From: Candidatus Eiseniibacteriota bacterium | GTDB taxonomy: Bacteria > Eisenbacteria > RBG-16-71-46 > CAVPCR01 | Length of the DNA stretch: 64,000 nucleotides | Reading direction: 5' to 3' | NCBI GenBank assembly: GCA_963702435.1 | Contig: CAVPCR010000005.1 | Coordinates: forward strand, 145,721-209,720 | In this document: positions 1 to 64,000 of the stretch, piece by piece | Layout: each line of letters begins with the position of its first letter | Position numbering within the stretch: the first letter of the stretch is position 1 | Translations under genes and position numbers: made by a program | The notes under the pieces: model-generated | Databases searched by the model: none | The model's input: the letters and a program-made list of their open reading frames with translations, nothing else | Told to the model about the DNA's origin: nothing

Positions 1-767
<767 letters not shown>

Positions 768-807
768 CGCCGGGCGCCGCGCCGCCACGGCGCGTTCGGC
801 GCGGCCG

Positions 808-1011
808 TCAGTCTTCGATGATGAACGTGACGCGCATCGCCACGCGGTACTCGGTGATCTTGCCCTTCTCGACGATCACCTTCTGCTCGGCAACCCAGGC
901 CCCCTTGACGTTCTTGAGCGTCTTGTTCGCGCGTGCGATGCCCAGCTGGATGGCGTCCTCGAAGCTCCTGTCCGATGATGCGATGATCTCGCTGACCTTG
1001 GCGATGGCCAT
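808..1011 (-). CDS. dodecin-family flavin-binding protein (67 aa)
   Basis: Small size and family-typical sequence (SFEDAIQLGIARANKTLKNVKGAWVAEQKVIVEKGKITEYRVAMRVTF). Confidence 0.7.
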   Translation of the reverse strand: MAIAKVSEIIASSDRSFEDAIQLGIARANKTLKNVKGAWVAEQKVIVEKGKITEYRVAMRVTFIIED

Positions 1012-1170
1012 GGCTGATTCCCTTTCCCGTGGATGCGCGGTGTAGCATGTCGCTGCCCCCGCGCATGCGGCCTGTGCGGCAAATGCGCTATGATCCGCCC
1101 TGGATCCTGGGGTCCCGGACCGGCCGCGGCCCGCCCCCGCCCCCGCAGTCTACAGCAGGAGAACCCGCGC

Positions 1171-2049
1171 GTGAACGACGAGAGCGTGCGCCGCATCAAG
1201 CGGCAATGGCAGAGCCAGCCCACCGTGGAAGGAGCCGGCGTCCATCTCTATCGCGCCTTCGGCTTCCGGGAGGTGCCGGCCATCGACCCCTTCCTCCTGC
1301 TCGATGACTTCCACTCGGAAAACCCCGCGGAGTACAGGCAGGGCTTCCCGTGGCACCCGCACCGCGGGATCGAGACCATCACGTATGTCCTCGACGGCGA
1401 TGTCGAGCACGGGGACAGCATGGGCAACCAGGGCCTCATCTCCGGCGGCGACGTGCAGTGGATGACGGCGGGAAGCGGCATCATCCACCAGGAGATGCCG
1501 CAGGGGGACGGCCGCGGGCGCCTGCGCGGATTCCAGCTCTGGGCCAACCTGCCGGCGCGCGACAAGATGATGGATCCGCGCTATCGCGAGGTGCGTCAGG
1601 CCGACATTCCGGCCGTGAAGACCGCTGACGGCGCGACGGTGAAGGTCGTGGCCGGCGAGGTCGCCGGAGTGCGCGGGCCGGTCCAGGAGATCGTGACGGA
1701 TCCCCGCTACCTCGACGTGTCGGTGCCCGCCGGGAAGATCTTCACCCTCCCGATCCCGCGGGAGCACACCGCCTTCGCTTACGTGTTCGAAGGCGAAGGG
1801 TCGTTCGATGCGACGAGCGGGACAGCGCCCGCGGCGGCCGAGGGTTCGTTCATCCTCTATGCACGCGGCGGCGATGCGGTCCGCGTGCGCACGGAGAGCC
1901 GCGCCGTCCGCTTCCTCCTCGTCTCCGGCCGTCCGATCGGCGAACCCGTCGCCTGGTACGGACCGATCGTCATGAACACACAGGAGGAGCTGCGCATTGC
2001 TTTCGCGGAGTACGAACAGGGCACCTTCGTCAAGACGCGGGAGAAGTAG
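1171..2049 (+). CDS. pirin-family cupin protein
   Basis: HPHRGIETITYVLDG...H.D..GN.G.I..GDVQWMTAGSGIIHQEMP motifs. GTG start at 1171 with AGGAGA 8 nt upstream. The ORF track's longer 1033 start has no RBS. Confidence 0.8.
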   Translation: MNDESVRRIKRQWQSQPTVEGAGVHLYRAFGFREVPAIDPFLLLDDFHSENPAEYRQGFPWHPHRGIETITYVLDGDVEHGDSMGNQGLISGGDVQWMTAGSGIIHQEMPQGDGRGRLRGFQLWANLPARDKMMDPRYREVRQADIPAVKTADGATVKVVAGEVAGVRGPVQEIVTDPRYLDVSVPAGKIFTLPIPREHTAFAYVFEGEGSFDATSGTAPAAAEGSFILYARGGDAVRVRTESRAVRFLLVSGRPIGEPVAWYGPIVMNTQEELRIAFAEYEQGTFVKTREK

Positions 2050-2067
2050 AGCCGATCGTGCGGCGCC

Positions 2068-4317
2068 TCAGTCTGTGCGCACGACCTTGACGGCGGCGCG
2101 GTGTCCGCCGCGCTCGAGCGACAGGAAGTAGACGCCCCGCGCCGCGGTGCGCCCCCGCGTCGTCCCGTCCCACGCTGCCTGCCAGCGCGACGGTCCAGAA
2201 GCCGTGATCGCGAGCGGGGCGACCCGGCGACCGCCGGCGTCGAAGACCGCGCCCTCCGGCGGCGTGGCCGCGTCGGCCGCACGGGTCGCATCGACGGCGA
2301 GGACGATCGCCCCGCGCGCAACGAGCGGGGTGAGCGCGCGCAGGGACGCCCCGGGCCCGAGATCGCCCGCAGCCCACGACGCACCCCCGGCGCCCGATCC
2401 CTCGGCCACCGCCGACGACCCGGCAAACTCCGCGACGAGGATCACGCTCGCCGCTCCCGCCGTCACGAAGCCCGTTTCGGTCGCCACGACGCGTTCCGGC
2501 CCCTCGGTCCACGGGAGGTCGATCGGCGCCCAGGTCACGCCGCCGTCCGTCGTCCGCCAGACGACCGGATCGAGGACGCTGCAGGCATAGCCGACCGCTT
2601 GGTCGCGGAAGCTCAGATCGAGGTTCCCCTCGGCGTTGACGCGCGTCCAGGTCGCGCCGCCGTTCGTCGTCCGGTGGATGCCCGCGAAGCTTGTGACGAG
2701 CCCGGTCGCAGCGTCGAACCAGTGCATGCCGCGGATCGGGTCCGAGATGAGTCCGACCTGGCCCACCGGCGTCCAGTTCGCCCCACCGTTGGTCGTCCGG
2801 TAGATCGCCGCACCGGAGCTGCCGCCGGCGACATAGCCCGTCAGCGCGTCGACGAAATCGATCGCGTCGAGACGCACCGCGGCCGAGAGACCGGTGCTCG
2901 CCGGGAACCATGTCGCCCCGGCGTCGGTCGACGCATAGACGTAGTTCACGTTGGTCCCGCCGTAGAGCGCGGCGTAGCAGCGCGTGGCGCTCCCGAAGTC
3001 GATGTCCACGGCGCTCCCCACGTAGTTCGGCGCGAGCGACTGCGTGGTCCAGGTTGTACCGCCATCCGTCGTGCGCGAGACCCAGCTCGCGCCCGCCGTT
3101 CCATAGCCGCCGACGAGCCCGACCTGGTCGCCGGAGAAGGCGAAGACCTGCGGCACCGGGATCGCCGGCGCGCTCGGCATCGGCTGCCAGCTCGCGCCAC
3201 CGTCCGTGCTTTCGAGGTAGGCCACGCCGGCACCGACGCGCACGTCGCCGCCGGCAAGACCCTTGCCCCCGGGCAGGAAGATGAGCGCCTCGAGCACGGC
3301 GCGCTCGCCGTCCCCGGGCGACTCCGTGAAGTTCGCCCACGTCGCGCCCTCGTCCATGCTCCGGAGGAGGTCGCCGTCCGTGCTCACGGCGACGAGGGCG
3401 CCGCCCGCAAGGCGCTCGATATCCGTGTAGCCGCGCGTCGAATCACGCCGATAGAGTCGCGTCCAGTGGAGGCCGTCGTCCTCGGTTCGCCAGATATCGG
3501 CCCCTTCTGCCTCGGTGACGACGAGGCGGCGGTTCACATCGAGGATGACCGCCTCCTCCTGATAGATCGGGCTCGAGCCGAGGGAGCCGTGCCGCGGGAA
3601 CCACGAGGCGCCGCCGTCGGTCGTCCGGTAGGTGGTGAAGTCGAGGCAGATCCAGCCGTTCTGCGCATCGAGGAACTTAACGTCCCCGGGGAACGAGTGG
3701 TCCTCGCTCGTGCCGGGCACCGCGGTCCAGGTGGCGCCGCCGTCGGTGGTCTGGCGGAGGAGGAACGGTCCGACCACATAGCCGTGGCTCGACGTCCGCC
3801 AGGCGTGGTCGACGATATCCCAGCTCGGTCCCGGGTTCCCGAGGAGCTGCCAGGTCGCGCCGTCATCGGTGGAGCGGAGCACTTGACCGTTATCCCCCAC
3901 GGCGGAGAGGGTCGCGCCGCTCACGCGGACCAGCGAGCGAAGAGCTCCGTGCGATGGATTGGCGACCGGGGCGAAGGTCGCCCCGCTGTCGGTGGACCTG
4001 AAGATGCCGGGCGCGCCGCCGACAGCGAGGACCGCGCCGGGAGCGATCACGAGCACGTCGTGAAGATCGGTCGAGAACGCCGTCAGGTCCGTGCGATCCA
4101 CCCAGGTCATGCCGCCGTCGCTCGTCGTGAGGTGGGTCCCGAGGAGACCGACGGCACAGCCGATCTGGCTGTCCTCGAAAGCGACGCCTTCGAGCCCGTT
4201 CCCTTGCGGATGCGGATTGCCCCAGATGAAGGTCGGGGGCTCGGCGGCACCGCTTGCCGCGCCGAGGAGGAAGACGAGGCCGACGAGAAACGGGAACGCG
4301 CGGGGTGACGAGAGCAT
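2068..4317 (-). CDS. BNR/Asp-box repeat beta-propeller protein (GH74/Ycf48-like) with signal peptide and T9SS C-terminal sorting domain
   Basis: At least 8 S-x-D-x-G-x-T-W repeats (TTDGGATW, STDGGASW, TNGGANW...). N-terminal signal peptide MLSSPRAFPFLVGLVFLLGAASGAAEP with a GGAGG RBS. The C-terminus (GVYFLSLERGGHRAAVKVVRTD) resembles the Por_Secre_tail domain. Confidence 0.7.
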   Translation of the reverse strand: MLSSPRAFPFLVGLVFLLGAASGAAEPPTFIWGNPHPQGNGLEGVAFEDSQIGCAVGLLGTHLTTSDGGMTWVDRTDLTAFSTDLHDVLVIAPGAVLAVGGAPGIFRSTDSGATFAPVANPSHGALRSLVRVSGATLSAVGDNGQVLRSTDDGATWQLLGNPGPSWDIVDHAWRTSSHGYVVGPFLLRQTTDGGATWTAVPGTSEDHSFPGDVKFLDAQNGWICLDFTTYRTTDGGASWFPRHGSLGSSPIYQEEAVILDVNRRLVVTEAEGADIWRTEDDGLHWTRLYRRDSTRGYTDIERLAGGALVAVSTDGDLLRSMDEGATWANFTESPGDGERAVLEALIFLPGGKGLAGGDVRVGAGVAYLESTDGGASWQPMPSAPAIPVPQVFAFSGDQVGLVGGYGTAGASWVSRTTDGGTTWTTQSLAPNYVGSAVDIDFGSATRCYAALYGGTNVNYVYASTDAGATWFPASTGLSAAVRLDAIDFVDALTGYVAGGSSGAAIYRTTNGGANWTPVGQVGLISDPIRGMHWFDAATGLVTSFAGIHRTTNGGATWTRVNAEGNLDLSFRDQAVGYACSVLDPVVWRTTDGGVTWAPIDLPWTEGPERVVATETGFVTAGAASVILVAEFAGSSAVAEGSGAGGASWAAGDLGPGASLRALTPLVARGAIVLAVDATRAADAATPPEGAVFDAGGRRVAPLAITASGPSRWQAAWDGTTRGRTAARGVYFLSLERGGHRAAVKVVRTD

Positions 4318-4414
4318 GGTGGTGAGCCTCCGGGACGGGTGCGACGCGCGACGTGACTGCGGCGTGTGGCTAGATTGTAGATTGCGCGCGGCGGACGGAC
4401 AAGGGTCGGCCGCT

Positions 4415-4804
4415 TCAGGATCGGCGTGTTCGCGGCGCGGGGCGGGGCGCGGAGTTCCGAGACGACCGGCGGGGTGCATAGCGATAGCGTGCGAGCGCCA
4501 CGCGCCCCGCCGGATCGAACTCGATGCCTTCCTTCTCGAGCAGAAACTGCTGGGCGAGACCGCCGCCGGGTTCGGAACGCTCGAGACTCAGGCGGCCCTG
4601 GGCATTCAGTATGCGGTGCCACGGCACGGTCGAACCCGTCGGCAGCGCATGGAGCGCATAGCCGACGAGGCGGGCCTGACCAGGGAAGCCGGCGAGCGCG
4701 GCGATGTCGCCGTACGTCGCTACCCGCCCGCGCGGCACCCGGCGCACCGCCGCGTGGATACGCCGGTGGGTTTCACTCAGCGGCCGGCCGCCCGCGCTCG
4801 CCAC
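4415..4804 (-). CDS. atl: alkyltransferase-like protein (MGMT DNA-binding domain, active-site Cys replaced by Trp: PWHR), copy 1
   Basis: VPRGRVATYGDIAALAG...LVGYALHALP...VPWHRILNAQGRL matches the Ogt/MGMT C-domain, but with PWHR instead of PCHR, as in Atl proteins. GTG start. Confidence 0.75.
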   Translation of the reverse strand: MASAGGRPLSETHRRIHAAVRRVPRGRVATYGDIAALAGFPGQARLVGYALHALPTGSTVPWHRILNAQGRLSLERSEPGGGLAQQFLLEKEGIEFDPAGRVALARYRYAPRRSSRNSAPRPAPRTRRS

Positions 4805-4818
4805 CGCCTACGCGCCGT

Positions 4819-5532
4819 CTACCTGAAAAGCGTCTTCAGGGCGCCCCAGGTCCGATCCTCGACCGCCGTCGCGCAGTTCGTGTCGCTCGTGTCGTAGAGA
4901 TCGTCCCCGTCGTTGTCGAGTCCCTGCGCAGCCCCGGCGAAGTTCTCACTCCCGTTTCCGTTGCACGACTGGGTCGGCATCGCGGGGTGCCCCGTGCCCG
5001 GGCTCGCATAGTACGGCGGCAGGACGTTCTCGCCGACCGGAGTGTAGTTGGCCGGATTGGCGTCCAGGTGGCAGTTGCTGCAGACCGTCGCGCCCGCGTT
5101 CTGGTGATGCTGGCGCAGCCCCGCTCCGTAACCGGAGCGCCCGGCGCCGACCTCGGGATTCCCGGCAACATTATCCTCGGAACGGCCGTGACAGCCCATG
5201 CAACCGATGGCCTCGAGCCCCGTCCCACCGTTCGACTCATCGAGGATCACAGGAAACGTGTCGGCGCCGTGGCACGCGTCGCAATCGCCGCCCAGCATGG
5301 TGGTGCGGTGTACGTTGTGCAGGTTACCCCAGTTCTGGCCGTCCACTGGCGAGACATACGCGGTCGCCCGGAAGTCACCGTGGCACGAACCGCAGTTCGA
5401 GGAGTCCCCGCCATAGGTCGTGTAGGCGGTGCCGGAACGACTCGATGCGAGAAGCGCGATGAGCGCCAGGAAGCAAGCAGCGATGATGCCGCTCGATATC
5501 CAGCGTCCCCGGGCAGTGATCACCTTTTCCAT
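4819..5532 (-). CDS. secreted tetrahaem c-type cytochrome, copy 1
   Basis: Four CxxCH motifs (CGSCH, CDACH, CMGCH, CSNCH). N-terminal signal peptide. GGGAGGTG RBS before ATG 5532. Confidence 0.75.
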   Translation of the reverse strand: MEKVITARGRWISSGIIAACFLALIALLASSRSGTAYTTYGGDSSNCGSCHGDFRATAYVSPVDGQNWGNLHNVHRTTMLGGDCDACHGADTFPVILDESNGGTGLEAIGCMGCHGRSEDNVAGNPEVGAGRSGYGAGLRQHHQNAGATVCSNCHLDANPANYTPVGENVLPPYYASPGTGHPAMPTQSCNGNGSENFAGAAQGLDNDGDDLYDTSDTNCATAVEDRTWGALKTLFR

Positions 5533-5606
5533 TTGACGCCACCTCCCTGTAGCCATGGAAACAAGGCAGGACCGGACCGAGTAGGCCCTTGTCAGCCGGG
5601 GGCAGA

Positions 5607-6083
5607 CTAGCAGGCCGGATGACCGAAGGCAACGGCGGGCCGGCGGGCGCTCGGACGCCGTGCCGAGTTCGCTTCAATCGAGAAGGACGAGCTTCCGCGC
5701 CGCGGCGTAGACGGGCGCGCGGGGCGAGGCGCGGGGCTGGGTGCTGAGCGGGGCGCGTACCGATAGCGCGCGAGCGACAAGCGCCCCGCCGGATCGAACT
5801 CGACGCCTTCCTTCTCGAGCAGGAACCGCTGGGCGAGACCGCCGCCGGGTTCGGAGCGCTCGAGGCTCAGGCGCCCCTCCGCATTCAGGATGCGGTGCCA
5901 TGGCACGGTCGACCCCGCCGGCAACGCATGGAGCGCGTAGCCAACGAGCCGGGCCTGACCAGGGAAGCCGGCGAGCGCGGCGATGTCGCCGTACGTCGCT
6001 ACCCGCCCGCGCGGCACCCGGCGCACCGCCGCGTGGATACGCCGGTGGGTATCACTCAGCGGCCGGTCGCCCGCGCTCGCCAC
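5607..6083 (-). CDS. atl: alkyltransferase-like protein (PWHR), copy 2
   Basis: More than 90% identical to copy 1 over the MGMT-like domain. The C-terminal tail is divergent. Confidence 0.7.
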   Translation of the reverse strand: MASAGDRPLSDTHRRIHAAVRRVPRGRVATYGDIAALAGFPGQARLVGYALHALPAGSTVPWHRILNAEGRLSLERSEPGGGLAQRFLLEKEGVEFDPAGRLSLARYRYAPRSAPSPAPRPARPSTPRRGSSSFSIEANSARRPSARRPAVAFGHPAC

Positions 6084-6097
6084 CGCCTACGCGCCGT

Positions 6098-6820
6098 CTA
6101 CCTGAAGAGCGTCTTCAGGGCGCCCCAGGTCCGATCCTCGACCGGCGTCGCGCAGTCCGCATCGAACGTATCGCGGAGATTGTCGCCGTCGTTGTTGAGT
6201 CCCTGCGTGGCCCCGGCGAAGTTCTCGCTCCCGTTCCCGTTGCACGATTGGGTCGGCATTGCGGGGTGCCCAGTGCCCGGGCTCGCGTAGTACGGCGGCA
6301 GGACGTTCTCGCCGACCGGAGTGTAGTTGGCCGGATTGGCGTCCAGGTGGCAGTCTGCGCAGACCGTCGCGCCCGCGACCTGGTGATGCTGGCGCAGCCC
6401 CGCTCCGTAACCGGAGCGCCCGGCGCCGACCTCGGGATTTCCGGCAACATTATCCTCGGAACGGCCGTGACAGCCGACGCAGCCGATCGTGAGCAGACCG
6501 GTACCTCCAGCGGACTGGCTCAGCAGCACGGGAAAGGTATCGGCGCCGTGGCAGGCATCGCAGTCACCGTTCAGCATGTTGGTGCGGTGTACGTTGTGCA
6601 GGTTACCCCAGTTCTGGCCGTCCACTGGCGAGACATACGCGGACGCCCGGAAGTCGCCATGGCACGCGCCGCAGTTCGTGGCGTCGCCTCCGTTCTGCGA
6701 GTACTGGGTGTACGCGTTGCCGGACCGACTCGAGGCGAGAAGCGCGATCGCGGCGCACAAGCAAGCGATGAGAATTCGGCGAGACATGAAGCGTCCCCGA
6801 GCAGTGATCAGCTTGTCCAT
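6098..6820 (-). CDS. secreted tetrahaem c-type cytochrome, copy 2
   Basis: CGACH, CDACH, CVGCH, CADCH. SRRILIA-type signal peptide. GGGAGGTA RBS. Close paralog of 4819-5532. Confidence 0.75.
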   Translation of the reverse strand: MDKLITARGRFMSRRILIACLCAAIALLASSRSGNAYTQYSQNGGDATNCGACHGDFRASAYVSPVDGQNWGNLHNVHRTNMLNGDCDACHGADTFPVLLSQSAGGTGLLTIGCVGCHGRSEDNVAGNPEVGAGRSGYGAGLRQHHQVAGATVCADCHLDANPANYTPVGENVLPPYYASPGTGHPAMPTQSCNGNGSENFAGATQGLNNDGDNLRDTFDADCATPVEDRTWGALKTLFR

Positions 6821-6960
6821 CAGACGCTACCTCCCTGTAGCCATGGAACGAACACGCGACCGTGGCCAGACCATTCCCAGCCGGGGGCAGGGTAGCAGGC
6901 GGTTACCGCCGACGGCAACCGGGGCCCGGGCGGACGCGGCGGTCCCGCGCGGAACCTGCC

Positions 6961-9900
6961 TCACTCCAGAACGACGAGCTTCCGCGCGGCGACGTAGCCC
7001 GGCGCGCGGAGCTCGTAGAGGTACACCCCGCGCCCGACCGCTCGACCGGCATCGTTCCGGCCGTCCCACACGACCGCGCGCCCGCCGGCAATCGGCTCCT
7101 GCTCCTCGTCCACGAGCGTCCGCACGAGGCGCCCGCTCACGTCGCAGATGCGGAGGGTGACCCGTCCGCGCGTCGCGATCGAGTAGCGGATCGCGGTCCC
7201 CCGCCGCGACACCGGATTGGGCGCCACCGCGGCGAGCGCGTTCACGAGGCGCGGCGATGCCTCGGGCCCGACCCCGATCGGCCCCGCGTTCACCGGCTGC
7301 CCGGCCCACTGGAAGAGATCGATCAGGAGCTCCGCGTTCGCGCCGTTCACGACGAAGTTGTCGAACAGGCACTGCTCGACGCAGTCGAGCGGCAGGAGCT
7401 CGGCGAAGGCGAAGCTCATCGTCACCGACTTCTCGCACGAGTGATTCGGGTTCGTCTTCCGCACGACCGCCTGCCAGGCGGGGCGCGCGACATCGTCCGC
7501 GCAGTTCACGGGGTCGTGGCCGTCCTCGAGCGACTCGACGAAGTGGGCAACCGGCTCGCCCGAGTTGATCGCGCCGAGGACGTTCAAGTCGACGTCATCG
7601 GGGCAACCCGATCCGAACGCCTCGCCCGCGAAGTCGGGTGCAAGCGCGGTCCCGGCGAGCCGCGCGCAGCGGCGGAGGTCGTTCGCAGCGAGTTGCTGAG
7701 CGTAGTCGCGCGCAAGCACATCCACACCGCGGTTGGCGAGGAAGGAGGGCCCATTGGTGGTGTTCTGGTCGATGTCGGCGGCCCAGCCCGTGCCCTCGAC
7801 GAGAAGGAGCCGCGGGTTCCCCTCGCTGCAACCCGCGAGCCACGTCTCGAGCTTCTGCTGGTCCATGGATGGCTGGCCGCCGAAGAGGGAGAGCGTGCGG
7901 CGGTCGCTCAGCGTGCGATGGTCGCTGAGACCCGCCGTGTACCAGATGCAGTCGTACCCGGCCAGCATGAGGTCGGTGGCCCCGTTGTGCGGCGGTCGCG
8001 GCTGCTGGGTCGGCCGATCCTCCCGCCGGCCGATCCCGTCGTAGCATTCCGAGTAATTCGTCGCCACGACATCGTAGACGTCGAAGCCGAGGCCGAGACT
8101 CGAGAGCGTCGCGACGAGGCGCTCGCGTTCCACCGTCGCCCGCCCCGGCACGCTCTGTGTGGCGTAGTCGCTGACGACGAGCATGCTGTGCGCATATGCC
8201 CCGCTGCAGTCCGGTGCGAGCGACGGCAAGACGTTCGACTGGAGCCAGAGTCCCTTGCTGCTTGGCTCCGTTGTGATCGGCTGCCGTCCGCGCCCGAACG
8301 GGAATGTCCCGAGGACCTGACTCGATACCGCATCCCGCGCCTCGAAGAAGTAGTAGACAGTCGTCCCCGGAGTGAAGAGGCCGTCGGGCAGTATGTCGTC
8401 GCAGGGCTCGTTCCCCGGCGGGGCGCCGGTCCAGTGGGTCCCGTTCCCGGCGTCCGCATCGTGGAAGCAGGTCATGTACCCGCCCGGCAAGCCCCCACCG
8501 TACCAGCGCGCCGTGTCCATCCGCGCCTCGTGCCAGAGGAGAGCATCGGGAAAGCTCCCGGGCGCCGACGGGGGGAAGGCGGCGAAGAACGGGTGCATGA
8601 GATTCGGCTGGCAGGCCCCGCGCTCCACGGCGAAGCGGAGGAAGACCGCTGCGTTCGGGGCTTGAACCTCGACTCCGGCCGTGTCGGGACGCACCCAGCG
8701 GGGGGGATTCTCGGGCCCGCCGAACACCGGGGTGTACGCCCCGTCCATCCGGGCCGTGGCGGAGAGCGGGAATCCCGTGTTCGAGGTCGGGAAGCTGTCC
8801 GCGTAGCGCTGGTAGGTCTGCGCCCGCAGCTCTGTGCTCGAGTCGTAGACGCCGAAGCGCATGTTGTCGATGAAGGGACCGCTGGCATCGCTCGGGTTGC
8901 ACGACCCGCCGATGCATTGCGAGTACATGCCCACCGCGAGGATCACGGAGTCCGCCGTCGCCGGCAGGTAAGAAGACATGTCATGGAGGAGATCCTGCTG
9001 GCAGCGCGCCCCGGCCCCCAGCGCGAAGGACTGGCAGCTTGTCGCGGAGACGCTCGACCAGTTGAAGATCGCGCCCGCTCCGGGCGAGCCGGGCGGCGGA
9101 GCGTAAGGGCAGTGATTGGCGTCGACCGGCCAGTAGTGGAAGCAGACGACGAACATGGCATCGAAGAGCCCGCTGCCGCCGTCGGCATACACATCGCCGA
9201 GGAAGAGCCGGCCTACATCGCCGTCGAGGTCGGGATGCGCACCACCACCGATTGCGAAGGGCGGAGAGACGGCGGCGGTTTTCGCCACGTGCGCCGCGCA
9301 TTCGTCCTGATCGGCGAAGAGGAGAACGTTACCCTCGATCGCACAGGCCTCAGGGCAGGGGACGACCGGCGGACAGGCGATGGCGGAGAGCGGCGCGATG
9401 CGCCCCGCGGGCCGGAGTGGATCGCCGGTCAGGACGACGTCCTGCCCCTCGCAGCGCCGGGGCTCCCAGCCGCTCATGCCCGTCTCGAAGTCGGCCCGGT
9501 CGATCGGCATGCCGTTCGCCCGGACCGCGATCTCATCCACCTGCCAGGCAAAGAGAAAGGCCCGGCCCGCGGACTCGTCGGAGACGAGATCATCGGTGGC
9601 CAGCCGGAGCCGGACCCAGAGATCCCCTTCGCCGCCAGGCCAGGGGCCGAGGGTCGCCGAGCCCGGTCCCCCAAGCGGCCCCGGCTCGGGCGCGACGAGC
9701 GTCCCGCCGGTCCAGATCCCGTTCCCGTTGGCTACCGTCCCGACCTGCTCCCACCGCACGCCGTCCGCCGAGATCTCGACCCAGCACGTATCGTGGCTCT
9801 GCTCGACCGCGTAGCGATGGAAGAACGTGAGATCGAGCAGCGCGTTGGGTGCGGGCGGCATGAACTCCCCGGGGCCCGGCGCGTTCCGGAAGCGGAACTG

Positions 9901-10506
9901 CTTCGCGACCGCCTGCGACCAGCCGTCGCCGTATCCCGCGGTTCCCCCCCAGCCGCAGTGCTCCGGGTTCAGGTGGAGGTTCGTCCCGATCCACACCGAC
10001 CAGCCGCCGGCGAGCGGGTCGGGGCCGTCGTTCGCCCCGTTGTTGGCGTGCGTCGTCGCCCGGTGCGCGAAGGCGCCTCCATCGAAGTCGAAGTCGTACG
10101 TGCCGTCGGTTCGCCAGTGTCCCGTACCGAGCGCCGAAGGACCGTCGCCATGTGTCGTCAGGTCTGCGAACGTCCACCCGTCGCGGTACTGGTTCCCGAC
10201 CGGATCCCCATCCAGGAAGAACTCTGGCGCCTCGCCCGAGTCGGCCTCCCAGTTCCACACGCCGCCGCGGACGACAGCCCCGTTGCCGAAACCGCTCCCG
10301 CCGAACCACACCGTGTCGGCATGGGCGTCGAGCCACCCCGGGTCGTGTGCTGCGAGCGCCTCGCGGTCCGCTGCCCCGTCATAGGGTTGTGGAACGAGCG
10401 GCACGGCGCCCGCCGGCGCAGCGGCCAGAAGAAAGGAGAGAGCGGCAAGAGGCACGGCACGGCAGTTCCATGTGGCCATGGCAGCCTCCACTGTGACCTG
10501 GCCCAT
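6961..10506 (-). CDS. giant secreted protein of unknown function with T9SS C-terminal sorting domain, paralog 1
   Basis: Signal peptide (MATWNCRAVPLAALSFLLAAAPAGA). About 1180 aa with many conserved Cys. The C-terminal about 80 aa (RYSIATRGRVTLRICDVSGRLVRTLVDE...VVWDGRNDAGRAVGRGVYLYEL...KLVVLE) fits the T9SS CTD. No HExxH or other recognisable catalytic motif. Confidence 0.65.
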   Translation of the reverse strand: MGQVTVEAAMATWNCRAVPLAALSFLLAAAPAGAVPLVPQPYDGAADREALAAHDPGWLDAHADTVWFGGSGFGNGAVVRGGVWNWEADSGEAPEFFLDGDPVGNQYRDGWTFADLTTHGDGPSALGTGHWRTDGTYDFDFDGGAFAHRATTHANNGANDGPDPLAGGWSVWIGTNLHLNPEHCGWGGTAGYGDGWSQAVAKQFRFRNAPGPGEFMPPAPNALLDLTFFHRYAVEQSHDTCWVEISADGVRWEQVGTVANGNGIWTGGTLVAPEPGPLGGPGSATLGPWPGGEGDLWVRLRLATDDLVSDESAGRAFLFAWQVDEIAVRANGMPIDRADFETGMSGWEPRRCEGQDVVLTGDPLRPAGRIAPLSAIACPPVVPCPEACAIEGNVLLFADQDECAAHVAKTAAVSPPFAIGGGAHPDLDGDVGRLFLGDVYADGGSGLFDAMFVVCFHYWPVDANHCPYAPPPGSPGAGAIFNWSSVSATSCQSFALGAGARCQQDLLHDMSSYLPATADSVILAVGMYSQCIGGSCNPSDASGPFIDNMRFGVYDSSTELRAQTYQRYADSFPTSNTGFPLSATARMDGAYTPVFGGPENPPRWVRPDTAGVEVQAPNAAVFLRFAVERGACQPNLMHPFFAAFPPSAPGSFPDALLWHEARMDTARWYGGGLPGGYMTCFHDADAGNGTHWTGAPPGNEPCDDILPDGLFTPGTTVYYFFEARDAVSSQVLGTFPFGRGRQPITTEPSSKGLWLQSNVLPSLAPDCSGAYAHSMLVVSDYATQSVPGRATVERERLVATLSSLGLGFDVYDVVATNYSECYDGIGRREDRPTQQPRPPHNGATDLMLAGYDCIWYTAGLSDHRTLSDRRTLSLFGGQPSMDQQKLETWLAGCSEGNPRLLLVEGTGWAADIDQNTTNGPSFLANRGVDVLARDYAQQLAANDLRRCARLAGTALAPDFAGEAFGSGCPDDVDLNVLGAINSGEPVAHFVESLEDGHDPVNCADDVARPAWQAVVRKTNPNHSCEKSVTMSFAFAELLPLDCVEQCLFDNFVVNGANAELLIDLFQWAGQPVNAGPIGVGPEASPRLVNALAAVAPNPVSRRGTAIRYSIATRGRVTLRICDVSGRLVRTLVDEEQEPIAGGRAVVWDGRNDAGRAVGRGVYLYELRAPGYVAARKLVVLE

Positions 10507-10513
10507 GTCGTCC

Positions 10514-13500
10514 TCACTCGAGCACGACGAGCTTCCGCGCCGCCGCGTAGCCCGGCGCGCGGAGTTCGTAGAGATACACCCCGCGTCCGACCGCGCGCCC
10601 GGCGTCGTTCCGCCCGTCCCACACCACCGCGCGCCCGCCGGCGATCGCCTCCTGCTCCTCGTCCACCAGTGTCCGCACCACGCGCCCACTCACGTCGCAG
10701 ATGCGGAGCGTGACCCGCCCGCGCGTCGCGATCGAGTAGCGGATCTCGGTCCCCCGCCGCGCCGCCGGGTTCGGCGCCGCCGGGGCGAGCGCGTTCACGA
10801 ACCGCGGGGTTCCCGCCGGCGCAACCCCCACCGGCGCCGCGTTCACCGGCTGTCCCGCCCACTGGAAGAGATCGATCACCAGCTCCGCGTTCGCGCCGCT
10901 CACGACGTAGTCGTCGAACAGGCACTGCTCGATGCAGTTCAGGGGCAGGAGCTCGGCGTAGGCGAAGCTCATCGTCACCGACTTCTCGCACGAGTGATTC
11001 GGGTTCGTCCGCCGCACGACCGCCTGCCAGGCGGGGCGTGGCACGTCGTCCGCGCAGTTCACGGGGTCGTCGCCGTCCTCGAGCGACTCGACGAAGTAGG
11101 CCACCGCCTCGCCGCCGCCCGTCGACGCGAGTACGCTGATCGGGATGTCGTCGGGACAGCCCGAGCCGAACGCCTCGCCCTCGAAGTCGGGCACGAGCGC
11201 GGTCCCGGCGAGCCGCGCGCAGCGCCGGAGGTCGTTCGCAGCGAGTTGCTGAGCGTAGTCGCGCGCGAGCACGCCGATGCCGCGATTGCCGAGGAACTGC
11301 GGGCCGTTCACCGTGTTGGACTGGATGTCCGCGGCCCACCCCGTGCCCTCGAGGAGGAGGAGACGCGGGCTCCCCTCGCTGCACCCCGCAAGCCACGTCT
11401 CGAGCTTCTGCTGGTCCATGGACGCCTGGCCGCCGAAGCTCGGGAGCGTGTTCCGGTCGCTCAGTGTCCCGAACTGGCTCAAGCCCGACGCGTACCAGAT
11501 GCAGTCGTACCCGGCGAGCATGAGATCGGTGGCCCCGTTGTACGGCGGCCGCGGCTGCTGTGATGGCCGGTCCTCGCGGCGTCCGATCGTGTCGTAGCAC
11601 TGGTTGTAGTTGGTGCTGACCGCATCGTAGACGTCAAACTCGAGTCCGAGCGAGGCGAGCGTCGCGGTGAGGCGGGAGCGCTGCGTCGTCGCTCGGCCCG
11701 GCACGCCGCCGGTCGCGTAGTCGTTGACGATCAGCATGCTGTTGGCGTAGGTGCCGTCGCAGGCCGGCGCCAGCTCGGGCAGGTTGTTGATCTGGAGCCA
11801 GTAGTCCTTGTGGTTGGCCGTCGTCCGCACGATGCCGCGGTTCCTCGCGAGGGGGAACGTGGCGACGACGCTGCCGGCGCCGGCCCCCGCGGCGACCCGC
11901 GCCTCGAAGAAGTAGTAGACGTTCGTCCCCGCGGTGAAGAGGCCGTCCGGCAGGATGTCGTCGCACGGCTCGACCGCCGGCGGCGCGCCCGTCCAGAACG
12001 TCCCGTTCCGCGGATCGTCCTCGTGGAAGCAGGTCATCCAGTACCCGTTCACGGTCTGCGAGTTGCTCATCGCTTGCGCCGTGTCCATCCGCGCCGCGTG
12101 CCAGTTGAGGTCGTTCGGAAAGGTGCCGGGAGCGGTGGGCGGGAAGGCCACGAAGAACGGATGGGTCAGGTTCGGCTGGCATGCGCCGCGCTCGACCGCC
12201 CACTTGAGGTACACCGCGGTGTTCGGAGCGGCAATGGCAGTGGCCGCCGAGTCGGCACGCACCCAGCGCATCGGGATCTCGATGCCGAGCGACATGGAGA
12301 GGCTGAAGGCGGCGTCGGTGCGGGTGGTCGCGGCGAGCGGGAAGCCCGTGTTCGAGGTCGGGAAGTTGTCGGCAAAGCGATCGAGGGTGTTCGACCGCAG
12401 GGCGGGGCCGCTCGGGTCGTACACGCCGAAGCGCACGTTGTCGATGAAGGGGCCGGTGGCGTCGCTCGTGAGGCACGATGCGCCGTCACACTCGGCGACC
12501 ATGCCCAGGGTGAGGATCACCGAGTCGGCGCTGGCCGGGATGAACGCCGACCAGTCGAAGGTCATGTTCCACATGCAGTGGATACCCGCCCCGAGTCCGA
12601 TGATGTGACAAGCGCCGTCACCGCCCTGCTGCGACCAGTTGAAGACCGAGCCCCCGCCGGGCGATCCGGCCGGCGGCGCGTACGGGCAGTGATTCTCGTC
12701 GAAGGGCCAGTAGAGGAAGCAGAAGTAGAGAGCCGTATCGAAGAGCCCGCTCCCGCCGTCCGCGTACGCATCGGCCTCGAGGATCCGCCCCGCGTCGCCA
12801 TCGAGGTCGGGATGGGCGCTGCCGCCGATCGCGAAGGCCGGGGAGAAAGCCGCTGTCGTCGCCTCGTGGGCCGCGCACTCGTCCTGGTCCACGAAGAGGA
12901 GAATCCGATCCTCGATGGCGCAGTTCTCGGGGCAAGCGACCAGTGGCGGGCCAGGCGGGCAGGCGATGGCGGAGAGCGGCGCGATGCGCCCCGCGGGCCG
13001 CTGCGGATCCCCGGTCAGGACGACATCCTTCCCCTCGCAGCGCCGCGGCTCCCAGCCGTCCATGCCCGCTTCGAAGGTGGCCAGATCGATCGGCGCCCCG
13101 TTCATGCGGAGCGCCAGGTCGTCCACCTGCCAGGCGTAGAGATACGTGCCGCCCGCGCTCTCATCGGAGAGCAGGGCATCGGTGGCGAGCCGGAGGCGGA
13201 CCCAGAGATCCCCCTCGCCGCCGGGCCAGCGACCGAGGCTCGCCGAGGCCGGTCCGCCGAACGGCCCCGGTTCGGGCGCGGCGCGCGTCCCGCCGGTCCA
13301 GATCCCGTTCCCGTTGGCCGCCGTCCCGACCTGCTCCCACCACACGCCGTCCGCCGAGATCTCGACCCAGCACGTGTCGAAGTTCTGCTCGACCGCGTAG
13401 CGATGGAAGAAGGCGAGATCGAGCGTGGCATCGGAAGGCGGCGGCGGGAACTCCCCGGGCCCGGGCGCGTTCCGGAAGCGGAACTGCTTCGCGATCGCCT

Positions 13501-14065
13501 GCGACCAGTAGTCACCATACCCCGCCGTCCCCGGCCACGCGCAATGCTCCGGATTCAAGTGGAGGTTCGTCCCGATCCACACCGACCAGCCGCCGGCGAG
13601 CGGATCCGGGCCGTCGTCCACGCCGTTGTTGGCGTGGGTCGTCGCCCGGTGCGCGAAGGCGCCGCCATCGAAGTCGAAATCGTACGTGCCGTCGGTCCGC
13701 CAGTGCCCCGGGCCGAGGGCGGAGGGCCCATCGCCGGCCGTCGTCAGGTCATCGAAGGTCCAGCCGTCGCGGTACTGGTTCCCGACCGGATCCCCATCGA
13801 GGAAGTACTCCGGGGTCTCGCCGGAATCGGCCTCCCAGTTCCAGAGGCCGCCGCGGGCGACCGTGCCGTTCCCGAGCCCGCTCCCGCCGAACCACACCGT
13901 GTCGGCGTGGGCGTCGAGCCAGCCTGGGTCGCGCGCAAGCACCGCCTCGCGATCGATGCCGGCGTCATACGGTTCGAGCACGGGGCGCGCCGCGCCGGCC
14001 GGCGCGGTGGAGACGAGAAGCGAAAGGACGGCCAGAAGGCCGGCGCAGCGGATTCCCGCGGTCAT
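10514..14065 (-). CDS. giant secreted protein with T9SS C-terminal sorting domain, paralog 2
   Basis: About 70% identical to paralog 1 along its length. Signal peptide MTAGIRCAGLLAVLSLLVSTAPAGAA. GGTGGAGGG RBS before ATG 14065. Only an 8-nt gap to paralog 1. Confidence 0.65.
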   Translation of the reverse strand: MTAGIRCAGLLAVLSLLVSTAPAGAARPVLEPYDAGIDREAVLARDPGWLDAHADTVWFGGSGLGNGTVARGGLWNWEADSGETPEYFLDGDPVGNQYRDGWTFDDLTTAGDGPSALGPGHWRTDGTYDFDFDGGAFAHRATTHANNGVDDGPDPLAGGWSVWIGTNLHLNPEHCAWPGTAGYGDYWSQAIAKQFRFRNAPGPGEFPPPPSDATLDLAFFHRYAVEQNFDTCWVEISADGVWWEQVGTAANGNGIWTGGTRAAPEPGPFGGPASASLGRWPGGEGDLWVRLRLATDALLSDESAGGTYLYAWQVDDLALRMNGAPIDLATFEAGMDGWEPRRCEGKDVVLTGDPQRPAGRIAPLSAIACPPGPPLVACPENCAIEDRILLFVDQDECAAHEATTAAFSPAFAIGGSAHPDLDGDAGRILEADAYADGGSGLFDTALYFCFLYWPFDENHCPYAPPAGSPGGGSVFNWSQQGGDGACHIIGLGAGIHCMWNMTFDWSAFIPASADSVILTLGMVAECDGASCLTSDATGPFIDNVRFGVYDPSGPALRSNTLDRFADNFPTSNTGFPLAATTRTDAAFSLSMSLGIEIPMRWVRADSAATAIAAPNTAVYLKWAVERGACQPNLTHPFFVAFPPTAPGTFPNDLNWHAARMDTAQAMSNSQTVNGYWMTCFHEDDPRNGTFWTGAPPAVEPCDDILPDGLFTAGTNVYYFFEARVAAGAGAGSVVATFPLARNRGIVRTTANHKDYWLQINNLPELAPACDGTYANSMLIVNDYATGGVPGRATTQRSRLTATLASLGLEFDVYDAVSTNYNQCYDTIGRREDRPSQQPRPPYNGATDLMLAGYDCIWYASGLSQFGTLSDRNTLPSFGGQASMDQQKLETWLAGCSEGSPRLLLLEGTGWAADIQSNTVNGPQFLGNRGIGVLARDYAQQLAANDLRRCARLAGTALVPDFEGEAFGSGCPDDIPISVLASTGGGEAVAYFVESLEDGDDPVNCADDVPRPAWQAVVRRTNPNHSCEKSVTMSFAYAELLPLNCIEQCLFDDYVVSGANAELVIDLFQWAGQPVNAAPVGVAPAGTPRFVNALAPAAPNPAARRGTEIRYSIATRGRVTLRICDVSGRVVRTLVDEEQEAIAGGRAVVWDGRNDAGRAVGRGVYLYELRAPGYAAARKLVVLE

Positions 14066-14115
14066 GGCAACCCTCCACCTGTGGCCGGGACGGTCTCTTC
14101 CGTCGGCATAAATAC

Positions 14116-14132
14116 TGCAAGCATTGTGCCGA
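14116..14132 (-). promoter_or_regulatory. sigma-54 (-24/-12) promoter upstream of the giant paralogs
   Basis: The minus-strand sense reads cGGCACaatgcTTGCAg: a GG-N10-GC geometry matching TGGCAC-N5-TTGCW, about 50 nt upstream of ATG 14065. Confidence 0.55.
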
Positions 14133-14272
14133 GTCGGGGCTGTTTCTTCCAACGCTCGCATCGGCGATGACTTGCGTTTCCTGGTGACCGACGCAGCTTC
14201 CTGCGCCGGGCACGCTGTGTCATGGACATGACACTCCCCGGGGACCGGTATCTACAATGGCCATGTGAGATC

Positions 14273-17035
14273 TCATCGCACGATACCGTGGCGCCTCATC
14301 CTGGCGATGAGCGTCGTCCGCTTGAGGCCGAGCGCCGCCGCCGCCGCGCTCTGGTTCCAGTCGGCGTCCATCAGCGCCTGGATGATGCGGCGGCGCTCGA
14401 GCCGGCTCAGCTCCTCGTCGAGGGCGAGATGCTCTGCGGCATCCGTTCGCCTCCCGGCGCTGGCGGCGAGGTCGGCGGACAGGAGATCGAGACCCACCTC
14501 GCGATGGCCTCCGGCGAGGGCGACCACCCGCCGCACCTCGTTCTCGAGCTCGCGCACGTTCCCCGGCCACGGGTAGCTGAGACATGCCTCCCGCGCCGCG
14601 GGCGAGAAGCGGAGCTGGGGCTTGCCGGCCGCCGCGGCGTAGGCATGGAGGAAGTGATCGAGGAGAAGACCGATGTCCTCGATCCGCTCCCGGAGCGGCT
14701 TGAGCTCGATCACGACCGTTGCCAGCCGGTAGTAGAGATCCCGCCGGAAGCGGCCGGCGCGCACATCCTCCTTCAGGTCGCGGTTGGTCGCCGAGATGAC
14801 GCGGATGTCCGCCCGACTCATGGCGGACTCGCCGATCCGCCGGAAGTCGCCGGTCTCGAGGAAACGAAGGAAGCTCACCTGCACTGGGAGCGGCATCTCC
14901 CCTACTTCGTCGAGGAAGAACGTGCCGCCGTCGGCCGCCTTGAGGAGCCCCTTGCGCTCGCGATCGGCGCCCGTGAACGCCCCGCGCGTGTGGCCGAAGA
15001 GCTGGCTCTCGAGAAGCTCCTGCCCGAGACCGGTGGGGATGAGCGGCACGAAGGTGCCGCTTCGCCGCGGACCGGCGGCGTGGATGGCGCGCGCGACGCG
15101 CTCCTTCCCCACGCCGGTCTCGCCGAGGATGAGCACCGGCACATCGGAGCTGCCGAGGCGCTCGACCTGCTCGAGCACTTCCAGCATCGCCGGGCTCTGT
15201 GCGATGAAGGTCCCGCTCAGGAGAGTGGTCCGCTCCGCGTCCCGCCCCGGGCTCGATCCCGGCCGCCGGCCACCGGAGACGGACGCGGCGGCGACTCGGA
15301 GCCCGGCCGCACGTCCGGGCTCGTCGGCGCTCGCGCGCTCGGCCGCGCGGGCGAGCGCGTTCGCCTCCTCGTTCATGCGCTGCCGATCCGATGACAGCCC
15401 TTCCGCGGCGAGGACCGGGCGCGCGCGATCGAGCATGGCGCGGGCTCGATCGAGCATGCCGGCCCTGATCTGCAGGCGCGCCCGCACGAGCTGGCAGCGG
15501 GCCACCCCGAGGGCGAGCCCGAGCTCGGCGAAGATGCGCTCGGCCTCGGCCAGCACCACGAGCACGTCCTCGATGGGCATCGCCGCCGACCGCACCTCGA
15601 GCTCGGCCAGGCGGAGGAGCGAGTGGGGAAGCTCCGATTGCCGGCCGGCGGCCCGGAGAAGGTCGACCGAACGATGGATCTCGGTGGCGGCGCGGTCGAG
15701 ATCTTCACGCTCGATCGCAAGATCCGCGAGCACGCGATGCGTGAGCCCCTCCTCGACGCGATCGCCAGCGGTGCGGGCGGCGCTGAGCGCCAGCGCGGCG
15801 TCCGCGGCGGCGGGATCGAGCCGGGCCAGGGCGAGGTGGGCCTCCGCCCGCCGGCGAAAGGCGCCGGCCGCATTCCGCGGGTTGTCGCGATCGAGCCAGC
15901 CCACGAGCGCGTCGAAATGGCGAAGAGCTGCTTCGTGCTCCCCGCGCGCCATCGCCAGCTCCCCGGCGACCGCCTCCAGCCACCCCCGGATCCGATCGTT
16001 CACCTCGCCCGCGGCCCGTTCCGCCTCGGCGCAGATCCCGGCGGCCTCCCGGAAGCGGCGCCGGAATACGCAGAGCCTCGCGAGCGAGATCAGCGGGTCC
16101 ACCGTGGCGCGCCGGCTGCCGCTCGCCTCGTGCACGCGGATGCTCTCCCGGAGATTGGCTTCCGCCTCGTCCCATTTCCCCATCGCCATGTTGACGATGC
16201 CCAGATTCAGGAGCACCGCCCCCGCCCGGGCTCCGCTCTCGCCGGCGCCGATGGCTGCGGCGCGCCGCAGGTAGTTGTGCGCCGACTCGACATGCCCGGA
16301 GAGAAGCGACACGATCCCGAGGTTCGAGAGGAGTTCGAGCATCCGCGGGCGGCGGTCCCGCGCGTGCTGGAACGAGTAGGCGTCGAAGAGCAGATCGAGA
16401 GCTTCATCGGGACGCCCGGCCACCGAGGAAGCGATGCCCAGGCACTGCCGGGCGTCGGCCGCCGCGCCGGGCCAGTTCTCGGCGAGCGCCAGGTCGAGCG
16501 CCCGGCGCGCCGGCTCGAGGGCGGCCGGCTCCCGATCGTCCTGGATCGCGAGCCATGCGGTCGCGAGCAGGCGGCAGACCGCAGCTGGAAGCGGGGGTGT
16601 GGGACCGAGGATCTCATCGGCCGCGCGCACGTGGTCCCGCGCCTCGTCGGAGGAGTTCGCGCGCGCCAGCAGGGAAGCCAGCCGGTAGCGAACGATCGCC
16701 ACCTCGACCGGAGGAGCTGCGCCCGCGTGGGCGGTGAGCCACTCCCGGTATGCCTCGATGGCCGCGTTCCCCCGGCCCTGATCGCGAAGGTCGTCGGCGA
16801 GCCGGCGGGATGCAGCGGCCAGGAGGAGGTGGTCTCCCTCCCTCCTGGCGCGGGCGGCGAGCAGGACGAGCCGGTCGCGGTCGGGAGGCGCCTCGACGAG
16901 ATGCAGATCGAGGTCGGGATCGGCCGCACGGGCCCGGGGTGACACCGGAGGGGGCGCTGGGGCCATAGCGTCAATCTTTCGACGTGGCGTCATGGACTTG
17001 ACACCTACTCGATTCTCCCAGGACAGCGGGTCCAT
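14273..17035 (-). CDS. sigma-54-dependent transcriptional activator (bEBP) with N-terminal TPR repeats, AAA+ domain and C-terminal Fis-type HTH
   Basis: GETGVGKE Walker A, GAFTGA sigma-54 contact motif, and RRDLYYRL. C-terminal AAAALGLKRTTLIARMRRHGI helix-turn-helix. GGGAGGG RBS before ATG 17035. Alternative starts at 16993 and 16966. Confidence 0.85.
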   Translation of the reverse strand: MDPLSWENRVGVKSMTPRRKIDAMAPAPPPVSPRARAADPDLDLHLVEAPPDRDRLVLLAARARREGDHLLLAAASRRLADDLRDQGRGNAAIEAYREWLTAHAGAAPPVEVAIVRYRLASLLARANSSDEARDHVRAADEILGPTPPLPAAVCRLLATAWLAIQDDREPAALEPARRALDLALAENWPGAAADARQCLGIASSVAGRPDEALDLLFDAYSFQHARDRRPRMLELLSNLGIVSLLSGHVESAHNYLRRAAAIGAGESGARAGAVLLNLGIVNMAMGKWDEAEANLRESIRVHEASGSRRATVDPLISLARLCVFRRRFREAAGICAEAERAAGEVNDRIRGWLEAVAGELAMARGEHEAALRHFDALVGWLDRDNPRNAAGAFRRRAEAHLALARLDPAAADAALALSAARTAGDRVEEGLTHRVLADLAIEREDLDRAATEIHRSVDLLRAAGRQSELPHSLLRLAELEVRSAAMPIEDVLVVLAEAERIFAELGLALGVARCQLVRARLQIRAGMLDRARAMLDRARPVLAAEGLSSDRQRMNEEANALARAAERASADEPGRAAGLRVAAASVSGGRRPGSSPGRDAERTTLLSGTFIAQSPAMLEVLEQVERLGSSDVPVLILGETGVGKERVARAIHAAGPRRSGTFVPLIPTGLGQELLESQLFGHTRGAFTGADRERKGLLKAADGGTFFLDEVGEMPLPVQVSFLRFLETGDFRRIGESAMSRADIRVISATNRDLKEDVRAGRFRRDLYYRLATVVIELKPLRERIEDIGLLLDHFLHAYAAAAGKPQLRFSPAAREACLSYPWPGNVRELENEVRRVVALAGGHREVGLDLLSADLAASAGRRTDAAEHLALDEELSRLERRRIIQALMDADWNQSAAAAALGLKRTTLIARMRRHGIVR

Positions 17036-17128
17036 GACAAGGCCCTCCCTGCGCTGGGCAGGGAGGGCCTTGCACTGACCTGAGGTTCGGGCCGCGGTCG
17101 GGCCGCTGTCGGCCTCCTGCGGCTCGGA

Positions 17129-19210
17129 CTACCGGATCCGCGTGACCTTGCCGGTGGCTTCGAACCCCGTGCTGGACAGGCGATACAGGTAGATGCCCGC
17201 GGGCAGATCGTTCCCGCGCGCATCCCGGCCGTCCCAGCTCACCATCCCCGGGCCGGCGCCGATACGACCGTCGATGAGCGTCCGCACCAGTCGCCCGTCG
17301 GTCCCGTAGACCCGGAGCGTCGCCGGTCCATCCTGCGGGACGACGAAGCTGATCGTCGTCGCGCTCATGAATGGATTCGGCCGCACCGAGACCTGCGTCA
17401 GGCCCGGAGCCGTTCCCGGATCCTCGATGCTCGTCGGGCCGTCGGGAGGCGTGGTCGTGAACCGCAGCGCGCGCCCGGCCGCGAGCCCATGCGCCGCCGC
17501 GTTCAGATGACCACTCGCCAGGTACTGGATGCCGACCGTCTCGGTCTGGTTCTCGATGCCGACCGTGCACCCGGAGGCATCGCTCACCACCGCGTACTGG
17601 ATGTCGATCTGCCCGTCTCCGGTCTCGGTCGGATGCATCGCCGGATTGTAGAGAATGAACTGGAGGGTCTCCGGCACGCCGAGCCCGGCGTCGTGGTAGT
17701 GCTCCACTCCGCTGAACTCGACGATGTAGCGACCGCCCGCGGCATCGTCCCACGCGTAGACCTTCCCGCTGCCGGCGGCTGCCGGGTTCAGGTCGGTCCA
17801 GAAACCGGCGATCATCTTCGGCGGTCCCTCGGGGCCGGGGATCGAGCCGTTCGAGACCGCGTACTCGGTGGTCGCCCCGAGGGCCAGGAACCCGTTCGAG
17901 GAGATCGAGATCCGATTGTCCACGTTGCCGTACAGCTTGAAGCTGAACGACATGGTCCGCTGTACGGTCTGATCATCACCCAGCGAGACCAGGGTTCCCG
18001 GTCCGCCCCGCGTGGGATCGATCTCCACCCAGTTGTAGGTCGGCCGCGGAACATTGCCCGGCCCGTCCACGTCCTCGTACGCGTAGTAGCCGTAGCTGTC
18101 CGCTCCGATCGGGTCGGTGGGCGAGCCGACGCCAAGAGTCAACGTCGTCTGCTTCGTGTAGCCCCCAGCCGCCGCCAGGTCGAAACTGAAGGGGATCTCG
18201 TATCCGTACGGCACTGCGAGGACCACGCTCAGCGCGAAGGGATCGGCGCTGTTGTCGCCGGTCGCCAGGTACGCGATGTCGGGCCAGGTCCCCGCACCGT
18301 CGGTGACCGTCGCATTGGCATCGCTCGTCGACAGCGCCCCGGCGATCGTGGTTGCACCGACCGGATTCAGGTTCATGAGCGTGAGCGCGATCTCGGCGTC
18401 CTCGCCCGGATCGAGCCGGCCGTTCCCGTTGCCGCCCGCGGTGTCGTCGATCACGACACTCGAAACGACGAGCTCGGGCTGATCGAGGTGGAAGAAGATC
18501 TTCGCCGCCTGGTGCACTTCCTTGGTGGCGTCGTCCTGCACGAAGACCACGCACTCGAGGTTCCTCTCGACCCAGGCCGGGCCGAGCGCGAAGGTCTGCG
18601 TCCGCGTGACCGGCACGCTGGGGGCGAACGTGATGACCTCACCGGTTGGCGCGGGGAGGAAGTCACGCATGCCGTGGTTCAGCGTCTGCGGGAGCCGGTA
18701 GGTCGAACCGGCCGGCGGGGCCACACCGCTCTCGGTGATCGCGAAGCGCAAAGCCCCCGTCACGGGGGCGCCGCTCGTGTTCGTGATCTCGGCCGTGATG
18801 GTGCCGGCGACGCGATCCCCGCTCAGGTTGATGCGGAGCGGGCTCGGCATCGCCGCTCGATCGAGGACCATCTGCTCCCAGGCCCCGCCGGAAGTGCCGT
18901 CGACAATGCCGTCGAAGTAGGTGTGTGGCGTGTAGCTGACGCTGTAATAGGTGATGCGAGCCCGGTTCTCGTCGATGTTGGCCTGATAGAACGGATCCCC
19001 GATGCCGGGCCACCAGGCGTGAACGGCGATGGTGGCGACCATCTCGGGATGATTCGCAACGATCTGGTCCAGCACACGGCTGGCTGCTGGGCAGCCTGGT
19101 CAGGATGTGTTCGTGAACTCCTCGATGAGAACCATCCTGGGCTCGGCCGTGGCCAGGCTCGAAAGCCCGATCACCGCCACGAGCGCTCCGGCGAGTGCAA
19201 GCGTCCTCAT
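17129..19210 (-). CDS. T9SS-sorted thioredoxin-like protein with an in-frame TGA (candidate Sec codon at 19100-19102) in a UxxC active-site motif
   Basis: ATG 19210 with a GGAGGT RBS. Signal peptide MRTLALAGALVAVIGLSSLATA. Then VLIEEFTNTS-[TGA]-PGCP aligns with the EEFTxTWCGxCP thioredoxin-like motif. The frame continues into the 17129..19075 ORF. The C-terminus (PNPF..TTISF...LRVYGTDGRLVRTL..WDGRD..G..LPAGIYLYRL) is a classic T9SS CTD. Confidence 0.6.
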
Positions 19211-19381
19211 TGGCTGACCTCCTGGCTGGATGTGGACAAGGGCCGTCGGACTTCCCCGGCCGGAACCATTCTACACCTGAAAGTCATCTAAACATGAGGA
19301 AATGAGCCGGAGGGGCTGCGATGGGCCCTGGGGGGCCCGGGGGCCTCGCGACAGGGCGGCGGCCTACGGCCTCCAGGGCGG

Positions 19382-22300
19382 TCAGGGGACGGCTATCACC
19401 GTGGCCGGGAGCTCGCGCACGATGATCTCCCCGGCAGCGCTCGCCTCGACGCGGGCGCCGTTGACCGTGGCGGAGCGAACGGCCGCGAGCGGGGTGCGAA
19501 CGGCAATCCCGCCCGGTGGGATGCGGGTGCCGGCCTCGATCTTGACCTCGACGCTCGCGTCTCCCGCGCCCGCGTGCCGCATGGTGAACGAGAGCGGACC
19601 GTGGTGCGTGCTGAGGTTCCGCACCGTGAGGCCCGGTCCGGCGAGCCACTCGCTCGGTACGCCCGCGCCGAGGACGAGCGACTCGTCCGCCTCGCGCTCG
19701 TACGCGAGCATGTCGAGGATGGAGCGGATGAAGTCCGATCCGACCCAGGTGTGCGGGAGGTCGCCGACGAAGTGCGGGACGCGGTCCTCGCGGCGCACCA
19801 CCTCCGGCCACTGCCGCCAGCCGGTCGGCTTCTGCTGCGTCAGGAACCAGCGCGTGAGCTCCTGGGCGCGATCCCGCCAGCCGAGGCGCACGAAGGCGCC
19901 GATGTTCCGCATCTCGTAGGGCGTGAACGCATCCCACGGCGCGCCGTCGCGCCGCGCGGTGAAGAACTCCCAGTAGCGCTCGAACGTGCGCTCGAGCGCG
20001 GCCGGATCGAGGATCGCGGCGGCGTTGGTCGGGGCCAGGGCGATCGTGGTCGAGGTGGCGTCGAAGTCGCCGAGATCGGCGCATCCCGGGATGTAGTCGA
20101 TCGCGTGCACGCGCCGGGCCGCCTCGACCGAGGCGGCGAGGTCATGGGCGAACTCGTCGCGGATCGCGGCGAGGCGGGCCGCTTCGGCCGGGTGGCCCAG
20201 TTCGGCCGCGAGGAACGTTGCGTCCTTGAAGCCGAGGAAGGCGAAGAAGTCGTCCCAGTAGGAGTGCATCGGCTTCGCCGAGTAGCCCTCGTGGCTGATC
20301 GAGGGCGGGAGGAGCCCGTAGAAATGGAGTTTGTCAGGGGTCTCGTACTCCGGCGTCCGGCGCTCGTGGCGGAGCGAGTCGAGATAGGCGGCCGCGGCGA
20401 CGACGCGCGGCCACATCGCCGCGGCGAGCGTGCGATCGCGCGTGTGCCGGTAGTACTCGGCGACGAGGTAGATGAACTCGCCCGATGAATCGTGCTCCGG
20501 CACCGGATCGGCGCCCCGCCAGTCGACGACGCAGGGGATCTTCCCGTTCGGATACTGGTGGGGCGCGAACCACTCGATGAACTCGCGCACCGCATCCGCG
20601 TGCCCGAGGCGCAGCAGCGCCGTCGAGGTGAGCGAGCCGTCGCGGATCCAGGAGCGCGCGTAGGCCCGCGTGCCCGGCTGGATGGCGGGACCGGCGCGGT
20701 TGACGAGGATGTAACGGAGCTGAGCGCGCAGGGACTCGGCGATCCACTCCGCAGGCGCCGGAAGTGAGCGGAGGTCGATCGTGGCCCGTTGCATGGACGA
20801 GTCCCAGGCGCGCCAGTACGCCCCCACCTGCTCCGTCACCCAGTCGAACGCTGCGCTCTGGCCCTCGACCATGGGCGGCGGCGGCGAGTCCGCGTGGAGC
20901 GGAATGACGACATGCACCTGGTCCTTGCCGATGTAGTACGGCTTTCCCGCCGTCGCGACATTCATGGGGAATGCAAGCACAGCGGATGCGGCACCGAAGG
21001 CGTCCTCGACGGCGCTCTTGTCCGGCAGCCTGCCTTGCGCCAGGTAGTCGGCGACGGCGTCGCCCTGGTCGAACGTCGCCGCCCCGAAATCCGCTGGTGG
21101 AGTGAGGCAGAAGAAGGCCGGTCGCCCATTGGCGCGCAGGATGCGTCCGTCCACGGCCAGATCGCGGATCGGCGCCGTCCCGCCGAGCTTGTTGAGGAAC
21201 TGAGCCGGGGGATTCACCTGGAACGGGCGCACGGCGAGGCAAAGGGTGGCCTGCACCGGCTCTGCCGACGAGTTGGAGACCCCGTAACTGACGACAATCG
21301 ATGACGCGCCGGGATCGCCGGTCGCGAATGCGTTCACCGAGAGGTGGAGCGGCGGGACCTCGCGCGAGACGGAAGGCATCACCTCCAACCCCTGACTCGT
21401 CGTCCCCTCGGCCCAGGTGAACAGCGTGTCCCCGACCATGAGGAACGGCTCGATCGAGAAATGCTCCTCCCCCGCCTCGATCGCTCCGTCCTCGCTGAAC
21501 AGGACCTCGCGGCGGTCGTTGTCGGCGCCGACCACCGTCCAGTAGCTCTGCTCGCCCGACATCCCGCGCGGGTAGAGCCCGCGCCGCGCATCGGCCGCGA
21601 TCGCCTGGAAGAACGCCTCGCGTGTGGCCGACCAGGCGAGCGGCTGGACGGCGACCGCGGCGAGCGCCGCGCGCTCCGCCGCTTCCGGCGCGCCGGTCAG
21701 GCGCACCCGCACGTGGCGCGATTCGCTCTCCGGGAGATACAGGTAGTCGCGGCCGCCGTTCCCGCCCGCGACCGTGCGCGCGGCCGTCCACGGGCCGCCG
21801 CCCTCCTCCGCCGTCTCGATCACGTAGTCGCTCGCGCCGCCCTCGGGCGCCCAGTCGAGGACGAGCCCGCCATACTCGCGCGGCACGCCGAGATCGAGCG
21901 CGAGCCACGGGGCGCGATCGCCGGCGGCCGGACGCCACGCGGTCGTCGAATCGCCATCGAGCGCGCGCGCCGCCGCGTGCCCGCCTTGCGCCGAGGAAGC
22001 GCTCGCCACCGGCGGCGGCGGCGCCTGGTCGGCCGGCGGGAGCGGCGTGAGGGTCGAGATCGTCGATCCACACGCTTCCCTGGCCGCCGCTCCCCGCGGT
22101 GACGACGATCTCGAGCGCGGCGACATGCCGGATCTCGCCCCCGCCCTGCGGTCCCCAGGCGAAGGCGATCTGGCGCTTCTTGATCGCGAACTTCTGCCAC
22201 TCTGCAGGGAAGACGTAGTCGCGGCGCACGAACCACCAGACGTTCTCGCCCGTCGCGTCGAGGAGCTTGAACTCGACGTGATTGGACGGCGCCGCGCCCC

Positions 22301-22484
22301 GCACGCGGAAGGAGAATGCGTAGTTCTCAGGAAGGTGGAGCGCCATCTTCCGCCGCGCCACCGCGTAGCCGCCGCCGCTCTTGAAGTGGAAGTCGAGCCG
22401 CATGCGCGCCGCCGCGGCGCCCGGCTCCGAGCGCAATCGCGAGATCGACGCCGTCGGCCGGGAAGGGCGCCCAGGCGGCGACAT
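19382..22484 (-). pseudogene. CBM-like + F5/8 (discoidin) domain + (alpha/alpha)6-barrel glycoside hydrolase (GH15/GH63-like), with a frameshift near 22060
   Basis: The N-terminal domain sits in the 20334..22484 frame (...GSVWIDDL). It continues in the 19382..22852 frame (LTPLPP.. discoidin motif ALDGDSTTAW ... SWIRDGSLTSTALLRLG (GH15-type) ...). Downstream of the shift the reading frame is intact for about 900 aa. Confidence 0.6.
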
Positions 22485-22581
22485 CCGTCGAAGTCGTCGA
22501 TCACGGCTCGGGGCCGTCGGCGGCGGTTGCGCCGCCCGCTCAGGAGCAGAGGCGACGGGCGATCCCGCCGAGAATGCCGTC

Positions 22582-23487
22582 TCACGCCCTTGACGCTGCC
22601 CGCCAGGATGCCACGGACGTAGCCCGCTGGAAAACGAGGAAGACGAGCAGCGCCGGGAGCACGGTCAAGACCGATCCCGCCATCATGAGCTCGGTGTCCT
22701 GCACGTGCTCGCCGGCCAGGTTGGCCAGCGCGACCGGGAGCGTGTACGTCGCGCCTGTCGCTCAGGATGATCAGCGGCCACATGAAGTCGTTCCACGCGG
22801 AGAGGAAGGTGAACGTGGCGAGCGTGACGAGGATCGGCTTGATGACGGGCACGACGATCGGTCAGGAAGATGCGCGAACTCGCCCGCGCCGTCCACGCGC
22901 GCCGCGTCGAGGAGATCGTCCGGGATGCCGAGGGCGTACTGGCGGACGAGGAAGATGCCGAAGACGCTCGCGAGGTAGGGGACCAGCACCCCGACGTAGG
23001 TGTTCACGAAGCCCGAGCTCGCGCAGGAGGAGGAAGAGCGGCAGCATGCCGACCTGCGCCGGCACGACGAGCGCCAGCATGAGGACGCGGAAGAGCCGGT
23101 CCCGCCCGCCGAAGCGGAGCTTGGCGAAGGCGTAGCCGGCCATGCCCGTTGACGAGCACCGAGAGGAGCGTGGCGACCGATGGTGATGAGCGCGCTGTTC
23201 AGGAAGTGGCGCGCGAGGTCGAGCCGGGTGAAGAGCGCGACGTAGTGCTCGAGCGTCGGCCGGCTCGGCCAGAAGCGGCGGCGGGACGTGTTCGCCTCCC
23301 CCGTCGGCATGAAGGAGGCCGCGACCATCCAGGCGAGCGGCGTCAGCGTGATCGCGGCGCCGAACACGAGCGCCGCGTGCAGCAGGAACGACGCGCGAGC
23401 CGCCGGCTCATCGCCCGTTCTCCGCTGCGGAGCCGCGAGCTGGAGGAGCGTGCCGGCGAGCGTGATCACGAGGAGGAGGACCGCCAT
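22582..23487 (-). pseudogene. ABC sugar transporter permease (MalG-like) with at least 3 frameshifts
   Basis: Fragments AGYAFAKLRFGGRDRLFRVLMLALVVPAQVGMLPLFLLL, PILVTLATFTFLSAWNDFMWPLIILS, TLPVALANLAGEHVQDTELMMAGSVLTVLPALLVFLVFQR and YVRGILAGSVKG* lie in three different frames. Confidence 0.6.
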
Positions 23488-24242
23488 GCGTCGAGGCGAT
23501 CCCCATCCGCCACCAGCGGAAGCCCTCCTCGTACATGAGGAGGACGACGCTCGTCGTGCTCCGGAGCGGCCCGCCCTGCGTCATCACGTAGGGCTCGGCG
23601 AAGAGCTGGAAGTAGCCGATCATGGTCGTCACGCCCACGAACAGGAAGGTCGGCGCGAGCCCCGGCAGGGTGACGTGCCGGAAACGCTGCCAGGCGCCTG
23701 CGCCGTCGATCGACGCGGCCTCGTAGAGCTCCTCCGGGATCGCTCTGCAGCCCGGCGACGAAGATGAGCATGTTGTAGCCGAAGTTCTTCCAGACGGCGA
23801 GGAGGATGATCGCCGGCATCGCCCACGCGGATCGCCGAGCCAGTCGATCGGACCGAGGCCGAACCAGCCGAGGGCGTGGTTCAGGAGACCCGTAGCGCGG
23901 GTGATAGAGGTAGCGCCAGACGATGGCGACCGCGACGAGGGTGGTCACCACCGGGGCGAAGTAGATGGTGCGGAAGAGCGCGCGGAGCTTGACCGCGCGC
24001 GCATTGAGGAGGAGCGCCGCGCCGAGCGAGACGAGGACCGAGAGCGGACCGCCGACGAGGACGAAGTAGAGCGTGTTCCGGAGCGCCTGCCAGAAGAGCG
24101 AGCTCGTGAGCGTCGCCGACGTAGTTCTTGAGCCCGACGAAGCGGGCCGTGTCACGGGGCGCCGATCGCGTAGATGTCGAAGTCGGTGAGGCTCAAGCAG
24201 GAGACCGGCCAGCACCGGCAGGACGAAGAAGAGCCCGATCAA
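23484..24242 (-). pseudogene. ABC sugar transporter permease (MalF-like), frameshifted
   Basis: LRNTLYFVLVGGPLSVLVSLGAALLLNARAVKLRALFRTIYFAPVVTTLVAVAIVWRYLY in one frame, then AMPAIILLAVWKNFGYNMLIFVAGLQS after a frame break. Confidence 0.55.
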
Positions 24243-24249
24243 CGCCGAG

Positions 24250-25625
24250 CGCGGGCGCGAGGAAGAGCCAGGCCGCCCGCGCCTTCCGGCGCTCGATGTG
24301 GGCGCCGCGCGCGCTCATGGCGCGACCGCTCCGCGCTGCGCCGGCCCGGGCGAGCAGCCAGCGCCGCTTCTCGAGGATGCGCTCGACGTCCGCGTCGAGG
24401 AGCGCGAGCGCCGAGTCGGCCGCGACGGCGCCGCGCGACCGCCATCTCGGACCGCTCCTGCACGCGGATCGCGATCTGCTCCCACTCGGGGATCTTCGGC
24501 GTCGCCACGACGCGGCGGAGCTGTCGCCGGAAGGCGCGGATGTTCGGGTCGCGCGGCGAGGGAGGAGTCCTCCCAGGCCTGCGACCGCGCCGGCAGGTCG
24601 CCGGTCAGCGCGTAGAAGCGGAGCTGCTGTCCGGGCGCGGACAGGAACTCGATGAACTTCCACGCCGCCTCCGGGTGCGGCGAGCTCGCGAAGAGGACGA
24701 GGCTCGAGCCGCCGGCGAGCGAGACGCCCGGATGCGCCGCGTCGGGCCCGGGAAGGGCGCCGTCGCCCACGCGTCCTGCAGTCTCGGGCGGCAGCCGCCG
24801 CCGGAACTCGCCGAGGTTCCACGGGCCGGTGATGTACATGGCGAAGTAGCCGCGCGCGAACTCCTGGTACATGTTCGCGATCTCGTTGTTGCCGACCGGC
24901 GGGGCGAGCCCGTCCCGGAAGAGTCCAGGTAGAAGTCGAAGGCGCGGCGGAACGCGGGCTCGCTGAAGGCCCCGCGACGTCGCACTCGTCCGCCAGGAGC
25001 GGCGAGCCGGCCTGGAGCCCGAGGATCACCGGCTGCGCACCACTCGTTGAGCGGCAGGAAGATGGCATACCGATCGGCGCCGACCTGGCGCTTGACCGCC
25101 TCCATCGCCGCCCGCCACGCGGGCCAGGTCGGCCGGCATCGCAGTCGATAGCCGGCCGCGGCCAGGATGTCCTTGCGGTAGAAGAGCAGGCGCGTGTCCA
25201 CGTACCACGGGATGCCGTACGGCGACGCCGTCGACCACGTTCGTGCTCCAGATGCCCGGAGAAGAAGTGCGTCGGGCCGCACGGCCGCCGACCGCCTCGA
25301 TCCACGGCGTCGAGCGGGGCGAGGGCGCGGAGCGCGACGAACTCGGCGAATCCAGGTGTTCCCGAGCTGCGCGAGGTCGGGCGTCGAGCGGCCGACGAAG
25401 GCGGTCAGGAGCTTCTCGTGCGCGGCCGACCACGGGACCTGCTGCACCTCGACCCGGATCCCCGGATGCGCGCGCTCGAACTCCGGGACCAGCTCCTGGC
25501 CACCACCTCACCCTCGCGCCCCATGCCCCCAGAAGCGGAGCACCGTCTCGCCGATCCTCGCCCGCGCGCCGGCAGCCGGCGAGGAGGAGGATGAGGGCGA
25601 GCAGGAGGACGCGCGGCGGCGACCG
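24250..25625 (-). pseudogene. ABC transporter extracellular solute-binding protein (family 1), frameshifted
   Basis: Lipoprotein signal RVLLLALILLLAGC. Then GETVLRFWG..., QQVPWSAAHEKLLTAFVGRSTPDLAQLGNTWI, YGIPWYVDTRLLFYRKDIL and MYQEFARGYFAMYITGPWNLGEF are spread over three frames. Coordinates are approximate. Confidence 0.5.
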
Positions 25626-25749
25626 CCGAGCGTGGCGCGCGGCTCCGCTCGATCGTCCCGCCTTGCCCGCCTTCGGCGCGTCGAGCCAGCCGCCGCTGAA
25701 ACCGGCCGCCTGAGACCGCGGACCACATGCGGGTTCTTCCGCATGGTCC

Positions 25750-27121
25750 GCCAGACGAGCCCGCTCCGGTAGTTCTCGACCATGGCCAGGATCGGCCCCT
25801 GGTCGATGCCCAGGTAGTCGGTGTCGAACCAGCCCGCGCGCCGGATCGACCCGGCCGTGCTGCACCGGGACCGTCGAGCGTGAAGGTCGGATTGAACGCG
25901 TCGAGGAAGCCGTACGGTCGAGAAGACGTTCTCGCCGTACCGCTCGCGCATCGAGAGGAGTGTCGGCACCACGAGCTCGGGGGCGAAGGCGATCGAGCCG
26001 CCCGCGGCCGGACGGCGACAAGGTGCCGTCGTCCTGGACCTCGGTGAACGAGGCGCCGCGCGCCCAGTAGGTGTGGAACTCGGCGCTTCCGGCCGTCGAT
26101 CTCGACCTCGCGATCGACCGGCCGTCGCAGGCGGTGAGCCCCCAGATGCTCCGGTCCGTAGCCGGCCCAGCCGGCCGGATTGGCCACCGCGTAGGCGTGC
26201 TGCGCGAGGACGGCGCGGCGCGAGTTCTCGAAGTAGTCGATCCCGCGCTCGCGCATCGCTGCGTCCTGGATGCCGCGGAGATCGATCCACACGTGCGTGT
26301 ACTGGTGCCCGAAGAGCGGAGCGAACCCGACGTGCTCCTGGCCCTGGAAGCTCGCCCCAGCGGTACCCGCTCGGTCCCACGCCGACCACGCCACGGCGAG
26401 CGACCGGATGGGTCGGCGAGCCGAGCGCCAGGAGGTAGAGAAGCATCGCCTCGTTGTAGCCGCGCCAGTCGTAGGGGAGGAAACCGCCCTCCGGAGTCCA
26501 GCCGTGGCCGATCGTGGGCGGCCGCACCTGCGCCCACTGCCAGTCGACGCGCGCGTAGAGCGAGTCGGCAACGGCCGCGGATCCGGACCTCGTCGCCGGC
26601 CATCCTGGTCGAAGTAGCGACTGGCAGAAGAGCACGCCGGCCAGCAGGAGCGCCGTGTCCATGGTCGAGAGCTCGACGTCCTCGAAGCGGGCTCCCGTCT
26701 CCGGGTCGAGGAAGTGGTAGAAGAACCCGCGGTACCCGCTCGCGCCGGCGCGCGCCGTGTCCTGCCGCGCGGCGGCGAGGAAACGAAGCGTCGACAGCAC
26801 GCGGGTCGCGCGCCTCCTCGCGCGAGATGTAGCCGCGCTCGACGCCGATCGGATAGGCGGTGAGCGCGAAGCCGGTGGCGCCGACGCTGGCGAAGGAGCG
26901 GGTCGGCGCAGCGATCCGGGGCGAGGCCGGTCTGCGGGTCGGCAAGATCCCAGAAGTAAGCGGAAGGTGCGCTCCTCGAGCGTGTCGAGGAAGGCGCTCT
27001 CGTGGGCGGCGAGCGCCGGCAGCGCGGAGGTGGAGCGGGTGTCCGGCGTCTCGCGCTGGCAGGAAGAAAGGAGCACCCCGCACACACAGGATGCCGCGAT
27101 CAGGATCGCCCTTCCCCGCAT
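25750..27121 (-). pseudogene. GH144/DUF3131-like (beta-1,2-glucanase-like) lipoprotein, fragmented over three frames
   Basis: Lipoprotein signal MRGRAILIAASCVCGVLLSSC. Segments GFFYHFLDPETG..ELSTMDTALLLAGVLF, ATGFALTAYPIGVERGYISREEA, HVGFAPLFGHQYTHVWIDLRG and GWFDTDYLGIDQGPILAMVENYRSGLVWR each sit in a different frame. Coordinates are approximate. Confidence 0.5.
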
Positions 27122-27260
27122 CACCTGGGCCCTCCCCGCCGCCGGTGGCCTTGCACTGCCGTGGCCGAGAGCAACGCACCGGACTGCCGCAGGAGAAGCT
27201 AGCACACGCCCCCGGGCACGGGAAGTCCGGGCGGGTGCATCCGGGCAACCAGGGCGAACG

Positions 27261-29234
27261 CTAGGGCCCGCGGGGCGCGCCGCGCGCGGTCATCGCGGTC
27301 TCGACTTCATGCAGGAGCCGGCGCAGGCTCTCCCGCTCACCGCGCCGATAGGGCGGCACTTCGGCGAGAGCGATCGCGAAGCACCGCCGCGCCGGGTCGA
27401 GGTCTCCGAGCGCGTAGAGCGCCGATCCGAGGTTCGCGTAGAGCTCGCGATGCGCGCCGCCGCTCGCGCGGAGACCCGCCGCCGAGTAGGACGCGAGACC
27501 GCGCCAGTCGCCGCCCAGGTAATGAAAGACGCCGAGCGCATAGTCCTCGACCGGATAGGACTGCCGGTGGACGAACCCGTCGAGCCAGCGCTCGAGACGC
27601 CCGCGGCGCGGCGGCCCGAGCCCGGGCACGGTGGCGAGATCGAGCGGGAGCGGAACCCCGGCGTCCAGGCGCCGCGCGCTCTCGTCGATCGCATCCTCGG
27701 CTGCTCGATCGGCGAGGACGAAGACCGCGGCGAGGTGATCGTAGTAGGCGAGTCGCCATCGCCGGTCGGCAAGGAGCATGCCCAGCAATTCGGGTCGGTC
27801 GCGATAGGGAAAGACGGCCCACCCCGCCCCGTGGCGGCGGGCCGTGGCCGTGAACGCGTCCGGCGAGCGCAGGGATTCCATCCACACGCCGTAGAATTCC
27901 TCGCCCATCACCTCGAGGCGGCCGTCGATGAAGACCGGACGCGCGAGCGCATAGCCGAGATGACCGCCGAAGTTCAGGTCATTGAACATGCGGCCGGGAA
28001 GCCGCGCGCGGCACGCGTAGGCGGCCGCGTCGACCGGCAGGAGGTAGCGGTTCCAGCCGAACCCGAAACGCTCGAGCCGCCCGCGTCCGACGTAGTACGC
28101 GTCGTTCACGACGCGGAGCCCGAAGAGGACCGCGGCGAGCGCGATCGCGGCGAGGACGGCGCGTTCGCCGCGCCGCGCTGCGCGCGTGCCGAGACCCGCC
28201 CGCCGGAGGAGCGCGCCGAGCGGAAGCGCCCACGCGGTGCCCGGCACGCAGGCGATCGCGAGGAGCGGCGCGTTCCGGACCATGCTCAGAGCGAGGGCAG
28301 TGAACGCGATCGCAAGGAGGACGTGGGCCGGACGGCGAGCCTTCCAGAGCGGAACGAGCGAGAAGAGGACGAGCGCGATGAAGGCGAAGAGGCTCACGAT
28401 CGGCACGAGGTAGAGCCCCAGGTTCTCTCCGCCGAGTGTGGCGAAGGGCGATTCGTATTCACCGATCGTCTCGTGGAACAGGTGCCCGCTCGCAAGCCGC
28501 GTGGCGAGGACGAGCGCCATCGCGACGCCGCGCGCACCGAAGGGGTTCACGAACACGGCGGCGGCGGCCGCGGCGCTCGCGGCGAGGAGCCGCCGGTCGA
28601 GACGGCGATCCCGGATCCATGCCCCGATGTTGAAGCAGCAGAGCGCCACGAACCCGACCACGAAGAGACTATGGATGTTGCTCCAGAGCGCGAAGAGAAC
28701 AGGCAGCGCCCAGAGCGGCGCAGGGCCCTTCTCGGCGTGACGCGTGAGGATGTGGAGCGTCGCGGCGAGGAGGACATACGAGCCGAGCTCCGGGCGCACC
28801 TCGAAGCGCTCCTCGGAGAGAAGCACGCCGAGGAAAACGAGGAACGCGAGGCTCGCCGCGTTGCAGGGGGCGAGACGCGCAGTTCGCGCGACGATCGCGA
28901 AGGCGGCGACGGCAAGGAAGAGATGAAGGATGATCATCCCGGCTGTGCCGCCCGCGGACGCGGCGAGGGCAAGGACCACGTCATAGCCCCAGCTCGTGTT
29001 CACGTCGCGATGGTCGGTCACCGTGTGGGTAAGCGTGTCGAAGCGCGGGATCTCGCGGCTCGCAAGGATGACGTACCCGCGCGCGAGATGGAATCCCGCA
29101 TCGGGGCTCCCGACCTGGCGGAGCGAGAGAAGCGCTAGAACGAGGAAGACGAGGAGGAGCGAGAGCGACCCGCCACGACGCGTCGGGGCGGGCGCCGGAG
29201 AGTCGATGGAATCGGCGGCGGAGAACGCGAACAT
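27261..29234 (-). CDS. polytopic membrane protein, GT-C (ArnT/PMT-like) glycosyltransferase-like, with a C-terminal periplasmic domain
   Basis: At least 10 predicted TM helices followed by a soluble C-terminal region. No precise family assignment is possible. Start taken at MFAFSAA (29234), because the ORF-track start overlaps the divergent Rrf2 gene. Confidence 0.5.
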   Translation of the reverse strand: MFAFSAADSIDSPAPAPTRRGGSLSLLLVFLVLALLSLRQVGSPDAGFHLARGYVILASREIPRFDTLTHTVTDHRDVNTSWGYDVVLALAASAGGTAGMIILHLFLAVAAFAIVARTARLAPCNAASLAFLVFLGVLLSEERFEVRPELGSYVLLAATLHILTRHAEKGPAPLWALPVLFALWSNIHSLFVVGFVALCCFNIGAWIRDRRLDRRLLAASAAAAAAVFVNPFGARGVAMALVLATRLASGHLFHETIGEYESPFATLGGENLGLYLVPIVSLFAFIALVLFSLVPLWKARRPAHVLLAIAFTALALSMVRNAPLLAIACVPGTAWALPLGALLRRAGLGTRAARRGERAVLAAIALAAVLFGLRVVNDAYYVGRGRLERFGFGWNRYLLPVDAAAYACRARLPGRMFNDLNFGGHLGYALARPVFIDGRLEVMGEEFYGVWMESLRSPDAFTATARRHGAGWAVFPYRDRPELLGMLLADRRWRLAYYDHLAAVFVLADRAAEDAIDESARRLDAGVPLPLDLATVPGLGPPRRGRLERWLDGFVHRQSYPVEDYALGVFHYLGGDWRGLASYSAAGLRASGGAHRELYANLGSALYALGDLDPARRCFAIALAEVPPYRRGERESLRRLLHEVETAMTARGAPRGP

Positions 29235-29315
29235 CACCGAGTATACTGCCACAGGCGACCCGCAACCCCCGATTATTCTTGACCAACGAGTCCCTTCTGT
29301 TCTATCGATTGTGGG

Positions 29316-29768
29316 GTGAGTCACGGCATCTCACGCGCCGCGCAGTACGCGGTGCGCACCCTCGTCCACCTCGCGCTCGAGCGTGATGCAGCGGCCTCCC
29401 CGGTCAGGGACATCGCGGAGGCCGAGGGGATTCCGCCGCACTTCCTGGCCAAGCTCGTCGGGAAGCTGGCGCGGGCCGGCCTCGTCGATGCGTTCAAAGG
29501 CCCCGGGGGAGGCATCCGCCTGGCCAAGCCCCCGACCCGGATCAAGCTCATGCAGGTGATCGAGGCCGTGGACGGCCCCGCATTCCTGTCCGCGTGCTTT
29601 CTCGGACTTCGCTCGTGCTCGGACGAACAGCCCTGCGCCATGCATGAGAACTGGAAGGCGCTGCGCACGCGGCTGGCCGCCGACTTCGATCGGATCACGA
29701 TCGCCGAGCTCGCCGCGTCGGCGCGACGAAACCCGCCGGCCGCGGGCGGATCCGGCGCGGCGCGGTAG
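29316..29768 (+). CDS. Rrf2-family (IscR/NsrR-like) transcriptional regulator with a three-Cys Fe-S ligand pattern
   Basis: N-terminal wHTH ([13 protein letters not shown]...[27 protein letters not shown]) and a C-x6-C-x5-C cluster ([14 protein letters not shown]). Confidence 0.8.
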
Positions 29769-29862
29769 AGCCCACGTTCCGGTTGCCGCCGCGCCCCCGA
29801 GGTCCTACCATCGACCCCTTGCCCACCACGACCCCGTTCACCCTGTTCGACTTCACTCTACG

Positions 29863-35475
<5,613 letters not shown>

Positions 35476-35571
35476 GGCGGCGGCGAAAACGGCAGCGCGG
35501 TGCCGCTTGCCGGGCGGGCGTCGATCGCGTAGCATCACCGGTCCCCGATCCCGCGCCGCGAGGAGCAACCC

Positions 35572-36741
35572 GTGGATTTCGACTTCGCGCCCGAACAGGA
35601 GCTCTTCCGCAAGACCCTCCGGCAGTTCGCCGAGGAGGAGATTCGCCCCCACGTCCGCGAGTGGGATGAGCACCAGCACTTCCCGCGCGACGTGTTCAAG
35701 AAGCTCGGCGACCTCGGGATCATGGGCATCATCTTTCCCGAGGACTACGGCGGTTCCGGCCTCGGATACATCGACTACGTGCTCGCGGTCGAGGAGCTGT
35801 CGCGAGTGGACGGTTCGGTCGGGATCACGGTCGCGGCGCACAACTCGCTGTGCACGAACGCCATCTTCGAGGCGGGCACCGAGGAACAGAAGCGCCGCTA
35901 CATCCCGAAGCTCGCGAGCGGCGAGTGGATCGGCTCGTGGAGCCTGACCGAGCCGACCGCGGGCTCCGATTCCGGCGGCACCAAGACCGTGGCGCGCCGG
36001 GACGGGGACACCTACATCCTGAACGGCTCGAAGACCTTCGCCACGCAGGGCACGCAGTGCGACGTGGCCGTCGTCTACGCCACGATCGATCCCAAGCTCG
36101 GGAAGAAGGGCATCACCGCCTTCATCATCGAGAAGGGCACGCCCGGCTTCCGGGCGGGGAAGAAGGAGGACAAGCTCGGGCTGCGCGCCTCCGACACCGC
36201 CGAGCTCGTCATGCAGGACTGCGTGGTGCCGGCTGCCAATCGCCTCGGCGCAGAGGGCGAGGGCTTCCACGACGCGATGAAGATCCTCGACGGCGGGCGC
36301 ATCTCGATCGCCGCGCTCGCGCTCGGCATGGCCGAAGGCGCCTTCGCGGCGGCGCTCGCCTACTCGAAGGAGCGCGAGCAGTTCGGGCAGCCGATCGCCC
36401 AGTTCCAGGCCATCCAGAACATGCTGGCCGACATGGCCAAGGAGATCGACGCCGCCCGTCTCCTCACCTACCACGCGGCGTGGATGAAGGATCGCGGCAT
36501 GCGCGTGACGCGGCACTCGGCGATGGCCAAGCTCTACGCGTCCGAAGTGGGCGTGCGGGCAACCAACGATGCGATCCAGATCTTCGGCGGCTACGGTTAC
36601 ACCAAGGACTTCCCGGTCGAGAAGTTCTACCGCGACATGAAGCTGTGCACGATCGGCGAGGGCACGTCGGAGATCCAGCGCCTGGTGATCGCGCGCGAGC
36701 TATTGAAGGAGTCGGCGGCGGCGGGAGCCGGAGCGCGGTAG
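35572..36741 (+). CDS. acyl-CoA dehydrogenase (short/medium-chain type)
   Basis: Full-length ACAD fold signatures ([32 protein letters not shown], catalytic-base region). GTG start with a GAGGAG RBS. Confidence 0.85.
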
Positions 36742-38314
36742 GGCGGCGTTCGCGATCCCGCGGGATCGTGCGGGCGCCGGCGCGGGCGAACGCGAACGCA
36801 CGGGTCGAGGGGGCGAACGCACGGGTCGAGGGGGCGAACGCACGGGTCGAGGGGGCGTTCCGAGTCGCGCGGGGGGAGCGGGCGCCGGCCGGCTCAAACA
36901 GTCCTCGCCCGCCCGCGAGCCTCAGTCCCGGACTACCACGTCCGGCGGTGTGGGCGGGCTGCGGAACTCGCCGGCCTTCGCGCCCGCTCCCCCCACGCTC
37001 CGCGACCGGTCCCATGGATGCACCCGCTCGACGATCCCGCGGGATCGCCACATAGGGCACGTGCTCTTCCCGCACTTCCCAGGCGCCACGCCCCCACGTC
37101 GATCGTCGCTCGTCGGCTGGGGTTTCGGCGTAGGCGCGGTCGAAGTCGTCCTCGGTCGGGTCGTCGGCATCGGCGAAGGCGGCCTTCTCGGCGGCCCACT
37201 TCTGCTGCCACCACCAGAGCATGTCCGCCGTCACCTCGCCGGTGTCTCCCAGGGTCCAGCCGGCGCGGGCCGTGAACACCAGGTCGCCGGAGGCGTCGTG
37301 GTTGATCACGAGCTTCCCCTCGTGCGCCTGCCGGTGATGCCACCAGCAGAGATAGATCAGGTTCTTCACCTGGTGCCGGCCGCCCTCCGCCCACGGCTTC
37401 AGGTGATGCAGATCCAGCCACAGCCGCCGCTTGCATCCCGGCACCCGGCAGCACCGCCCATCCCTGACCCCCACCGCCCGCCGCGTCACCTCGCTCACCG
37501 TGCGCGTCCCCCGACTCAGCATCTCCTCGCGCTGCAGGCGGAGCGTGCAGTCACAGAGGAGCCGCGAGAGGACTTCGGGCTTGAGCGGTGCCGCCCCGTG
37601 GGAGCTCTCCGTCCACGCCGTGCCATCCTCATCGAGGTGGACGACCACCGTGTACCGCTCCGCTGTCTTCACCTCGCCGGCGGGTCCGGAGAGGAAGTCG
37701 GCCGCCAGGAAGACGAGCGACTCGGCGGAGGAGAGCGTTGCTCCGGCCTGGCGGCGGACTTCGTCGAGCGCCCGCGTCACGAGCTCCATCTCCTCCGCCG
37801 GCAGATCCACCACCATCCGCGTGGTCGCCGCGTTCAAGGCGCTCGTCATCAGCCGCCGCGCCGGCGGCGCGCCCTTCTTGCTCCGCGCCACCTGGGTCTC
37901 CAGCTCCTCCGCGGTCAGCTTGAGTGCCCGCTCCAGCCACGCCGCTTCGGTCTCCGGCGTCACCACCCGCACCAATGTGCGCACCTTGGCGTAGGAGAGC
38001 TGGCCCGTAGCGAACGCCTGATCGATGAGGGGGAGTTCGGCGAGCGCCTGCGCCACCCGGATCCGCTGGCGCGCGGCGATGCGGCTCACCCCGCAGATGA
38101 GCTCGAGGTAGTGGGCCATGGTCGGGCAGCCGTACTCCTCGTAGCCCTCGCACTCCTCCATGCGGCGGATGAGGAGGGTGAGCCGGTGGAGATTCCAGTT
38201 CGCGAAGGCCGCGTTTCTGAGGAACTCGGCATGGAGGGCGGCGGGGGTGGACTCCCGGCCGGGGTCGGCGCCCGGCTCGGCCATCGGGTCGGCGGCGGCG
38301 GCGCTGGCGGTCAT
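36464..38314 (-). CDS. DUF222 + HNH endonuclease (13E12-repeat-type) protein. 3' end uncertain: about 150 low-complexity codons run through repeats and antisense to acdA.
   Basis: HNH motif [46 protein letters not shown]-terminal DUF222-like region. The first in-frame stop is only at 36464. The tail is Ala/Arg/Pro-rich. Confidence 0.65.
36752..36771. repeat. 20-bp element GCGATCCCGCGGGATCGTGC containing the 14-bp perfect palindrome GATCCCGCGGGATC (left copy)
   Basis: Exact copy of 38424-38443, same orientation. Further palindrome copies at 37034-37047 (exact) and 38757-38768 (partial). Confidence 0.8.
36793..36855. repeat. 21-bp tandem repeat x3 (cgaacgcacgggtcgaggggg)
   Basis: Three perfect contiguous copies plus a partial one. 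Translated as APSTRAF x3 in the HNH ORF tail. Confidence 0.85.
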
Positions 38315-38423
38315 GGCGAACTCCTTGGTGGAAAAGCCGTTAGGTGGTTCGAGGTCGCCTGTCGCCAGAGACTATATGAATGTATAGTTAAGTCAAGGAG
38401 TTTTTTCAGGGCGGGGAGCTCAG

Positions 38424-38443
38424 GCGATCCCGCGGGATCGTGC
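38424..38443. repeat. 20-bp element GCGATCCCGCGGGATCGTGC (right copy) with the palindrome
   Basis: Identical to 36752-36771. Together the two copies bracket the HNH gene. Confidence 0.8.
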
Positions 38444-38580
38444 CTGCCGGGGGTGGGTACGCGCAGCGCGTGAGGCGGACGGGCGCAGAGGCCGGCGACT
38501 TCTGCAGCCCGCCCTCAGTGCTGGGAGTGGCGAATCTCCGACGCAGGTCGCGGGCGGGCGAAGACCGGAGCCGGCCGGCG

Positions 38581-38724
38581 CCCGCCGCCGAGCGCGACCC
38601 CGCCGCCGAGCGCGACCCCGCCGCCGAGCGCGACCCCGCCGCCGAGCGCGACCGCGCCGCCGAGGCGCGACCCCGCCGCCGGGTGCGACCGCGCCCCCAG
38701 GCGCGACCCCGCCCCCAGGCGCGC
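38581..38724. repeat. 18-bp tandem repeat (cccgccgccgagcgcgac), 4 perfect + about 4 degenerate copies
   Basis: Seen directly. Lies between the HNH gene and pdxR. Confidence 0.85.
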
Positions 38725-38943
38725 CGCCTCCGCTCGGGGGCGCTCCGCCCCCGGGCGATCCCGCGGGAGCGTTGTCACGCCGCCTTCAATCCAGATTGGA
38801 CGAGCCAATCTTCGTGCGCGCGACGCGGCCATCTCGCGCCGATCTCCTGGTTCCCACGCCAAGAACTCGCTTGACGCCCCGCCCACCGCCGCCGACAATC
38901 TCCATGCAGCGAAGCCCCAGCCAATCGATCATTGGACCATCCA

Positions 38944-40536
38944 ATGCACATCGACCTCGATCGCACACAGAGCGAGCCCGTTTACCGACAGATCGCCCTC
39001 CATCTGCGGGCGATGATCGAGTCGGGGGCCCTTCCGGCCGGCACCCGCCTGCCGCCGTCGCGCGACCTCGCGCGCACGCTCGGCGTGAACCGTGCCACGG
39101 TGACCGCGGCCTACGACGCCCTCGGCACCCTCGGCGCGGTCGAGGCCACGGTCGGGCGCGGCACCTTCGTGCGATCGCAGGCGGCGCCCATGGCTGGGGC
39201 GACGCTCGCCGCCTCGCCCGCGATCGCCGGCGCCCGCCTCAGCGCTCGAGGGAGCGACGCACCCGATACCGCCGCGGCTCCCGCCGCCTCGAGCCCCGCC
39301 ACCTTCTCGCGCGCGATCGATGAGCTGCTCCGTTATCCCGCGCGCGAGGCCGTGGCGAGCGATCACCCCCACGCGGTCGACTTCGCAGCGCTCTACCCGG
39401 ACGAGAGCCTCTTCCCGGTCACCACCTTCCGGCGCCTCATGGCCGAGGTCCTCGCCCAGCGCGGGCGCGAGCTCCTCCAGTACTCCGCTCCGGAGGGCGA
39501 TCCCGATCTTCGCGCCTACATCGCCGGCGAGCTCAGTCGGGCCGGCGTCCAGGTCGCGCCCGACGACATCCTCATCGTGAACGGGGCCCAGCAGGGGCTC
39601 GATCTCCTCCTCCGCACGTTCGTCGATCCGGGCGACCCGGTCGTCGTCGAGTCGCCGACCTACTGGAGCGTGCTCCCCGCGCTCGGCTTCTACCGGGCCG
39701 AGGTGATCGAGGTGCCGATGACGCCGCACGGCATGGACACCGACGCCCTCGCCGCCGTCCTCGCCACGCGCCGGCCGAAGCTCATCTACACGATGCCCAA
39801 CTTCCAGAATCCGACCGGCATCACGATGAACCTCGAAACGCGCCGGCGGCTCACCGATCTCGCGCGCCGCCATGCGGTGCCCGTCATCGAGGACGACTAC
39901 GAGAAGGATCTCCGCCTTCGCGGCGACGGCCTGCCGAGCCTGAAGGCGATCGCGCCCGATGCGCTCATCATGCATCTCGGCACCTTCTCGAAGGGGCTCT
40001 TTCCCGGCGTGCGCCTCGGCTGGATCGCCGCTCCTCCCGCGGTCCGCGAGCGGCTCGTCCTCGCCAAGCGCTACGCCGATCTGCACACGAGCGCGCTCGC
40101 GCAGGCGGTGATCGCCGCCTTCTGCCGCGGCGGGCACTATGCGCGACACATCGCCAAGCTCCATCGCGTCTACCGCGATCGCCGCGCGGCGCTTCTCGCC
40201 GCGCTCGAGCGCCACTTCCCGGCGGAGGCGAGCTGGACGCGTCCCGACGGCGGCTACGCGCTGTGGGTCACACTGCCGCACGAGATTCACGTCCGGGATC
40301 TCCTGGCCGAGGCCCGCGCCGAGGGCGTGGTCTTCACGCCGGGCCACTACTTCTTCAATAGCGACCGGGGTGACAACTGCCTCCGGCTCTCGATCGCGCG
40401 CGCCGATTGCGATGCGATCGAGCGCGGCGGCCAGATCCTCGGCCGGATCATCAAGCGACGGCTTCGCGCCGGCGCCGGCGCCGGCCCCGACGACCGGGTC
40501 CGGCGGGCGGCCGCCCAGGCGCTGCCGCACTTGTAG
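38944..40536 (+). CDS. pdxR: MocR/GntR-family regulator with a fused aminotransferase (PLP) domain, PdxR-like
   Basis: N-terminal GntR HTH (PVYRQIALHLRAMIESGALPAGTRLPPSRDLARTLGVNRATV) and a class-I aminotransferase fold domain. Immediately upstream of pdxS/pdxT. An alternative TTG start lies at 38932. Confidence 0.75.
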   Translation: MHIDLDRTQSEPVYRQIALHLRAMIESGALPAGTRLPPSRDLARTLGVNRATVTAAYDALGTLGAVEATVGRGTFVRSQAAPMAGATLAASPAIAGARLSARGSDAPDTAAAPAASSPATFSRAIDELLRYPAREAVASDHPHAVDFAALYPDESLFPVTTFRRLMAEVLAQRGRELLQYSAPEGDPDLRAYIAGELSRAGVQVAPDDILIVNGAQQGLDLLLRTFVDPGDPVVVESPTYWSVLPALGFYRAEVIEVPMTPHGMDTDALAAVLATRRPKLIYTMPNFQNPTGITMNLETRRRLTDLARRHAVPVIEDDYEKDLRLRGDGLPSLKAIAPDALIMHLGTFSKGLFPGVRLGWIAAPPAVRERLVLAKRYADLHTSALAQAVIAAFCRGGHYARHIAKLHRVYRDRRAALLAALERHFPAEASWTRPDGGYALWVTLPHEIHVRDLLAEARAEGVVFTPGHYFFNSDRGDNCLRLSIARADCDAIERGGQILGRIIKRRLRAGAGAGPDDRVRRAAAQALPHL

Positions 40537-40583
40537 CGCTCCGTCATCCGTAGCCCGTCATCCTTAGCAAGGAGGTGAACGTC

Positions 40584-41466
<883 letters not shown>

Positions 41467-41468
<2 letters not shown>

Positions 41469-41621
41469 GACCGGCCCGCAGTCCCGGTAGGACCGGCCCG
41501 CAGTCCCGGCAGGACCGGCCCGCAGTCCTGGCAGGACCGGCCCGCAGTCCTGGCAGGACCGGCCGGCAGTCCTGGCAGGACCGGCCGGCAGTCCCTGGTA
41601 GGACCGGCCCGCAGTCCCGGT
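41467..41621. repeat. 22-bp tandem repeat x7 (aggaccggcccgcagtcccggt and variants) in the pdxS-pdxT intergenic spacer
   Basis: Seven contiguous copies with 1-2 nt variants. The first copy overlaps the pdxS stop codon. Confidence 0.9.
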
Positions 41622-41651
41622 CACGCGAACGCCGGTCCGGAGAGACGCGTC

Positions 41652-42356
41652 ATGGCTCCACTCATCGGTCTGCTCGCCATGCAGGGCGACTACGGCGCGC
41701 ACCGTGCCATGCTCGCGCGGCTGGGCGCGCGCACGCGTTCGGTGCGCGCGGCCGCCGACCTCGAGGACCTGGCCGGGCTCGTCATCCCCGGCGGCGAATC
41801 GACGACCATGCTGCGCCTTCTCGATCGCAACGGGCTCCGCGCGGGGCTGGCCGCCTTCACCGCCGCGCGTCCGACCTTCGGCACCTGCGCCGGGCTCATC
41901 CTCCTCGCCCGCGAAGTGACGAACCCGGCCCAGGACAGCCTCGCCGTCCTGGACGTGGCGGTCGAGCGGAACGCCTACGGCCGGCAGATCGACAGCTTCG
42001 TCGGCCAGATCCGCGCCGCGGCGCTCGGCGGCGTGGTCGAGGGGGTGTTCATCCGGGCGCCGCGCATCACGCGGCTCGGCGGCGGCGTGGAAGTCCTCGG
42101 CCGGCTGGACCCGGCCGTCCGGCCCTCGTCCTCGACCGGCGACGGCGGCTGGACGGGCGACGGCGGCGCGACCGGCGAGGGCGGCGCGGCCGCACCGGAG
42201 GGCGAGGCCGTCCTCGTCCGCGAAGGACATCTCCTCGCCGCCACGTTCCATCCCGAGCTGACCGCGGATCCGCGCATCCACCGCTTCTTCCTGGACGAGA
42301 TCGTCGGCGCCGGAAGCACCGCCCGCCCGGCGCGACCCGGCGGCAGTCCGTCTTGA
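41652..42356 (+). CDS. pdxT: pyridoxal 5'-phosphate synthase, glutaminase subunit PdxT, with a Gly/Asp-rich insertion
   Basis: LAMQGDYGAHRAML...VIPGGESTTM...GTCAGLILLA...ATFHPELT (class-I glutamine amidotransferase triad context). Insertion of about 35 aa (SSSTGDGGWTGDGGATGEGGAAAPEGE). Confidence 0.85.
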   Translation: MAPLIGLLAMQGDYGAHRAMLARLGARTRSVRAAADLEDLAGLVIPGGESTTMLRLLDRNGLRAGLAAFTAARPTFGTCAGLILLAREVTNPAQDSLAVLDVAVERNAYGRQIDSFVGQIRAAALGGVVEGVFIRAPRITRLGGGVEVLGRLDPAVRPSSSTGDGGWTGDGGATGEGGAAAPEGEAVLVREGHLLAATFHPELTADPRIHRFFLDEIVGAGSTARPARPGGSPS

Positions 42357-42450
42357 CGCACGCGAGCGGCGTGCTAGTGTCTTTCGTTCCCGGCGCGCCT
42401 CCAGAGGAGGCGCCCTGCCATCCCTATCCCATGATGGAGGTTTTTTCGCG

Positions 42451-42870
42451 ATGAAGTTTCTGCACGGCACGTGCGCCCTCGCCCTCGTTCTCGCTCTCCC
42501 CTTGATCGGCTGCGGCAACAAGGCCGCCGAGCAGCAGGCGACGACCGAAGGCACTCACTCCCAGCCGGCCGCCACCGAGACGGCGGCCCCGGCCACCGAG
42601 ACGGCCCCCGCCGTTGAAGCCACCGGCACTCCGGTCACCCTCACCGGGCTCGTCGGCTGCGGCCACTGCAATTTCCAGAAGACCGAGCACTGCTCGGCGG
42701 CGATCCAGACCGCCGGCGGCGAGGTCTACGTGATCGACGGCGTCACCACCGACTCGGAGATCTGGAAGCTGCGCGAGGAGAACGCCAAGAACTGCGAGGT
42801 CGTCGGTCCCGTTGCCAAGGGCGAGGACGGGCTCAACCACATCAAGATGACATCCTACAAGGTCCTCTAG
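42451..42870 (+). CDS. small Cys-containing lipoprotein of unknown function
   Basis: Lipobox LIGC. GGAGG RBS. Conserved-looking CGHC...C. Confidence 0.55.
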   Translation: MKFLHGTCALALVLALPLIGCGNKAAEQQATTEGTHSQPAATETAAPATETAPAVEATGTPVTLTGLVGCGHCNFQKTEHCSAAIQTAGGEVYVIDGVTTDSEIWKLREENAKNCEVVGPVAKGEDGLNHIKMTSYKVL

Positions 42871-43035
42871 GCGCCGCCCGGGCGCGCCTCGGATGCGCCC
42901 TCGCGAGCGCCGGCAGCCAATCCGCGCCGTCCGCCACGACCGGCGGGCGGCGCTTCTCGTTTCCGGCGGCCGGATGCGCTACCATCTGAGGCCGGCTGTA
43001 GCCGGGTGCGCGGGGGACAAGAGAGGCGATAGCGG

Positions 43036-43281
43036 ATGACCCTCGAATTCCAGATCCCGAGCTTCCTGATCGGGCTCGTCGTCGGGCTCGCGCTGATGCT
43101 GCTGCTCGGCCAGTCCTATCATCTCTTCTTCGGCCGCAAGCGCACCCGCGAGCTGGCGCGCGAGGTGGACCGGCTGGAGAAGGTCATCGCGCAGAAGGAC
43201 CGCTACATCCGCAAGTCCCTCGACGCATTGAAGGAAGAAGGAATCGATCTCCCCGGAGCCGAGACGAGGAAGCAGACATGA
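43036..43281 (+). CDS. small single-TM membrane protein (LapA/DUF1049-like)
   Basis: N-terminal TM helix followed by a charged coiled segment. Overlaps the next ORF by 4 nt. Confidence 0.4.
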   Translation: MTLEFQIPSFLIGLVVGLALMLLLGQSYHLFFGRKRTRELAREVDRLEKVIAQKDRYIRKSLDALKEEGIDLPGAETRKQT

Positions 43282-43580
43282 ACGAACGACTGGTACGCAC
43301 GGCCAAGCAAGCCGCGATCGGCGGCATCGCCGGTTACATCGCGGAGCGCGGCATCGAGCATCTCACCGGCATCGATTTCGTGAACGGCGTGCTCGAGATC
43401 GCGGGCGCCTCGCTCGGCGCCGCCAACGCCAACCGCGACCTCGTGAGCATGGCCTACGAGGGCGCGCGTCTCGTCACCGGCAAGGAGCCGACCCGCCTCT
43501 CGAACGAGGAATGGGAGGCCGTGCGCGCGCGGTACCCGAAGGCCGTAGGCTACCTCGAACGCGCGCTGGCCGTGAGCTGA
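43278..43580 (+). CDS. hypothetical protein
   Basis: ORF translationally coupled to the previous gene. No family recognised. Confidence 0.35.
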   Translation: MNERLVRTAKQAAIGGIAGYIAERGIEHLTGIDFVNGVLEIAGASLGAANANRDLVSMAYEGARLVTGKEPTRLSNEEWEAVRARYPKAVGYLERALAVS

Positions 43581-43627
43581 GTGGCACGCTCCCACGGCAC
43601 CGCGCGCGCGGACCATCCCCACTCGCC

Positions 43628-44299
43628 ATGGCCACCCTCACCACCCTCATCGCCGCCGCCCTGCTCCGGCTCGGACTTCAGATCTCGAAGGAGCGCGGCT
43701 GGTATCCGAGCTCCTACTACGTGAAGAGCGCGCTCGATGCGCTGCGTGCCGACCAGATGGAGCGGGCCATCGCCGAGCTCGGGAAGGCCTGGCGGGAGGA
43801 GCCGAGCGAGGAGGTGCAGGTGGCGCGCGAGGTGATCCTCATGCGTCTTGATGCGGAGGATGACCGGCTCGCCGGGCGCGAGTCGGCAGCACAGAAGCTC
43901 CGCGATGCGGCAAGCGGCGAGATCACGGTGCTCGAGATCCGGCTCCGGCGGCTCGCCTTCGCCTACAACCCGCGCCTCGCCTGGATCGCGGCCGGCGCGG
44001 CAGCCGCGGTGATCGCCGTGGCCATCCTCGCCGCCGCTCGCTTCGCTCTCGCCCCGGCGGCCGCGGCAACCGGGGTCGCGTTTTTCGCGGTCGCCGCCGG
44101 CGCCCTGCTCAGGGTCGACCGGCGGCGCCAGCAGGCGGAGTTCGCGGCGCATCGCGCCGCACTGGGCGAAGGGGTGGCGGCGGAAATCGAGATCCTCCGG
44201 GCCGAGATCGCGGAGCGGGAGTCCGAGCTCACCGCCCTCGCGATCGAGCGCCGGAGGATCGCCGAGCACGTGCGCGCGCTGCCCGGCGCGCCGGTCTAG
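43628..44299 (+). CDS. hypothetical membrane/coiled-coil protein
   Basis: N-terminal hydrophobic segment. Start chosen at MATLTTLIAAALL. Confidence 0.35.
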   Translation: MATLTTLIAAALLRLGLQISKERGWYPSSYYVKSALDALRADQMERAIAELGKAWREEPSEEVQVAREVILMRLDAEDDRLAGRESAAQKLRDAASGEITVLEIRLRRLAFAYNPRLAWIAAGAAAAVIAVAILAAARFALAPAAAATGVAFFAVAAGALLRVDRRRQQAEFAAHRAALGEGVAAEIEILRAEIAERESELTALAIERRRIAEHVRALPGAPV

Positions 44300-44928
44300 A
44301 AGCGGTAGATAGCGCCGGCCAGCATCTCGAACTGGTGCGAGTAGTCGGCATCGCCGTACGTGTAGCAACCCCAGTACGGGTCGCACCAGTAACCGTCGGA
44401 ATCGGTCTTGATGTAGGTCGGTGTCCAGCGAACGCCGAAGCGGGCACCCAGCTTCCCGCCGGGGAAGACCTTGACGCCCCCGCCCCAGGTGGTCGAGAAC
44501 CTGGTCTCGTTGTCCACGTCGACACCCTCGATGTCGCCCGTCACGTAGTGCGTGGCGCCCAGGCCCACGAGGAAGTACGGGATGACCTGGGGGTTCACGC
44601 CGATGTTGTAGCAGTAGTAGGCATGGTAGTTGTTGACATCCAGATCGACGAGATCGGTGTCCCCGCCGGTGTAGCCGCCGCCGATGAGGGTGCTCTGCTG
44701 CTGGGACATCATGAAGCCGATCTCGGAGAACCGGTTGACGAAGAACCCAAAGTTGAAGCCGTAGGAAAGGCCGCTCTCCGGATCGACCTCGTCGTAGACG
44801 ATCCCGTCGATCTCGACGCCTTCGCTGAACGTATAGCCGATGTGTGCGCCGATCTCGGCCTTGGGCGGCTGCGCCGCCGCCGCCGAGGCCACGAGCAGAA
44901 GTAACGCAGCCAGAACGATCTTGCCCAT
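44296..44928 (-). CDS. outer-membrane beta-barrel protein (OmpA-like/porin family barrel)
   Basis: Signal peptide MGKIVLAALLLLVASAAAA with a GGAGGAGG RBS. Alternating amphipathic strands. C-terminal ...AGAIYRF (aromatic terminus). Confidence 0.65.
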   Translation of the reverse strand: MGKIVLAALLLLVASAAAAQPPKAEIGAHIGYTFSEGVEIDGIVYDEVDPESGLSYGFNFGFFVNRFSEIGFMMSQQQSTLIGGGYTGGDTDLVDLDVNNYHAYYCYNIGVNPQVIPYFLVGLGATHYVTGDIEGVDVDNETRFSTTWGGGVKVFPGGKLGARFGVRWTPTYIKTDSDGYWCDPYWGCYTYGDADYSHQFEMLAGAIYRF

Positions 44929-45101
44929 CTCTACCCCTCCTCCTTGAAGTCTGAGGTGAGGAACGAGCTCCTGTAGCCCGGTTCTCACTGTCGGCGGGGA
45001 GGATACCACAGGTTGCATGCCACCCCTCCCCCGCGGTCGCGGAGGATAGCATGGCCGCTCACCGCTTGCCACGGGTGCGGCCAGCCGCTAGCGTCCCGGC
45101 C

Positions 45102-46532
45102 ATGACCCTGCCCCCGCACAAGACCAGGATCGTGGCCACTCTCGGCCCTGCGTCCGAGTCACCGGCCGTCATGGAAGCCATGATCCAGGCCGGCATGAAC
45201 GTGGCCCGGCTCAACTTCTCCCACGGCGACTTCGCCACCCACGGCCGCCTCATCCGAACCCTGCGCGCCGCCGCCGGCGCTGCGGGCCGGGACGTGGCCA
45301 TCCTCGCCGACCTCCCCGGACCGAAGATGCGGATCGGCCGGCTCGCGAGCGAGCCGCTCGATCTCACGCCGGGGGCTGCATTCACGCTCACGACGGAGGC
45401 GGTGACCGGCGACGCGACCCGCGCCGCGGTCAGCTTCGCGCGGCTGCCCGCCGTCGTCCGGCCGGGCGACCGGCTCTTCCTGAACGACGGTTTGATCCAG
45501 CTCGAGGTGACCGGGGTCGCTCCACCCGAGGTGCACTGCCGCGTGGTGGCCGGCGGCGAGCTCCGTTCGCGGAAAGGGCTCAACATCCCCGGCATCGACC
45601 TCGGGGTCTCTGCCTTCACCGAGCGCGACCGCGAATGCCTGCGCTTCGCCATCGAAAACGGAGTGGACCTCGTCAGCCAGTCGTTCGTCGAGTCGGCGGC
45701 CGACATCGCGGCGGTGCGCGCGGCAGCGGCCGACTGCGGTCGGGTGCCCTTCCTCATCGCCAAGATCGAGCGCTCGCGGGCCCTCGAGCGCGTGGACGAG
45801 ATCCTCGCCGCCGCGGACGGCATGATGATCGCGCGCGGCGACCTCGGGGTCGAGGTGCCGATCGAACGCATGGCCGTGATCCAGAAGGATCTCATGAGAC
45901 GCGCGATGCGCGCCGGCAAGCCGGTGATCACGGCGACCCAGATGCTCGAGTCGATGACCGCGAACCCGCGGCCCACGCGCGCCGAGGCGACCGACGTGGC
46001 GAACGCGGTCCTCGACGGCACCGACTGCGTGATGCTGTCCGGGGAATCGGCGACCGGGAAGTACCCGGTCGAGGCGGTCGCGACCCTCGCCCGGATCGCG
46101 GCCGCCACCGAGCCCGAGCGCAACCGGTTCGAGTTCTGGGAGCAGCTGAAGACGCTCCGCCCCGAGCTCGATCTCGCGATGTCGGACCTGGTCTCCCTGA
46201 GCGTCGAGGCGATGCTCACGGGGACGGTCGCCGCCCTTGTCCTCGTCCCGACGCGGAGCGGCGCCACACCGCGCTCGATCGCGCGCTTCCGCTTGCCGGT
46301 ATGGATCGCGGCGCCGAGCGAAAACGAGGCCACGCGCCGCGCGCTCCTCCTCTCCTACGGCGCACACCCACTGGCGGTGCCCGACCCGACCCCCGACTGG
46401 AGCGAGTTCGCGCGCCGCTTCGCGCGCGAGCAGGGCCTCGCGGGTCGGGTCGCGCTCCTCGTCGTCGGCCCGTCGCGGGCCAATCCCGGCATCAATCATC
46501 GGGTCGAGCTGATCGCGCTCGAGTCCGGCTAG
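45102..46532 (+). CDS. pyk: pyruvate kinase
   Basis: KTRIVATLGPAS...MNVARLNFSHGD...GDLGVEVP...MLESM signatures. Confidence 0.9.
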   Translation: MTLPPHKTRIVATLGPASESPAVMEAMIQAGMNVARLNFSHGDFATHGRLIRTLRAAAGAAGRDVAILADLPGPKMRIGRLASEPLDLTPGAAFTLTTEAVTGDATRAAVSFARLPAVVRPGDRLFLNDGLIQLEVTGVAPPEVHCRVVAGGELRSRKGLNIPGIDLGVSAFTERDRECLRFAIENGVDLVSQSFVESAADIAAVRAAAADCGRVPFLIAKIERSRALERVDEILAAADGMMIARGDLGVEVPIERMAVIQKDLMRRAMRAGKPVITATQMLESMTANPRPTRAEATDVANAVLDGTDCVMLSGESATGKYPVEAVATLARIAAATEPERNRFEFWEQLKTLRPELDLAMSDLVSLSVEAMLTGTVAALVLVPTRSGATPRSIARFRLPVWIAAPSENEATRRALLLSYGAHPLAVPDPTPDWSEFARRFAREQGLAGRVALLVVGPSRANPGINHRVELIALESG

Positions 46533-46543
46533 CGCCGGGCTCT

Positions 46544-48316
46544 TCAGGCGCGCGCGATCGCGCGGGCCACGATCTCCTGCGCCGCGCTCTGGATCGCGCG
46601 CAGATGATCCGCGCCCCGGAAGCTCTCGGCGTAGATCTTGTAAGTATCCTCGGTGCCCGAGGGGCGGGCCGCGAACCAGCCGCTCGCGGCCATCACCTTG
46701 AGGCCCCCGATCGGCTCGCCGTTCCCGGGCGCGGTGGTGAGCATGGCGATGATCGGCTCGCCGGCGAGCTCCGTCGCCGCGATCTGATCGGGCGCGAGCC
46801 GCGCGAGGATCGCTTTCTCGGCCGCCGTCGCCGGCGCGTCGATCCGCGCGTAGACCGGCTCGCCGAGCTCTGCCGCGAGCGCGCGGTAGAGCTCGCCCGG
46901 ATCGCGTCCGGTCCGCGCGGTCATCTCGGCCGCGAGAAGGCCCATCACCATCCCGTCCTTGTCGGTCGTCCACACCGTGCCGTCCCGCCGGAGGAAGGAG
47001 GCGCCCGCGCTCTCCTCCCCGGCGAACCCGAGGGTCCCGGCGGCGAGCCCCGGCACGAACCACTTGAAGCCGACCGGCACCTCGACCAGCGCGCGCCCGA
47101 GCTGCGCTGCGGCCCGGTCGATGAGCACGCTCGAGACCACCGTCTTCCCCACCCCCGCACCCGCCGGGAAGCCGGGACGATGGCGGAAGAGATAGCGGAC
47201 CGCGACCGCCAGGAAGTGATTGGGGTTCAGGAGCCCCGAGCTCTGGGTCACGATGCCGTGCCGGTCGTGGTCGGTGTCGTTGGCGAAGGCGACTGCGAAG
47301 CAGTCCCGGAGCGCGACGAGCGGCGCCATGGCGTACGGCGACGAGCAGTCCATGCGGATCTTCCCGTCCCAGTCGAGCGCCATGAAGCGGAAGGTCGGAT
47401 CGACGCCCGGGTTCACGACCTCGATCGCGATCCTGTACCGCTCGGCGATCGGGCCCCAATAGGCGACCCCGGCGCCGCCGAGCGGATCCACGCCGATCCG
47501 GATGCCGGCGCCCCGGATCGCGTCCATGTCGATCGCCGCCCCGAGATCGCCGGCGTAGCCGCCGATGTAATCGTGCGGCGTCGCGGCCTTCAGCGCTCGT
47601 TCGAACGGCGTGCGCCGGACACCGGCGAGGCCGGCGGCGAGGAGCGCGTTCGCCTCCTTCTCGATCCACGCGGTGACGGGCGTCTCGGCCGGACCGCCAT
47701 GGGGCGGGTTGTACTTGATCCCGCCGTCGGCGGGGGGGTTGTGCGACGGCGTGATCACGATGCCGTCGGCGAGCCCCTGCGTGCGCCCGCGATTGTGGGT
47801 GAGGATCGCGTGCGAGATGACCGGCGTCGGCGTGTAGCCCCGATCGCGATCCACGTGCACGGACACGTCGTTCGCGACGAGCACCTCGAGCGCGGTCGCG
47901 AAGGCGGGCTCGGCGAGCGCGTGCGTGTCCATGCCGAGGAAAAGAGGCCCCGTGATGCCCTGCGCGCGGCGGTACCGGCACACGGCCTCGGCCACCGCCA
48001 GGATGTGCGCCTCGTTGAAGGAGTTCGTGAGCGATGAGCCGCGATGCCCCGAAGTGCCGAAGGCCACGCGCTCGGCGGGCCGCGCCGGATCGGGGCGACC
48101 CGTGTAGTACGCGGTCACCAGGCGCGGCACGTTGACGAGCGCGGAGGCCGGCGCCGGCTGCCCGGCGAGCGGATGGAGGCCGGGCCCGGCGGACGCCGCT
48201 CCGTCCGTCGTGCGGGCTCTCCTGGTGCGGGCTCTCCTGGTGCGGTCTTCCTTCATACGGTCTTCCTTCGTGCGGTCTTCCTTCGTGCGGTCTTCCTTCA
48301 TGCGGTCTTCCTTCAT
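46544..48316 (-). CDS. pgm: phosphoglucomutase (alpha-D-glucose-phosphate specific) with an N-terminal [M/T]KEDR x5 + TRRAR x2 repeat extension
   Basis: [22 protein letters not shown]...[10 protein letters not shown]...[14 protein letters not shown] 48316 with a GGAGG RBS. The start overlaps the glgX stop (ATGA). Confidence 0.85.
48210..48314. repeat. 15-bp tandem repeat x7 (gtgcggtcttccttc and variants) inside the pgm 5' coding region
   Basis: Seen directly. Encodes the KEDR pentapeptide repeats and supplies several in-frame ATGs. Confidence 0.85.
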
Positions 48317-50391
48317 GACGCCTCCGCGACGAGGATCACGAGCCCGCGTCCGACGACCGGCGCGCGCCGCGGGGCGGGGAGCGGGCGGCGCGCCCCCGGC
48401 TCGGAGTAGTCGCCGGGGGCCGCCGCCGCGGTGTCGACCGCGATCCGCCAGGTCGTCGTCGCGGGCGGGGCCGGGACCGCGAACACGACCGCCTCGGTCC
48501 CCGCGTTCGCCAGCAGGCAGAGATCGGATCCGCCGTCCCGGGATGCGCGGACATGCGCGCCGAGCGCGCGTTCCCGATCCCAGGTCGGAGCGCCGCCCGC
48601 CGGATCGAACCACGCCAGCTCCTCCGGCGTGTAGAACGACTCGCGGGCGAGGACGGGGTGGCCGGCCCGGAAGGCGATGAGCCCGCGCACGAAGCGCACG
48701 AGATCGCGATTCGCGGCGCACAGATCCCAGTCGAACCAGGAGATCTCGTTGTCCTGGCAGTAGGCGTTGTTGTTCCCGCGCTGCGTACGCCGGAACTCGT
48801 CACCGCCGAGGAGCATGGGCACACCCCGCGAAAAGAAGAGGGTGGCCAGCATGTTCCTGATCTGCCGGCGGCGGACCGCCTCGATCGCCGGATCGGCGGT
48901 CGGCCCTTCCTGGCCGTAGTTGGCACCCAGGTCGTGGTCGCTGCCGTCCCGCCCATTCTCGCTGTTGGCCCGGTTGTGCTTCCGCTCGTAGCTCACCAGA
49001 TCATTGAGCGTGAAGCCGTCGTGGGAGGTGACGAAGTTGATCGAGTTGATCGTGCGCTCGCCGGTGTGCTGGTACAGGTCGGCGCTCCCGGCGAGCCGCG
49101 TAGCGAAGGCGCCGCACATGCCGGGGTCGCCGCGCCAGAAGCGCCGCATGTCGTCGCGATAGTGTCCGTTCCACTCCGACCAGCGCGTGCCCGGGAAGCT
49201 CCCCACCTGATAGGCGCCGCCGGCATCCCAGGCCTCGGCGATGAGCTTCAGGTCCTGGAGCACCGCCGACTCGGCGATCGCCTCGAGGAGCGGCGGATTC
49301 GGGTGGAGCCGCCCGTCCTGGTCCCGGCCGAGCACCGAGGCCAGGTCGAAGCGGAAACCGTCCACGTGCATCTCGAGCGCCCAGTATCTGAGGCAGTCCA
49401 TGATGAAGGCACGGACGACCGGATGGTTGCAGTTGACCGTGTTCCCGCAGCCCGAGAAGTTCTGGTAGCGGCGCCGGTCGCCGTCCGCGAGCAGGTAGAA
49501 GATGCGGTTCATGAGCCCGCGGAAGTGGAGCGTGGGGCCGCGCTCGTCGCCCTCCGCCGTGTGATTGAAGACGACATCGAGGATCACCTCGATGCCGGCC
49601 TTGTGCAGCTCGCGCACCATGGTCTTGAACTCGGCGACCTGGGCGCCGGGACCCGAATCGGCGGCGTAGCCGGCGGCGGGCGCGAAGAAGCCGACCGAGC
49701 TGTAGCCCCAGTAGTTCCGGAGCCGCTGTCCGCTCTCCGGATCGGTGAGCGTGAGCTCCCGCGGGTTGAACTCGGCGACCGGCATGAGCTCGACGCTCTT
49801 CACCCCGAGCTCTTTGAGATAGGGGATCTTCGCAACGAGGCCACGGAAGGTGCCGGGTTGCGCGACCGCGGACGACGGATGCATGGTGAAACCGCGCACG
49901 TGCATCTCGTAGATCACGGTCCGCGACCACGGGTGGCGGAGCGGACGATCGCCCTGCCAGTCGAAGTGCGGATCGATGACCAGGCTCCGCGCGCGCCAGC
50001 GCGCGTCGGCGGCGTCGTGCCCGTCGTTCCACCAGGCGGGTGCGAGCGCCTGCGCGTACGGATCGAGGAGGACCTGGCGCCGGTCGAAACGATGGCCGTC
50101 CGCGGGGTCGTCCGGACCGTCGACCCGGTAGGCGTAGGCCTGCCCCGCGGCGACTCCGGCCACCCACACGTGCCACATGTCCCCGGTCCGGTTCCGGACC
50201 GGATCGAGCTCGATCGTGACCGCCGGCTCGGCGGCAGCGGGATCGGCGTAGAGGAGGAGCCAGACGCGGGTCGCATGCCGGCTCGCGAGCGCGAAATTGG
50301 CGCCGCCATCCACGAGATGCGCGCCCGGCGGCAACGGGAATCCGGTGTCGGTGCGCGGCGCGGCGCCGTTGGTTGCAGAGTCGCCGCTCAT
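48313..50391 (-). CDS. glgX: glycogen debranching enzyme GlgX (GH13 isoamylase-type)
   Basis: N-terminal CBM48-like region, then GH13 catalytic motifs ([30 protein letters not shown]...). Confidence 0.85.
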
Positions 50392-50395
50392 CGCT

Positions 50396-51154
50396 CTAGC
50401 CGGCGTGGACCAGCGCGGCCGCGGCGCGATCCACGAAGAAGAGGAGCGCGCCGTTCTCCGGCTCGACGCGCGCTGCGGGCAGCGTGACGCCGGCGACCGT
50501 GCCGCGCACGACGGCGGCAACCGCCCGCGCCTTGGCGCTCCCGGCGACCAGGAAGACGACGCGCGCAGCCGCATTGAGCACGGGCAGCGTGAGGGTCATC
50601 CGTCGTGCGACGAGGCCCTCGACGGTAGCGGGCAGGACGAGCCGCCACCTCTCGTCGAGCGCCGGCGAGCCCGGAAAGAGCGAGGCCGTGTGCCCGTCGG
50701 CGCCAAGGCCGAGGAGGATGAGATCGAAGCGCGGGAGCTCGTCGCCCGCGAGCGCGAAGAAGGCCCGGAGCTCGTCCTCGTAGCGCGCCGCCGCCTGCTC
50801 CGGCGCGGGATCCTCGCCCTGCATGCGATGCACCTGATCGCCGGGGATCTGCACGTGATCGAGGAGGCTCTCCTTCACCATCCGGAAGTTGCTCTCCGGA
50901 TGGTCGGGCGGCACGCAGCGCTCGTCCCCGAAGAAGAGATGGGTCACCGCCCACGGCACGCGATCGCGATAGGCACCGCTGGCGAGCAGCGAGTAGAGGC
51001 TCCGCGGCGTCGCGCCGCCGGCGAGCGCCACGGTGAAGCGCCCGTTCTCCACCACGCGCGCGCGAGCGAGCGCCGTGAAGTGCTCGGCCGCGCGCAGGCT
51101 GAGCGCCGCCAGGTCGGTGCACTCGACGATCTCGCGCCGGTCCGCCCTGCTCAT
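50396..51154 (-). CDS. pgl: 6-phosphogluconolactonase
   Basis: ALAGGATPRSLY...LFFGDERCVP...LGLGADGHTASLFPGS motifs. Confidence 0.8.
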   Translation of the reverse strand: MSRADRREIVECTDLAALSLRAAEHFTALARARVVENGRFTVALAGGATPRSLYSLLASGAYRDRVPWAVTHLFFGDERCVPPDHPESNFRMVKESLLDHVQIPGDQVHRMQGEDPAPEQAAARYEDELRAFFALAGDELPRFDLILLGLGADGHTASLFPGSPALDERWRLVLPATVEGLVARRMTLTLPVLNAAARVVFLVAGSAKARAVAAVVRGTVAGVTLPAARVEPENGALLFFVDRAAAALVHAG

Positions 51155-51245
51155 GGCCGGCGGGCCTCGCCGTTCGACGGCAAGCCGAAGCGAGCCTCGA
51201 ATGCAGCCTCCATCCTTCCTCCGGGACCGCGGCCGACAGCCGCGC

Positions 51246-52241
51246 TCAGCGCTCGCGCCAGGACTTGAGGACCTTGATGTAGTTCGCGCGCTCCAGGGCT
51301 TCCGCGTCCGGACAGGTCGCCAGGTTCATGCTGCCCCGCATCTGGGCCAGCGAATGGTACTCATGCTCTTCCATCCAGGTGACCATGTCCCCGCGGATCT
51401 TCGCGAGCGCATCCGGGCCCTTCTGCAGGAGCTCGGACACGACCTGCACCGCGTGCGCTCCGGCCATCACCGACTTGACCGCGTCGAGCGCGGTGTGCAC
51501 GCCACCCGTGACCGCGAACGAGGTCTCGAGCTGGCTCGAGAGGATGGCGAGCCAGCGCAGCCGCAGCGTGAGCTCGGAGCTGTTCGAGAGGTGCAGGGTC
51601 GGCACGACCTCGAGCGCGTCCACGTCGATGTCGGGCTGGTAGAAGCGGTTGAAGAGGACGAGCCCGTCGGCGCCGGCCCCGGCCAGCCGCCGCGCGGTGT
51701 GCGCGAGCGAGGTGTAGAACGGCGAGAGCTTGAGCGCCACCGGGATGGTGACCGCGCCCTTCACCGCCCGCACCATCTCGACGGTCCGCTCCTCGAGCGA
51801 CTGGCCGTCGGTCTCCGGGTCGGAGGCCAACGAGTAGACGTTGAGCTCGAGCGCATCGGCGCCCGCCTCCTCCATGAGCCGGGCGTACTCGAGCCAGCCG
51901 CCGAGGGTCGTGCCGTTGAGCGAGGCGATCACCGGCACCGCCACCGTGCGCTTCACCCGACGCAGATGATCGAGGTATTCCTCCGGCCCGAGCCGGAACC
52001 AGTCCGGATCGGGGAGAAAGCTCCGCGCCTCGGCGGAGAACTCGCTTTGCTCGTCGGTGTGACGGAAGGCCGCAATCTGCTCGCGGGTGATCTGCTCCTC
52101 GAACAGGGAGTGCATGACGATCGCCGACGCGCCGGCGTCCTCGAGCCGCTTGACCTGGCCGAGGTCTTCCATGAGCGGCGACGCTCCGGGCATGAAGGGA
52201 TGCGCGAGATCGAGGCCCAGGTACTTGGTCGAAAGATCCAT
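51246..52241 (-). CDS. dihydroorotate dehydrogenase-family (DHO_dh fold) flavoprotein
   Basis: TIM-barrel FMN oxidoreductase pattern (VIASLNG..., LELNVYS, VALKLSPF, LVLFNRF). Sits immediately downstream of nifJ. Confidence 0.55.
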   Translation of the reverse strand: MDLSTKYLGLDLAHPFMPGASPLMEDLGQVKRLEDAGASAIVMHSLFEEQITREQIAAFRHTDEQSEFSAEARSFLPDPDWFRLGPEEYLDHLRRVKRTVAVPVIASLNGTTLGGWLEYARLMEEAGADALELNVYSLASDPETDGQSLEERTVEMVRAVKGAVTIPVALKLSPFYTSLAHTARRLAGAGADGLVLFNRFYQPDIDVDALEVVPTLHLSNSSELTLRLRWLAILSSQLETSFAVTGGVHTALDAVKSVMAGAHAVQVVSELLQKGPDALAKIRGDMVTWMEEHEYHSLAQMRGSMNLATCPDAEALERANYIKVLKSWRER

Positions 52242-52250
52242 GGCTCCCTC

Positions 52251-55862
<3,612 letters not shown>

Positions 55863-56236
55863 GGAAGGTTTCCTCACATCGGATGGGCCGGCCAGAGTCG
55901 TCGCGCCGCCGGCTTCCGCTGCCGTGCGGACATTTGGAACCGCCGAATGGCCGGCGCGACCGGAAACAAAGGAGGGGCGGGATGGGGGCCGCGAGAGGCG
56001 CCGCCGCCCGCGGCAAGCCGCGATGGTGATACGGAGCCTGTATCGTCCAAGACCGCAGAACCCTGGGGATAGAAACCGACCGTCGCCCGGCAGCGTAGCA
56101 CCGCGGCGGCGAGAAAGCAAAGCACGGGAAGCAGCGGGCCGGAGAGCAGTTGGCCGGGCCAGACGCCGAGGGCCCGCGCCGGCAACCGGCGCGGGCCCTC
56201 ATCATGGCGATGGGCGCGATCTGCCCCCGGCGGGAC

Positions 56237-56884
56237 CTACCTCGCCGCGCCTGTCAGCGCCTGGTACTTCGCCAGCTGCTCCGGCGTGAGGACCTTGGCG
56301 ACCTCCTTGTCGAGATCGGCATAGATCTTCTCGAGACTCTGCCGCCCCTTCTCGATGTCGGCCGGCTCGACCTTCCCCTTGTCGCCGATTTCCTGGAGGA
56401 GATCCAGTGCGCCCTGTGTCGACTTGATCGCCACCGGCTCGAGCTTGGTCACCTGGTCATCGGTGAGACCGAGGAGGATGCGCCAGTCGGCCAGGCTCTC
56501 GTCGGCCGCCGCCTCGACGAAAGCCTTCTCGATCTTGTCGCGCAGGTCCGGCATCTTCTTCTGCTGCTCGGGCGTGAGGATCTGCTGTGCCTTCTTCTGG
56601 AAATCGTCCTTGATCTTCTTGCGCTCGGCCAGGAAGCGGTTGAGATCCGGGGGGTTGCCGGCCTCGAGCGTGTCGAGCGCCGCATCCATCCTCACGACGC
56701 GCTCCACGATCACCGGCTTGAGCTGGAGGACCTGCTCGTCGGAGAGCTTGAGCCACTCCTTCAAGCTGGTCGCCGTCGCGGCGCCGGGATCGGGATCCGC
56801 GGCGAGAACGGCAGCCGCCGCTGCCATGAGCAGCAGGGCGACAAGGGCCGCCAGGCGGCGGCCGGAGAGTGATCCAAGGGCCAT
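56237..56884 (-). CDS. periplasmic LTXXQ-motif protein (Spy/CpxP-like)
   Basis: Signal peptide. Two LTPEQ motifs in a helical, Lys/Glu-rich protein. AGGAG RBS. Confidence 0.55.
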   Translation of the reverse strand: MALGSLSGRRLAALVALLLMAAAAAVLAADPDPGAATATSLKEWLKLSDEQVLQLKPVIVERVVRMDAALDTLEAGNPPDLNRFLAERKKIKDDFQKKAQQILTPEQQKKMPDLRDKIEKAFVEAAADESLADWRILLGLTDDQVTKLEPVAIKSTQGALDLLQEIGDKGKVEPADIEKGRQSLEKIYADLDKEVAKVLTPEQLAKYQALTGAAR

Positions 56885-57386
56885 GGGGCAACTCCTGTGT
56901 GTCTTGAGTTTGACAATCTGGAAACGATGGTGAAGTCGCACTGTTGCGGCAGCCATTATCGAAGGTCGCGGCCGCTCCGTCAAGCCGGCTCACCGCGGAT
57001 CGGGGTGGCCTCAGACCGGCGCGAGCACGTAGATCACCCACGGCGCGATCGCCGTTTCGTTCACCCATGCGTAGGGCTCGTCCACCCGCCCCAGCGGCCG
57101 GTGGACCGCCACTCGCTCGAGGCGGGCAGCCGCGTACACCTCCGCGTAGGACTCCTCCGACCACAGCACGTCCTCGACCGGGCGCGGATCGCCGCCCTCG
57201 GTGATCACGATGCGCACCGGATCCCCGCTTCGCGCGTGCCGGTTTTCCGGGAAGTCGCGCGTCGAGAAGGAAGCCCACTCGTGCCAGTAGATCTCGGGCG
57301 CCGAAACGAGATTGACGAGGCGCCCGCCGGCACACGATTCCCGGGCGCATTGTCCGCCTCCCCCCGAACGCCTATAGTTCCACGCC

Positions 57387-58868
57387 ATGGGCGCACCGAA
57401 CTCCGTGAACGGGAATCACCGGGCCGCCCTCGAGCGGATCGCCCGCCGGGCGATGCTCGAGCGCGGACTCCGCCCCGACTTCCCGCCGGCCGCGCTCGCG
57501 GCCGCCGCCGCGGTCGAACCGGCATCGCTCGACCGCGACCCCGGGCGGCAGGATCTCCGCCATCTCCTCTGGGCCTCGATCGACAACGACGACTCGCGCG
57601 ACCTGGATCAGCTGACGGCGGCCGTCCCGCAGGCGAACGGGGCGACGCGCATCCTGGTCGCGATCGCCGAGGTGGACGCTCTCGTCGAGAAGGACTCGGC
57701 GATCGACGAGCATGCACGCCACAACACGACCTCGATCTACACTCCCGCGCGCATCTTCCCGATGCTGCCCGAGCGGCTATCGACCGACCTGACGTCGCTC
57801 GCTCCCGGCCGGGACCGCGCCGCGATCGTCGTCGACATGACGGTCGCGCCGGACGGCCGGCTCCGCGCCGCCGAGATCTATCGCGCCGTCGTGCGAAACC
57901 ACGCCCAGCTCGCCTACGCGAGCGTCGCCGCCTGGCTCGAGGGGACGGAGCCGCTTCCGGCGGCCGCCGCTGCGGTCCCCGGTCTCGACGCGAACCTCCG
58001 GCTGCAGGAGGCGGCCGCGGAGTGCCTCCGCAGCCGGCGCCACGAGCAGGGGGCGCTCGACCTCGCGACCATCCAGGCCCGCCCGGTATTCGCCGGCGAC
58101 GTGGTCGTCGATCTCGAGATCGACGAGAAGAACCGCGCGAAGTCGCTGATCGAGGACCTCATGATCGCGGCCAACGGCGTGACGGCGCGCTTCCTTGAGG
58201 CGAAGCAGGTGCCGTCGCTCCGGCGGGTCGTCCCCGTTCCGCGCCGCTGGGAGCGGATCGCCGACCTGGCTGCCGCGCTCGGCGAGCGCCTGCCGGCGCG
58301 CCCCGATGCGAGAGCGCTCGCCGAGGTCCTCGACCGCGAGCGGGAGAAGGACCCGCTTCGCTTCCCCGATCTCTCGCTCGCCGTCGTCAAGCTCCTCGGT
58401 TCCGGCGAGTACACGGTCGAGCATCCCAGCGAGGCGCCGGAGGGGCACTTCGGGCTCGCCGTCCGCGACTACACGCACTCGACGGCGCCCAATCGGCGGT
58501 TCCCCGATCTCATCACCCAGCGGCTCGTCAAGGCGGCGCTCGCCGGCGAGCCGATGCCGTACGCTGCGATCGAGCTCGAGGCGCTGGCGCGCCACTGCAC
58601 GCGGAAGGAAGACGATGCCGACAAGGTGGAGCGACTCGTCAGCAAGGCGGCGGCCGCGCTTCTCTTCCGGTCCCGCATCGGCCAGCGATTCGACGCGCTC
58701 GTCACCGGCGCCTCGCCCAAGGGAACCTGGGTGCGCACCCTCGATCCGCCGGTGGAGGGCATGCTGATCGCCGGCGCCGGCGTGGATGTCGGCGACCGGG
58801 TCCGCGTCGAACTGGTGAGCGCCGACGTCGAGAACGGCTACATCGACTTCCGAACGACTGCGCGCTGA
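57387..58868 (+). CDS. RNB-domain 3'-5' exoribonuclease (short RNase II/R-family member lacking N-terminal cold-shock domains)
   Basis: SIDNDDSRDLDQ, IYTPARIFPMLPE, EDLMIAANGVTARF and DYTHSTAPNRRFPDLITQR RNB motifs. C-terminal S1-like segment. Confidence 0.75.
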   Translation: MGAPNSVNGNHRAALERIARRAMLERGLRPDFPPAALAAAAAVEPASLDRDPGRQDLRHLLWASIDNDDSRDLDQLTAAVPQANGATRILVAIAEVDALVEKDSAIDEHARHNTTSIYTPARIFPMLPERLSTDLTSLAPGRDRAAIVVDMTVAPDGRLRAAEIYRAVVRNHAQLAYASVAAWLEGTEPLPAAAAAVPGLDANLRLQEAAAECLRSRRHEQGALDLATIQARPVFAGDVVVDLEIDEKNRAKSLIEDLMIAANGVTARFLEAKQVPSLRRVVPVPRRWERIADLAAALGERLPARPDARALAEVLDREREKDPLRFPDLSLAVVKLLGSGEYTVEHPSEAPEGHFGLAVRDYTHSTAPNRRFPDLITQRLVKAALAGEPMPYAAIELEALARHCTRKEDDADKVERLVSKAAAALLFRSRIGQRFDALVTGASPKGTWVRTLDPPVEGMLIAGAGVDVGDRVRVELVSADVENGYIDFRTTAR

Positions 58869-58901
58869 GACGGGGTCTCGAGGCGCGAGATGAGGTGAAA
58901 C

Positions 58902-59489
58902 ATGAGTCTGCACATCCTGGGCATCGCCGGCAGCCTGCGCCGCGGGTCGTACAACCGCGCCCTCCTGCGGGCCGCCGCCGGCCTCCTCCCTGCCGACACG
59001 GTCATCCAGACGGCGGAGATCGGCGGGCTCCCGCTCTACGACGCCGACCTCGAGGCGATGGGCGTGCCCGCCGCCGTGGTCGAGCTCAAAGCCCGCGTGC
59101 GCGCCGCCGACGCCCTCCTGATCGCGACCCCGGAGTACAACACTTCGGTCCCCGGCGTCCTGAAGAACGCGCTCGACTGGCTCTCGCGCCCGCCCGATCA
59201 GGTCCTCGACGGCAAGCCGGCGGCCATCATGGGCGCCTCCCCCGGCATGTTCGGAACCGCGCGCTCCCAGCAGCACCTGCGGCAGATCGCGACGACCCTG
59301 AACCTCCTCGTCCTGGCCAAGCCGGATGTGTTCGTACCGCGCGCCGCGGAGAAGTTCAGCGCCGAGGGCGAGCTCACCGACGAGCGGAGCCGCGAGGCGG
59401 TGCGAAAGCTCGTCTTCGCGCTCCGCGACTGGACGCTCCGCCTGCGCGTGGCGGAGGGCGGCCCCGGCACCCCACCGGTGTCAGTCTGA
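58902..59489 (+). CDS. NADPH-dependent FMN reductase
   Basis: ILGIAGSLRRGSYNRALL...LIATPEYNTSVPGVLKNALDWLS flavodoxin-like signature. Confidence 0.8.
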   Translation: MSLHILGIAGSLRRGSYNRALLRAAAGLLPADTVIQTAEIGGLPLYDADLEAMGVPAAVVELKARVRAADALLIATPEYNTSVPGVLKNALDWLSRPPDQVLDGKPAAIMGASPGMFGTARSQQHLRQIATTLNLLVLAKPDVFVPRAAEKFSAEGELTDERSREAVRKLVFALRDWTLRLRVAEGGPGTPPVSV

Positions 59490-59633
59490 CCGTCAGATCT
59501 CCTCTGCGGTCCCGGGGGAGTCGCGCCGGATGAACGTCTCGTGAACCGCGAAAACGAAGACCCCGGTGGATCGCTCCACCGGGGCCCCTGGTGTGGATTC
59601 GCCTTCGAATCCGGTCTTGTTGTCGATTTCGGT

Positions 59634-59924
59634 CTAGTAGTAGGAGCCGCGCCGGCCGCCGCTGCCGCTGCCGGTACGCTCGCGCGCCTCGTTGACGGCG
59701 ATCGAGCGACCGCCCATCTCCTGGCCGTTGAGCGCGCTGATGGCAGCCTCCGCATCGGTCTGGTTCGCCATCTCGACGAAGGCGAAGCCGCGCGGGCGGC
59801 CGGTGTCGCGATCGGTGACGATCGACACCTGCGAAACAGTGCGCCCATCGGCCTCGAAGAGGCGGCGCAGTTCGTTCTCGTCGATCTCGTAAGGCAGGTT
59901 GCCTACATAAAGTCTGGTACCCAT
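59634..59924 (-). CDS. RRM-type RNA-binding protein with a Gly/Arg tail
   Basis: RNP2 LYVGNL and RNP1 RGFAFVEM motifs. Confidence 0.85.
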   Translation of the reverse strand: MGTRLYVGNLPYEIDENELRRLFEADGRTVSQVSIVTDRDTGRPRGFAFVEMANQTDAEAAISALNGQEMGGRSIAVNEARERTGSGSGGRRGSYY

Positions 59925-60419
59925 GTCTCTAACTCCCTATTCCTGACAGGTTCCGCACGCCGATCCCGCAGCCATACCGGCGTCTCGGAAAGGAGAAGCA
60001 GACATGGTCCGGCGAGGCGCCGGGGGTTCCGAAGAGCCACAAGCCGCCAAAAAAAGACGCCGCGGGAACAGGTCCTCCGCGGCGAGACTTTCTTTTGCGT
60101 CTTGTTGCCGCCGGCCAGCCGGCGGTCCGGATCCCACTAGCACTATCGGGTTCCGGGCGAGCGGAGTCAAGCGTTCATTTGGCTCTTTCTCCCGCGGACC
60201 CGCCGCGGCCCGCCGCTTGCTACCGGTCGCCTGGAGGAAGATGGTACTGCCAATGGCCTTACCGATGCGGGCCCCCGGGCGCGCGCCCGGGCGTTGCGGA
60301 GGCGGCGCGGGCGTCGCGGAGGCGGCGACCCGTTACCAGGCCCTTGATCCGGCCCGCCGACCACGGTACATTCCGCGCGGTGGGGGATCATCCACCCACC
60401 GATTGTGAGGAGAGACCGC

Positions 60420-61739
60420 TTGCCCTTTTCTCGTCTCGGCCTCGCCCCCGAGGTCCTGCGCGGCGTCCGCGCCGCCGGCTACACTGATCCCACCCCGATC
60501 CAGGCTCAGGCCATCCCGACGATTCTCGCCGGGCACGACTTCATCGGTTGCGCGCAGACCGGCACCGGTAAGACCGCGGCCTTCGTGCTGCCGATCCTCA
60601 CCCAGCTCCGGGCCCGACCCGGAGAGGCCCCGCGCCGGGCCGGGGAAACGGAGGGCGTCCGCGTCCTCGTCCTCACCCCGACCCGAGAGCTCGCCGCGCA
60701 GGTCGAGACCGCCGTCCGCGATTACTCGCGGTTCATGAATCTGCGCTGCGCCGTGGTCTATGGCGGAGTGGCGATCGGCCCGCAGCAGTCCGCTCTGCGC
60801 CAGGGCGTCGACATCCTGGTGGCGACCCCGGGGCGCCTCCTCGATCACATGGAGCGCGGGAACGTCTTCTTCACCCGGCTCGAGATCCTGGTGCTCGACG
60901 AGGCCGATCGCATGGTGGACATGGGGTTCGCCCCCGATCTCGGCCGCATCCTGCGCAAGCTCCCGGCCGGACGCCAGACCCTCATGTTCTCGGCCACCAT
61001 GCCGCCCGAGCTGAACACGATCGCCAAGAAGGCCCTGGTCGATCCGGTGCGGGTGGACATCGCACCCAAGGTGAAGACGGCGGTCGGCATCCGCGAGGCG
61101 GTCTATCCGGTGCCGCGCCATCTGAAGACCGATCTCCTGCTCGAGCTCCTCTCCGCCAACGAGATGGACTCGGTGCTCGTCTTCGCGCGCACCAAGCGCG
61201 GCGCCGATCGCATCGCGCGCGAGATGGCCCAGGGCGGACACGCGGTGGCCGCCCTCCACTCGAATCGCAGCCAGGGGCAGCGGGAGCGCGCGCTCGCCGG
61301 ATTCCGCTCCGGCCGCTATCAGATCCTGGTGGCGACCGACATCGCGTCGCGCGGTCTGGACGTCGAGGGCATCTCGCACGTCATCAACTACGACGTGCCG
61401 CACCAGCCCGAGGATTACGTGCACCGCGCCGGACGCACCGCGCGCGCGCTCAAGGTCGGTGACGCCTTCACGCTCATGGCGCGCGACGAGGAGGATCTGG
61501 TGGCGGCCATCGAGCGCTTCACCGGGAAGGCCATCCCGCGCGTGATCCTGCCCGACTTCGACTACCGGCGCACGCAGGCGCGCGGCCGGGCCCGCCGCCC
61601 GCCACGCCCGCGGCCGGACAGAGCCGCTCTCGGATCCGCCGGCGAGGAAGAACCCCAGATGGTGAGCACCGTGGTCGCGGCGCGGAGCTTCGGGCGCGGC
61701 AAGGGGAAGGAAACGGCTCCCGACCGCCGGCGGCGGTGA
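60420..61739 (+). CDS. rhlE: DEAD-box ATP-dependent RNA helicase (RhlE-like)
   Basis: Q motif, AQTGTGKT, DEAD (VLDEAD), SAT and HRAGRTAR motifs. TTG 60420 with a GAGGAGA RBS. An alternative GTG lies at 60405. Confidence 0.85.
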   Translation: MPFSRLGLAPEVLRGVRAAGYTDPTPIQAQAIPTILAGHDFIGCAQTGTGKTAAFVLPILTQLRARPGEAPRRAGETEGVRVLVLTPTRELAAQVETAVRDYSRFMNLRCAVVYGGVAIGPQQSALRQGVDILVATPGRLLDHMERGNVFFTRLEILVLDEADRMVDMGFAPDLGRILRKLPAGRQTLMFSATMPPELNTIAKKALVDPVRVDIAPKVKTAVGIREAVYPVPRHLKTDLLLELLSANEMDSVLVFARTKRGADRIAREMAQGGHAVAALHSNRSQGQRERALAGFRSGRYQILVATDIASRGLDVEGISHVINYDVPHQPEDYVHRAGRTARALKVGDAFTLMARDEEDLVAAIERFTGKAIPRVILPDFDYRRTQARGRARRPPRPRPDRAALGSAGEEEPQMVSTVVAARSFGRGKGKETAPDRRRR

Positions 61740-61788
61740 GCGGGGTGGCGACCCGCCTGCGCGCGTCGCGGACGATCGAGGAGCGCGC

Positions 61789-63222
61789 CTAGCGGACCCG
61801 CTGCCGCTGGGCCTCCGGCTTGGTCTGGGTCGCCAGGTTGAAGCGGACGCCGTCCGCGCTCACCGCGAGATCGAGCCGCAGCATAGCTATGGACGGCAGC
61901 AGCGGGCGCAGGCCGATCCCGAAGCCCGTCTTCACGCGGCGCATCGCCAGGTCCTCGCTCTCGCTCCAGGCGATCCCGCCGTCCGCGAACAGCGCGGCCT
62001 GCAGGCCGATCGTGACCGGCCACTTGATGACGACGACCTCCCGCACGGGCAGGATGTTCCGCTGCATCTCGAGCGTCACGAGCCACTGGTTCTTGCCGTA
62101 GAGCTCCCTCCCCAGCTCGTCGACCTGGTGGCCGCGGATCGAGTTGGATCCCCCCATCAGGTAGTCCAGATAGACGGGGACGTCCGCACCCAGCTCGCCG
62201 CTCTGCAATGAGGTGAGATTGCTCAGGAGGAGCGCCGAGCGGGCGCCGAGCGGCTGGTAGCGGCGGATGTCGAGATCGGCGGTCGTGAAATCGCCGTCGC
62301 CGCCGAGCCAGCCGCCGGTCTTCCACACCTGGATCTCGTTCTCCCAGCCGCGGCGCGGATCGCGCTTCGAGTCCCGCGAATCCATGCCGAGCACGGCGCC
62401 GAGGCGGAAGAGGTCGTCTGCATTGTCGGGATCGAGCGTGATGCCATCGGTGTCGCTCTCCATCCGGAAGTACGAGAAGCCCGCGCTCGCCCGCCCGATC
62501 TGCCCGAGATAGGTGCCGACCCAGTTGGTCACCTCGGTGCTCGTCTCCTCGAATCCCCGCACGCCGTCGTCGCGGATCAAATGCGCGGCATAGGAATCGA
62601 AGGACAGATGGTTGGCCGCGATCCACGGCCAGGTGAAGCGGAGACTGTAGGTCGTGGAGCCTCCGAACAGGATGCGGCCGGAGGCCCCGATGTCGAGCCC
62701 GAAGAGATTGAGGGAGGAGACGGCCGGGCCGATGGCGAAGCCGTCCTCGTCGGTGATCTTGAGCGCAATGTAGGGGATCAACCACGGCATCTCGGTGACG
62801 GCGATGCCGACCGCGACCCCGGTGCTCTCTGGGCGCACGTCCGCGGTCACCGAGCCGAAGATGTCGAGATCGTTCAACCGCTCCGTGTCGGCGAGGAGCG
62901 TGTTGACAGCGAAGGGGCCGCCCACCTTGGAGGCGAGCTCCCGCCGGATCACGTAGTCCTTGGTGATGGAGTTCCCCGTCACGTCGACGCGGGCGATCGG
63001 CTGTCCCTCGAGCCCGCGGTACGCCTCGAATTGAGCTGCGGTCTGATCGGGAGGGATGGTGATGAGACCGTTCCAGCTCCAGACCGGCGCCGGCGAAGGC
63101 GCGGTCTCGTCGGACGCGGCGAGGGGCGCGGAGACGAGAAGGAGGAAGGCGAAGAAGCCGCCCCCGAGCGCCCGCACCGCGGGGCCGGCACTTCGTCCCG
63201 GCTGCCGCTGCCGGGATCGCAT
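61789..63222 (-). CDS. Omp85-family outer-membrane protein (BamA/TamA-like, single POTRA)
   Basis: Signal peptide. A POTRA-like segment (ARVDVTGNSITKDYVIRREL). C-terminal beta-barrel with a surface-antigen signature. GGTGAGGA RBS before ATG 63222. Confidence 0.65.
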   Translation of the reverse strand: MRSRQRQPGRSAGPAVRALGGGFFAFLLLVSAPLAASDETAPSPAPVWSWNGLITIPPDQTAAQFEAYRGLEGQPIARVDVTGNSITKDYVIRRELASKVGGPFAVNTLLADTERLNDLDIFGSVTADVRPESTGVAVGIAVTEMPWLIPYIALKITDEDGFAIGPAVSSLNLFGLDIGASGRILFGGSTTYSLRFTWPWIAANHLSFDSYAAHLIRDDGVRGFEETSTEVTNWVGTYLGQIGRASAGFSYFRMESDTDGITLDPDNADDLFRLGAVLGMDSRDSKRDPRRGWENEIQVWKTGGWLGGDGDFTTADLDIRRYQPLGARSALLLSNLTSLQSGELGADVPVYLDYLMGGSNSIRGHQVDELGRELYGKNQWLVTLEMQRNILPVREVVVIKWPVTIGLQAALFADGGIAWSESEDLAMRRVKTGFGIGLRPLLPSIAMLRLDLAVSADGVRFNLATQTKPEAQRQRVR

Positions 63223-63295
63223 ATAGTCCTCACCGTGCATTGTGTGGAGAGTACTGGGGCCTGTAAAGCGCGACAAGCGCGAATGGGGCGCACCA

Positions 63296-64000
63296 TGCCC
63301 ATGCGAGCGAACATCGGGTTCACTTGCTGCTGGATCGGAGCGCTGTTCATCATCGCGGCGACTTCGGCGGTGGCGGTCAGCGCGGAACCCGAGCCACCCG
63401 CCGGCGATGAGCCGATCAAGTCGATGGGCTTCCCGCCCACCTGGAAGCCGAGCGCGGGGGCCATGCTCGACTGGGACCGGCGCGGACCGGGGAGCGAGCT
63501 CGGCGCCGAGTTCCATGCCTCGATCTACCGCGATCTCCTGAACCCCGCCACTGCCGCCCTCGGCTGGGCCGGCGAGGGGTACGTGCGCTACGTGGGCGAG
63601 GAGCCCGACGGCGGCCTCCGCCTCTTCCTCGCGAGCCCGGCCGCGGAGCTCCAGCTCGGCGTGGACTACTCCTTCCGGGAAGACCAGGTCGACTTCGTCC
63701 TGTCGTTGACCCCGGCGTTTCGCCGCGGCGGGCTCTTCGGCGTGGGCGACCATCTCCGGATCGACTGGTACCCGGAGCGCGACAACTCGTTCATGTTCGG
63801 CATCGGCGTGCCGCTCGGGCAGCCCCACATGGGGAAGACCAGGCCGCGCGACAAGCAGGTCGAGCTGCCGAAGCCGGCGGCGCGCGAAATGCCGGCAGGA
63901 GCAGCGTATGAGCCCGGTCCCGATCTCCGCGCCGCACTCGAGAACGTGCGCCATGCCGCCACCGCGATCCAGAGCTGCACGGTCCCGTTCCTCGATCGCG
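63296..64000 (+). CDS. hypothetical secreted protein, 3'-partial (runs off the window; not in the ORF track)
   Basis: ATG 63296 followed by a signal peptide (MPMRANIGFTCCWIGALFIIAATSAVAVSA). Open frame to the window end with non-repetitive composition. Confidence 0.45.

Follow-up and report, generated by a model that had tools for sequence, protein, structure and literature searches.

The window, by which we mean the whole 64-kb stretch of DNA that was analysed, contains two adjacent copies of a cassette of two genes, one encoding a tetrahaem c-type cytochrome and one encoding an alkyltransferase-like (ATL) protein. In our judgement these copies probably stem from a real tandem duplication of some 1.285 kb that is not of recent date, arose by microhomology and was later altered by conversion or recombination, the two genes being hitch-hiking neighbours rather than partners.

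Structure of the duplicated segment and its junction

An earlier note on this DNA had described a tandem duplication of a two-gene cassette and had proposed to compare the region 4300-7100 with itself. The duplication is borne out by self-comparison of the 64-kb window, which reveals two adjacent direct repeats with a period of 1279-1288 nt, and by the best local alignment between the units, which pairs 4422-5720 with 5703-7007. All cassette genes (cyt1, ATL1, cyt2 and ATL2) are on the minus strand and the copies lie head-to-tail. The features are as follows:

4415-4804 (-): ATL1, 129 aa, GTG start, PF01035; Y31, R45, W62 (PWHR) and R76
4436-5720 (-): duplication unit 1, the downstream copy (repeat families, local alignment and sequence reading), comprising the giant-gene relic, a leader of 141 nt, cyt1, and ATL1 until the end of homology
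4819-5532 (-): cyt1, 237 aa putatively exported (signal by eye) tetrahaem c-type cytochrome; CGSCH, CDACH, CMGCH and CSNCH; Pfam
5533-5645 (-): cyt1 leader, with conserved counterparts in L164 and in unit 2 (6821-6899)
5607-6083 (-): ATL2, 158 aa, GTG start, PF01035; core 5757-6083
5674-5723 (-): relic of the 3' end of a giant T9SS-cargo gene, RAPVYAAARKLVLLD and stop (repeat family D8, alignment and motif search)
5721-7005 (-): duplication unit 2, the upstream copy along transcription (local alignment, repeat families D2, D4, D9 and D10, boundaries read off the sequence), comprising the final ~45 nt of giant1, a leader of 140 nt, cyt2, and ATL2 as far as the junction
6098-6820 (-): cyt2, 240 aa putatively exported (signal by eye) tetrahaem c-type cytochrome; CGACH, CDACH, CVGCH and CADCH; Pfam
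6961-7009 (-): genuine giant1 3' end (T9SS/FlgD_ig C-terminal domain), from which the relic derives and where the duplicated segment has its left breakpoint

The similarity of the units had been put too high at more than 90%, since the unit as a whole is 85% identical over 1326 alignment columns, 48 of them gap columns, and only the ATL core of 300 nt, with 93% between the copies, reaches such a level. In 50-nt windows the identity of unit 1 and unit 2 ranges from 64% to 100%, and homology ends about 20 nt short of the ATL1 stop. L164, the nearest related contig, carries the cassette in single copy; this cassette is syntenic with unit 1 and aligns to window 5645-3733. The genome, probably that of a Candidatus Eisenbacteria, has a GC content of 70%.

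The junction preserves a trace of the gene that lies upstream of the cassette. The ORF at 5674-5901 (-) terminates in RAPVYAAARKLVLLD and giant1 terminates in RAPGYVAARKLVVLE, each followed by a stop, and the relic corresponds to the last 15 codons of giant1, in register at the junction. Comparison of these C-termini upholds the earlier claim that the alternate-frame ORF retains the last codons of the giant gene. That the relic marks the breakpoint of the duplication is likewise confirmed by the spacing, with 141 nt from the relic stop to the cyt1 ATG and 140 nt from the giant1 stop to the cyt2 ATG, and by the six-frame translation of the 64-kb window, in which a C-terminus of this type occurs only three times, at the end of giant2, at the end of giant1 and in the relic. 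Repeat family D8 relates 5633-5725 to 6920-7012 (72%) and to 10473-10565 (60%). At the junction itself the ATL tail is fused to the giant 3' end, two non-homologous sequences that share a microhomology of ~6 nt, CCGCGC, at about 5716-5723. The last ~40 codons of ATL2 pass through junction and relic out of frame, an extension owed to the loss of the original stop codon at the junction. Next to the cassettes, the giant genes also form a tandem pair, with 74.6% amino acid identity, which makes the locus a small duplication hotspot.

As the earlier note had stated, the ATL gene starts 14 nt after each cytochrome gene, exactly so in both copies of the window; the corresponding gap is 13 nt in L164 and 9 nt in L004. 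Given this spacing of 9-14 nt, co-transcription of cytochrome and ATL is likely. No terminator-like site was found within 4200-7200, GGGAGG lies 7 nt ahead of the ATG in the cyt1 leader, and no Rfam match was obtained for this leader.

The encoded proteins

Each unit had been said to encode a secreted cytochrome with four CxxCH motifs, which agrees with our analysis as far as the motifs and the Pfam match are concerned, the export signal being judged by eye. The N-termini of both proteins show basic residues and a hydrophobic stretch, with SGTA/SGNA ahead of the mature part, and export would proceed by a putative Sec-type signal peptide. The matches to Pfam Cytochrom_c3_2 are marginal (29.4 bits for cyt1 and 30.2 bits for cyt2, cutoff 25), as are those to Cytochrome_C7 (23-25 bits) and Mtrc-MtrF_II-IV (27-28 bits). 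The four CxxCH haem-attachment motifs are invariant across 20 homologues, and beyond the CxxCH histidines so are H80, H83, H151 and H190, together with M87. Judging from these motifs, the protein would take four haems, with eight invariant histidines available that could serve bis-His ligation. The proteins cyt1 and cyt2 are identical to the database proteins P0001, which starts at 5532, and P0002, respectively; the cyt1 ORF contains an additional upstream ATG at 5556.

Both cytochromes terminate in WGALKTLFR, and domain searches found no C-terminal Por/FlgD_ig T9SS sorting domain in either of them, whereas cytochrome homologues of ~315 aa and the neighbouring giant proteins do carry a T9SS sorting CTD. 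The cytochrome family is widespread and uncharacterised; it comprises 629 homologues, many with FlgD_ig/T9SS domains, and its longer members end in T9SS, MYXO-CTERM or dockerin-type domains. These sorting domains suggest a role in periplasmic or cell-surface electron transfer. A family profile search yielded no solved structural relative by sequence, and the AlphaFold model has a pLDDT of 46.7, which is too low for fold assessment. Being widespread, without a solved relative and equipped with swappable cell-surface sorting tails, the family may merit study in the context of extracellular electron transfer.

The second protein of each unit had been assigned to the MGMT fold with the acceptor Cys replaced by Trp (PWHR), as in ATLs, and our analysis confirms this. 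PF01035 matches ATL1 with 83.4 bits and ATL2 with 82.8 bits (cutoff 27), spanning residues 12-94 of 129 and 158, respectively, and the Pfam search found no further domain in either protein, including the AGT N-terminal domain. Both contain VPWHRILN, which aligns with VPWHRVIN of Atl1, and the best solved matches of ATL1 are vpAtl (2kif, 2.9e-24) and Schizosaccharomyces pombe Atl1 (3gva, 2.9e-16), with AGT/Ogt chains following at 2.3e-8 or weaker; the NCBIfam ogt model scores 44.9, under its cutoff of 46.4. The existence of homologues that retain the Cys is no argument against the ATL identity, because the window proteins have Trp at this position and their best solved matches are ATLs. The Tyr pocket and the Arg finger, to which the earlier note had drawn attention, are both conserved by alignment to Atl1, as Y31, R45, W62 and R76 of ATL1 align with Y25, R39, W56 and R69, and Y31 and R45 are invariant in 80 ATL relatives. 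Members of the ATL family bind O6-alkylguanine without alkyl transfer and recruit UvrA/UvrC (PMC10779285). By homology, the window proteins would bind and flip O6-alkylguanine via the Tyr and the Arg finger, would be unable to accept the alkyl group with Trp in place of Cys, and would pass the lesion on to nucleotide excision repair by UvrA/UvrC. In sequence, the window ATLs do not depart from ordinary members of the family.

Age and history of the two copies

The duplication had been regarded as recent, but synonymous divergence and a clustered conflict in the phylogenetic signal argue otherwise. The cytochromes differ with a dS of 0.37 and a dN of 0.105 (dN/dS 0.29), the ATLs with a dS of 0.27 over the whole alignment (dN/dS 0.19) and a dS of 0.19 and a dN of 0.034 in the core. 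The dS between the window copies and L164 is 0.49-0.76, and synonymous divergence between the copies is about half of that. With dN/dS at 0.19-0.29, purifying selection acts on both copies. Within codons 1-60 of the cytochrome, 21/171 sites separate cyt1 from L164 and 41/171 separate it from cyt2, and a deletion of three codons is common to cyt1 and L164; over codons 61-80 and 121-200, cyt1 and cyt2 differ at 0-6 sites in each block of 60. Sites with conflicting signal cluster spatially (Fisher p = 6.6e-6). Judged by these site patterns the copies are mosaic, cyt1 grouping with L164 over its first 60 codons and with cyt2 thereafter, which indicates gene conversion or recombination.

The history that we favour would begin with a minus-strand order of giant T9SS-cargo gene, cytochrome, ATL and BNR/Ycf48-like gene. 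Illegitimate recombination at CCGCGC, as the junction sequence suggests, would have fused the end encoding the ATL tail with the terminal ~45 nt of the giant gene. The outcome would have been a second cytochrome-ATL copy, a dead relic of the giant gene's final 15 codons, which lies upstream of cyt1 and in register, and an ATL2 deprived of its stop codon and reading ~40 additional codons. Since then both copies would have been retained, and later gene conversion or recombination would have swapped segments between them or imported segments, giving rise to the patchwork of identity.

We consider it very improbable that assembly created the tandem arrangement artificially, whether as a chimeric join of strain variants or as a mis-resolved repeat. 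The source, 956,750 bp long, is apparently a metagenome-assembled contig, the arrangement is seen in one assembly only, and a search for an independent contig with both copies found none; however, 15% of positions are different between the copies, in addition to the 48 gap columns, which excludes a collapsed or stuttered repeat, and the junction joins non-homologous sequence at a microhomology too short for assemblers to bridge. Furthermore, the relic, at 72%, is more decayed than the coding parts, as expected of a real dead fragment, and the ORFs of both copies are intact and under purifying selection. A different objection concerns the date of the event. The cytochrome N-terminus and the whole-protein tree set cyt2 outside a group of cyt1 and L164, as does the ancestral indel state 'TQYSQNGGDAT' of cyt2, so that the duplication could predate the split from L164, with conversion having homogenised most of the unit here and L164 having lost copy 2, the giant genes and a sigma-54 activator in a deletion of ~11.5 kb. 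The window indeed has 11.46 kb extra relative to L164, exactly from the Omp28-like gene to 113 nt upstream of cyt1. Against this, synonymous sites overall put the window copies closest (35 cytochrome and 13 ATL informative sites versus 17 and 6), the alignment with the L164 locus contains no trace of the relic, and an additional precise deletion is required, and we rate this older origin as unlikely.

The cytochrome-ATL pairing and comparison with known systems

The earlier note had suggested that the pairing of cytochrome and ATL is biologically meaningful and that neighbours of this kind be sought in other genomes. The first suggestion finds no support; outside the window organism the pairing was found in just three related lineages, each time in single copy: the L164 group (L164-L168; Omp28-like gene, cytochrome, 13 nt, ATL, BNR-like gene), L004 and L169. 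In other species, among them further Eisenbacteria and Krumholzibacteria, none of 75 genome loci has an ATL or an AGT within 5 kb of its cytochrome homologue, and no cytochrome occurs at 80 metagenome loci with ATL relatives (0/80). At these loci the adjacency expected of a functional gene pair conserved across distant genomes was not seen. The pairing is also absent in five fairly close relatives (L001, L002, L005 and the contexts of P0005 and P0007), and the ATL-positive lineages form no supported clade (40/200 bootstraps).

It is conceivable that cytochrome and ATL form a functional module, in which the ATL would act against alkylating or nitrosating by-products of respiratory or extracellular electron-transfer metabolism and duplication could raise dosage, and we hold this to be quite unlikely. 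The short gaps without a terminator-like site speak for it, as do the two genes kept intact and selected in both copies; moreover, the cytochromes of the four paired lineages are only 69-75% identical (dS about 1) and the flanking genes differ, and the pair staying together at 9-14 nt through these changes is weak evidence that it behaves as a unit. However, the adjacency is missing at all 75 genome loci and all 80 ATL loci and is lost in close relatives, the products act in different compartments, and the ATL sequence is ordinary. A version confined to one clade, namely a co-regulated module in which ATL expressed with the exported cytochrome guards DNA from respiration-derived alkylating or nitrosating agents and the duplication is kept for dosage or for surface divergence of cyt2, has a slightly smaller chance still. 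The best reading of the pairing is that of a lineage-restricted adjacency whose two genes were copied jointly; they are most likely functionally unrelated neighbours, and operon hitch-hiking inside one small clade is read as accounting for their association.

The tandem duplication offers a clean and datable case of microhomology-mediated duplication, in which a junction relic, a protein extension gained by accident and subsequent gene conversion come together. It also cautions that two tightly spaced genes in one genome do not prove a functional link. Its significance outside the genome-evolution record is slight, as this looks like genome evolution of the usual sort rather than a novel functional system.

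Compared with bacterial tandem segmental duplications in general that show a junction relic and gene conversion, the locus has the same head-to-tail copies, microhomology junction, truncated fragment of a neighbouring gene, mosaic copy identity and single-copy relatives, and there is no difference in kind. The window ATLs resemble S. pombe Atl1 (3gva), Vibrio parahaemolyticus vpAtl (2kif) and Escherichia coli eATL/YbaZ in consisting of one PF01035 domain of ~110-130 aa and in sharing PWHR, the conserved Tyr, the Arg finger and the pocket Arg (PMC10779285). Unlike these, they are two tandem paralogues, both directly 3' of a cytochrome gene, and ATL2 carries an accidental C-terminal extension of ~40 residues from the duplication junction. 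With the class III (c3/c7-type) tetrahaem cytochromes c and MtrC/MtrF domain II/IV, cyt1 and cyt2 share four CxxCH motifs and four further invariant histidines compatible with bis-His ligation, and the putative N-terminal export signal (by eye) would be another point in common, whereas they are about twice the size of c3 and differ in an acidic GLDNDGD...C module, a conserved C-terminal WGxIKxLFR tail and a family whose longer members carry the sorting and dockerin-type C-terminal domains described above.

The tandem cassette and its junction

Two already known kinds of gene, for a tetrahaem cytochrome c (cyt1 and cyt2) and an alkyltransferase-like (ATL) protein (ATL1 and ATL2), are genuinely duplicated in tandem at this locus. 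Every gene of the cassette region is carried by the minus strand, in the following order of transcription:

14161-10514, minus strand: giant2, first in transcription order
ORF from 10689, likely start at about 10479-10506, stop at 6961, minus strand: giant1
6820-6098, minus strand: cyt2
6083-5607, minus strand: ATL2
5532-4819, minus strand: cyt1
4804-4415, minus strand: ATL1
ORF 4479-2068, probable signal-peptide start at about 4317, minus strand: BNR/Ycf48-like protein, last in order

Direct-repeat detection returned segment pairs that recur at a period of 1279-1288 nt, and the best local alignment (4422-5720 with 5703-7007) shows 85% identity over 1326 columns, including 48 gap columns. The earlier note was therefore right in outline in describing a duplicated two-gene cassette, and the repeat is far beyond chance, but its figure of more than 90% identity was overstated: in 50-nt windows of the alignment the identity is very uneven, ranging from 64% to 100%, and 93% is attained only in the 300-nt ATL core. 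The T9SS-cargo genes upstream, giant1 and giant2 (6961-10689 and 10514-14161, minus strand), are tandem paralogues of about 1170-1215 aa with 74.6% amino acid and 79.4% nucleotide identity, each with a T9SS-type C-terminal domain as its sole recognisable domain. As these genes also form a tandem pair, the locus is a small hotspot of tandem duplication.

The final codons of giant1, CTCCGCGCGCCGGGCTACGTCGCCGCGCGGAAGCTCGTCGTTCTGGAGTGA, have a counterpart in CGCCCCGCGCGCCCGTCTACGCCGCGGCGCGGAAGCTCGTCCTTCTCGATTGA, which lies 3' of the ATL2 core. Read in its own frame, this relic is RAPVYAAARKLVLLD and its giant1 counterpart RAPGYVAARKLVVLE, each followed by a stop codon. The cyt1 ATG follows 141 nt after the relic stop, and the cyt2 ATG 140 nt after the giant1 stop, so that the relic is in register with the unit; it marks the duplication breakpoint, as had been proposed. 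A six-frame translation of the whole window contains the giant-type C-terminus only three times, in giant2, giant1 and the relic. In its tail, ATL1 loses homology with ATL2 at CCGCGC (about 4435-4440), and the giant1 breakpoint has the same hexamer, which suggests that the duplication may have occurred by microhomology-mediated illegitimate recombination. Since the original ATL stop codon was lost at the junction, ATL2 continues into the relic in another frame and gains about 40 codons.

Exact-sequence look-ups with the cytochrome and ATL proteins of the window matched no contig on record, so that no independent assembly with the duplication was obtained. The copies differ at 15% of sites, which a collapsed or stuttered repeat cannot yield, microhomology at the join between the units spans only about 6 nt, the relic (72%) has decayed further than the coding parts, and constrained ORFs are retained in both copies, all of which argues against an artefact.

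Related loci and the history of the copies

A cytochrome of the same cluster, 87% identical to cyt1, is found on five small contigs (L164-L168) in a single-copy arrangement of Omp28-like/FlgD_ig gene, cytochrome, 13 nt, ATL and BNR-like gene. L164 aligned to window positions 19275-17110 (83%) and 5645-3733 (79%), and the window thus contains 11.46 kb extra relative to L164. This segment (5646-17109, against L164:2283-2371) is flanked by the Omp28-like gene (17129-19075) on one side and the cyt1 leader on the other and comprises a TPR/sigma-54 enhancer-binding activator (14273-17035), giant2, giant1, cyt2, ATL2 and the relic; the difference is either an insertion in the window lineage or a deletion in L164. 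An origin of the relic from an orthologue of the Omp28-like gene upstream in L164 was rejected, as that gene ends in ...AGKITRLR and its orthologue is intact at 17129-19075.

Two further loci carry the pair. L004 has it in single copy, with 74% cytochrome identity, a 9-nt gap and GH1 close by as in the window. Between a DinB_2 gene and GH1, L004 contains short fragments (L004:6910-7137) matching window 2086-2725, the 3' part of the BNR/Ycf48-like gene, whereas in the window the BNR gene is separated from GH1 by pirin and dodecin genes. Rearrangement among relatives therefore extends to the stretch 3' of the cassette as well. In L169 (69% cytochrome identity) the ATL (L169:1104-1590) is clear by tblastn and has no gene call. 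The sole ATG near it is in a different frame, so that a sequencing error or early pseudogenisation may have shifted the frame of the ATL N-terminus.

Table. Nei-Gojobori estimates of divergence
cyt1-cyt2: dS 0.37, dN 0.105, dN/dS 0.29
ATL1-ATL2, whole alignment: dS 0.27, dN 0.051, dN/dS 0.19
ATL1-ATL2, core: dS 0.19, dN 0.034, dN/dS about 0.18
Either window copy vs L164: dS 0.49-0.76, dN 0.072-0.132, dN/dS 0.11-0.19

Both cassette copies are under purifying selection. With dS of 0.37 for the cytochromes and 0.19-0.27 for the ATLs, the duplication is older and patchier than the recent event it had been taken for. In cytochrome codons 1-60, cyt1 shows 21/171 differences to L164 and 41/171 to cyt2, and cyt1 and L164 have a 3-codon deletion in common (TTYGGDSS vs TQYSQNGGDAT). 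In codons 61-80 and 121-200, cyt1 and cyt2 show 0-6/60 differences per window, as against 7-13 for each of them with L164. Parsimony-informative cytochrome sites uniting cyt1 and cyt2 (35) all fall in codons 61-241, while 9 of the 17 uniting cyt1 and L164 fall in codons 14-48, and this clustering of the conflicting signal is significant (Fisher p = 6.6e-6). For the ATLs, 13 informative sites unite ATL1 and ATL2, vs 6 and 1 in favour of the other groupings. Every scenario requires gene conversion or recombination at least once: either the duplication followed the split from L164 and the 5' end of cyt2 was replaced later, or conversion homogenised an older duplication that L164 has lost.

The cytochromes and their adjacency to ATL genes

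Both cytochromes contain four CxxCH motifs and a basic, then hydrophobic N-terminus, and they score 29.4 and 30.2 bits with Pfam Cytochrom_c3_2, marginally over the cutoff of 25. Homologues number 629 at E <= 1e-3, with source names leading to Candidatus Eisenbacteria and Krumholzibacteria; the GC content of the window is 70%. The hits also include Acidobacteriota, Myxococcota, Phycisphaerae, Gammaproteobacteria and Nitrospira. A PDB profile search with the cytochrome alignment gave no match at E <= 1, the AlphaFold2 model from a 20-sequence alignment (pLDDT 46.7) was too poor for fold searches, and no report on the family was found in the literature. Its members share an acidic GLDNDGD..C module and have interchangeable C-termini, namely a short conserved WGxIKxLFR tail, a T9SS/FlgD_ig domain, MYXO-CTERM or a dockerin. 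The family is large and uncharacterised, and these features suggest a role in electron transfer at the cell surface. Recent truncation of T9SS cargo was rejected as the origin of the short cytochromes, since the WGxIKxLFR ending is kept in many homologues of about 240 aa from different genomes.

A leader of about 113 nt 5' of the cytochrome gene (5533-5645, 6821-6899; L164:2372-2485) is about 70-75% conserved in both units and L164. It contains CCTGCTA..CTGC.CCGGCTG and, immediately 5' of the ATG, TCCAxGGCTACAGGGAGGT, and is a candidate promoter or 5' UTR. An Rfam scan of 4200-7200 gave no match at E <= 1, and the leader thus belongs to no known class of riboswitch or other RNA. The promoter/terminator scan of the cassette region returned no terminator and a single weak promoter-like site, downstream of ATL1. 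Because the gaps are short and terminator-like sites absent, cytochrome and ATL are likely co-transcribed.

The pairing itself, regarded as noteworthy in the earlier note, proved to be restricted to one lineage when other genomes were searched. Tblastn with both ATLs identified no ATL (0/75) at 75 genomic loci that carry a cytochrome homologue, taken with 5-kb flanks from Eisenbacteria, Krumholzibacteria, Acidobacteriota, Phycisphaerae, Myxococcota, Gammaproteobacteria and Nitrospira, and over 83 loci L004 was the sole match. Conversely, the cytochrome was absent from all 80 metagenome loci in which an ATL relative occurs (best ATL identity 58-64%). Different genes follow the cytochrome in five fairly close relatives (63-74% cytochrome identity), as checked by tblastn, and a neighbour-joining tree gave no supported grouping of the ATL-positive lineages (40/200 bootstraps). 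The pairing is therefore limited to one shallow clade and broken within it. No report of it was found in the literature, the adjacency looks like a neutral one, and a functional link, which nothing supports, is improbable.

Comparison with known ATL proteins

Exactly 14 nt past each cytochrome stop codon lies the GTG start of a protein that matches PF01035 (83.4 and 82.8 bits). The closest solved structures are ATLs, Vibrio parahaemolyticus vpAtl (2kif, 2.9e-24) and Schizosaccharomyces pombe Atl1 (3gva, 2.9e-16), whereas active alkyltransferases match at 2.3e-8 or weaker, and the proposed identification as ATLs is upheld. UvrA is a known ATL partner, and 23 kb from the ATL genes the window carries a double-length UvrA ORF of 1943 aa (29644-35475, plus strand) with two full UvrA modules (NCBIfam UvrA, 2135 bits) and internal repeats of about 1 kb.

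ATLs are defined by a characteristic set of residues, by the loss of transfer activity and by direct contact with UvrA and UvrC (PMC10779285). Judged by sequence, ATL1 and ATL2 show every feature expected of ATLs: Y31, R45, W62 and R76 align with Y25, R39, W56 and R69 of Atl1, that is with the flipping Tyr, the Arg finger, the Trp replacing the acceptor Cys and the pocket Arg, so that the Arg finger and the Tyr, for which a check had been proposed, are both conserved as in Atl1.

Follow-up and report, generated by a model that had tools for sequence, protein, structure and literature searches.

Enhancer-binding proteins of the NtrC/NifA class combine an AAA+ domain carrying GAFTGA with a C-terminal Fis-type HTH, and are associated with a dyad enhancer roughly 100 nt ahead of a GG-N10-GC promoter. 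The locus described here shares these features; a dyad also stands over the promoter of the activator gene and, as in this class, points to possible autoregulation. In place of a receiver, GAF, PAS or V4R domain, the sensor here is an array of MalT-type TPRs, about 500 aa long, and the predicted targets are secreted proteins with a characteristic C-terminal domain (CTD). With MalT/STAND TPR sensors the activator shares a PF17874 match, but its ATPase is a sigma-54-type AAA+, not NACHT/STAND, and its DNA-binding domain is HTH_8, not a LuxR-type HTH. The earlier note had taken the TPR array to suggest a protein-protein sensory input, which may or may not apply: in MalT, the corresponding TPR region binds a small inducer.

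In the PEP-CTERM/PrsK-PrsR-PrsT system, every gene for a protein with the C-terminal sorting signal has an activator-binding motif and a -24/-12 sigma-54 promoter in front of it, and the regulatory set includes a TPR protein (Haft et al. 2006, PMC1569441). The sorting signal in our case would instead be an Ig-like T9SS-type CTD, and a single cytoplasmic protein carries both TPR and AAA+, where the PEP-CTERM system has a histidine kinase, a response regulator and, separately, a TPR lipoprotein. The activator is not a PrsR (TIGR02915, 278 bits versus 502.6, over the AAA+/HTH part only and with no receiver), and the likeness to PEP-CTERM is thus one of analogy, not of membership. Type A cargo of the Bacteroidota T9SS (gingipains, PorU, PorZ) has an N-terminal signal peptide, putative in the proteins described here, and an Ig-like CTD of ~80 aa; our proteins share such a CTD, may share the signal peptide, and differ in phylum and in a CTD score below the curated cut-off. 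For the Bacteroidota T9SS the known regulators are PorX/PorY together with SigP, an ECF sigma factor, and no sigma-54 activator is known among them; a literature search returned nothing specific linking Eisenbacteria or T9SS with sigma-54.

The window (the whole stretch of DNA that was analysed, 64 kb of a Candidatus Eisenbacteria (Eiseniibacteriota) chromosome) carries, all on the minus strand, an activator gene (17035..14273) and, after a gap of 207 nt from its stop codon, the genes of two large paralogs, A (14065..10514) and B (10506..6961). Third-position GC of 0.87-0.90 favours these frames over the large plus-strand shadow ORFs. The elements of the locus are as follows:

17039..17071, minus strand: terminator-like hairpin with a stem of ~15 bp, AAGGCCCUCCCUGC..GCAGGGAGGGCCUU (folding versus shuffles)
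17012..17040, minus strand: promoter for the activator gene, sigma-70-like, TTGTCA-17-GAGAAT, a TG preceding the -10 (consensus match only)
16987..17004, minus strand: second activator-type dyad GTGTCAAGTCCATGACGC, candidate autoregulatory operator, 16/18 identical to the enhancer dyad
14273..17035, minus strand: gene of an enhancer-binding protein of 920 aa, TPR/MalT-like sensor, AAA+ and HTH_8 (domain search, motifs)
14217..14234, no strand assigned: putative enhancer (UAS), perfect 8+2+8 palindrome GTGTCATG-TC-CATGACAC, of the form TGTCA-N6-TGACA
14117..14130, minus strand: predicted sigma-54 -24/-12 promoter GGCACaatgcTTGC(A) (consensus match and conservation)
10514..14065, minus strand: paralog A, 1183 aa, identical to database protein P0001 (alignment, domain search, model)
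residues ~55-370 of paralog A, minus strand: N-terminal conserved region and MAM-like jelly roll (model)
residues ~385-740 of paralog A, minus strand: two beta-sandwich regions (model)
10841..11803, minus strand: GATase1-like/GIFT-like alpha/beta domain of paralog A, residues ~755-1075 (model, Foldseek)
10514..10783, minus strand: CTD of paralog A, residues ~1095-1183 (FlgD_ig/T9SS-like)
6961..10506, minus strand: paralog B, 1181 aa, or 1172 aa from the ATG at 10479 (alignment, domain search)
~6961..7230, minus strand: CTD of paralog B (FlgD_ig/T9SS-like)

The earlier note had called this region an island, a term that we drop: composition is uniform and gives no sign of a horizontally acquired island, no mobility genes were found at the region, and other members of the large-protein family lie in unrelated chromosomal contexts. 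Genes for BNR, GH15-like and glucoamylase-like proteins lie nearby. Frameshifts elsewhere in the window indicate that its sequence is not error-free. The hairpin at the upstream end (MFE -63.9 kcal/mol, z = -5.2; none of 200 shuffles folded as well) is terminator-like, and may end transcription of the upstream Omp28+CTD gene, insulating the activator gene from it. No structure beating shuffles was found as a terminator after paralog B (z = 0.86).

The TPR, AAA+ and HTH activator that had been placed upstream of the paralogs is present, with both Pfam and motif support. TPR_12 and TPR_MalT (PF17874, 51.3 bits, passing the cut-off of 45) match residues ~78-342; Sigma54_activat (PF00158) matches residues 611-776 (E 1.8e-60, 203.9 bits against a cut-off of 20.2), AAA_lid_14 is also present, and HTH_8 covers residues 877-915 (E 3.3e-9). 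Walker A (GETGVGK at 638), GAFTGA (at 685) and Walker B (DEVGE at 709) are all intact. By its AAA+ domain, its GAFTGA and Walker motifs and its C-terminal HTH, the protein is an enhancer-binding protein; none of the NCBIfam equivalog models was reached (the best ~290 bits, all below cut-off). Translation may actually begin further in, from the ATG at 16993 or the one at 16966.

The N-terminal 600 aa of the activator have only four orthologs among 5.8 billion proteins. The GAFTGA and Walker motifs are kept in these four, two of them reading GAFTSA. All four also have an extra segment of ~150 aa between TPR and AAA+ that is missing from the window activator, whose TPR/AAA+ architecture is thus the derived one. 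An activator without this segment could be constitutive, differently controlled or impaired. The idea that the segment is a GAF domain found no support, as it has no Pfam match.

The proposed promoter, GGCACaatgcTTGCA at 14130..14117 of the minus strand, lies 52 nt before the ATG at 14065 of paralog A. It matches TGGCACG-N4-TTGCW at 10 of 12 positions (cGGCACaatgcTTGCA), with a GG/GC spacing of 10 nt, and consensus geometry predicts a transcript start near 14105. This is the -24/-12 element (GGCACAATGCTTGCA) that the earlier note had reported about 50 nt before its 'paralog 2', so called because of its higher coordinates; this is the first-transcribed gene, our A. The case for sigma-54 control had then been the motif match only. 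The motif is short, and matches as good or better over the 12 positions occur inside the coding sequence of paralog B (7842, 11/12) and at 60206; GGCAC-N5-TTGC itself occurs twice in the window against 0.33 expected. The match might then be a chance one, with the paralogs served by another type of promoter and the activator controlling genes elsewhere, a reading to which the lack of such a promoter in most family members elsewhere, and of any rpoN within the 64-kb window, would be agreeable. Against this reading, no sigma-70-like promoter was found in the gap between the activator and paralog A, and the comparison with orthologous loci makes it very improbable.

We used for this comparison three metagenome loci with an orthologous activator (L012, L013 and L014), which, given the close relationship of L013 and L014, amount to only about two additional lineages. 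The four gaps were registered by pattern, as a MAFFT alignment had misplaced the window motifs. In all three readable orthologous loci, GGCAC-N5-TTGC lies in the gap that follows the activator gene and has the same orientation, while the gap sequence around it has diverged. Over 385 kb (window and related loci, both strands) the pattern occurs six times, four of them in the gap 3' of orthologous activator genes; a background of ~2 per 384 kb leaves ~0.006 expected by chance in the four gaps. A GTC-N8-GAC dyad is likewise conserved upstream of the GG, at 102 nt in the window and at 113-115 nt in L012-L014 (102, 115, 115 and 113 nt in the four loci). The -24/-12 element, the upstream dyad and the gene order are thus conserved in three orthologous loci, in line with the control by the adjacent activator that had been proposed, and it is very likely that this activator exerts sigma-54 control over the paralog pair.

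The genes that these promoters would drive are not always the same. In L013 and L014 they encode homologs of the large proteins, 56-59% identical, with a 33-codon CTD remnant left behind in L013. In L012, where promoter and leader are duplicated, they encode FG-GAP+FlgD_ig and BNR+FlgD_ig proteins. The contig of P0188 has a beta-helix protein 3' of the activator, for which no CTD is recorded. A search of JGI metagenomes for further orthologous activator loci gave, among the matches listed, only two unrelated TPR proteins. At seven further loci with members of the large-protein family (L001-L003, L006-L009), an adjacent activator is missing, and so is any element of at least 9/12 at a plausible position, which rules out sigma-54 control as a trait of the whole family and indicates that it is a property of the cassette.

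The candidate enhancer in the window, which stands 102 nt before the GG in the -24 element, has GTGTCATGTCCATGACAC as the predicted HTH target, and fits also the TGT-N10-ACA form of NifA sites. The downstream dyads of L012-L014 match the consensus less well (8/10). A second set of dyads points to the activator gene itself. Its sigma-70-like promoter is the sole such match within 5500-17300, with TTGACT or TTGACG at the equivalent place in the orthologous loci, and the dyad at 16987..17004 lies just 3' of its -10; in the orthologous loci, two such dyads, their starts 19 bp apart, lie over the activator's own promoter. TGTCA-N6-TGACA matched at 9/10 or better occurs ten times in 193 kb; eight of these matches are at the activator genes, seven over the activators' own promoters and one being the window enhancer. 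The presence of dyads over each activator gene's own sigma-70-like promoter suggests that the gene is autoregulated.

The earlier description of two tandem paralogs of ~1180 aa stands, except for their spacing: the gap from stop to ATG is 7 nt, not 8, or 34 nt with the alternative start of paralog B at 10479, which has a better GGAGG ribosome-binding site. Paralog A has the ribosome-binding site GGTGGAGGG at 14079-14071. As there is no promoter or terminator motif between the two genes, we infer that A and B share one transcript. The proteins are 75% identical and have the same architecture, with identity highest in residues 50-200 (88-92%), lowest in residues 400-800 (54-70%) and 74-90% after residue 1000. 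The many conserved Cys and the lack of a recognisable catalytic motif that had been noted from the sequence were borne out: each paralog has 28 Cys, 14 of which are invariant across 27 family members and presumably form disulfides, and HExxH is absent from all 27. Profile searches assigned the large proteins to no well-known family and found no Pfam domain in them except the CTD. The family has more than 300 representatives at E < 1e-30 and no Pfam model. A scan of a genome collection with the large-protein profile returned only eight loci, seven in Eisenbacteria and one unclassified. To date the family is known from Eisenbacteria only.

Both paralogs begin with a hydrophobic N-terminus ending in APAGA, and inspection suggests putative Sec signal peptides (MTAGIRCAGLLAVLSLLVSTAPAGA followed by ARP, and ...AVPLAALSFLLAAAPAGA followed by VPL). 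The claim that they are T9SS cargo fared less simply. The two CTDs score 19.3 and 19.1 bits with TIGR04183, below the cut-off of 23, and 25-28 bits with FlgD_ig; PF18962 (Por_Secre_tail) is not reported for A and B. No gene of the T9SS machinery (SprA/Sov, PorK-N/GldK-N, PorU, PorV) was found within the 64-kb window, and our literature search found no link between Eisenbacteria and T9SS. These results would fit a CTD that is merely a FlgD-like Ig domain, in proteins that Sec exports and that either remain in the periplasm or get to the surface in some other way. We consider this unlikely, since against PDB sequences the family profiles match the CTDs of PorU (6za2, E 2e-5 and 7e-8) and PorZ (5m11, E 7.6e-4), in addition to FlgD, and since the domain is always at the extreme C-terminus, with the motifs PNP, GxYxY and K-x4-end. 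Furthermore, Por_Secre_tail matches weakly in 31 and CHU_C in 24 of 39 family members; one distant relative passes PF18962 at 27.4 bits, and NCBI gives a distant relative the name 'T9SS type A sorting domain-containing protein'. The CTD of the upstream neighbouring gene in the window (19075..17129), 39% identical to that of the paralogs, passes TIGR04183 (24.0 bits), and many unrelated secreted proteins in these genomes share the terminal domain, the pattern expected of a sorting tag. The part of the claim that holds is thus homology of the CTD to those of PorU and PorZ; the curated threshold and the machinery genes in the window are what it lacks. The paralogs are probable T9SS cargo, and a T9SS-type route is the likely one by these CTD comparisons.

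What the cargo does was approached through predicted structures. The model of residues 741-1092 of paralog A (pLDDT 78.5, pTM 0.83) has as its top Foldseek match IFT52-N (5fms, E 3e-6, target-normalised TM-score 0.60-0.62), followed by two GATase domains, those of ADC synthase and CTP synthase, and by 6t5o, a GH164 beta-mannosidase; Foldseek probability is 1.0 for IFT52-N and the ADC synthase GATase, and 0.9 for the CTP synthase glutaminase domain. Residues ~755-1075 thus share the fold of IFT52-N/GldG 'GIFT' and other non-catalytic class I GATase-like domains, and differ from them in having no sequence-level match (no ABC_transp_aux or GATase Pfam) and in forming part of a 1,180-aa protein, predicted to be exported, with several beta-sandwiches; a catalytic Cys is missing. 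The GATase-like elbow reads LLEGTGWA, in which G907, W910 and A911 are invariant; across the wider family the corresponding stretch is LSGDxxA. The fold is that of a class I glutamine amidotransferase, but the elbow after the central strand lacks the nucleophile Cys (G-x-C-x-G, along with His and Glu), and the domain is therefore not an amidotransferase.

The full-length model is of moderate quality (pLDDT 73.6, pTM 0.52), and over the full length it has no meaningful PDB match (TM < 0.2); against InhA2 it gives 166 aligned columns with a Foldseek probability of 1.0, and InhA-like_MAM matches weakly in 4 of 39 family members. An M6 (InhA) metallopeptidase is ruled out, with HExxH in none of 27 members and an NCBIfam 'M6-like inactivated' match that covers only the CTD. 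So is a PorU-like sortase or clan CD peptidase, as the PorU match is confined to the CTD; matches of the alpha/beta domain to caspase and legumain are weak (E > 0.01, TM ~0.19), well below the GATase-like ones.

We read the cargo as binding proteins at the cell surface or outside the cell, with a glycan or polymer as the most likely ligand, and not as enzymes of a known type. The main ground for this reading is that catalytic signatures are missing, and our judgement on binding against catalysis is evenly poised. The large proteins could instead be a new kind of enzyme, for example a polysaccharide or protein hydrolase, with its active site in the N-terminal region or in the GATase-like domain. 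Charged and His residues are very strongly conserved outside the structural cores (H121, H139, H221, E226, D230 and the loop IGRREDRxTQQPRPP), there is the weak likeness to the MAM-like domain of M6 peptidases, tight sigma-54 on/off control is typical of substrate-induced catabolic functions, and the BNR, GH15-like and glucoamylase-like genes are close by. No catalytic domain, however, was matched in Pfam, NCBIfam, PDB sequences or Foldseek, the family lacks HExxH and the elbow (EGTGWA) lacks Cys, and the best fold matches (IFT52-N, 6t5o and the 166 columns of InhA2) are to what we take, from general knowledge, to be non-catalytic modules of those proteins. We regard an enzymatic role as possible, though we lean against it.

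The locus may work as follows. An oligomer of the activator would bind the 18-bp dyad TGTCA-N6-TGACA ~40 nt after its own stop codon and, from ~100 nt upstream, spend ATP to open the complex of sigma-54 holoenzyme at GGCAC-N5-TTGCA. A two-gene transcript for the ~1,180-aa paralogs would begin ~40 nt before the first ATG. Binding to the second dyad, just after the -10 of the activator's sigma-70-like promoter, would autoregulate the activator, probably by repression. Both products would be exported by Sec, and their PorU/PorZ-like Ig CTD would most likely pass them to type IX-like secretion and attachment. The mature proteins would consist of MAM-like and other beta-sandwich modules and an IFT52-N/GIFT-like domain without the nucleophile Cys. 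Taken as a whole, a self-contained sigma-54 regulatory unit of this kind in the Eisenbacteria chromosome seems reasonably likely.

A broader reading, which we offer as speculative and rather doubtful, is that the TPR activator, the dyads and the sigma-54 promoter make up a conserved Eisenbacteria 'expression socket' for swappable CTD cargo, in which a cytoplasmic TPR couples expression of type IX-like cargo to a signal, and that the ~1,100-aa family is a new class of extracellular polymer-binding or -degrading proteins.

The regulatory unit is tidy but fairly ordinary, attached to an uncharacterised protein family. As its mechanism is textbook sigma-54 activation, its value lies in annotation and experimental leads, not in a new principle. 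It offers a concrete, testable circuit of sensor-activator, operator, enhancer, promoter and cargo in a phylum with no cultured members and a scant functional literature, and it draws attention to a sizeable secreted family for which Pfam has no model, as well as to the joining of a MalT-type TPR sensor with a sigma-54 AAA+. If the proposed control is true, sigma-54 control of the cell exterior would reach T9SS-type CTD cargo, in parallel to PEP-CTERM/PrsR and in contrast to the PorXY/SigP regulation known in Bacteroidota.

The sigma-54 unit with its pair of large paralogs is a real feature, and its elements and flanking genes are as follows (window positions; CTD, C-terminal sorting domain).

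17129-19075, minus strand: Omp28-like gene with a CTD, directly upstream of the activator gene
17071-17039, minus strand: very stable hairpin that ends the Omp28-like gene (z = -5.2)
17035..14273, minus strand: activator gene (920 aa; Pfam domain search)
5' end of the activator gene: sigma-70-like TTGTCA-17-GAGAAT, just upstream of the dyad at 17004..16987
17004..16987: second dyad, GTGTCAAGTCCATGACGC, 16/18 identical to the palindrome at 14234..14217
14234..14217: putative enhancer, perfect palindrome GTGTCATG-TC-CATGACAC, 102 nt upstream of the promoter GG
14130..14117, minus strand: -24/-12 promoter GGCACAATGCTTGCA, within the 207-nt gap after the activator gene
6098-6820 and 4819-5556, minus strand: paralogous pair of genes for multihaem cytochromes c (Cytochrom_c3_2 / MtrC-like matches)
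5607-6083: O6-methylguanine methyltransferase gene, between the two cytochrome c genes

G+C content is uniform across the window at ~70%, and since long shadow ORFs are common at such composition, frames were chosen by codon-position G+C. In the minus-strand ORFs 6961..10689, 10514..14251 and 14273..17128, G+C at third codon positions is 0.87-0.90 and GC1 exceeds GC2, as expected.

An earlier note had placed a TPR, AAA+ and HTH sigma-54 activator upstream of the paralogs, and the domain search confirmed it. Pfam matched TPR_12 and TPR_MalT repeats at residues ~78-342 (helical repeats run on to ~560), a Sigma54_activat AAA+ domain at residues 611-776 (E 1.8e-60), AAA_lid_14 and HTH_8; the Walker A and B motifs and GAFTGA are intact, and no NCBIfam equivalog model passed its threshold against the protein. 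Among 5.8 billion proteins, we found only four orthologs of the sensor half (P0188-P0191; ~55% identity). In all four, a segment of ~150 residues that has no Pfam match (columns about 610-785 of their alignment with the window activator) separates the TPR region from the AAA+ domain; the window activator has a short linker in its place. Judged by this alignment, the window activator is a derived copy from which the segment is absent, and the absence may reflect loss of a gating domain. Since a domain adjacent to the AAA+ domain gates activity in many enhancer-binding proteins, we infer that the window activator may be deregulated.

The -24/-12 sequence, previously noted at about 50 nt upstream of a paralog, is present 52 nt 5' of the paralog A ATG. 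Two further window matches to the 12-position consensus score equally well or better, one of them within paralog B, and taken alone the match at 14130..14117 is suggestive only. The one within the paralog B coding sequence, TGGCTCGCGGGTTGCA at 7842 (minus strand), matches the consensus at 11/12 positions and is probably due to chance. We then read the DNA of three of the four activator orthologs (metagenome loci L012, L013 and L014), and GGCAC-N5-TTGC was kept, in the same orientation, in the post-activator gap of all three (GGCACgtcgcTTGC, GGCACagagtTTGC and GGCACagggcTTGC). This motif occurs six times on both strands of 385 kb (the window plus non-redundant loci); four of these occurrences are the post-activator gap sites, versus about 0.006 expected there. 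Such comparative conservation is, at the level of sequence, decisive evidence that the promoter is more than a motif match.

A GTC-N8-GAC dyad lies 115, 115 and 113 nt upstream of the promoter GG in L012, L013 and L014, respectively, and in each of them a TTGACT or TTGACG promoter ahead of the activator gene is overlapped by two dyads whose starts are 19 bp apart. Matches of at least 9/10 to TGTCA-N6-TGACA number 10 in 193 kb, with 8 at the activator-gene and enhancer dyad positions. A 9/10 match at 56900-56915, within gene 56237-56983, is probably chance. We propose that the activator would bind its dyad and, so bound, would act from about -125 to switch on the sigma-54 promoter downstream, while regulating, and probably repressing, its own sigma-70 promoter.

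The genes behind the promoter vary among the related loci. The promoter of L013 and that of L014 are each followed by a gene for a large-protein homolog, 56-59% identical to, and equidistant from, paralogs A and B. In L012 two genes are driven, the first for an FG-GAP protein and the second for a BNR protein, each protein ending in FlgD_ig, and the promoter with its ~100-nt leader is duplicated before these two successive CTD cargo genes (12691-12860 and 14674-14805). The leader includes a hairpin with a 10-bp stem (GCGCTTGGCC…GGCCAAGCGC); the second promoter copy has TTGT for TTGC and no dyad. On the contig of P0188, the fourth ortholog, gene annotation gives the driven gene as a beta-helix protein without a recorded CTD hit. 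In L013 the final 33 CTD codons of another gene (3691-3789; …GVNFYELDSPGFVATRKLFLLE*) persist between this promoter and the large-family gene, a remnant indicating that a former cargo gene was deleted or replaced. Neither the activator nor the -24/-12 element was found at large-family genes of other Eisenbacteria genomes, such as the tandem pair of locus L001 and the single copies of L002 and L003, beside a rotamase gene and an fn3 gene; sigma-54 control thus belongs to the cassette, not to the protein family. The L002 rotamase (PpiC/SurA-like) gene is divergent from the large-family gene, and about 47 nt 5' of it lies GGCACCCCTCTTGC (7035, minus strand); this may be a further sigma-54 promoter, or the match may be due to chance.

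The strong hairpin that ends the Omp28-like gene argues for transcriptional insulation of the regulatory unit on its upstream side. On the downstream side, we could define no terminator 3' of paralog B, including before the first cytochrome gene; the cytochrome c and methyltransferase genes lie directly downstream of this paralog. Elsewhere in the window, a sugar-utilisation cluster (22771-27289, minus strand, and the 5' end of ORF 19382-22852) is broken by several frameshifts, which reflect either pseudogenes or indel errors of long-read sequencing. Its Glycoamylase (PF10091) domain is split across two overlapping frames, its SBP_bac_1 gene is truncated, it contains MalF/G-like permease fragments, and a permease C-terminus is joined in frame to the F5/8-type-C / GH15-like ORF. 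The same stretch has an unusual AT skew (+0.14 to +0.20 at 22-30 kb). At 29644-35475 (plus strand) lies a 1,943-aa ORF, ~2x normal UvrA size, with UvrA_inter, UvrA_DNA-bind and several ABC_tran matches along its length.

The tandem pair of ~1180-aa paralogs with many conserved Cys and no HExxH, as the earlier note described it, was borne out. The ATG at 14065, with GGTGGAGGG in front of it, is the start of paralog A, whose 1183-aa product is the same as database protein P0001 in length and in sequence. For paralog B there are two candidate starts, 10506 (giving 1181 aa, equal to P0002) and 10479, the latter with the better ribosome-binding site. They are 75% identical, with similarity highest at the ends and divergence greatest over residues 400-800. 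Both have a hydrophobic N-terminus closing with APAGA and 28 Cys, 14 of them invariant across the family, and HExxH was found in neither.

Their C-terminal domain matches FlgD_ig in Pfam (25-28 bits), and the same CTD type is found on many unrelated secreted proteins of these genomes. Assignment of this domain to type IX secretion (T9SS) held in part: it is homologous to CTDs of proven T9SS proteins, but scores below the TIGR04183 cut-off (19 versus 23 bits). The CTD of the Omp28-like neighbour shares 39% identity with the paralog CTDs and passes this model (24.0 bits). Since the paralog CTDs fall below the curated cut-off and no T9SS machinery gene was found within the 64-kb window, we regard the paralogs as T9SS-type CTD proteins whose membership is unproven.

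HMM searches and structure prediction assigned the large proteins to no well-known family. All 33 close homologs are annotated as hypothetical; those with a named taxon are from Candidatus Eisenbacteria / Eiseniibacteriota, and the remaining ones are unnamed metagenome proteins. A profile search of 1.84 billion representatives gave about 300 proteins at E < 1e-30, many of them full-length relatives of 1,000-1,130 aa with ~25% identity. The sole Pfam matches among 39 relatives were FlgD_ig (38/39), Por_Secre_tail (31/39, mostly weak), CHU_C (24/39) and InhA-like_MAM (4/39, weak), and NCBI names one distant relative 'T9SS type A sorting domain-containing protein'. Against PDB sequences, the family matched only through its CTD, to PorU, PorZ and FlgD. 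AlphaFold models paralog A (pLDDT 73.6) as a set of beta-sandwich modules with an alpha/beta domain and the CTD; the whole-chain PDB structure matches of this model were not meaningful, save for a match over 166 columns to InhA2, which we take to be the MAM-like domain of that protein. A separate model of residues 741-1092 (pLDDT 78.5, pTM 0.83) best matched the N-terminal (GIFT) domain of IFT52, followed by class I glutamine-amidotransferase domains and the GH164 beta-mannosidase 6t5o. The nucleophile elbow of the alpha/beta domain is EGTGWA and has no Cys, which makes this domain a non-catalytic member of the amidotransferase-like fold. From sequence and models, we conclude that the large proteins are predicted to be exported, disulfide-rich, multi-module proteins, which most likely bind an extracellular polymer; that they carry a new catalytic activity is the less likely reading.

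The regulatory arrangement is that of a classical NtrC/NifA-type enhancer and sigma-54 promoter. The closest conceptual parallel to the activator/promoter/CTD-cargo unit is the PEP-CTERM/PrsR system, in which an activator site and a -24/-12 promoter precede each sorting-signal protein and regulation involves a TPR protein (PMC1569441). Among the papers listed by our literature search, none combined sigma-54 with type IX secretion. The novelty lies in a MalT-type TPR sensor fused to an AAA+ engine, in T9SS-type cargo being the target, and in the cargo family, which is uncharacterised. The unit also agrees with a view in which sigma-54 controls the cell exterior (PMC3162934).

Follow-up and report, generated by a model that had tools for sequence, protein, structure and literature searches.

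We found that a gene on the minus strand of the window (the window being the whole 64,000-nucleotide stretch of DNA analysed here), spanning positions 17129 to 19210, is most probably a genuine selenoprotein gene, in which the UGA at codon 37 would be decoded as selenocysteine (Sec) to yield one exported protein of 693 residues. We place the probability of this reading, which comes from comparative sequence analysis, at roughly 0.9. The gene represents a mis-annotated, Eisenbacteria-centred branch of the Omp28-related UxxC selenoproteins, a type that is not new and had been predicted from ocean metagenomes.

The reading frame and its internal TGA codon

Translation of the frame from 19210 to 17129 gave one internal stop, the TGA at codon 37. 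The N terminus reads MRTLALAGALVAVIGLSSLATAEPRMVLIEEFTNTS-stop-PGCPAAS..., with VLIEEFTNTS-stop-PGCPAAS as the immediate context, and 656 sense codons follow the TGA before the terminal TAG, so that the product has 693 residues when Sec is included. The elements read along the gene and around its 5' end were as follows.

17129..19210, minus strand: complete coding sequence of the predicted selenoprotein, with Sec at residue 37 and the TAG stop at 17131-17129
19217..19222, minus strand: Shine-Dalgarno-like GGAGGT, 7 nt 5' of the ATG at 19210-19208, read directly off the sequence
19145..19210, minus strand: predicted signal peptide, residues 1-22, MRTLALAGALVAVIGLSSLATA followed by EP after the cleavage site, which was placed by eye; type I, with no lipobox Cys
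19100..19102, minus strand: in-frame TGA taken as selenocysteine, codon 37
19091..19102, minus strand: predicted U-P-G-C redox motif (UxxC), residues 37-40, at the N terminus of helix alpha-1 of the thioredoxin fold, by alignment to the CPHC of 1fo5 and the CASC of 2axo

The earlier note on this DNA had already pointed to the ribosome-binding site, the ATG at 19210 and the signal peptide, all of which were confirmed by direct reading and translation. Its open frame continuing past the TGA to a C-terminal domain of the type IX secretion system (T9SS) also held, since the 656 codons end in a region matched by FlgD_ig and, marginally, by TIGR04183.

The genome has a G+C content of about 70%, and TGA terminates roughly one in two ORFs with a strong codon-position G+C bias (high GC3). 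TGA is therefore a normal stop codon here, and there is no reassignment of the code. The window was also scanned for other selenoprotein genes, using in-frame TGA codons with coding signal on both sides together with the SECIS core described below, and none was found; an in-frame TGA candidate at 15392 proved to be an antisense artefact. Consensus scans gave no terminators, and their sole promoter-like match, at 17040-17012, lay within the next gene.

Conservation of the TGA codon and of the hairpin that follows it

Species-representative genomes and JGI metagenomes supplied the DNA of orthologous loci. Some 20 distinct homologues, 40-82% identical in protein sequence, shared the TGA at this codon; 17 of them were translated at the N terminus, and 3 more were recovered by a motif scan for the SECIS core. 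In all of the translated homologues (17/17), the stretch 5' of the TGA encoded, in frame with it, a Met followed by a hydrophobic signal peptide and the motif (V/L)(L/V)xE(E/Y)xTNxx. These genes came from Eisenbacteria MAGs, contigs of other uncultured bacteria, and sediment and freshwater metagenomes, the closest named sources being Candidatus Eisenbacteria / Eiseniibacteriota MAGs (L005, 75% identity; L002, 58%). Several contigs (L004, L006, L085, L086 and L089) carried tandem arrays of two or three Sec-type genes, including short forms of 351-369 aa that consist of the Omp28-type module and the C-terminal domain alone. At the TGA site, the full-length orthologue P0008 (686 aa, 52% identity) has Cys: it reads ...EEFSNTSCPYCPAAS... 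(SCPYCPAAS), and the codon is TGT (position 6112 of L161).

Searching with a profile of the N-terminal module returned more than 250 Omp28-like proteins, mostly of about 350 aa, whose sources include MAGs of Bacteroidota, Ignavibacteria and Chlorobi. The T9SS tail model matched 51 of the best 120 of these relatives. A CxxC occupied the Sec position in all 11 full-length relatives that were read (11/11), in a motif of the type E.FT[ST][ST]TC[GP]PC, which replaces the 'EEFTxTWCGxCP' that the earlier note had given for related proteins. Its placing of the TGA on the site of the nucleophilic Cys was borne out by the recurrence of a TGA there in about 20 genes, by the Cys of P0008 and by the aligned CPHC of 1fo5. 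It had also proposed aligning orthologues at this codon, and that alignment shows TGA conserved in the same set of genes and TGT in P0008.

Downstream of the TGA, an alignment of 17 distinct TGA-flanking regions contained an invariant block, CCAGC-N-GU-NN-GCUGG, which RNAalifold folded into a 5-bp stem capped by a 5-nt loop; all 5 pairs and the GU of the loop were invariant in 17/17 sequences. In the window gene, the stem begins 16 nt and the apical loop 21 nt after the UGA. The positions are as follows.

19069..19083, minus strand: conserved SECIS core hairpin, with 5' arm CCAGC at 19083-19079, loop CGUGU at 19078-19074 and 3' arm GCUGG at 19073-19069
19085..19090, minus strand: alternative 5' arm CCAGCA (+10..+15) put forward by the earlier note, pairing with the same 3' arm here and unconserved in homologues

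Since the stem never varies, covariation cannot be assessed, and conservation at synonymous sites and coupling to the TGA were used in its place. When 12 long-form genes were aligned by codon, the synonymous-codon identity over the hairpin codons A-S-R-V/A-L was 1.00, compared with a gene mean of 0.57, and ranked 1/117 among the windows of that alignment. The hairpin codons are disfavoured in the genome (CGT, 5.5% of Arg; CTG, 24% of Leu; AGC, 27% of Ser), with a joint probability of 7e-4 for their retention, and changes of Arg to Ser or Gly retain the GU of the loop (CGT, AGT, GGT). When both strands of the window and of the fetched loci (1.12 Mb) were scanned for the 15-nt core (CCAGC-NGUNN-GCUGG), 22 occurrences were found, and in every case (22/22) an Omp28-like gene had its in-frame TGA exactly 16 nt before the core. 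The SECIS element is missing from the Cys orthologue P0008, where the 3' arm is lost (GCCAGCGCCGTGATCGAC). Within these alignments, the synonymous sites, the disfavoured codons and the coupling to the TGA together show that conservation of the hairpin acts at the RNA level.

The published model of bacterial SECIS (bSECIS) elements describes a loop of 3-9 nt whose first or second base is a G followed by G or U, a stem of at least 4 bp, a distance of 16-37 nt from UGA to loop and an MFE of -7.5 or lower (PMC13188914). With its 5-nt loop CGUGU, its 5-bp stem and its 21-nt spacing, the hairpin fits this geometry, and its MFE is borderline, the conserved minimal hairpin reaching -7.3 kcal/mol and thus falling marginally short of -7.5. 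The single-sequence fold of the region was not better than shuffled controls (z = 0.24), so that thermodynamics alone is no proof, and it was rejected as evidence. A SECIS-like hairpin had been anticipated as a 6-bp stem, CCAGCA/UGCUGG. That stem forms in this sequence (-10.3 kcal/mol) and shares the 3' arm of the conserved one, and the expectation of bSECIS geometry was upheld; its 5' arm is not conserved, however, and the conserved structure is instead the nested stem of 5 bp with the 5-nt loop. In the proposed mechanism, the hairpin CCAGC-CGUGU-GCUGG, with GU in its apical loop, would form 16 nt past the UGA during translation of the N terminus and would recruit SelB with Sec-tRNA(Sec), leading to insertion of Sec in place of termination.

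One could also imagine that the hairpin lets the UGA be read through with another amino acid, either Cys carried on tRNA-Sec or near-cognate Trp or Cys, which would give CxxC or WxxC. The minimal size of the hairpin is compatible with this, as are the searches for Sec machinery in the window and the fetched loci: E. coli SelA, SelB and SelD gave no tblastn match to selA, selB or selD in the 64-kb window or in about 1 Mb of fetched loci, and for tRNA-Sec, ARAGORN reported no tRNA and Rfam no match at gathering thresholds within the 64-kb window. Even so, we consider such a readthrough unlikely. The loop GU and the spacing are typical of SelB-dependent bSECIS elements, the homologous curated family NF045500 is already classed as a selenoprotein, and a redox-active Cys at which Sec and Cys alternate is the standard selenoprotein signature (PMC12013277).

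The public gene calls invite a different interpretation. The call for the window gene (P0001) is 648 aa long and begins at the GTG at 19075, 3' of the TGA, and a protein search returned about 27 orthologues with 47-82% identity, nearly all of them 620-650 aa long and beginning just past the TGA position. If these starts, all 3' of the TGA, were taken at face value, the TGA would be a true stop, terminating a leader peptide of 36 residues, and an internal GTG or ATG would start a second protein of about 648 residues. We regard this as very improbable. The called starts differ between orthologues (VLEDIV, MLEQIS, VSRHPE, MITYHV, MSWPG and others), and a conserved start was not seen. The downstream product would have no signal peptide and yet carry a C-terminal sorting domain that depends on export, and the thioredoxin fold would be cut through beta1 and the CxxC. 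Furthermore, the peptide encoded by the 36 upstream codons is itself conserved and runs directly into the fold. If the UGA is instead decoded as Sec, the public calls of the clade (about 27 clusters) are N-terminally truncated and miss both the signal peptide and the active site, and it is through this loss that the proteins resemble cytoplasmic hypotheticals. A rule combining TGA with CCAGC-NGUNN-GCUGG would repair the annotation of the clade.

Finally, the chance that the TGA is a nonsense mutation that has made the gene a pseudogene, or that a TGC or TGT was misread in sequencing or assembly, is negligible: TGA is one base away from the Cys codons and L002 (OZ245046.1) has a frameshift about 15 codons past its TGA (decay or a long-read assembly error), but an assembly made independently for this organism has the identical TGA (L001, the Logan assembly of run ERR11561443, matching window positions 15101-20274 with 100% identity over 5174 nt), some 20 further genes, drawn from separate genomes and metagenomes, share it, and frame and sequence are conserved on either side of it, followed by the conserved hairpin at a fixed distance. 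The pattern of Sec/Cys pairs among the homologues thus excludes nonsense mutation and sequencing error, the alternative that the earlier note had kept beside selenocysteine.

Domain organization and predicted export of the probable selenoprotein

For family searches, Cys was substituted at the stop in the window protein. Four regions were distinguished after the signal peptide.

18491..19141, minus strand: Omp28/HBP35/DUF1223-type module, residues ~24-240, predicted thioredoxin fold plus beta-sandwich
18131..18478, minus strand: predicted Ig-like beta-sandwich domain, residues ~245-360, with boundaries taken from the orthologue model
17441..18130, minus strand: conserved all-beta domain (residues 361-590) for which no close relative has been solved
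17132..17380, minus strand: C-terminal sorting domain, residues ~611-693, T9SS type A / FlgD-Ig-like, by Pfam and NCBIfam matches

Within the N-terminal module, Pfam Omp28 (PF11551) matched residues 87-237 with 48.2 bits, above its cut-off of 34.9. A profile of the module matched the thioredoxin MJ0307 (PDB 1fo5; E 4.7e-7), placing the CPHC active site on the U/C-x-x-C, and it also matched Atu2684 (2axo, DUF1223), with CASC aligned to the same motif; the match to P. gingivalis Omp28 (2r2c) ran across the beta-sandwich half. In the AF2 model of the Cys orthologue P0008 (pLDDT 83.4), beta1 (28-34) is followed by C37xxC40, alpha1 (41-54) and beta2 (59-65). As judged from the model, the module is a thioredoxin fold with U/CxxC at the N terminus of helix alpha-1, and alignment and modelling would put Sec at the N-terminal, nucleophilic position of the UxxC, at the start of that helix. 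The all-beta domain of residues 361-590 also occurs in proteins with C25, legumain or S8 peptidase domains.

At the C terminus, FlgD_ig scored 38.1 bits (cut-off 27) and TIGR04183 Por_Secre_tail a marginal 23.7 bits against its cut-off of 23. The protein therefore combines a tail with a signal peptide, the pair of features by which T9SS cargo was recognized, and is probable T9SS cargo, a status that leans on the marginal TIGR04183 score. Among the genes of the window that were scanned, none was seen to encode T9SS machinery (PorU/V, SprA or GldK-N). We propose that the signal peptide would carry the protein over the inner membrane and that the C-terminal domain would then pass it to the T9SS, ending in release or attachment to the surface. 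By analogy with HBP35 of Porphyromonas gingivalis, the exported protein may act as a thiol/selenol-disulfide oxidoreductase outside the cytoplasm, with the additional beta-domains possibly binding some substrate or surface.

Relation to known selenoproteins and thioredoxin-fold proteins

The closest predicted selenoprotein family is NF045500, the Omp28-related selenoprotein (GOS_C), which, like the window protein, was predicted from metagenomes and has an Omp28-type domain with a single Sec in UxxC. It is listed among the predicted selenoprotein families, as UxxC with one Sec, in a 2026 review (PMC13188914), the sole paper in the literature searched to cite the accession. On the window protein, the family's model covered residues 24-238, the Sec among them, and the shared Sec position is read from this alignment to the model rather than from comparison with a true member. 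The window protein scored 58.6 bits against a cut-off of 200 and thus falls outside the family, the orthologues scored 21-68 bits, and the best 120 further relatives were also far below 200, with no true NF045500 member among those 120. The two also differ in length, the model having 377 positions and the window protein 693 aa with the added Ig-like domain and the 230-residue beta-domain. Given that the window protein, its orthologues and the 120 relatives all lie far below the cut-off, the window protein belongs to a clade of its own within that superfamily, one whose architecture is longer. The existence of this curated Omp28-related UxxC family also means that the remark in the earlier note that a secreted selenoprotein would be unusual was overstated.

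HBP35 of P. gingivalis (PDB 5Y1A) is the closest characterised analogue, albeit with marginal similarity (E 0.013). It has Cys where the window protein has Sec, and it comprises 344 aa and binds hemin, whereas no heme-related evidence was found for the window protein. HBP35 is T9SS cargo, its thioredoxin activity depends on C48/C51 and its surface localisation on the CTD (PMC2907840, PMC3120885). By this analogy, the window protein would most likely work like a Sec version of HBP35.

Against NF033782, the Omp28 outer membrane lipoprotein, the window protein scored 58.7 bits (cut-off 150). It has no lipobox, with no Cys in the signal peptide or in the stretch up to residue 37, which sets it apart from these lipoproteins. 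Compared with Omp28 (PF11551; PDB 2R2C) and DUF1223 (PF06764; PDB 2AXO), the window protein would have Sec in place of the first Cys. Known thioredoxin-fold UxxC selenoproteins comprise Sec-Trx, Sec-Grx, DsbA-like and DsbG-like proteins and the thiol:disulfide interchange protein. As in the window gene, Sec comes first in their CxxC and their coding regions contain a SECIS whose small apical loop carries G(U). What distinguishes the window protein from them is the Omp28-type module together with the T9SS sorting domain, while its gene differs in a SECIS core that is unusually short and invariant in sequence across the clade.

In the literature searched, no paper was found that brought together Omp28 and selenoproteins, or Eisenbacteria and selenocysteine. 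No link between T9SS and selenoproteins was found there either, the two terms co-occurring in an unrelated rabbit-nutrition study, and no relevant mention of such selenoproteins was found in the BSepDB paper. It is conceivable, at slightly less than even odds, that the genes represent an undescribed clade of surface or secreted, T9SS-sorted selenoenzymes that is centred on Eisenbacteria, often arranged in tandem and decoded via a SECIS of 5 bp with a 5-nt loop. No concept would be changed by this, as UxxC thioredoxin-fold selenoproteins, one of them Omp28-related, are already known.

Established extracytoplasmic selenoproteins include periplasmic formate dehydrogenases and [NiFeSe] hydrogenases, and to the short list of such proteins the window gene would add a probable cargo of type IX secretion. 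If the genes do form a clade of T9SS-sorted selenoenzymes, selenium redox chemistry would take place outside the cell, aimed at a substrate bound by the 230-residue beta-domain. The gene itself would imply selenocysteine decoding in the little-known phylum Eisenbacteria. The invariant 15-nt core, at its fixed distance of 16 nt, offers a natural minimal element for testing recognition by SelB.

Tandem Sec-containing paralogues in related contigs

The Sec-containing Omp28-like genes were found as arrays of two or three tandem paralogues per contig, in five of the loci fetched around homologues of the window selenoprotein gene:

L004: TGA at 828, 3106 and 5439
L085: TGA at 1787 and 2935
L086: TGA at 321 and 1423
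L006: TGA at 3040 and ~4163
L089: TGA at 414 and ~1555

Each tandem paralogue carried its own TGA, and the SECIS core was identical in all of them; frequently, a short form of 351-369 aa preceded a long one of ~664-690 aa within the array. Another orthologue with TGA and SECIS core was observed at ~3109-3200 of locus L002, from an Eiseniibacteriota chromosome (OZ245046.1), and its frame shifted ~15 codons past the TGA; this shift could stem from an indel in the assembly or from decay of this copy.

Neighbourhood of the Cys-form orthologue

On L161, the locus with the Cys-form orthologue (P0008), a PEGA-domain protein is encoded two genes past this orthologue (9457-11105) and contains a second Omp28-like CxxC module, VVVEEFTNSGCQGCP. 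A Redoxin/AhpC-TSA gene follows directly, and the region may represent a redox gene neighbourhood. This arrangement of PEGA/Omp28-like and Redoxin/AhpC-TSA genes is a feature of L161 that is not shared with the window.

Other features of the window

Several additional features were recorded in the window:

17040-17070, minus strand: G+C-rich 12-bp inverted repeat, AGGCCCTCCCTG...CAGGGAGGGCCT
6961-10689 and 10514-14251, minus strand: two tandem paralogues of ~1,240 aa each
29560-35475, plus strand: UvrA-type protein of ~1,970 residues

The inverted repeat is located in the gap that separates the selenoprotein stop from a TPR / sigma-54 activator gene with its ATG at 17035. The repeat ends 4 nt upstream of this ATG, and was not called by the terminator scan because it lacks a T-tract.

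Codon periodicity was weak and shifting across ~4.3 kb (22900-27250), where no long ORF had a Pfam match and no tandem repeats were found; A exceeded T on the plus strand (AT skew 0.14-0.20).

The ~1,240-aa paralogues are 75% identical to each other, and both carry a FlgD_ig-type C-terminal sorting domain, beyond which neither had a Pfam match. Finally, the UvrA-type protein contains duplicated UvrA-type ABC ATPase, UvrA_inter and UvrA DNA-binding domains, and is about twice as long as the usual UvrA.

Follow-up and report, generated by a model that had tools for sequence, protein, structure and literature searches.

A block of about 2.0 kb (36752–38774) lying between acdA and pdxR in the 64,000-nucleotide stretch of DNA analysed here (the window) is, judged from sequence comparison with related genomes, an insertion whose only gene encodes a DUF222-HNH nuclease. 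We put about even confidence in the explanation that this block is a selfish nuclease cassette of SOS type, and that the palindromes at its borders are sites bound by the ParB-like domain of its own protein.

The left flank of the insertion site is acdA (35572–36741, forward strand; acyl-CoA dehydrogenase, Pfam Acyl-CoA_dh_N/M/1) and the right flank is pdxR (38932–40536, forward strand; MocR/GntR-aminotransferase regulator, Pfam GntR and Aminotran_1_2), which is followed by pdxS (40575–41468) and pdxT (41655–42308). Both flanking genes lie outside the element. The order uvrA2-acdA-pdxR-pdxS is kept in L216, L217 and L218, and the acdA–pdxR junction, whose comparison among relatives an earlier note on this DNA had proposed, occurs in three states: empty in L217 and L218, decayed in L216 and intact in the window. 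In L217 and L218, the gap between acdA and pdxR is 156–222 bp and holds neither an HNH gene nor a copy or half-copy of the palindrome; with PdxR 72–74% identical to that of the window, these are fairly distant relatives and may not represent the immediate pre-insertion state. L216 (PdxR 86% identical) has at the same site a palindrome, an HNH remnant of ~700 bp with two deletions, the promoter and a second palindrome, and its homology to the window runs as a single HSP from acdA through the outer-left palindrome. The case of an HNH gene at this site without repeats, which the earlier note had named as evidence against its own proposal, was not encountered, as the one relative with an HNH gene there also has the repeats. 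The proposal itself, a selfish HNH element with terminal repeats, is supported by the empty junctions, the palindrome-bounded remnant, a second copy (see below) and the end of homology at the outer palindrome.

The 20-mer GCGATCCCGCGGGATCGTGC is present in exact copies at 36752–36771 and 38424–38443, as reported before. Its palindromic core had been described as a perfect palindrome of 14 bp, but the perfect palindrome is really 16 bp long (CGATCCCGCGGGATCG; 36753–36768 in the left copy). Exact copies of the 14-bp core lie at 36754, 37033 (one nucleotide ahead of the 37034–37047 given earlier) and 38426, and a copy that had been recognized in part (38757–38768) spans 38757–38770 with one mismatch. 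When up to three mismatches are allowed, the 20-mer has five matches versus 0.13 expected from shuffles. All three full copies (36752, 37031 in inverted orientation, and 38424) have the 18-mer GCGATCCCGCGGGATCGT in common, of which 38755 is a degenerate copy, and no further copy of GCGATCCCGCGGGATCGT is found elsewhere in the 64-kb window. The sole other near-match to the 14-bp core in the 64 kb, at 1752 with one mismatch, is situated within a pirin-like coding sequence (LPIPREH) and is therefore attributed to chance. The palindrome can fold into a 6–7-bp stem with a CGCG loop.

The outer-left palindrome (GCGATCCCGCGGGATCGTGC, 36752–36771) begins 10 nt past the acdA stop codon and is, by sequence comparison, the left end of the insertion. 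The inner-left palindrome (ACGATCCCGCGGGATCGC, 37031–37048) directly follows the end of the conserved HNH protein and takes an equal position in L092, L093, L090 and L082. The inner-right palindrome (GCGATCCCGCGGGATCGTGC, 38424–38443) lies 27 nt upstream of the −35 element and ~110 nt upstream of the ATG, with an equal position in L001, L092, L090 and L216, and is where homology to L092 and L216 stops. The right end of the insertion is marked by a degenerate outer-right palindrome (GCGATCCCGCGGGAGCGTTG, 38755–38774); 3′ of it lies the native upstream region of pdxR with PdxR-box-like repeats, and CAATCCAGATTGGAC... motifs in this region match the empty-site intergenic DNA of L217 and L218. The DNA outside the palindromes contains no direct repeat (flanks GGCGGCGTTC versus TCACGCCGCC).

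The order of elements in the cassette is palindrome, array, hairpin module, palindrome, HNH gene, palindrome, hairpin module, array, palindrome. TRF calls the left array (GCGAACGCACGGGTCGAGGGG, 36792–36857) as 21 bp × 3.1 with 100% matches, in agreement with the three units counted earlier, and the right array (CCCGCCGCCGAGCGCGAC, 38581–38713) as 18 bp × 7.3 with 90% matches (eight units had been counted earlier), which confirms both arrays. The earlier note had listed three minisatellites; the remaining TRF rows in this region are weak, with two to three copies, and include no convincing third. The copy number of the 21-bp repeat varies, with one unit in the second copy of the same genome (site A) and in L001 and none in L092 and L093. 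The left accessory module (IR-L, 36878–37030, complement strand) is an imperfect long hairpin of ~150 nt and an inverted copy of the right module (IR-R, 38444–38585, forward strand), as defined by inverted repeats I1, I11 and I14 and by an alignment in which 36878–37049 is ~77–80% identical to the reverse complement of 38423–38585. Since the flanks are long inverted repeats, the layout of the cassette is symmetric. These long inverted repeats on both sides had been overlooked before. In five copies of the predicted hairpin module, the arms are invariant and the centre is variable. IR-R is found upstream in L001 and is apparently missing in L092 (26 nt of contig upstream of the palindrome) and in L216.

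The complete HNH open reading frame (36464–38314, complement strand) encodes 616 amino acids and runs 278 nt antisense into acdA, close to the 280 nt estimated previously. Its conserved core, residues 1–421 (37052–38314, complement strand), comprises PF02720 and PF01844. PF02720 scores 34.0 bits for a 425-aa core (gathering cut-off of 24.4) and matches 31 of 38 aligned homologues, which confirms the 13E12-type DUF222-HNH identity assigned in the earlier note. For the 616-aa frame with its low-complexity tail, PF02720 is not listed. For the HNH family PF01844, the score of 21.4 bits equals the cut-off. Within the HNH motif (approximately residues 285–335; 37310–37462), C289, C294, H303, H304, N318, C323, H326/H327 and H331 show little or no variation among homologues, and the catalytic His/Asn and the zinc Cys residues are invariant among them. 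Among HNH domains of known structure, the closest belong to IscB, McrA and a group II intron maturase. The closest relative with a name is a Candidatus Eisenbacteria MAG (L002). Judged by a dN/dS of 0.11–0.24 versus close copies, the gene encodes a DUF222-HNH nuclease under purifying selection. In Pfam, the cassette protein has only DUF222 and HNH, with no DDE, HUH, serine or tyrosine recombinase domain.

Conservation of the protein ends at about residue 421, just ahead of the inner palindrome, and the remaining ~195 codons (36464–37051, complement strand) translate palindromes, hairpin module, minisatellite and antisense acdA sequence. The 3′ end had been called suspect, and the read-through past this residue is non-conserved. 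This can be explained without confirming a defect: in all close homologues, the reading frame also passes through the palindrome into unrelated sequence, in frames that differ (IPRDR or RSRGI). Because related genes read the palindrome in different frames, it is conserved at the DNA level, and it forms a conserved island within an otherwise unalignable 3′ region.

A second HNH copy apparently lies beside a NurA-like gene (site A) on the same contig as the window. P0001 (HNH), P0053 (PdxR, 100% identical to that of the window) and P0173 (NurA-like) are each located on a 956,750-bp contig, the tail of P0001 runs into P0173 in L223, and P0173 is not found in the window; from this we infer two copies on that contig. 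The search for paralogs suggested earlier thus leads to a DUF222-HNH copy in the same genome whose core is 97.9% identical to that of the window. Each of the two is 94–95% identical to the orthologous site-A copies in relatives, less than the two are to each other. Between the site-A copies (L001, L092, L093 and L223) and the window copy (site B), homology ends at the outer-left palindrome.

The N-terminal part of the protein (approximately residues 24–145; 37880–38245) is predicted from a structure model to be a ParB/Noc-like DNA-binding domain. When the domain is modelled on its own (pLDDT of 92.6), the 12 best PDB matches are without exception ParB/Spo0J/Noc DNA-binding domains (probabilities of 0.98–1.00), and noise follows below; the Foldseek E-values of these matches are 0.06–0.2, with a predicted model as query. 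The Noc DNA-binding domain in complex with NBS (6y93_A) matches with an rmsd of 2.4 Å over 105 columns (TM 0.72 on the target). The modelled domain thus looks like a ParB/Spo0J/Noc DNA-binding fold, with a long helix followed by an HTH bundle, and the N-terminal fold of ParB (ParB/Srx CTPase) is absent from the model. In hhalign against a ParB alignment, the HTH region is the sole match (a 13-residue segment...LP...GQLSY versus GKSRPHIANYVRLLQLP...NELSM; E of 0.11, not significant), Pfam HTH_ParB matches 2 of the 38 members weakly (E of 0.13), and the DUF222-HNH protein has no ParBc Pfam match. The cassette palindromes are most likely docking sites for a dimer of the ParB-like domain. Within one clade of >50% identity, the start of the putative recognition helix tracks the half-site (SRI with GATCC, TRI with GATTC and TGV with GTTTC), a co-variation that is confounded by phylogeny.

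The association of gene and palindrome extends to the family. The identical palindrome adjoins homologues of 55–58% identity in unrelated contexts (L082 and L090), L091 carries the symmetric variant CGATTCCGCGGAATCG, and no dispersed copies are present in ~59 kb of flanks of these three loci. In a sample of 80 loci with homologues of 28–58% identity, perfect N≥4-CCGCGG-N≥4 palindromes occur 34 times in the 85 kb next to the gene versus 16 times in 1,138 kb elsewhere, an enrichment of CCGCGG-centred palindromes beside homologues of ~28-fold across phyla. The centre is invariant and the arms co-vary (GTTTC/GAAAC, GTTCC/GGAAC, CCCTC/GAGGG, GTTGC/GCAAC and GGTTC/GAACC), and many of the palindromes are parS-like (GTTTCCGCGGAAAC). 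Tandem arrays with a 39-bp period occur downstream of homologues, the palindrome of L130 is interleaved with canonical parS-like GTGTTCCACGTGGAACAC sites, and in the Rhodococcus erythropolis KB1 plasmid, an example from culture, CGTCCCCGCGGGGACG lies upstream of the DUF222-HNH gene. The exact 18-mer is also found in metagenome loci that lack an HNH gene (~76 of 80), in some as small arrays (L099, L100 and L151), so the site is not confined to the cassette; many of these matches resemble terminator hairpins or chance matches (coding sequence, low-GC contigs). On the earlier concern that the repeat might be generic and abundant, the result is divided, with many HNH-less loci on one side but no dispersal across the window or the ~59 kb of flanks of three related loci on the other. 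Many distant homologues are syntenic and look like stable genes, so mobility is not uniform across the family, and autoregulation may be the main role of the palindrome.

Expression signals of the HNH gene were predicted by reading the complement strand between 38321 and 38396: an RBS (AAGGAG, 38321–38326), a −10 element (TAGTCT, 38369–38374), a −35 element (TTGACT, 38391–38396) at a 16-nt spacing and a candidate operator of the form CTAT-N8-ATAG (CTATACATTCATATAG, 38372–38387). A consensus promoter scan made no call for the HNH promoter; the block is conserved in L001, L092, L090, L082 and L216. The CTAT-N8-ATAG motif is unique in the window (0.01 expected), is carried by no SOS gene there and corresponds to no LexA motif that we know of. 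At the gene start of homologues, CTGT-N8-ACAG is found in 16 loci and GAAC-N4-GTTC in 7 loci of Actinobacteria; in all, 23 homologue loci have canonical LexA boxes, as does Rhodococcus, and those of other phyla are situated where the window has CTAT-N8-ATAG. In Mycobacterium tuberculosis, LexA ChIP-seq peaks are found at six 13E12 genes (PMC3381160). The cassette described here may likewise be under SOS control.

According to the explanation that we favour, the sole cassette gene would encode a two-part enzyme, with an N-terminal domain of ParB/Spo0J/Noc fold and a C-terminal HNH nuclease, and its docking sites would be the 16–18-bp palindromes, which mark both ends of the cassette and each junction between modules and have the parS/NBS format of 8-bp half-sites around a dyad, with a CCGCGG centre. 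Transcription would start at the cassette's own sigma-70-like promoter, whose spacer holds the 16-bp CTAT-N8-ATAG palindrome, and DNA damage would lift repression. The nuclease would then load on the border palindromes and nick or cut the DNA at or near them, and RecA-dependent repair would copy the cassette among chromosome copies and paralogous sites in the style of homing or gene conversion, and on rare occasions to new ones; without renewal, copies would decay. The palindrome-hairpin-minisatellite-palindrome modules in opposite orientations would represent accessory units that have this symmetric site as their common boundary. To our knowledge, HNH nucleases hydrolyse DNA and have no strand-transfer activity, which speaks against movement of the cassette to new sites.

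Alternatively, the gene could be a domesticated SOS repair or recombination nuclease, a stable host gene whose palindromes act as operators through which its ParB-like domain represses or insulates it, as with KorB, and play no part in mobility. Such a role would fit the many distant homologues that are syntenic orthologues with conserved flanks, the purifying selection, the LexA boxes and the upstream palindrome, which lies 27 nt from the −35 element here and adjoins the promoter in Rhodococcus, L076 and L080. We nevertheless consider it rather unlikely, since in this lineage the block is clearly inserted, exists in present, absent and decayed states and in at least two copies, and homology between copies stops at the palindromes; autoregulation and selfishness are not mutually exclusive. 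Homing into solitary palindromes would work differently: the nuclease would cut lone copies (e.g., terminator-like hairpins) and repair would be templated by the palindrome-flanked cassette, with the half-sites as sole homology. A full palindrome would be rebuilt on each side, and the flanking repeats would represent a rebuilt target rather than being purely element-borne. The palindrome missing from both empty sites, the lack of a copy elsewhere in the 64 kb of the window and the chance-like appearance of many HNH-less matches (coding sequence, low-GC contigs) make this unlikely, even though a symmetric target suits the palindrome-X-palindrome-Y-palindrome arrangement with modules in both orientations, and although the 39-bp-period arrays downstream of homologues, the solitary and arrayed HNH-less copies in metagenomes and the outer-left palindrome at the place expected for an acdA terminator, 10 nt after the stop, also speak for it.

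That the palindromes are generic REP-like or terminator hairpins of the host, unrelated to the HNH protein, with the gene merely lying between two of them, seems quite improbable in view of the ~28-fold enrichment beside homologues across phyla, the invariant centre with co-varying arms, the empty sites without palindrome and the absence of other copies from the window and from the flanks of L082, L090 and L091. No T-run terminator was called here; among the HNH-less metagenome loci, the 18-mer is often extended to GC-rich stems followed by T-runs, which, together with the predicted stem-loop, is what this reading would account for. We give hardly any credence to a classical insertion sequence with the 20-mers as target-site duplication. 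Identical 20-bp direct repeats do bracket the gene, with long inverted repeats on both sides, but recombinase domains of the four types named above are lacking, the same repeat bounds copies at unrelated sites in unrelated hosts, and it is missing from the empty sites. The target duplication considered in the earlier note is not supported, as the 20-mer is element-borne and the flanks outside the palindromes are not direct repeats.

A wider reading, possible but doubtful at present, is that DUF222-HNH (13E12) represents an unrecognised class of mobile cassettes, in which a ParB-derived site reader is joined to an HNH cutter and symmetric parS-like palindromes form the borders and double as places of insertion or recombination. 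Cassettes with the HNH gene (autonomous) and those of hairpin/minisatellite type (non-autonomous) would stack in either orientation, and SOS-triggered gene conversion would renew the copies. If true, such a class would account for the REP13E12 repeats and inversion hotspots of M. tuberculosis as well.

The cassette shares features with several known systems. As in REP/REPIN elements with their RAYT, short palindromes in both orientations lie on either side of one gene, and the long-hairpin accessory module resembles a REPIN; RAYT, however, is a HUH/Y1 transposase, whereas the cassette protein is an HNH protein with a ParB-like domain and no HUH domain found, and no REP-like dispersed copies are present in ~120 kb (the 64-kb window and ~59 kb of relatives' flanks). 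P1 Ref, a RecA-dependent, SOS-linked HNH nuclease, is similarly tied to the DNA-damage response. Similarity to it is not significant (Pfam RecA_dep_nuc, weak match with E of 0.06), and unlike the cassette, it has neither a sequence-specific DNA-binding domain nor flanking sites. Free-standing HNH homing endonuclease genes also have an HNH nuclease as the only gene, occupied, empty and decayed states at one locus, and copies homogenised within a genome. The cassette differs from them in that its repeated palindrome is intact on both sides of the gene rather than split and is absent from the empty alleles, and in that it also occupies unrelated loci (sites A and B).

ParB-family HTH proteins bind palindromic sites of 13–16 bp, often in or beside their own gene and, in F sopC, as tandem arrays; parS is TGTTTCACGTGAAACA and NBS is ATTTCCCGGGAAAT. 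The likeness of the cassette to ParB-parS, Noc-NBS and KorB-OB lies in the predicted fold of its N-terminal domain. Many family palindromes have the GTTTC half-site of parS in the same register, and like sopC next to sopB, the family sites lie in or near the gene, sometimes as 39-bp tandem units. In contrast to ParB systems, the cassette protein lacks the ParB/Srx CTPase, a ParA partner and the C-terminal ParB dimerisation domain and has an HNH nuclease instead, and the dyad centre is CCGCGG versus CACGTG in parS. Described ParB-CTPase-HNH fusions (PMC12704722) involve the other ParB domain.

With the REP13E12/13E12 family of M. tuberculosis and other Actinobacteria, the cassette shares the Pfam family PF02720, the architecture and the multi-copy state. 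REP13E12 is under DNA-damage/LexA control, in line with the LexA boxes at the gene starts of homologues; the cassette itself has the candidate operator CTAT-N8-ATAG in its promoter spacer. REP13E12 is found in Actinobacteria, whereas the cassette comes from an uncultured high-GC bacterium outside this group. The 13E12-family literature that we found describes neither border palindromes nor a ParB-like DNA-binding domain. Copies of 13E12 recombine with each other (PMC13157036), which compares with the 97.9% identity of the two copies here, and the ParB-like front half of the enzyme, together with the parS-like palindromes at the borders, suggests in testable form how the 13E12/DUF222 repeat family, long left unexplained, may work.

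The element occupies 36752–38774, between acdA and pdxR. The 20-mer pair claimed in the earlier note is real, with GCGATCCCGCGGGATCGTGC occurring exactly at 36752–36771 and 38424–38443; allowing up to three mismatches yields five matches in the window, all within 36750–38774, versus 0.13 expected from shuffles. The perfect palindrome measures 16 bp (CGATCCCGCGGGATCG, at 36753, 37032 and 38425). The three full copies have the 18-mer GCGATCCCGCGGGATCGT in common, the middle copy being inverted, and a degenerate copy at 38755 has GGGAGC in place of GGGATC. The sole further near-match in the 64 kb (1752–1765, GATCCCGCGGGAGC) has the same sequence as this degenerate copy, but it is located inside a pirin-like coding sequence (…FTLPIPREHTAFAYVFEGEG…) and we judge it to be due to chance.

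Both tandem arrays also exist as described, 21 bp × 3.1 at 36792–36857 and 18 bp × 7.3 at 38581–38713. The earlier description was correct for repeats and arrays and overlooked the symmetry of the flanks: 36878–37049 is an inverted copy of 38423–38585, with approximately 77–80% identity. The layout is therefore symmetric and reads palindrome, minisatellite, hairpin module, palindrome, promoter and HNH gene, palindrome, hairpin module, minisatellite, palindrome. Each flank unit of ~150 nt forms a long imperfect hairpin, and in five copies the arms are invariant and the centre is variable; RNAalifold on these five copies gives invariant arms and no informative covariation. An Rfam scan of 36000–39500 (E ≤ 1) returned no family. 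Elsewhere in the window, a 22-bp × 7 minisatellite (41467–41620) lies between pdxS (40575–41468) and pdxT (41655–42308), a gap of only ~27–44 nt in the relatives L217 and L218, and more 15-bp arrays are found at 48210–48317. Minisatellite expansion in intergenic DNA is general in this genome and not confined to the HNH cassette.

We compared the acdA–pdxR junction, as the earlier note had proposed, using the PdxR orthologues of three relatives (L216, L217 and L218). The window's PdxR has a 100% identical match in P0053, a protein whose record gives a contig of 956,750 bp. L217 and L218 (PdxR 72% and 74% identical) keep the order uvrA2–acdA–pdxR–pdxS–pdxT, with acdA–pdxR spacings of 156 and 222 bp, respectively. 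These gaps contain no HNH gene and no palindrome copy, and hold only PdxR-box-like repeats, which are also found after 38774 in the window. In L216, the closest of the three (PdxR 86%), the junction is occupied by a decayed element: the acdA stop is followed by 19 nt, ACGATCCCGCGGGATCGT, an HNH remnant of ~700 bp from which two internal stretches are deleted, then the family promoter, GCGATCCCGCGGAATCGT and native DNA. BLAST matches L216 to the window from acdA across the outer-left palindrome (36752–36771) in one segment (90.5%); a second match reaches the inner-right palindrome (38424–38443), and the alignment resumes at the pdxR promoter. The locus thus displays intact, decayed and empty states. 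Target duplication, which had been suggested, is not supported, and one made by a classical transposase is contradicted by the lack of a palindrome copy in the empty sites; the palindromes are very probably element-borne. Directly upstream of acdA, a 1943-aa ORF (29644–35475) encodes duplicated UvrA-like modules (a double UvrA paralogue), and its position is conserved in L216, L217 and L218.

The best HNH homologue (P0001) and a NurA-family protein (P0173) are each recorded, like P0053, on a 956,750-bp contig. A short Logan contig (L223) encodes P0173 exactly; it starts with the end of a hairpin module, one 21-bp unit and the palindrome ACGATCCCGCGGGATCGT, followed by DNA encoding the tail of P0001. 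Since P0173 is not encoded in the window, we infer from these records that the genome carries a second copy of the element beside the NurA-like gene (site A), and the search for paralogues thereby traced one further DUF222-HNH copy. Site-A copies from relatives (metagenome contigs L001, L092, L093 and L173; ~88% nucleotide identity) lose homology to the window exactly at the outer-left palindrome, past which acdA is found in the window and the NurA-like gene in the site-A contigs. At the opposite end, L092 and L216 cease to match at the inner-right palindrome. Module content differs between copies: L216 has palindrome–gene–palindrome only, L092 has a hairpin module downstream only, and L001 has one upstream plus another, partly deleted, downstream; the number of units in the 21-bp array is 3, 1, 1 or 0, according to the copy. 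Over residues 24–410, the two copies of this genome are 97.9% identical, versus 94–95% between each of them and the site-A copies of relatives, a pattern suggestive of recent copying, or of gene conversion, inside the genome. At site A (L173 1–1430, L093 914–1757, L223 194–1264), the element is situated immediately upstream of the gene for a NurA-family double-strand-break repair nuclease (PF09376 in homologues), and the HNH ORF reads through into the upstream region of that gene. Given the occupied, decayed and empty locus, the second copy and the homology ending at palindromes, the original idea of a selfish HNH element with terminal repeats fares well, and 36752–38774 is very probably a selfish or mobile DUF222-HNH cassette with element-borne border palindromes.

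The 425-residue core of the encoded protein matches DUF222 (PF02720, 34 bits) and HNH (PF01844, 21.4 bits, at the cut-off), and in the homologue alignment the metal and catalytic residues are all conserved. The dN/dS ratio versus close copies is 0.11–0.24, so by this measure the protein is under selection. As claimed, the 616-aa ORF (36464–38314, minus strand) extends 278 nt antisense into acdA. Protein conservation stops at approximately residue 421, directly before the inner-left palindrome (37031–37048), and nothing beyond is shared among homologues; depending on the homologue, the palindrome itself reads as IPRDR or RSRGI in translation. The suspicion attached to the 3' end has an explanation other than a sequencing defect: the tail is non-conserved, close homologues also read through the palindrome, and the alignments identify the long C-terminal tail as read-through and a family trait. 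PADLOC gave nothing meaningful, and an HMM search of PDB sequences returned HNH domains only. The only NCBIfam match, to the IscB HNH domain, is below threshold; an RNA-guided (IscB-like) reading was rejected, as a RuvC domain is lacking and L216 and the homologous loci L082 and L090 have no hairpin module. The HNH domain (37310–37450) also has a weak Pfam match to RecA_dep_nuc, the phage P1 Ref family, which is not significant (E 0.06).

Homologues of 55–58% identity keep the same 16-mer in unrelated contexts, next to a cox operon in L082 and between genes for an FlgD_ig protein and a PAS kinase in L090. In L090 one palindrome precedes the ATG by ~110 nt and two more lie downstream, spaced at a period of 39 bp. 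The same period applies to the three downstream copies of L082 and its relatives. Another locus (L091) has two copies of CGATTCCGCGGAATCG, a symmetric double change relative to the window 16-mer. For a family-wide test we used 80 loci among the matches listed in a protein scan of the genome collection, with homologues 28–58% identical (mostly 28–38%) from Woeseiaceae, Steroidobacteraceae, Burkholderiales, Myxococcota, Solirubrobacterales, Gaiellales and one Eisenbacteria MAG. A perfect N≥4-CCGCGG-N≥4 palindrome lies beside the gene in 32 of these 80 listed loci. Palindromes of this form are about 28-fold denser near the gene (34 in 85 kb) than elsewhere in the same listed loci (16 in 1,138 kb, most of them plain GC repeats). 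While the centre stays constant, the two arms change together, as in (GAC)GTTTCCGCGGAAAC(GTC), GTTCCCGCGGGAAC, CCCTCCGCGGAGGG, GTTGCCGCGGCAAC and GGTTCCGCGGAACC. In syntenic orthologues, the palindrome is a conserved island within an otherwise unalignable 3' region; its frame differs between related genes (VSAET or FRGN), and it stands before or after the C-terminal W.GE..DY motif, depending on the gene. Most palindromes of distant homologues are in the 3' part of the gene; at the actinobacterial loci L076, L080 and plas2, a plasmid of cultured Rhodococcus erythropolis KB1 (gene G9444_RS31975; CGTCCCCGCGGGGACG), the palindrome is found upstream and adjoins the promoter. Only one homologue was found in the plasmid collection. 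As judged from these comparisons, the palindrome belongs to the DUF222-HNH family at the DNA level.

Members of the close subfamily share a conserved stretch from the inner-right palindrome to the ATG, with a –35 element (TTGACT), a 16-nt spacer with CTATACATTCATATAG, a –10 element (TAGTCT) and a ribosome binding site (AAGGAG). A promoter scan did not call this promoter because the –10 hexamer fits the consensus at only 3 of 6 positions; a terminator scan found none. CTAT-N8-ATAG occurs once in the window, versus 0.01 expected. In other phyla, the phylum's own LexA box is found at the same gene-start position: among the matches listed (L003–L081), CTGT-N8-ACAG at 16 loci and GAAC-N4-GTTC at 7 actinobacterial loci. 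Of 25 CTGT-N8-ACAG occurrences in 1.31 Mb of the listed loci, 16 fall within 23.7 kb of start zones. The Rhodococcus LexA box is TCGAACgtacATTCGA; the same plasmid gene (L224 1230–1260) also has TGTCGGTA-N8-TATCAT, which we take to resemble the mycobacterial RecA-independent (PafBC) promoter. By analogy, SOS control may operate in the Candidatus Eiseniibacteriota organism as well. The LexA boxes at homologue starts agree with the LexA ChIP-seq peaks at M. tuberculosis 13E12 genes (PMC3381160).

AlphaFold models of the full core and of the N-terminal domain alone (residues 20–215) have pLDDT values of 78.6 and 92.6. With the domain model, the top 12 Foldseek matches in the PDB are ParB/Spo0J/Noc DNA-binding domains (probability 0.98–1.00), followed by noise, and the full-core model gives the same result; the E-values are modest (0.06–0.2) and the query is a predicted model. 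Matches include parS complexes of Spo0J (4umk) and of the ParB DNA-binding domain (6s6h), an NBS complex of the Noc DNA-binding domain (6y93_A; rmsd of 2.4 Å over 105 columns, TM 0.72 on the target) and 7ng0 (rmsd of 2.2 Å). hhalign of DUF222 against four annotated ParB proteins aligns only the HTH region (to GKSRPHIANYVRLLQLPEEIQTLISTNELSM), not significantly, and Pfam HTH_ParB matches weakly in 2 of 38 members. In the models, then, the N-terminal domain looks like a ParB DNA-binding domain. For comparison, parS reads TGTTTCACGTGAAACA and the Noc site ATTTCCCGGGAAAT. The palindrome seen most often in the family, CGTTTCCGCGGAAACG, shares the GTTTC half-site of parS, with no shift in register, and departs from it chiefly at the dyad. 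In one clade, the first residues of the putative recognition helix track the half-site (SRI/GATCC, TRI/GATTC, TGV/GTTTC), which is suggestive and confounded by descent. On balance, we lean towards the palindromes being sites of the cassette's own ParB-like domain.

Three further explanations, rival or complementary, have to be weighed against this reading. If the palindromes were generic hairpins unrelated to the HNH protein, copies without the gene would be no surprise, and such copies exist. A metagenome scan with RCGATCCCGCGGGATCGY gave at least 80 loci, and among the 80 matches listed only three to five adjoin a DUF222-HNH gene (L114, L120, L173). Many others listed are single copies in coding sequence or cores of longer GC-rich stems followed by T-runs, kinds expected from a very large collection and a GC-rich palindrome query. 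Small arrays without an HNH gene also occur (L099, L100, L151, L130), so that the cassette is not the only place where the site is found. A generic dispersed repeat is opposed by the strong family-wide enrichment beside homologues, by the empty sites free of palindromes, and by the lack of any further copy in the window or in a total of ~59 kb flanking L082, L090 and L091. The REP-like abundance considered in the earlier note is thus absent from the window and related flanks, although HNH-less copies exist in metagenomes. In viral contigs, the 18-mer has 2 isolated matches, which is chance level.

Two of the HNH-less loci have an organization of their own. The metagenome contig Ga0105347_1072594 (L130, 1–700) has an array of ~126-bp units in which 7 canonical parS-like GTGTTCCACGTGGAACAC are interleaved with 3 copies of CGATCCCGCGGGATCG; no HNH gene is present on its 1.26 kb, and by sequence the contig has the look of a centromere-like array that combines ParB-type sites of two kinds. 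In L107 (4309–5271), two exact palindromes 946 bp apart surround an ORF for a small membrane protein (168 aa); the two genes on either side are convergent, and the vicinity has no HNH gene. This arrangement could be a palindrome-bounded passenger cassette or merely two terminators.

The palindromes might also be purely autoregulatory operators of a domesticated nuclease, in keeping with the synteny of many distant homologues, or the cassette might home into solitary palindromes, which would explain the modules stacked in both orientations. Since HNH enzymes, to our knowledge, hydrolyse DNA without strand transfer, the most economical route for a mobile cassette would be that the nuclease breaks or nicks DNA at the cassette borders and RecA-dependent repair copies the cassette. 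Such a break-and-copy route would fit both the SOS timing and the homogenised copies.

13E12/DUF222 repeats have been recorded ever since M. tuberculosis was first sequenced and are LexA-bound, DNA-damage-induced and located at inversion breakpoints; we know of no mechanism for the family. The anatomy that emerges here is concrete enough to test: a ParB-like domain for site reading with an HNH cutter fused to it, a cognate-looking palindrome (CCGCGG centre, co-varying arms) beside the gene in several phyla, and one locus in occupied, empty and decayed states. Should the domain prove to bind the palindrome, the ParB DNA-binding module would have a new role here, joined to a nuclease on a selfish cassette, and the family would be one of nucleases with specificity readable from adjacent DNA. 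It is a family-level lead worth testing, and plas2 of R. erythropolis KB1 provides a cultured, plasmid-borne example. The searchable literature on DUF222 mentions neither CCGCGG palindromes at the flanks nor a DNA-binding domain like that of ParB. PMC10589994 cites Gordon et al. 1999 for the REP13E12 repeat, the 13E12 family is described as recombination-prone (PMC13157036), and PMC3592412 includes DUF222 among the HNH partner domains whose function is unknown. Among known systems, phage P1 Ref represents a RecA-dependent HNH nuclease family, a weak likeness that is of note beside the SOS context found here. ParB-HNH fusions (PMC12704722) involve the CTPase domain of ParB, whereas the likeness of DUF222 is to the ParB DNA-binding domain.
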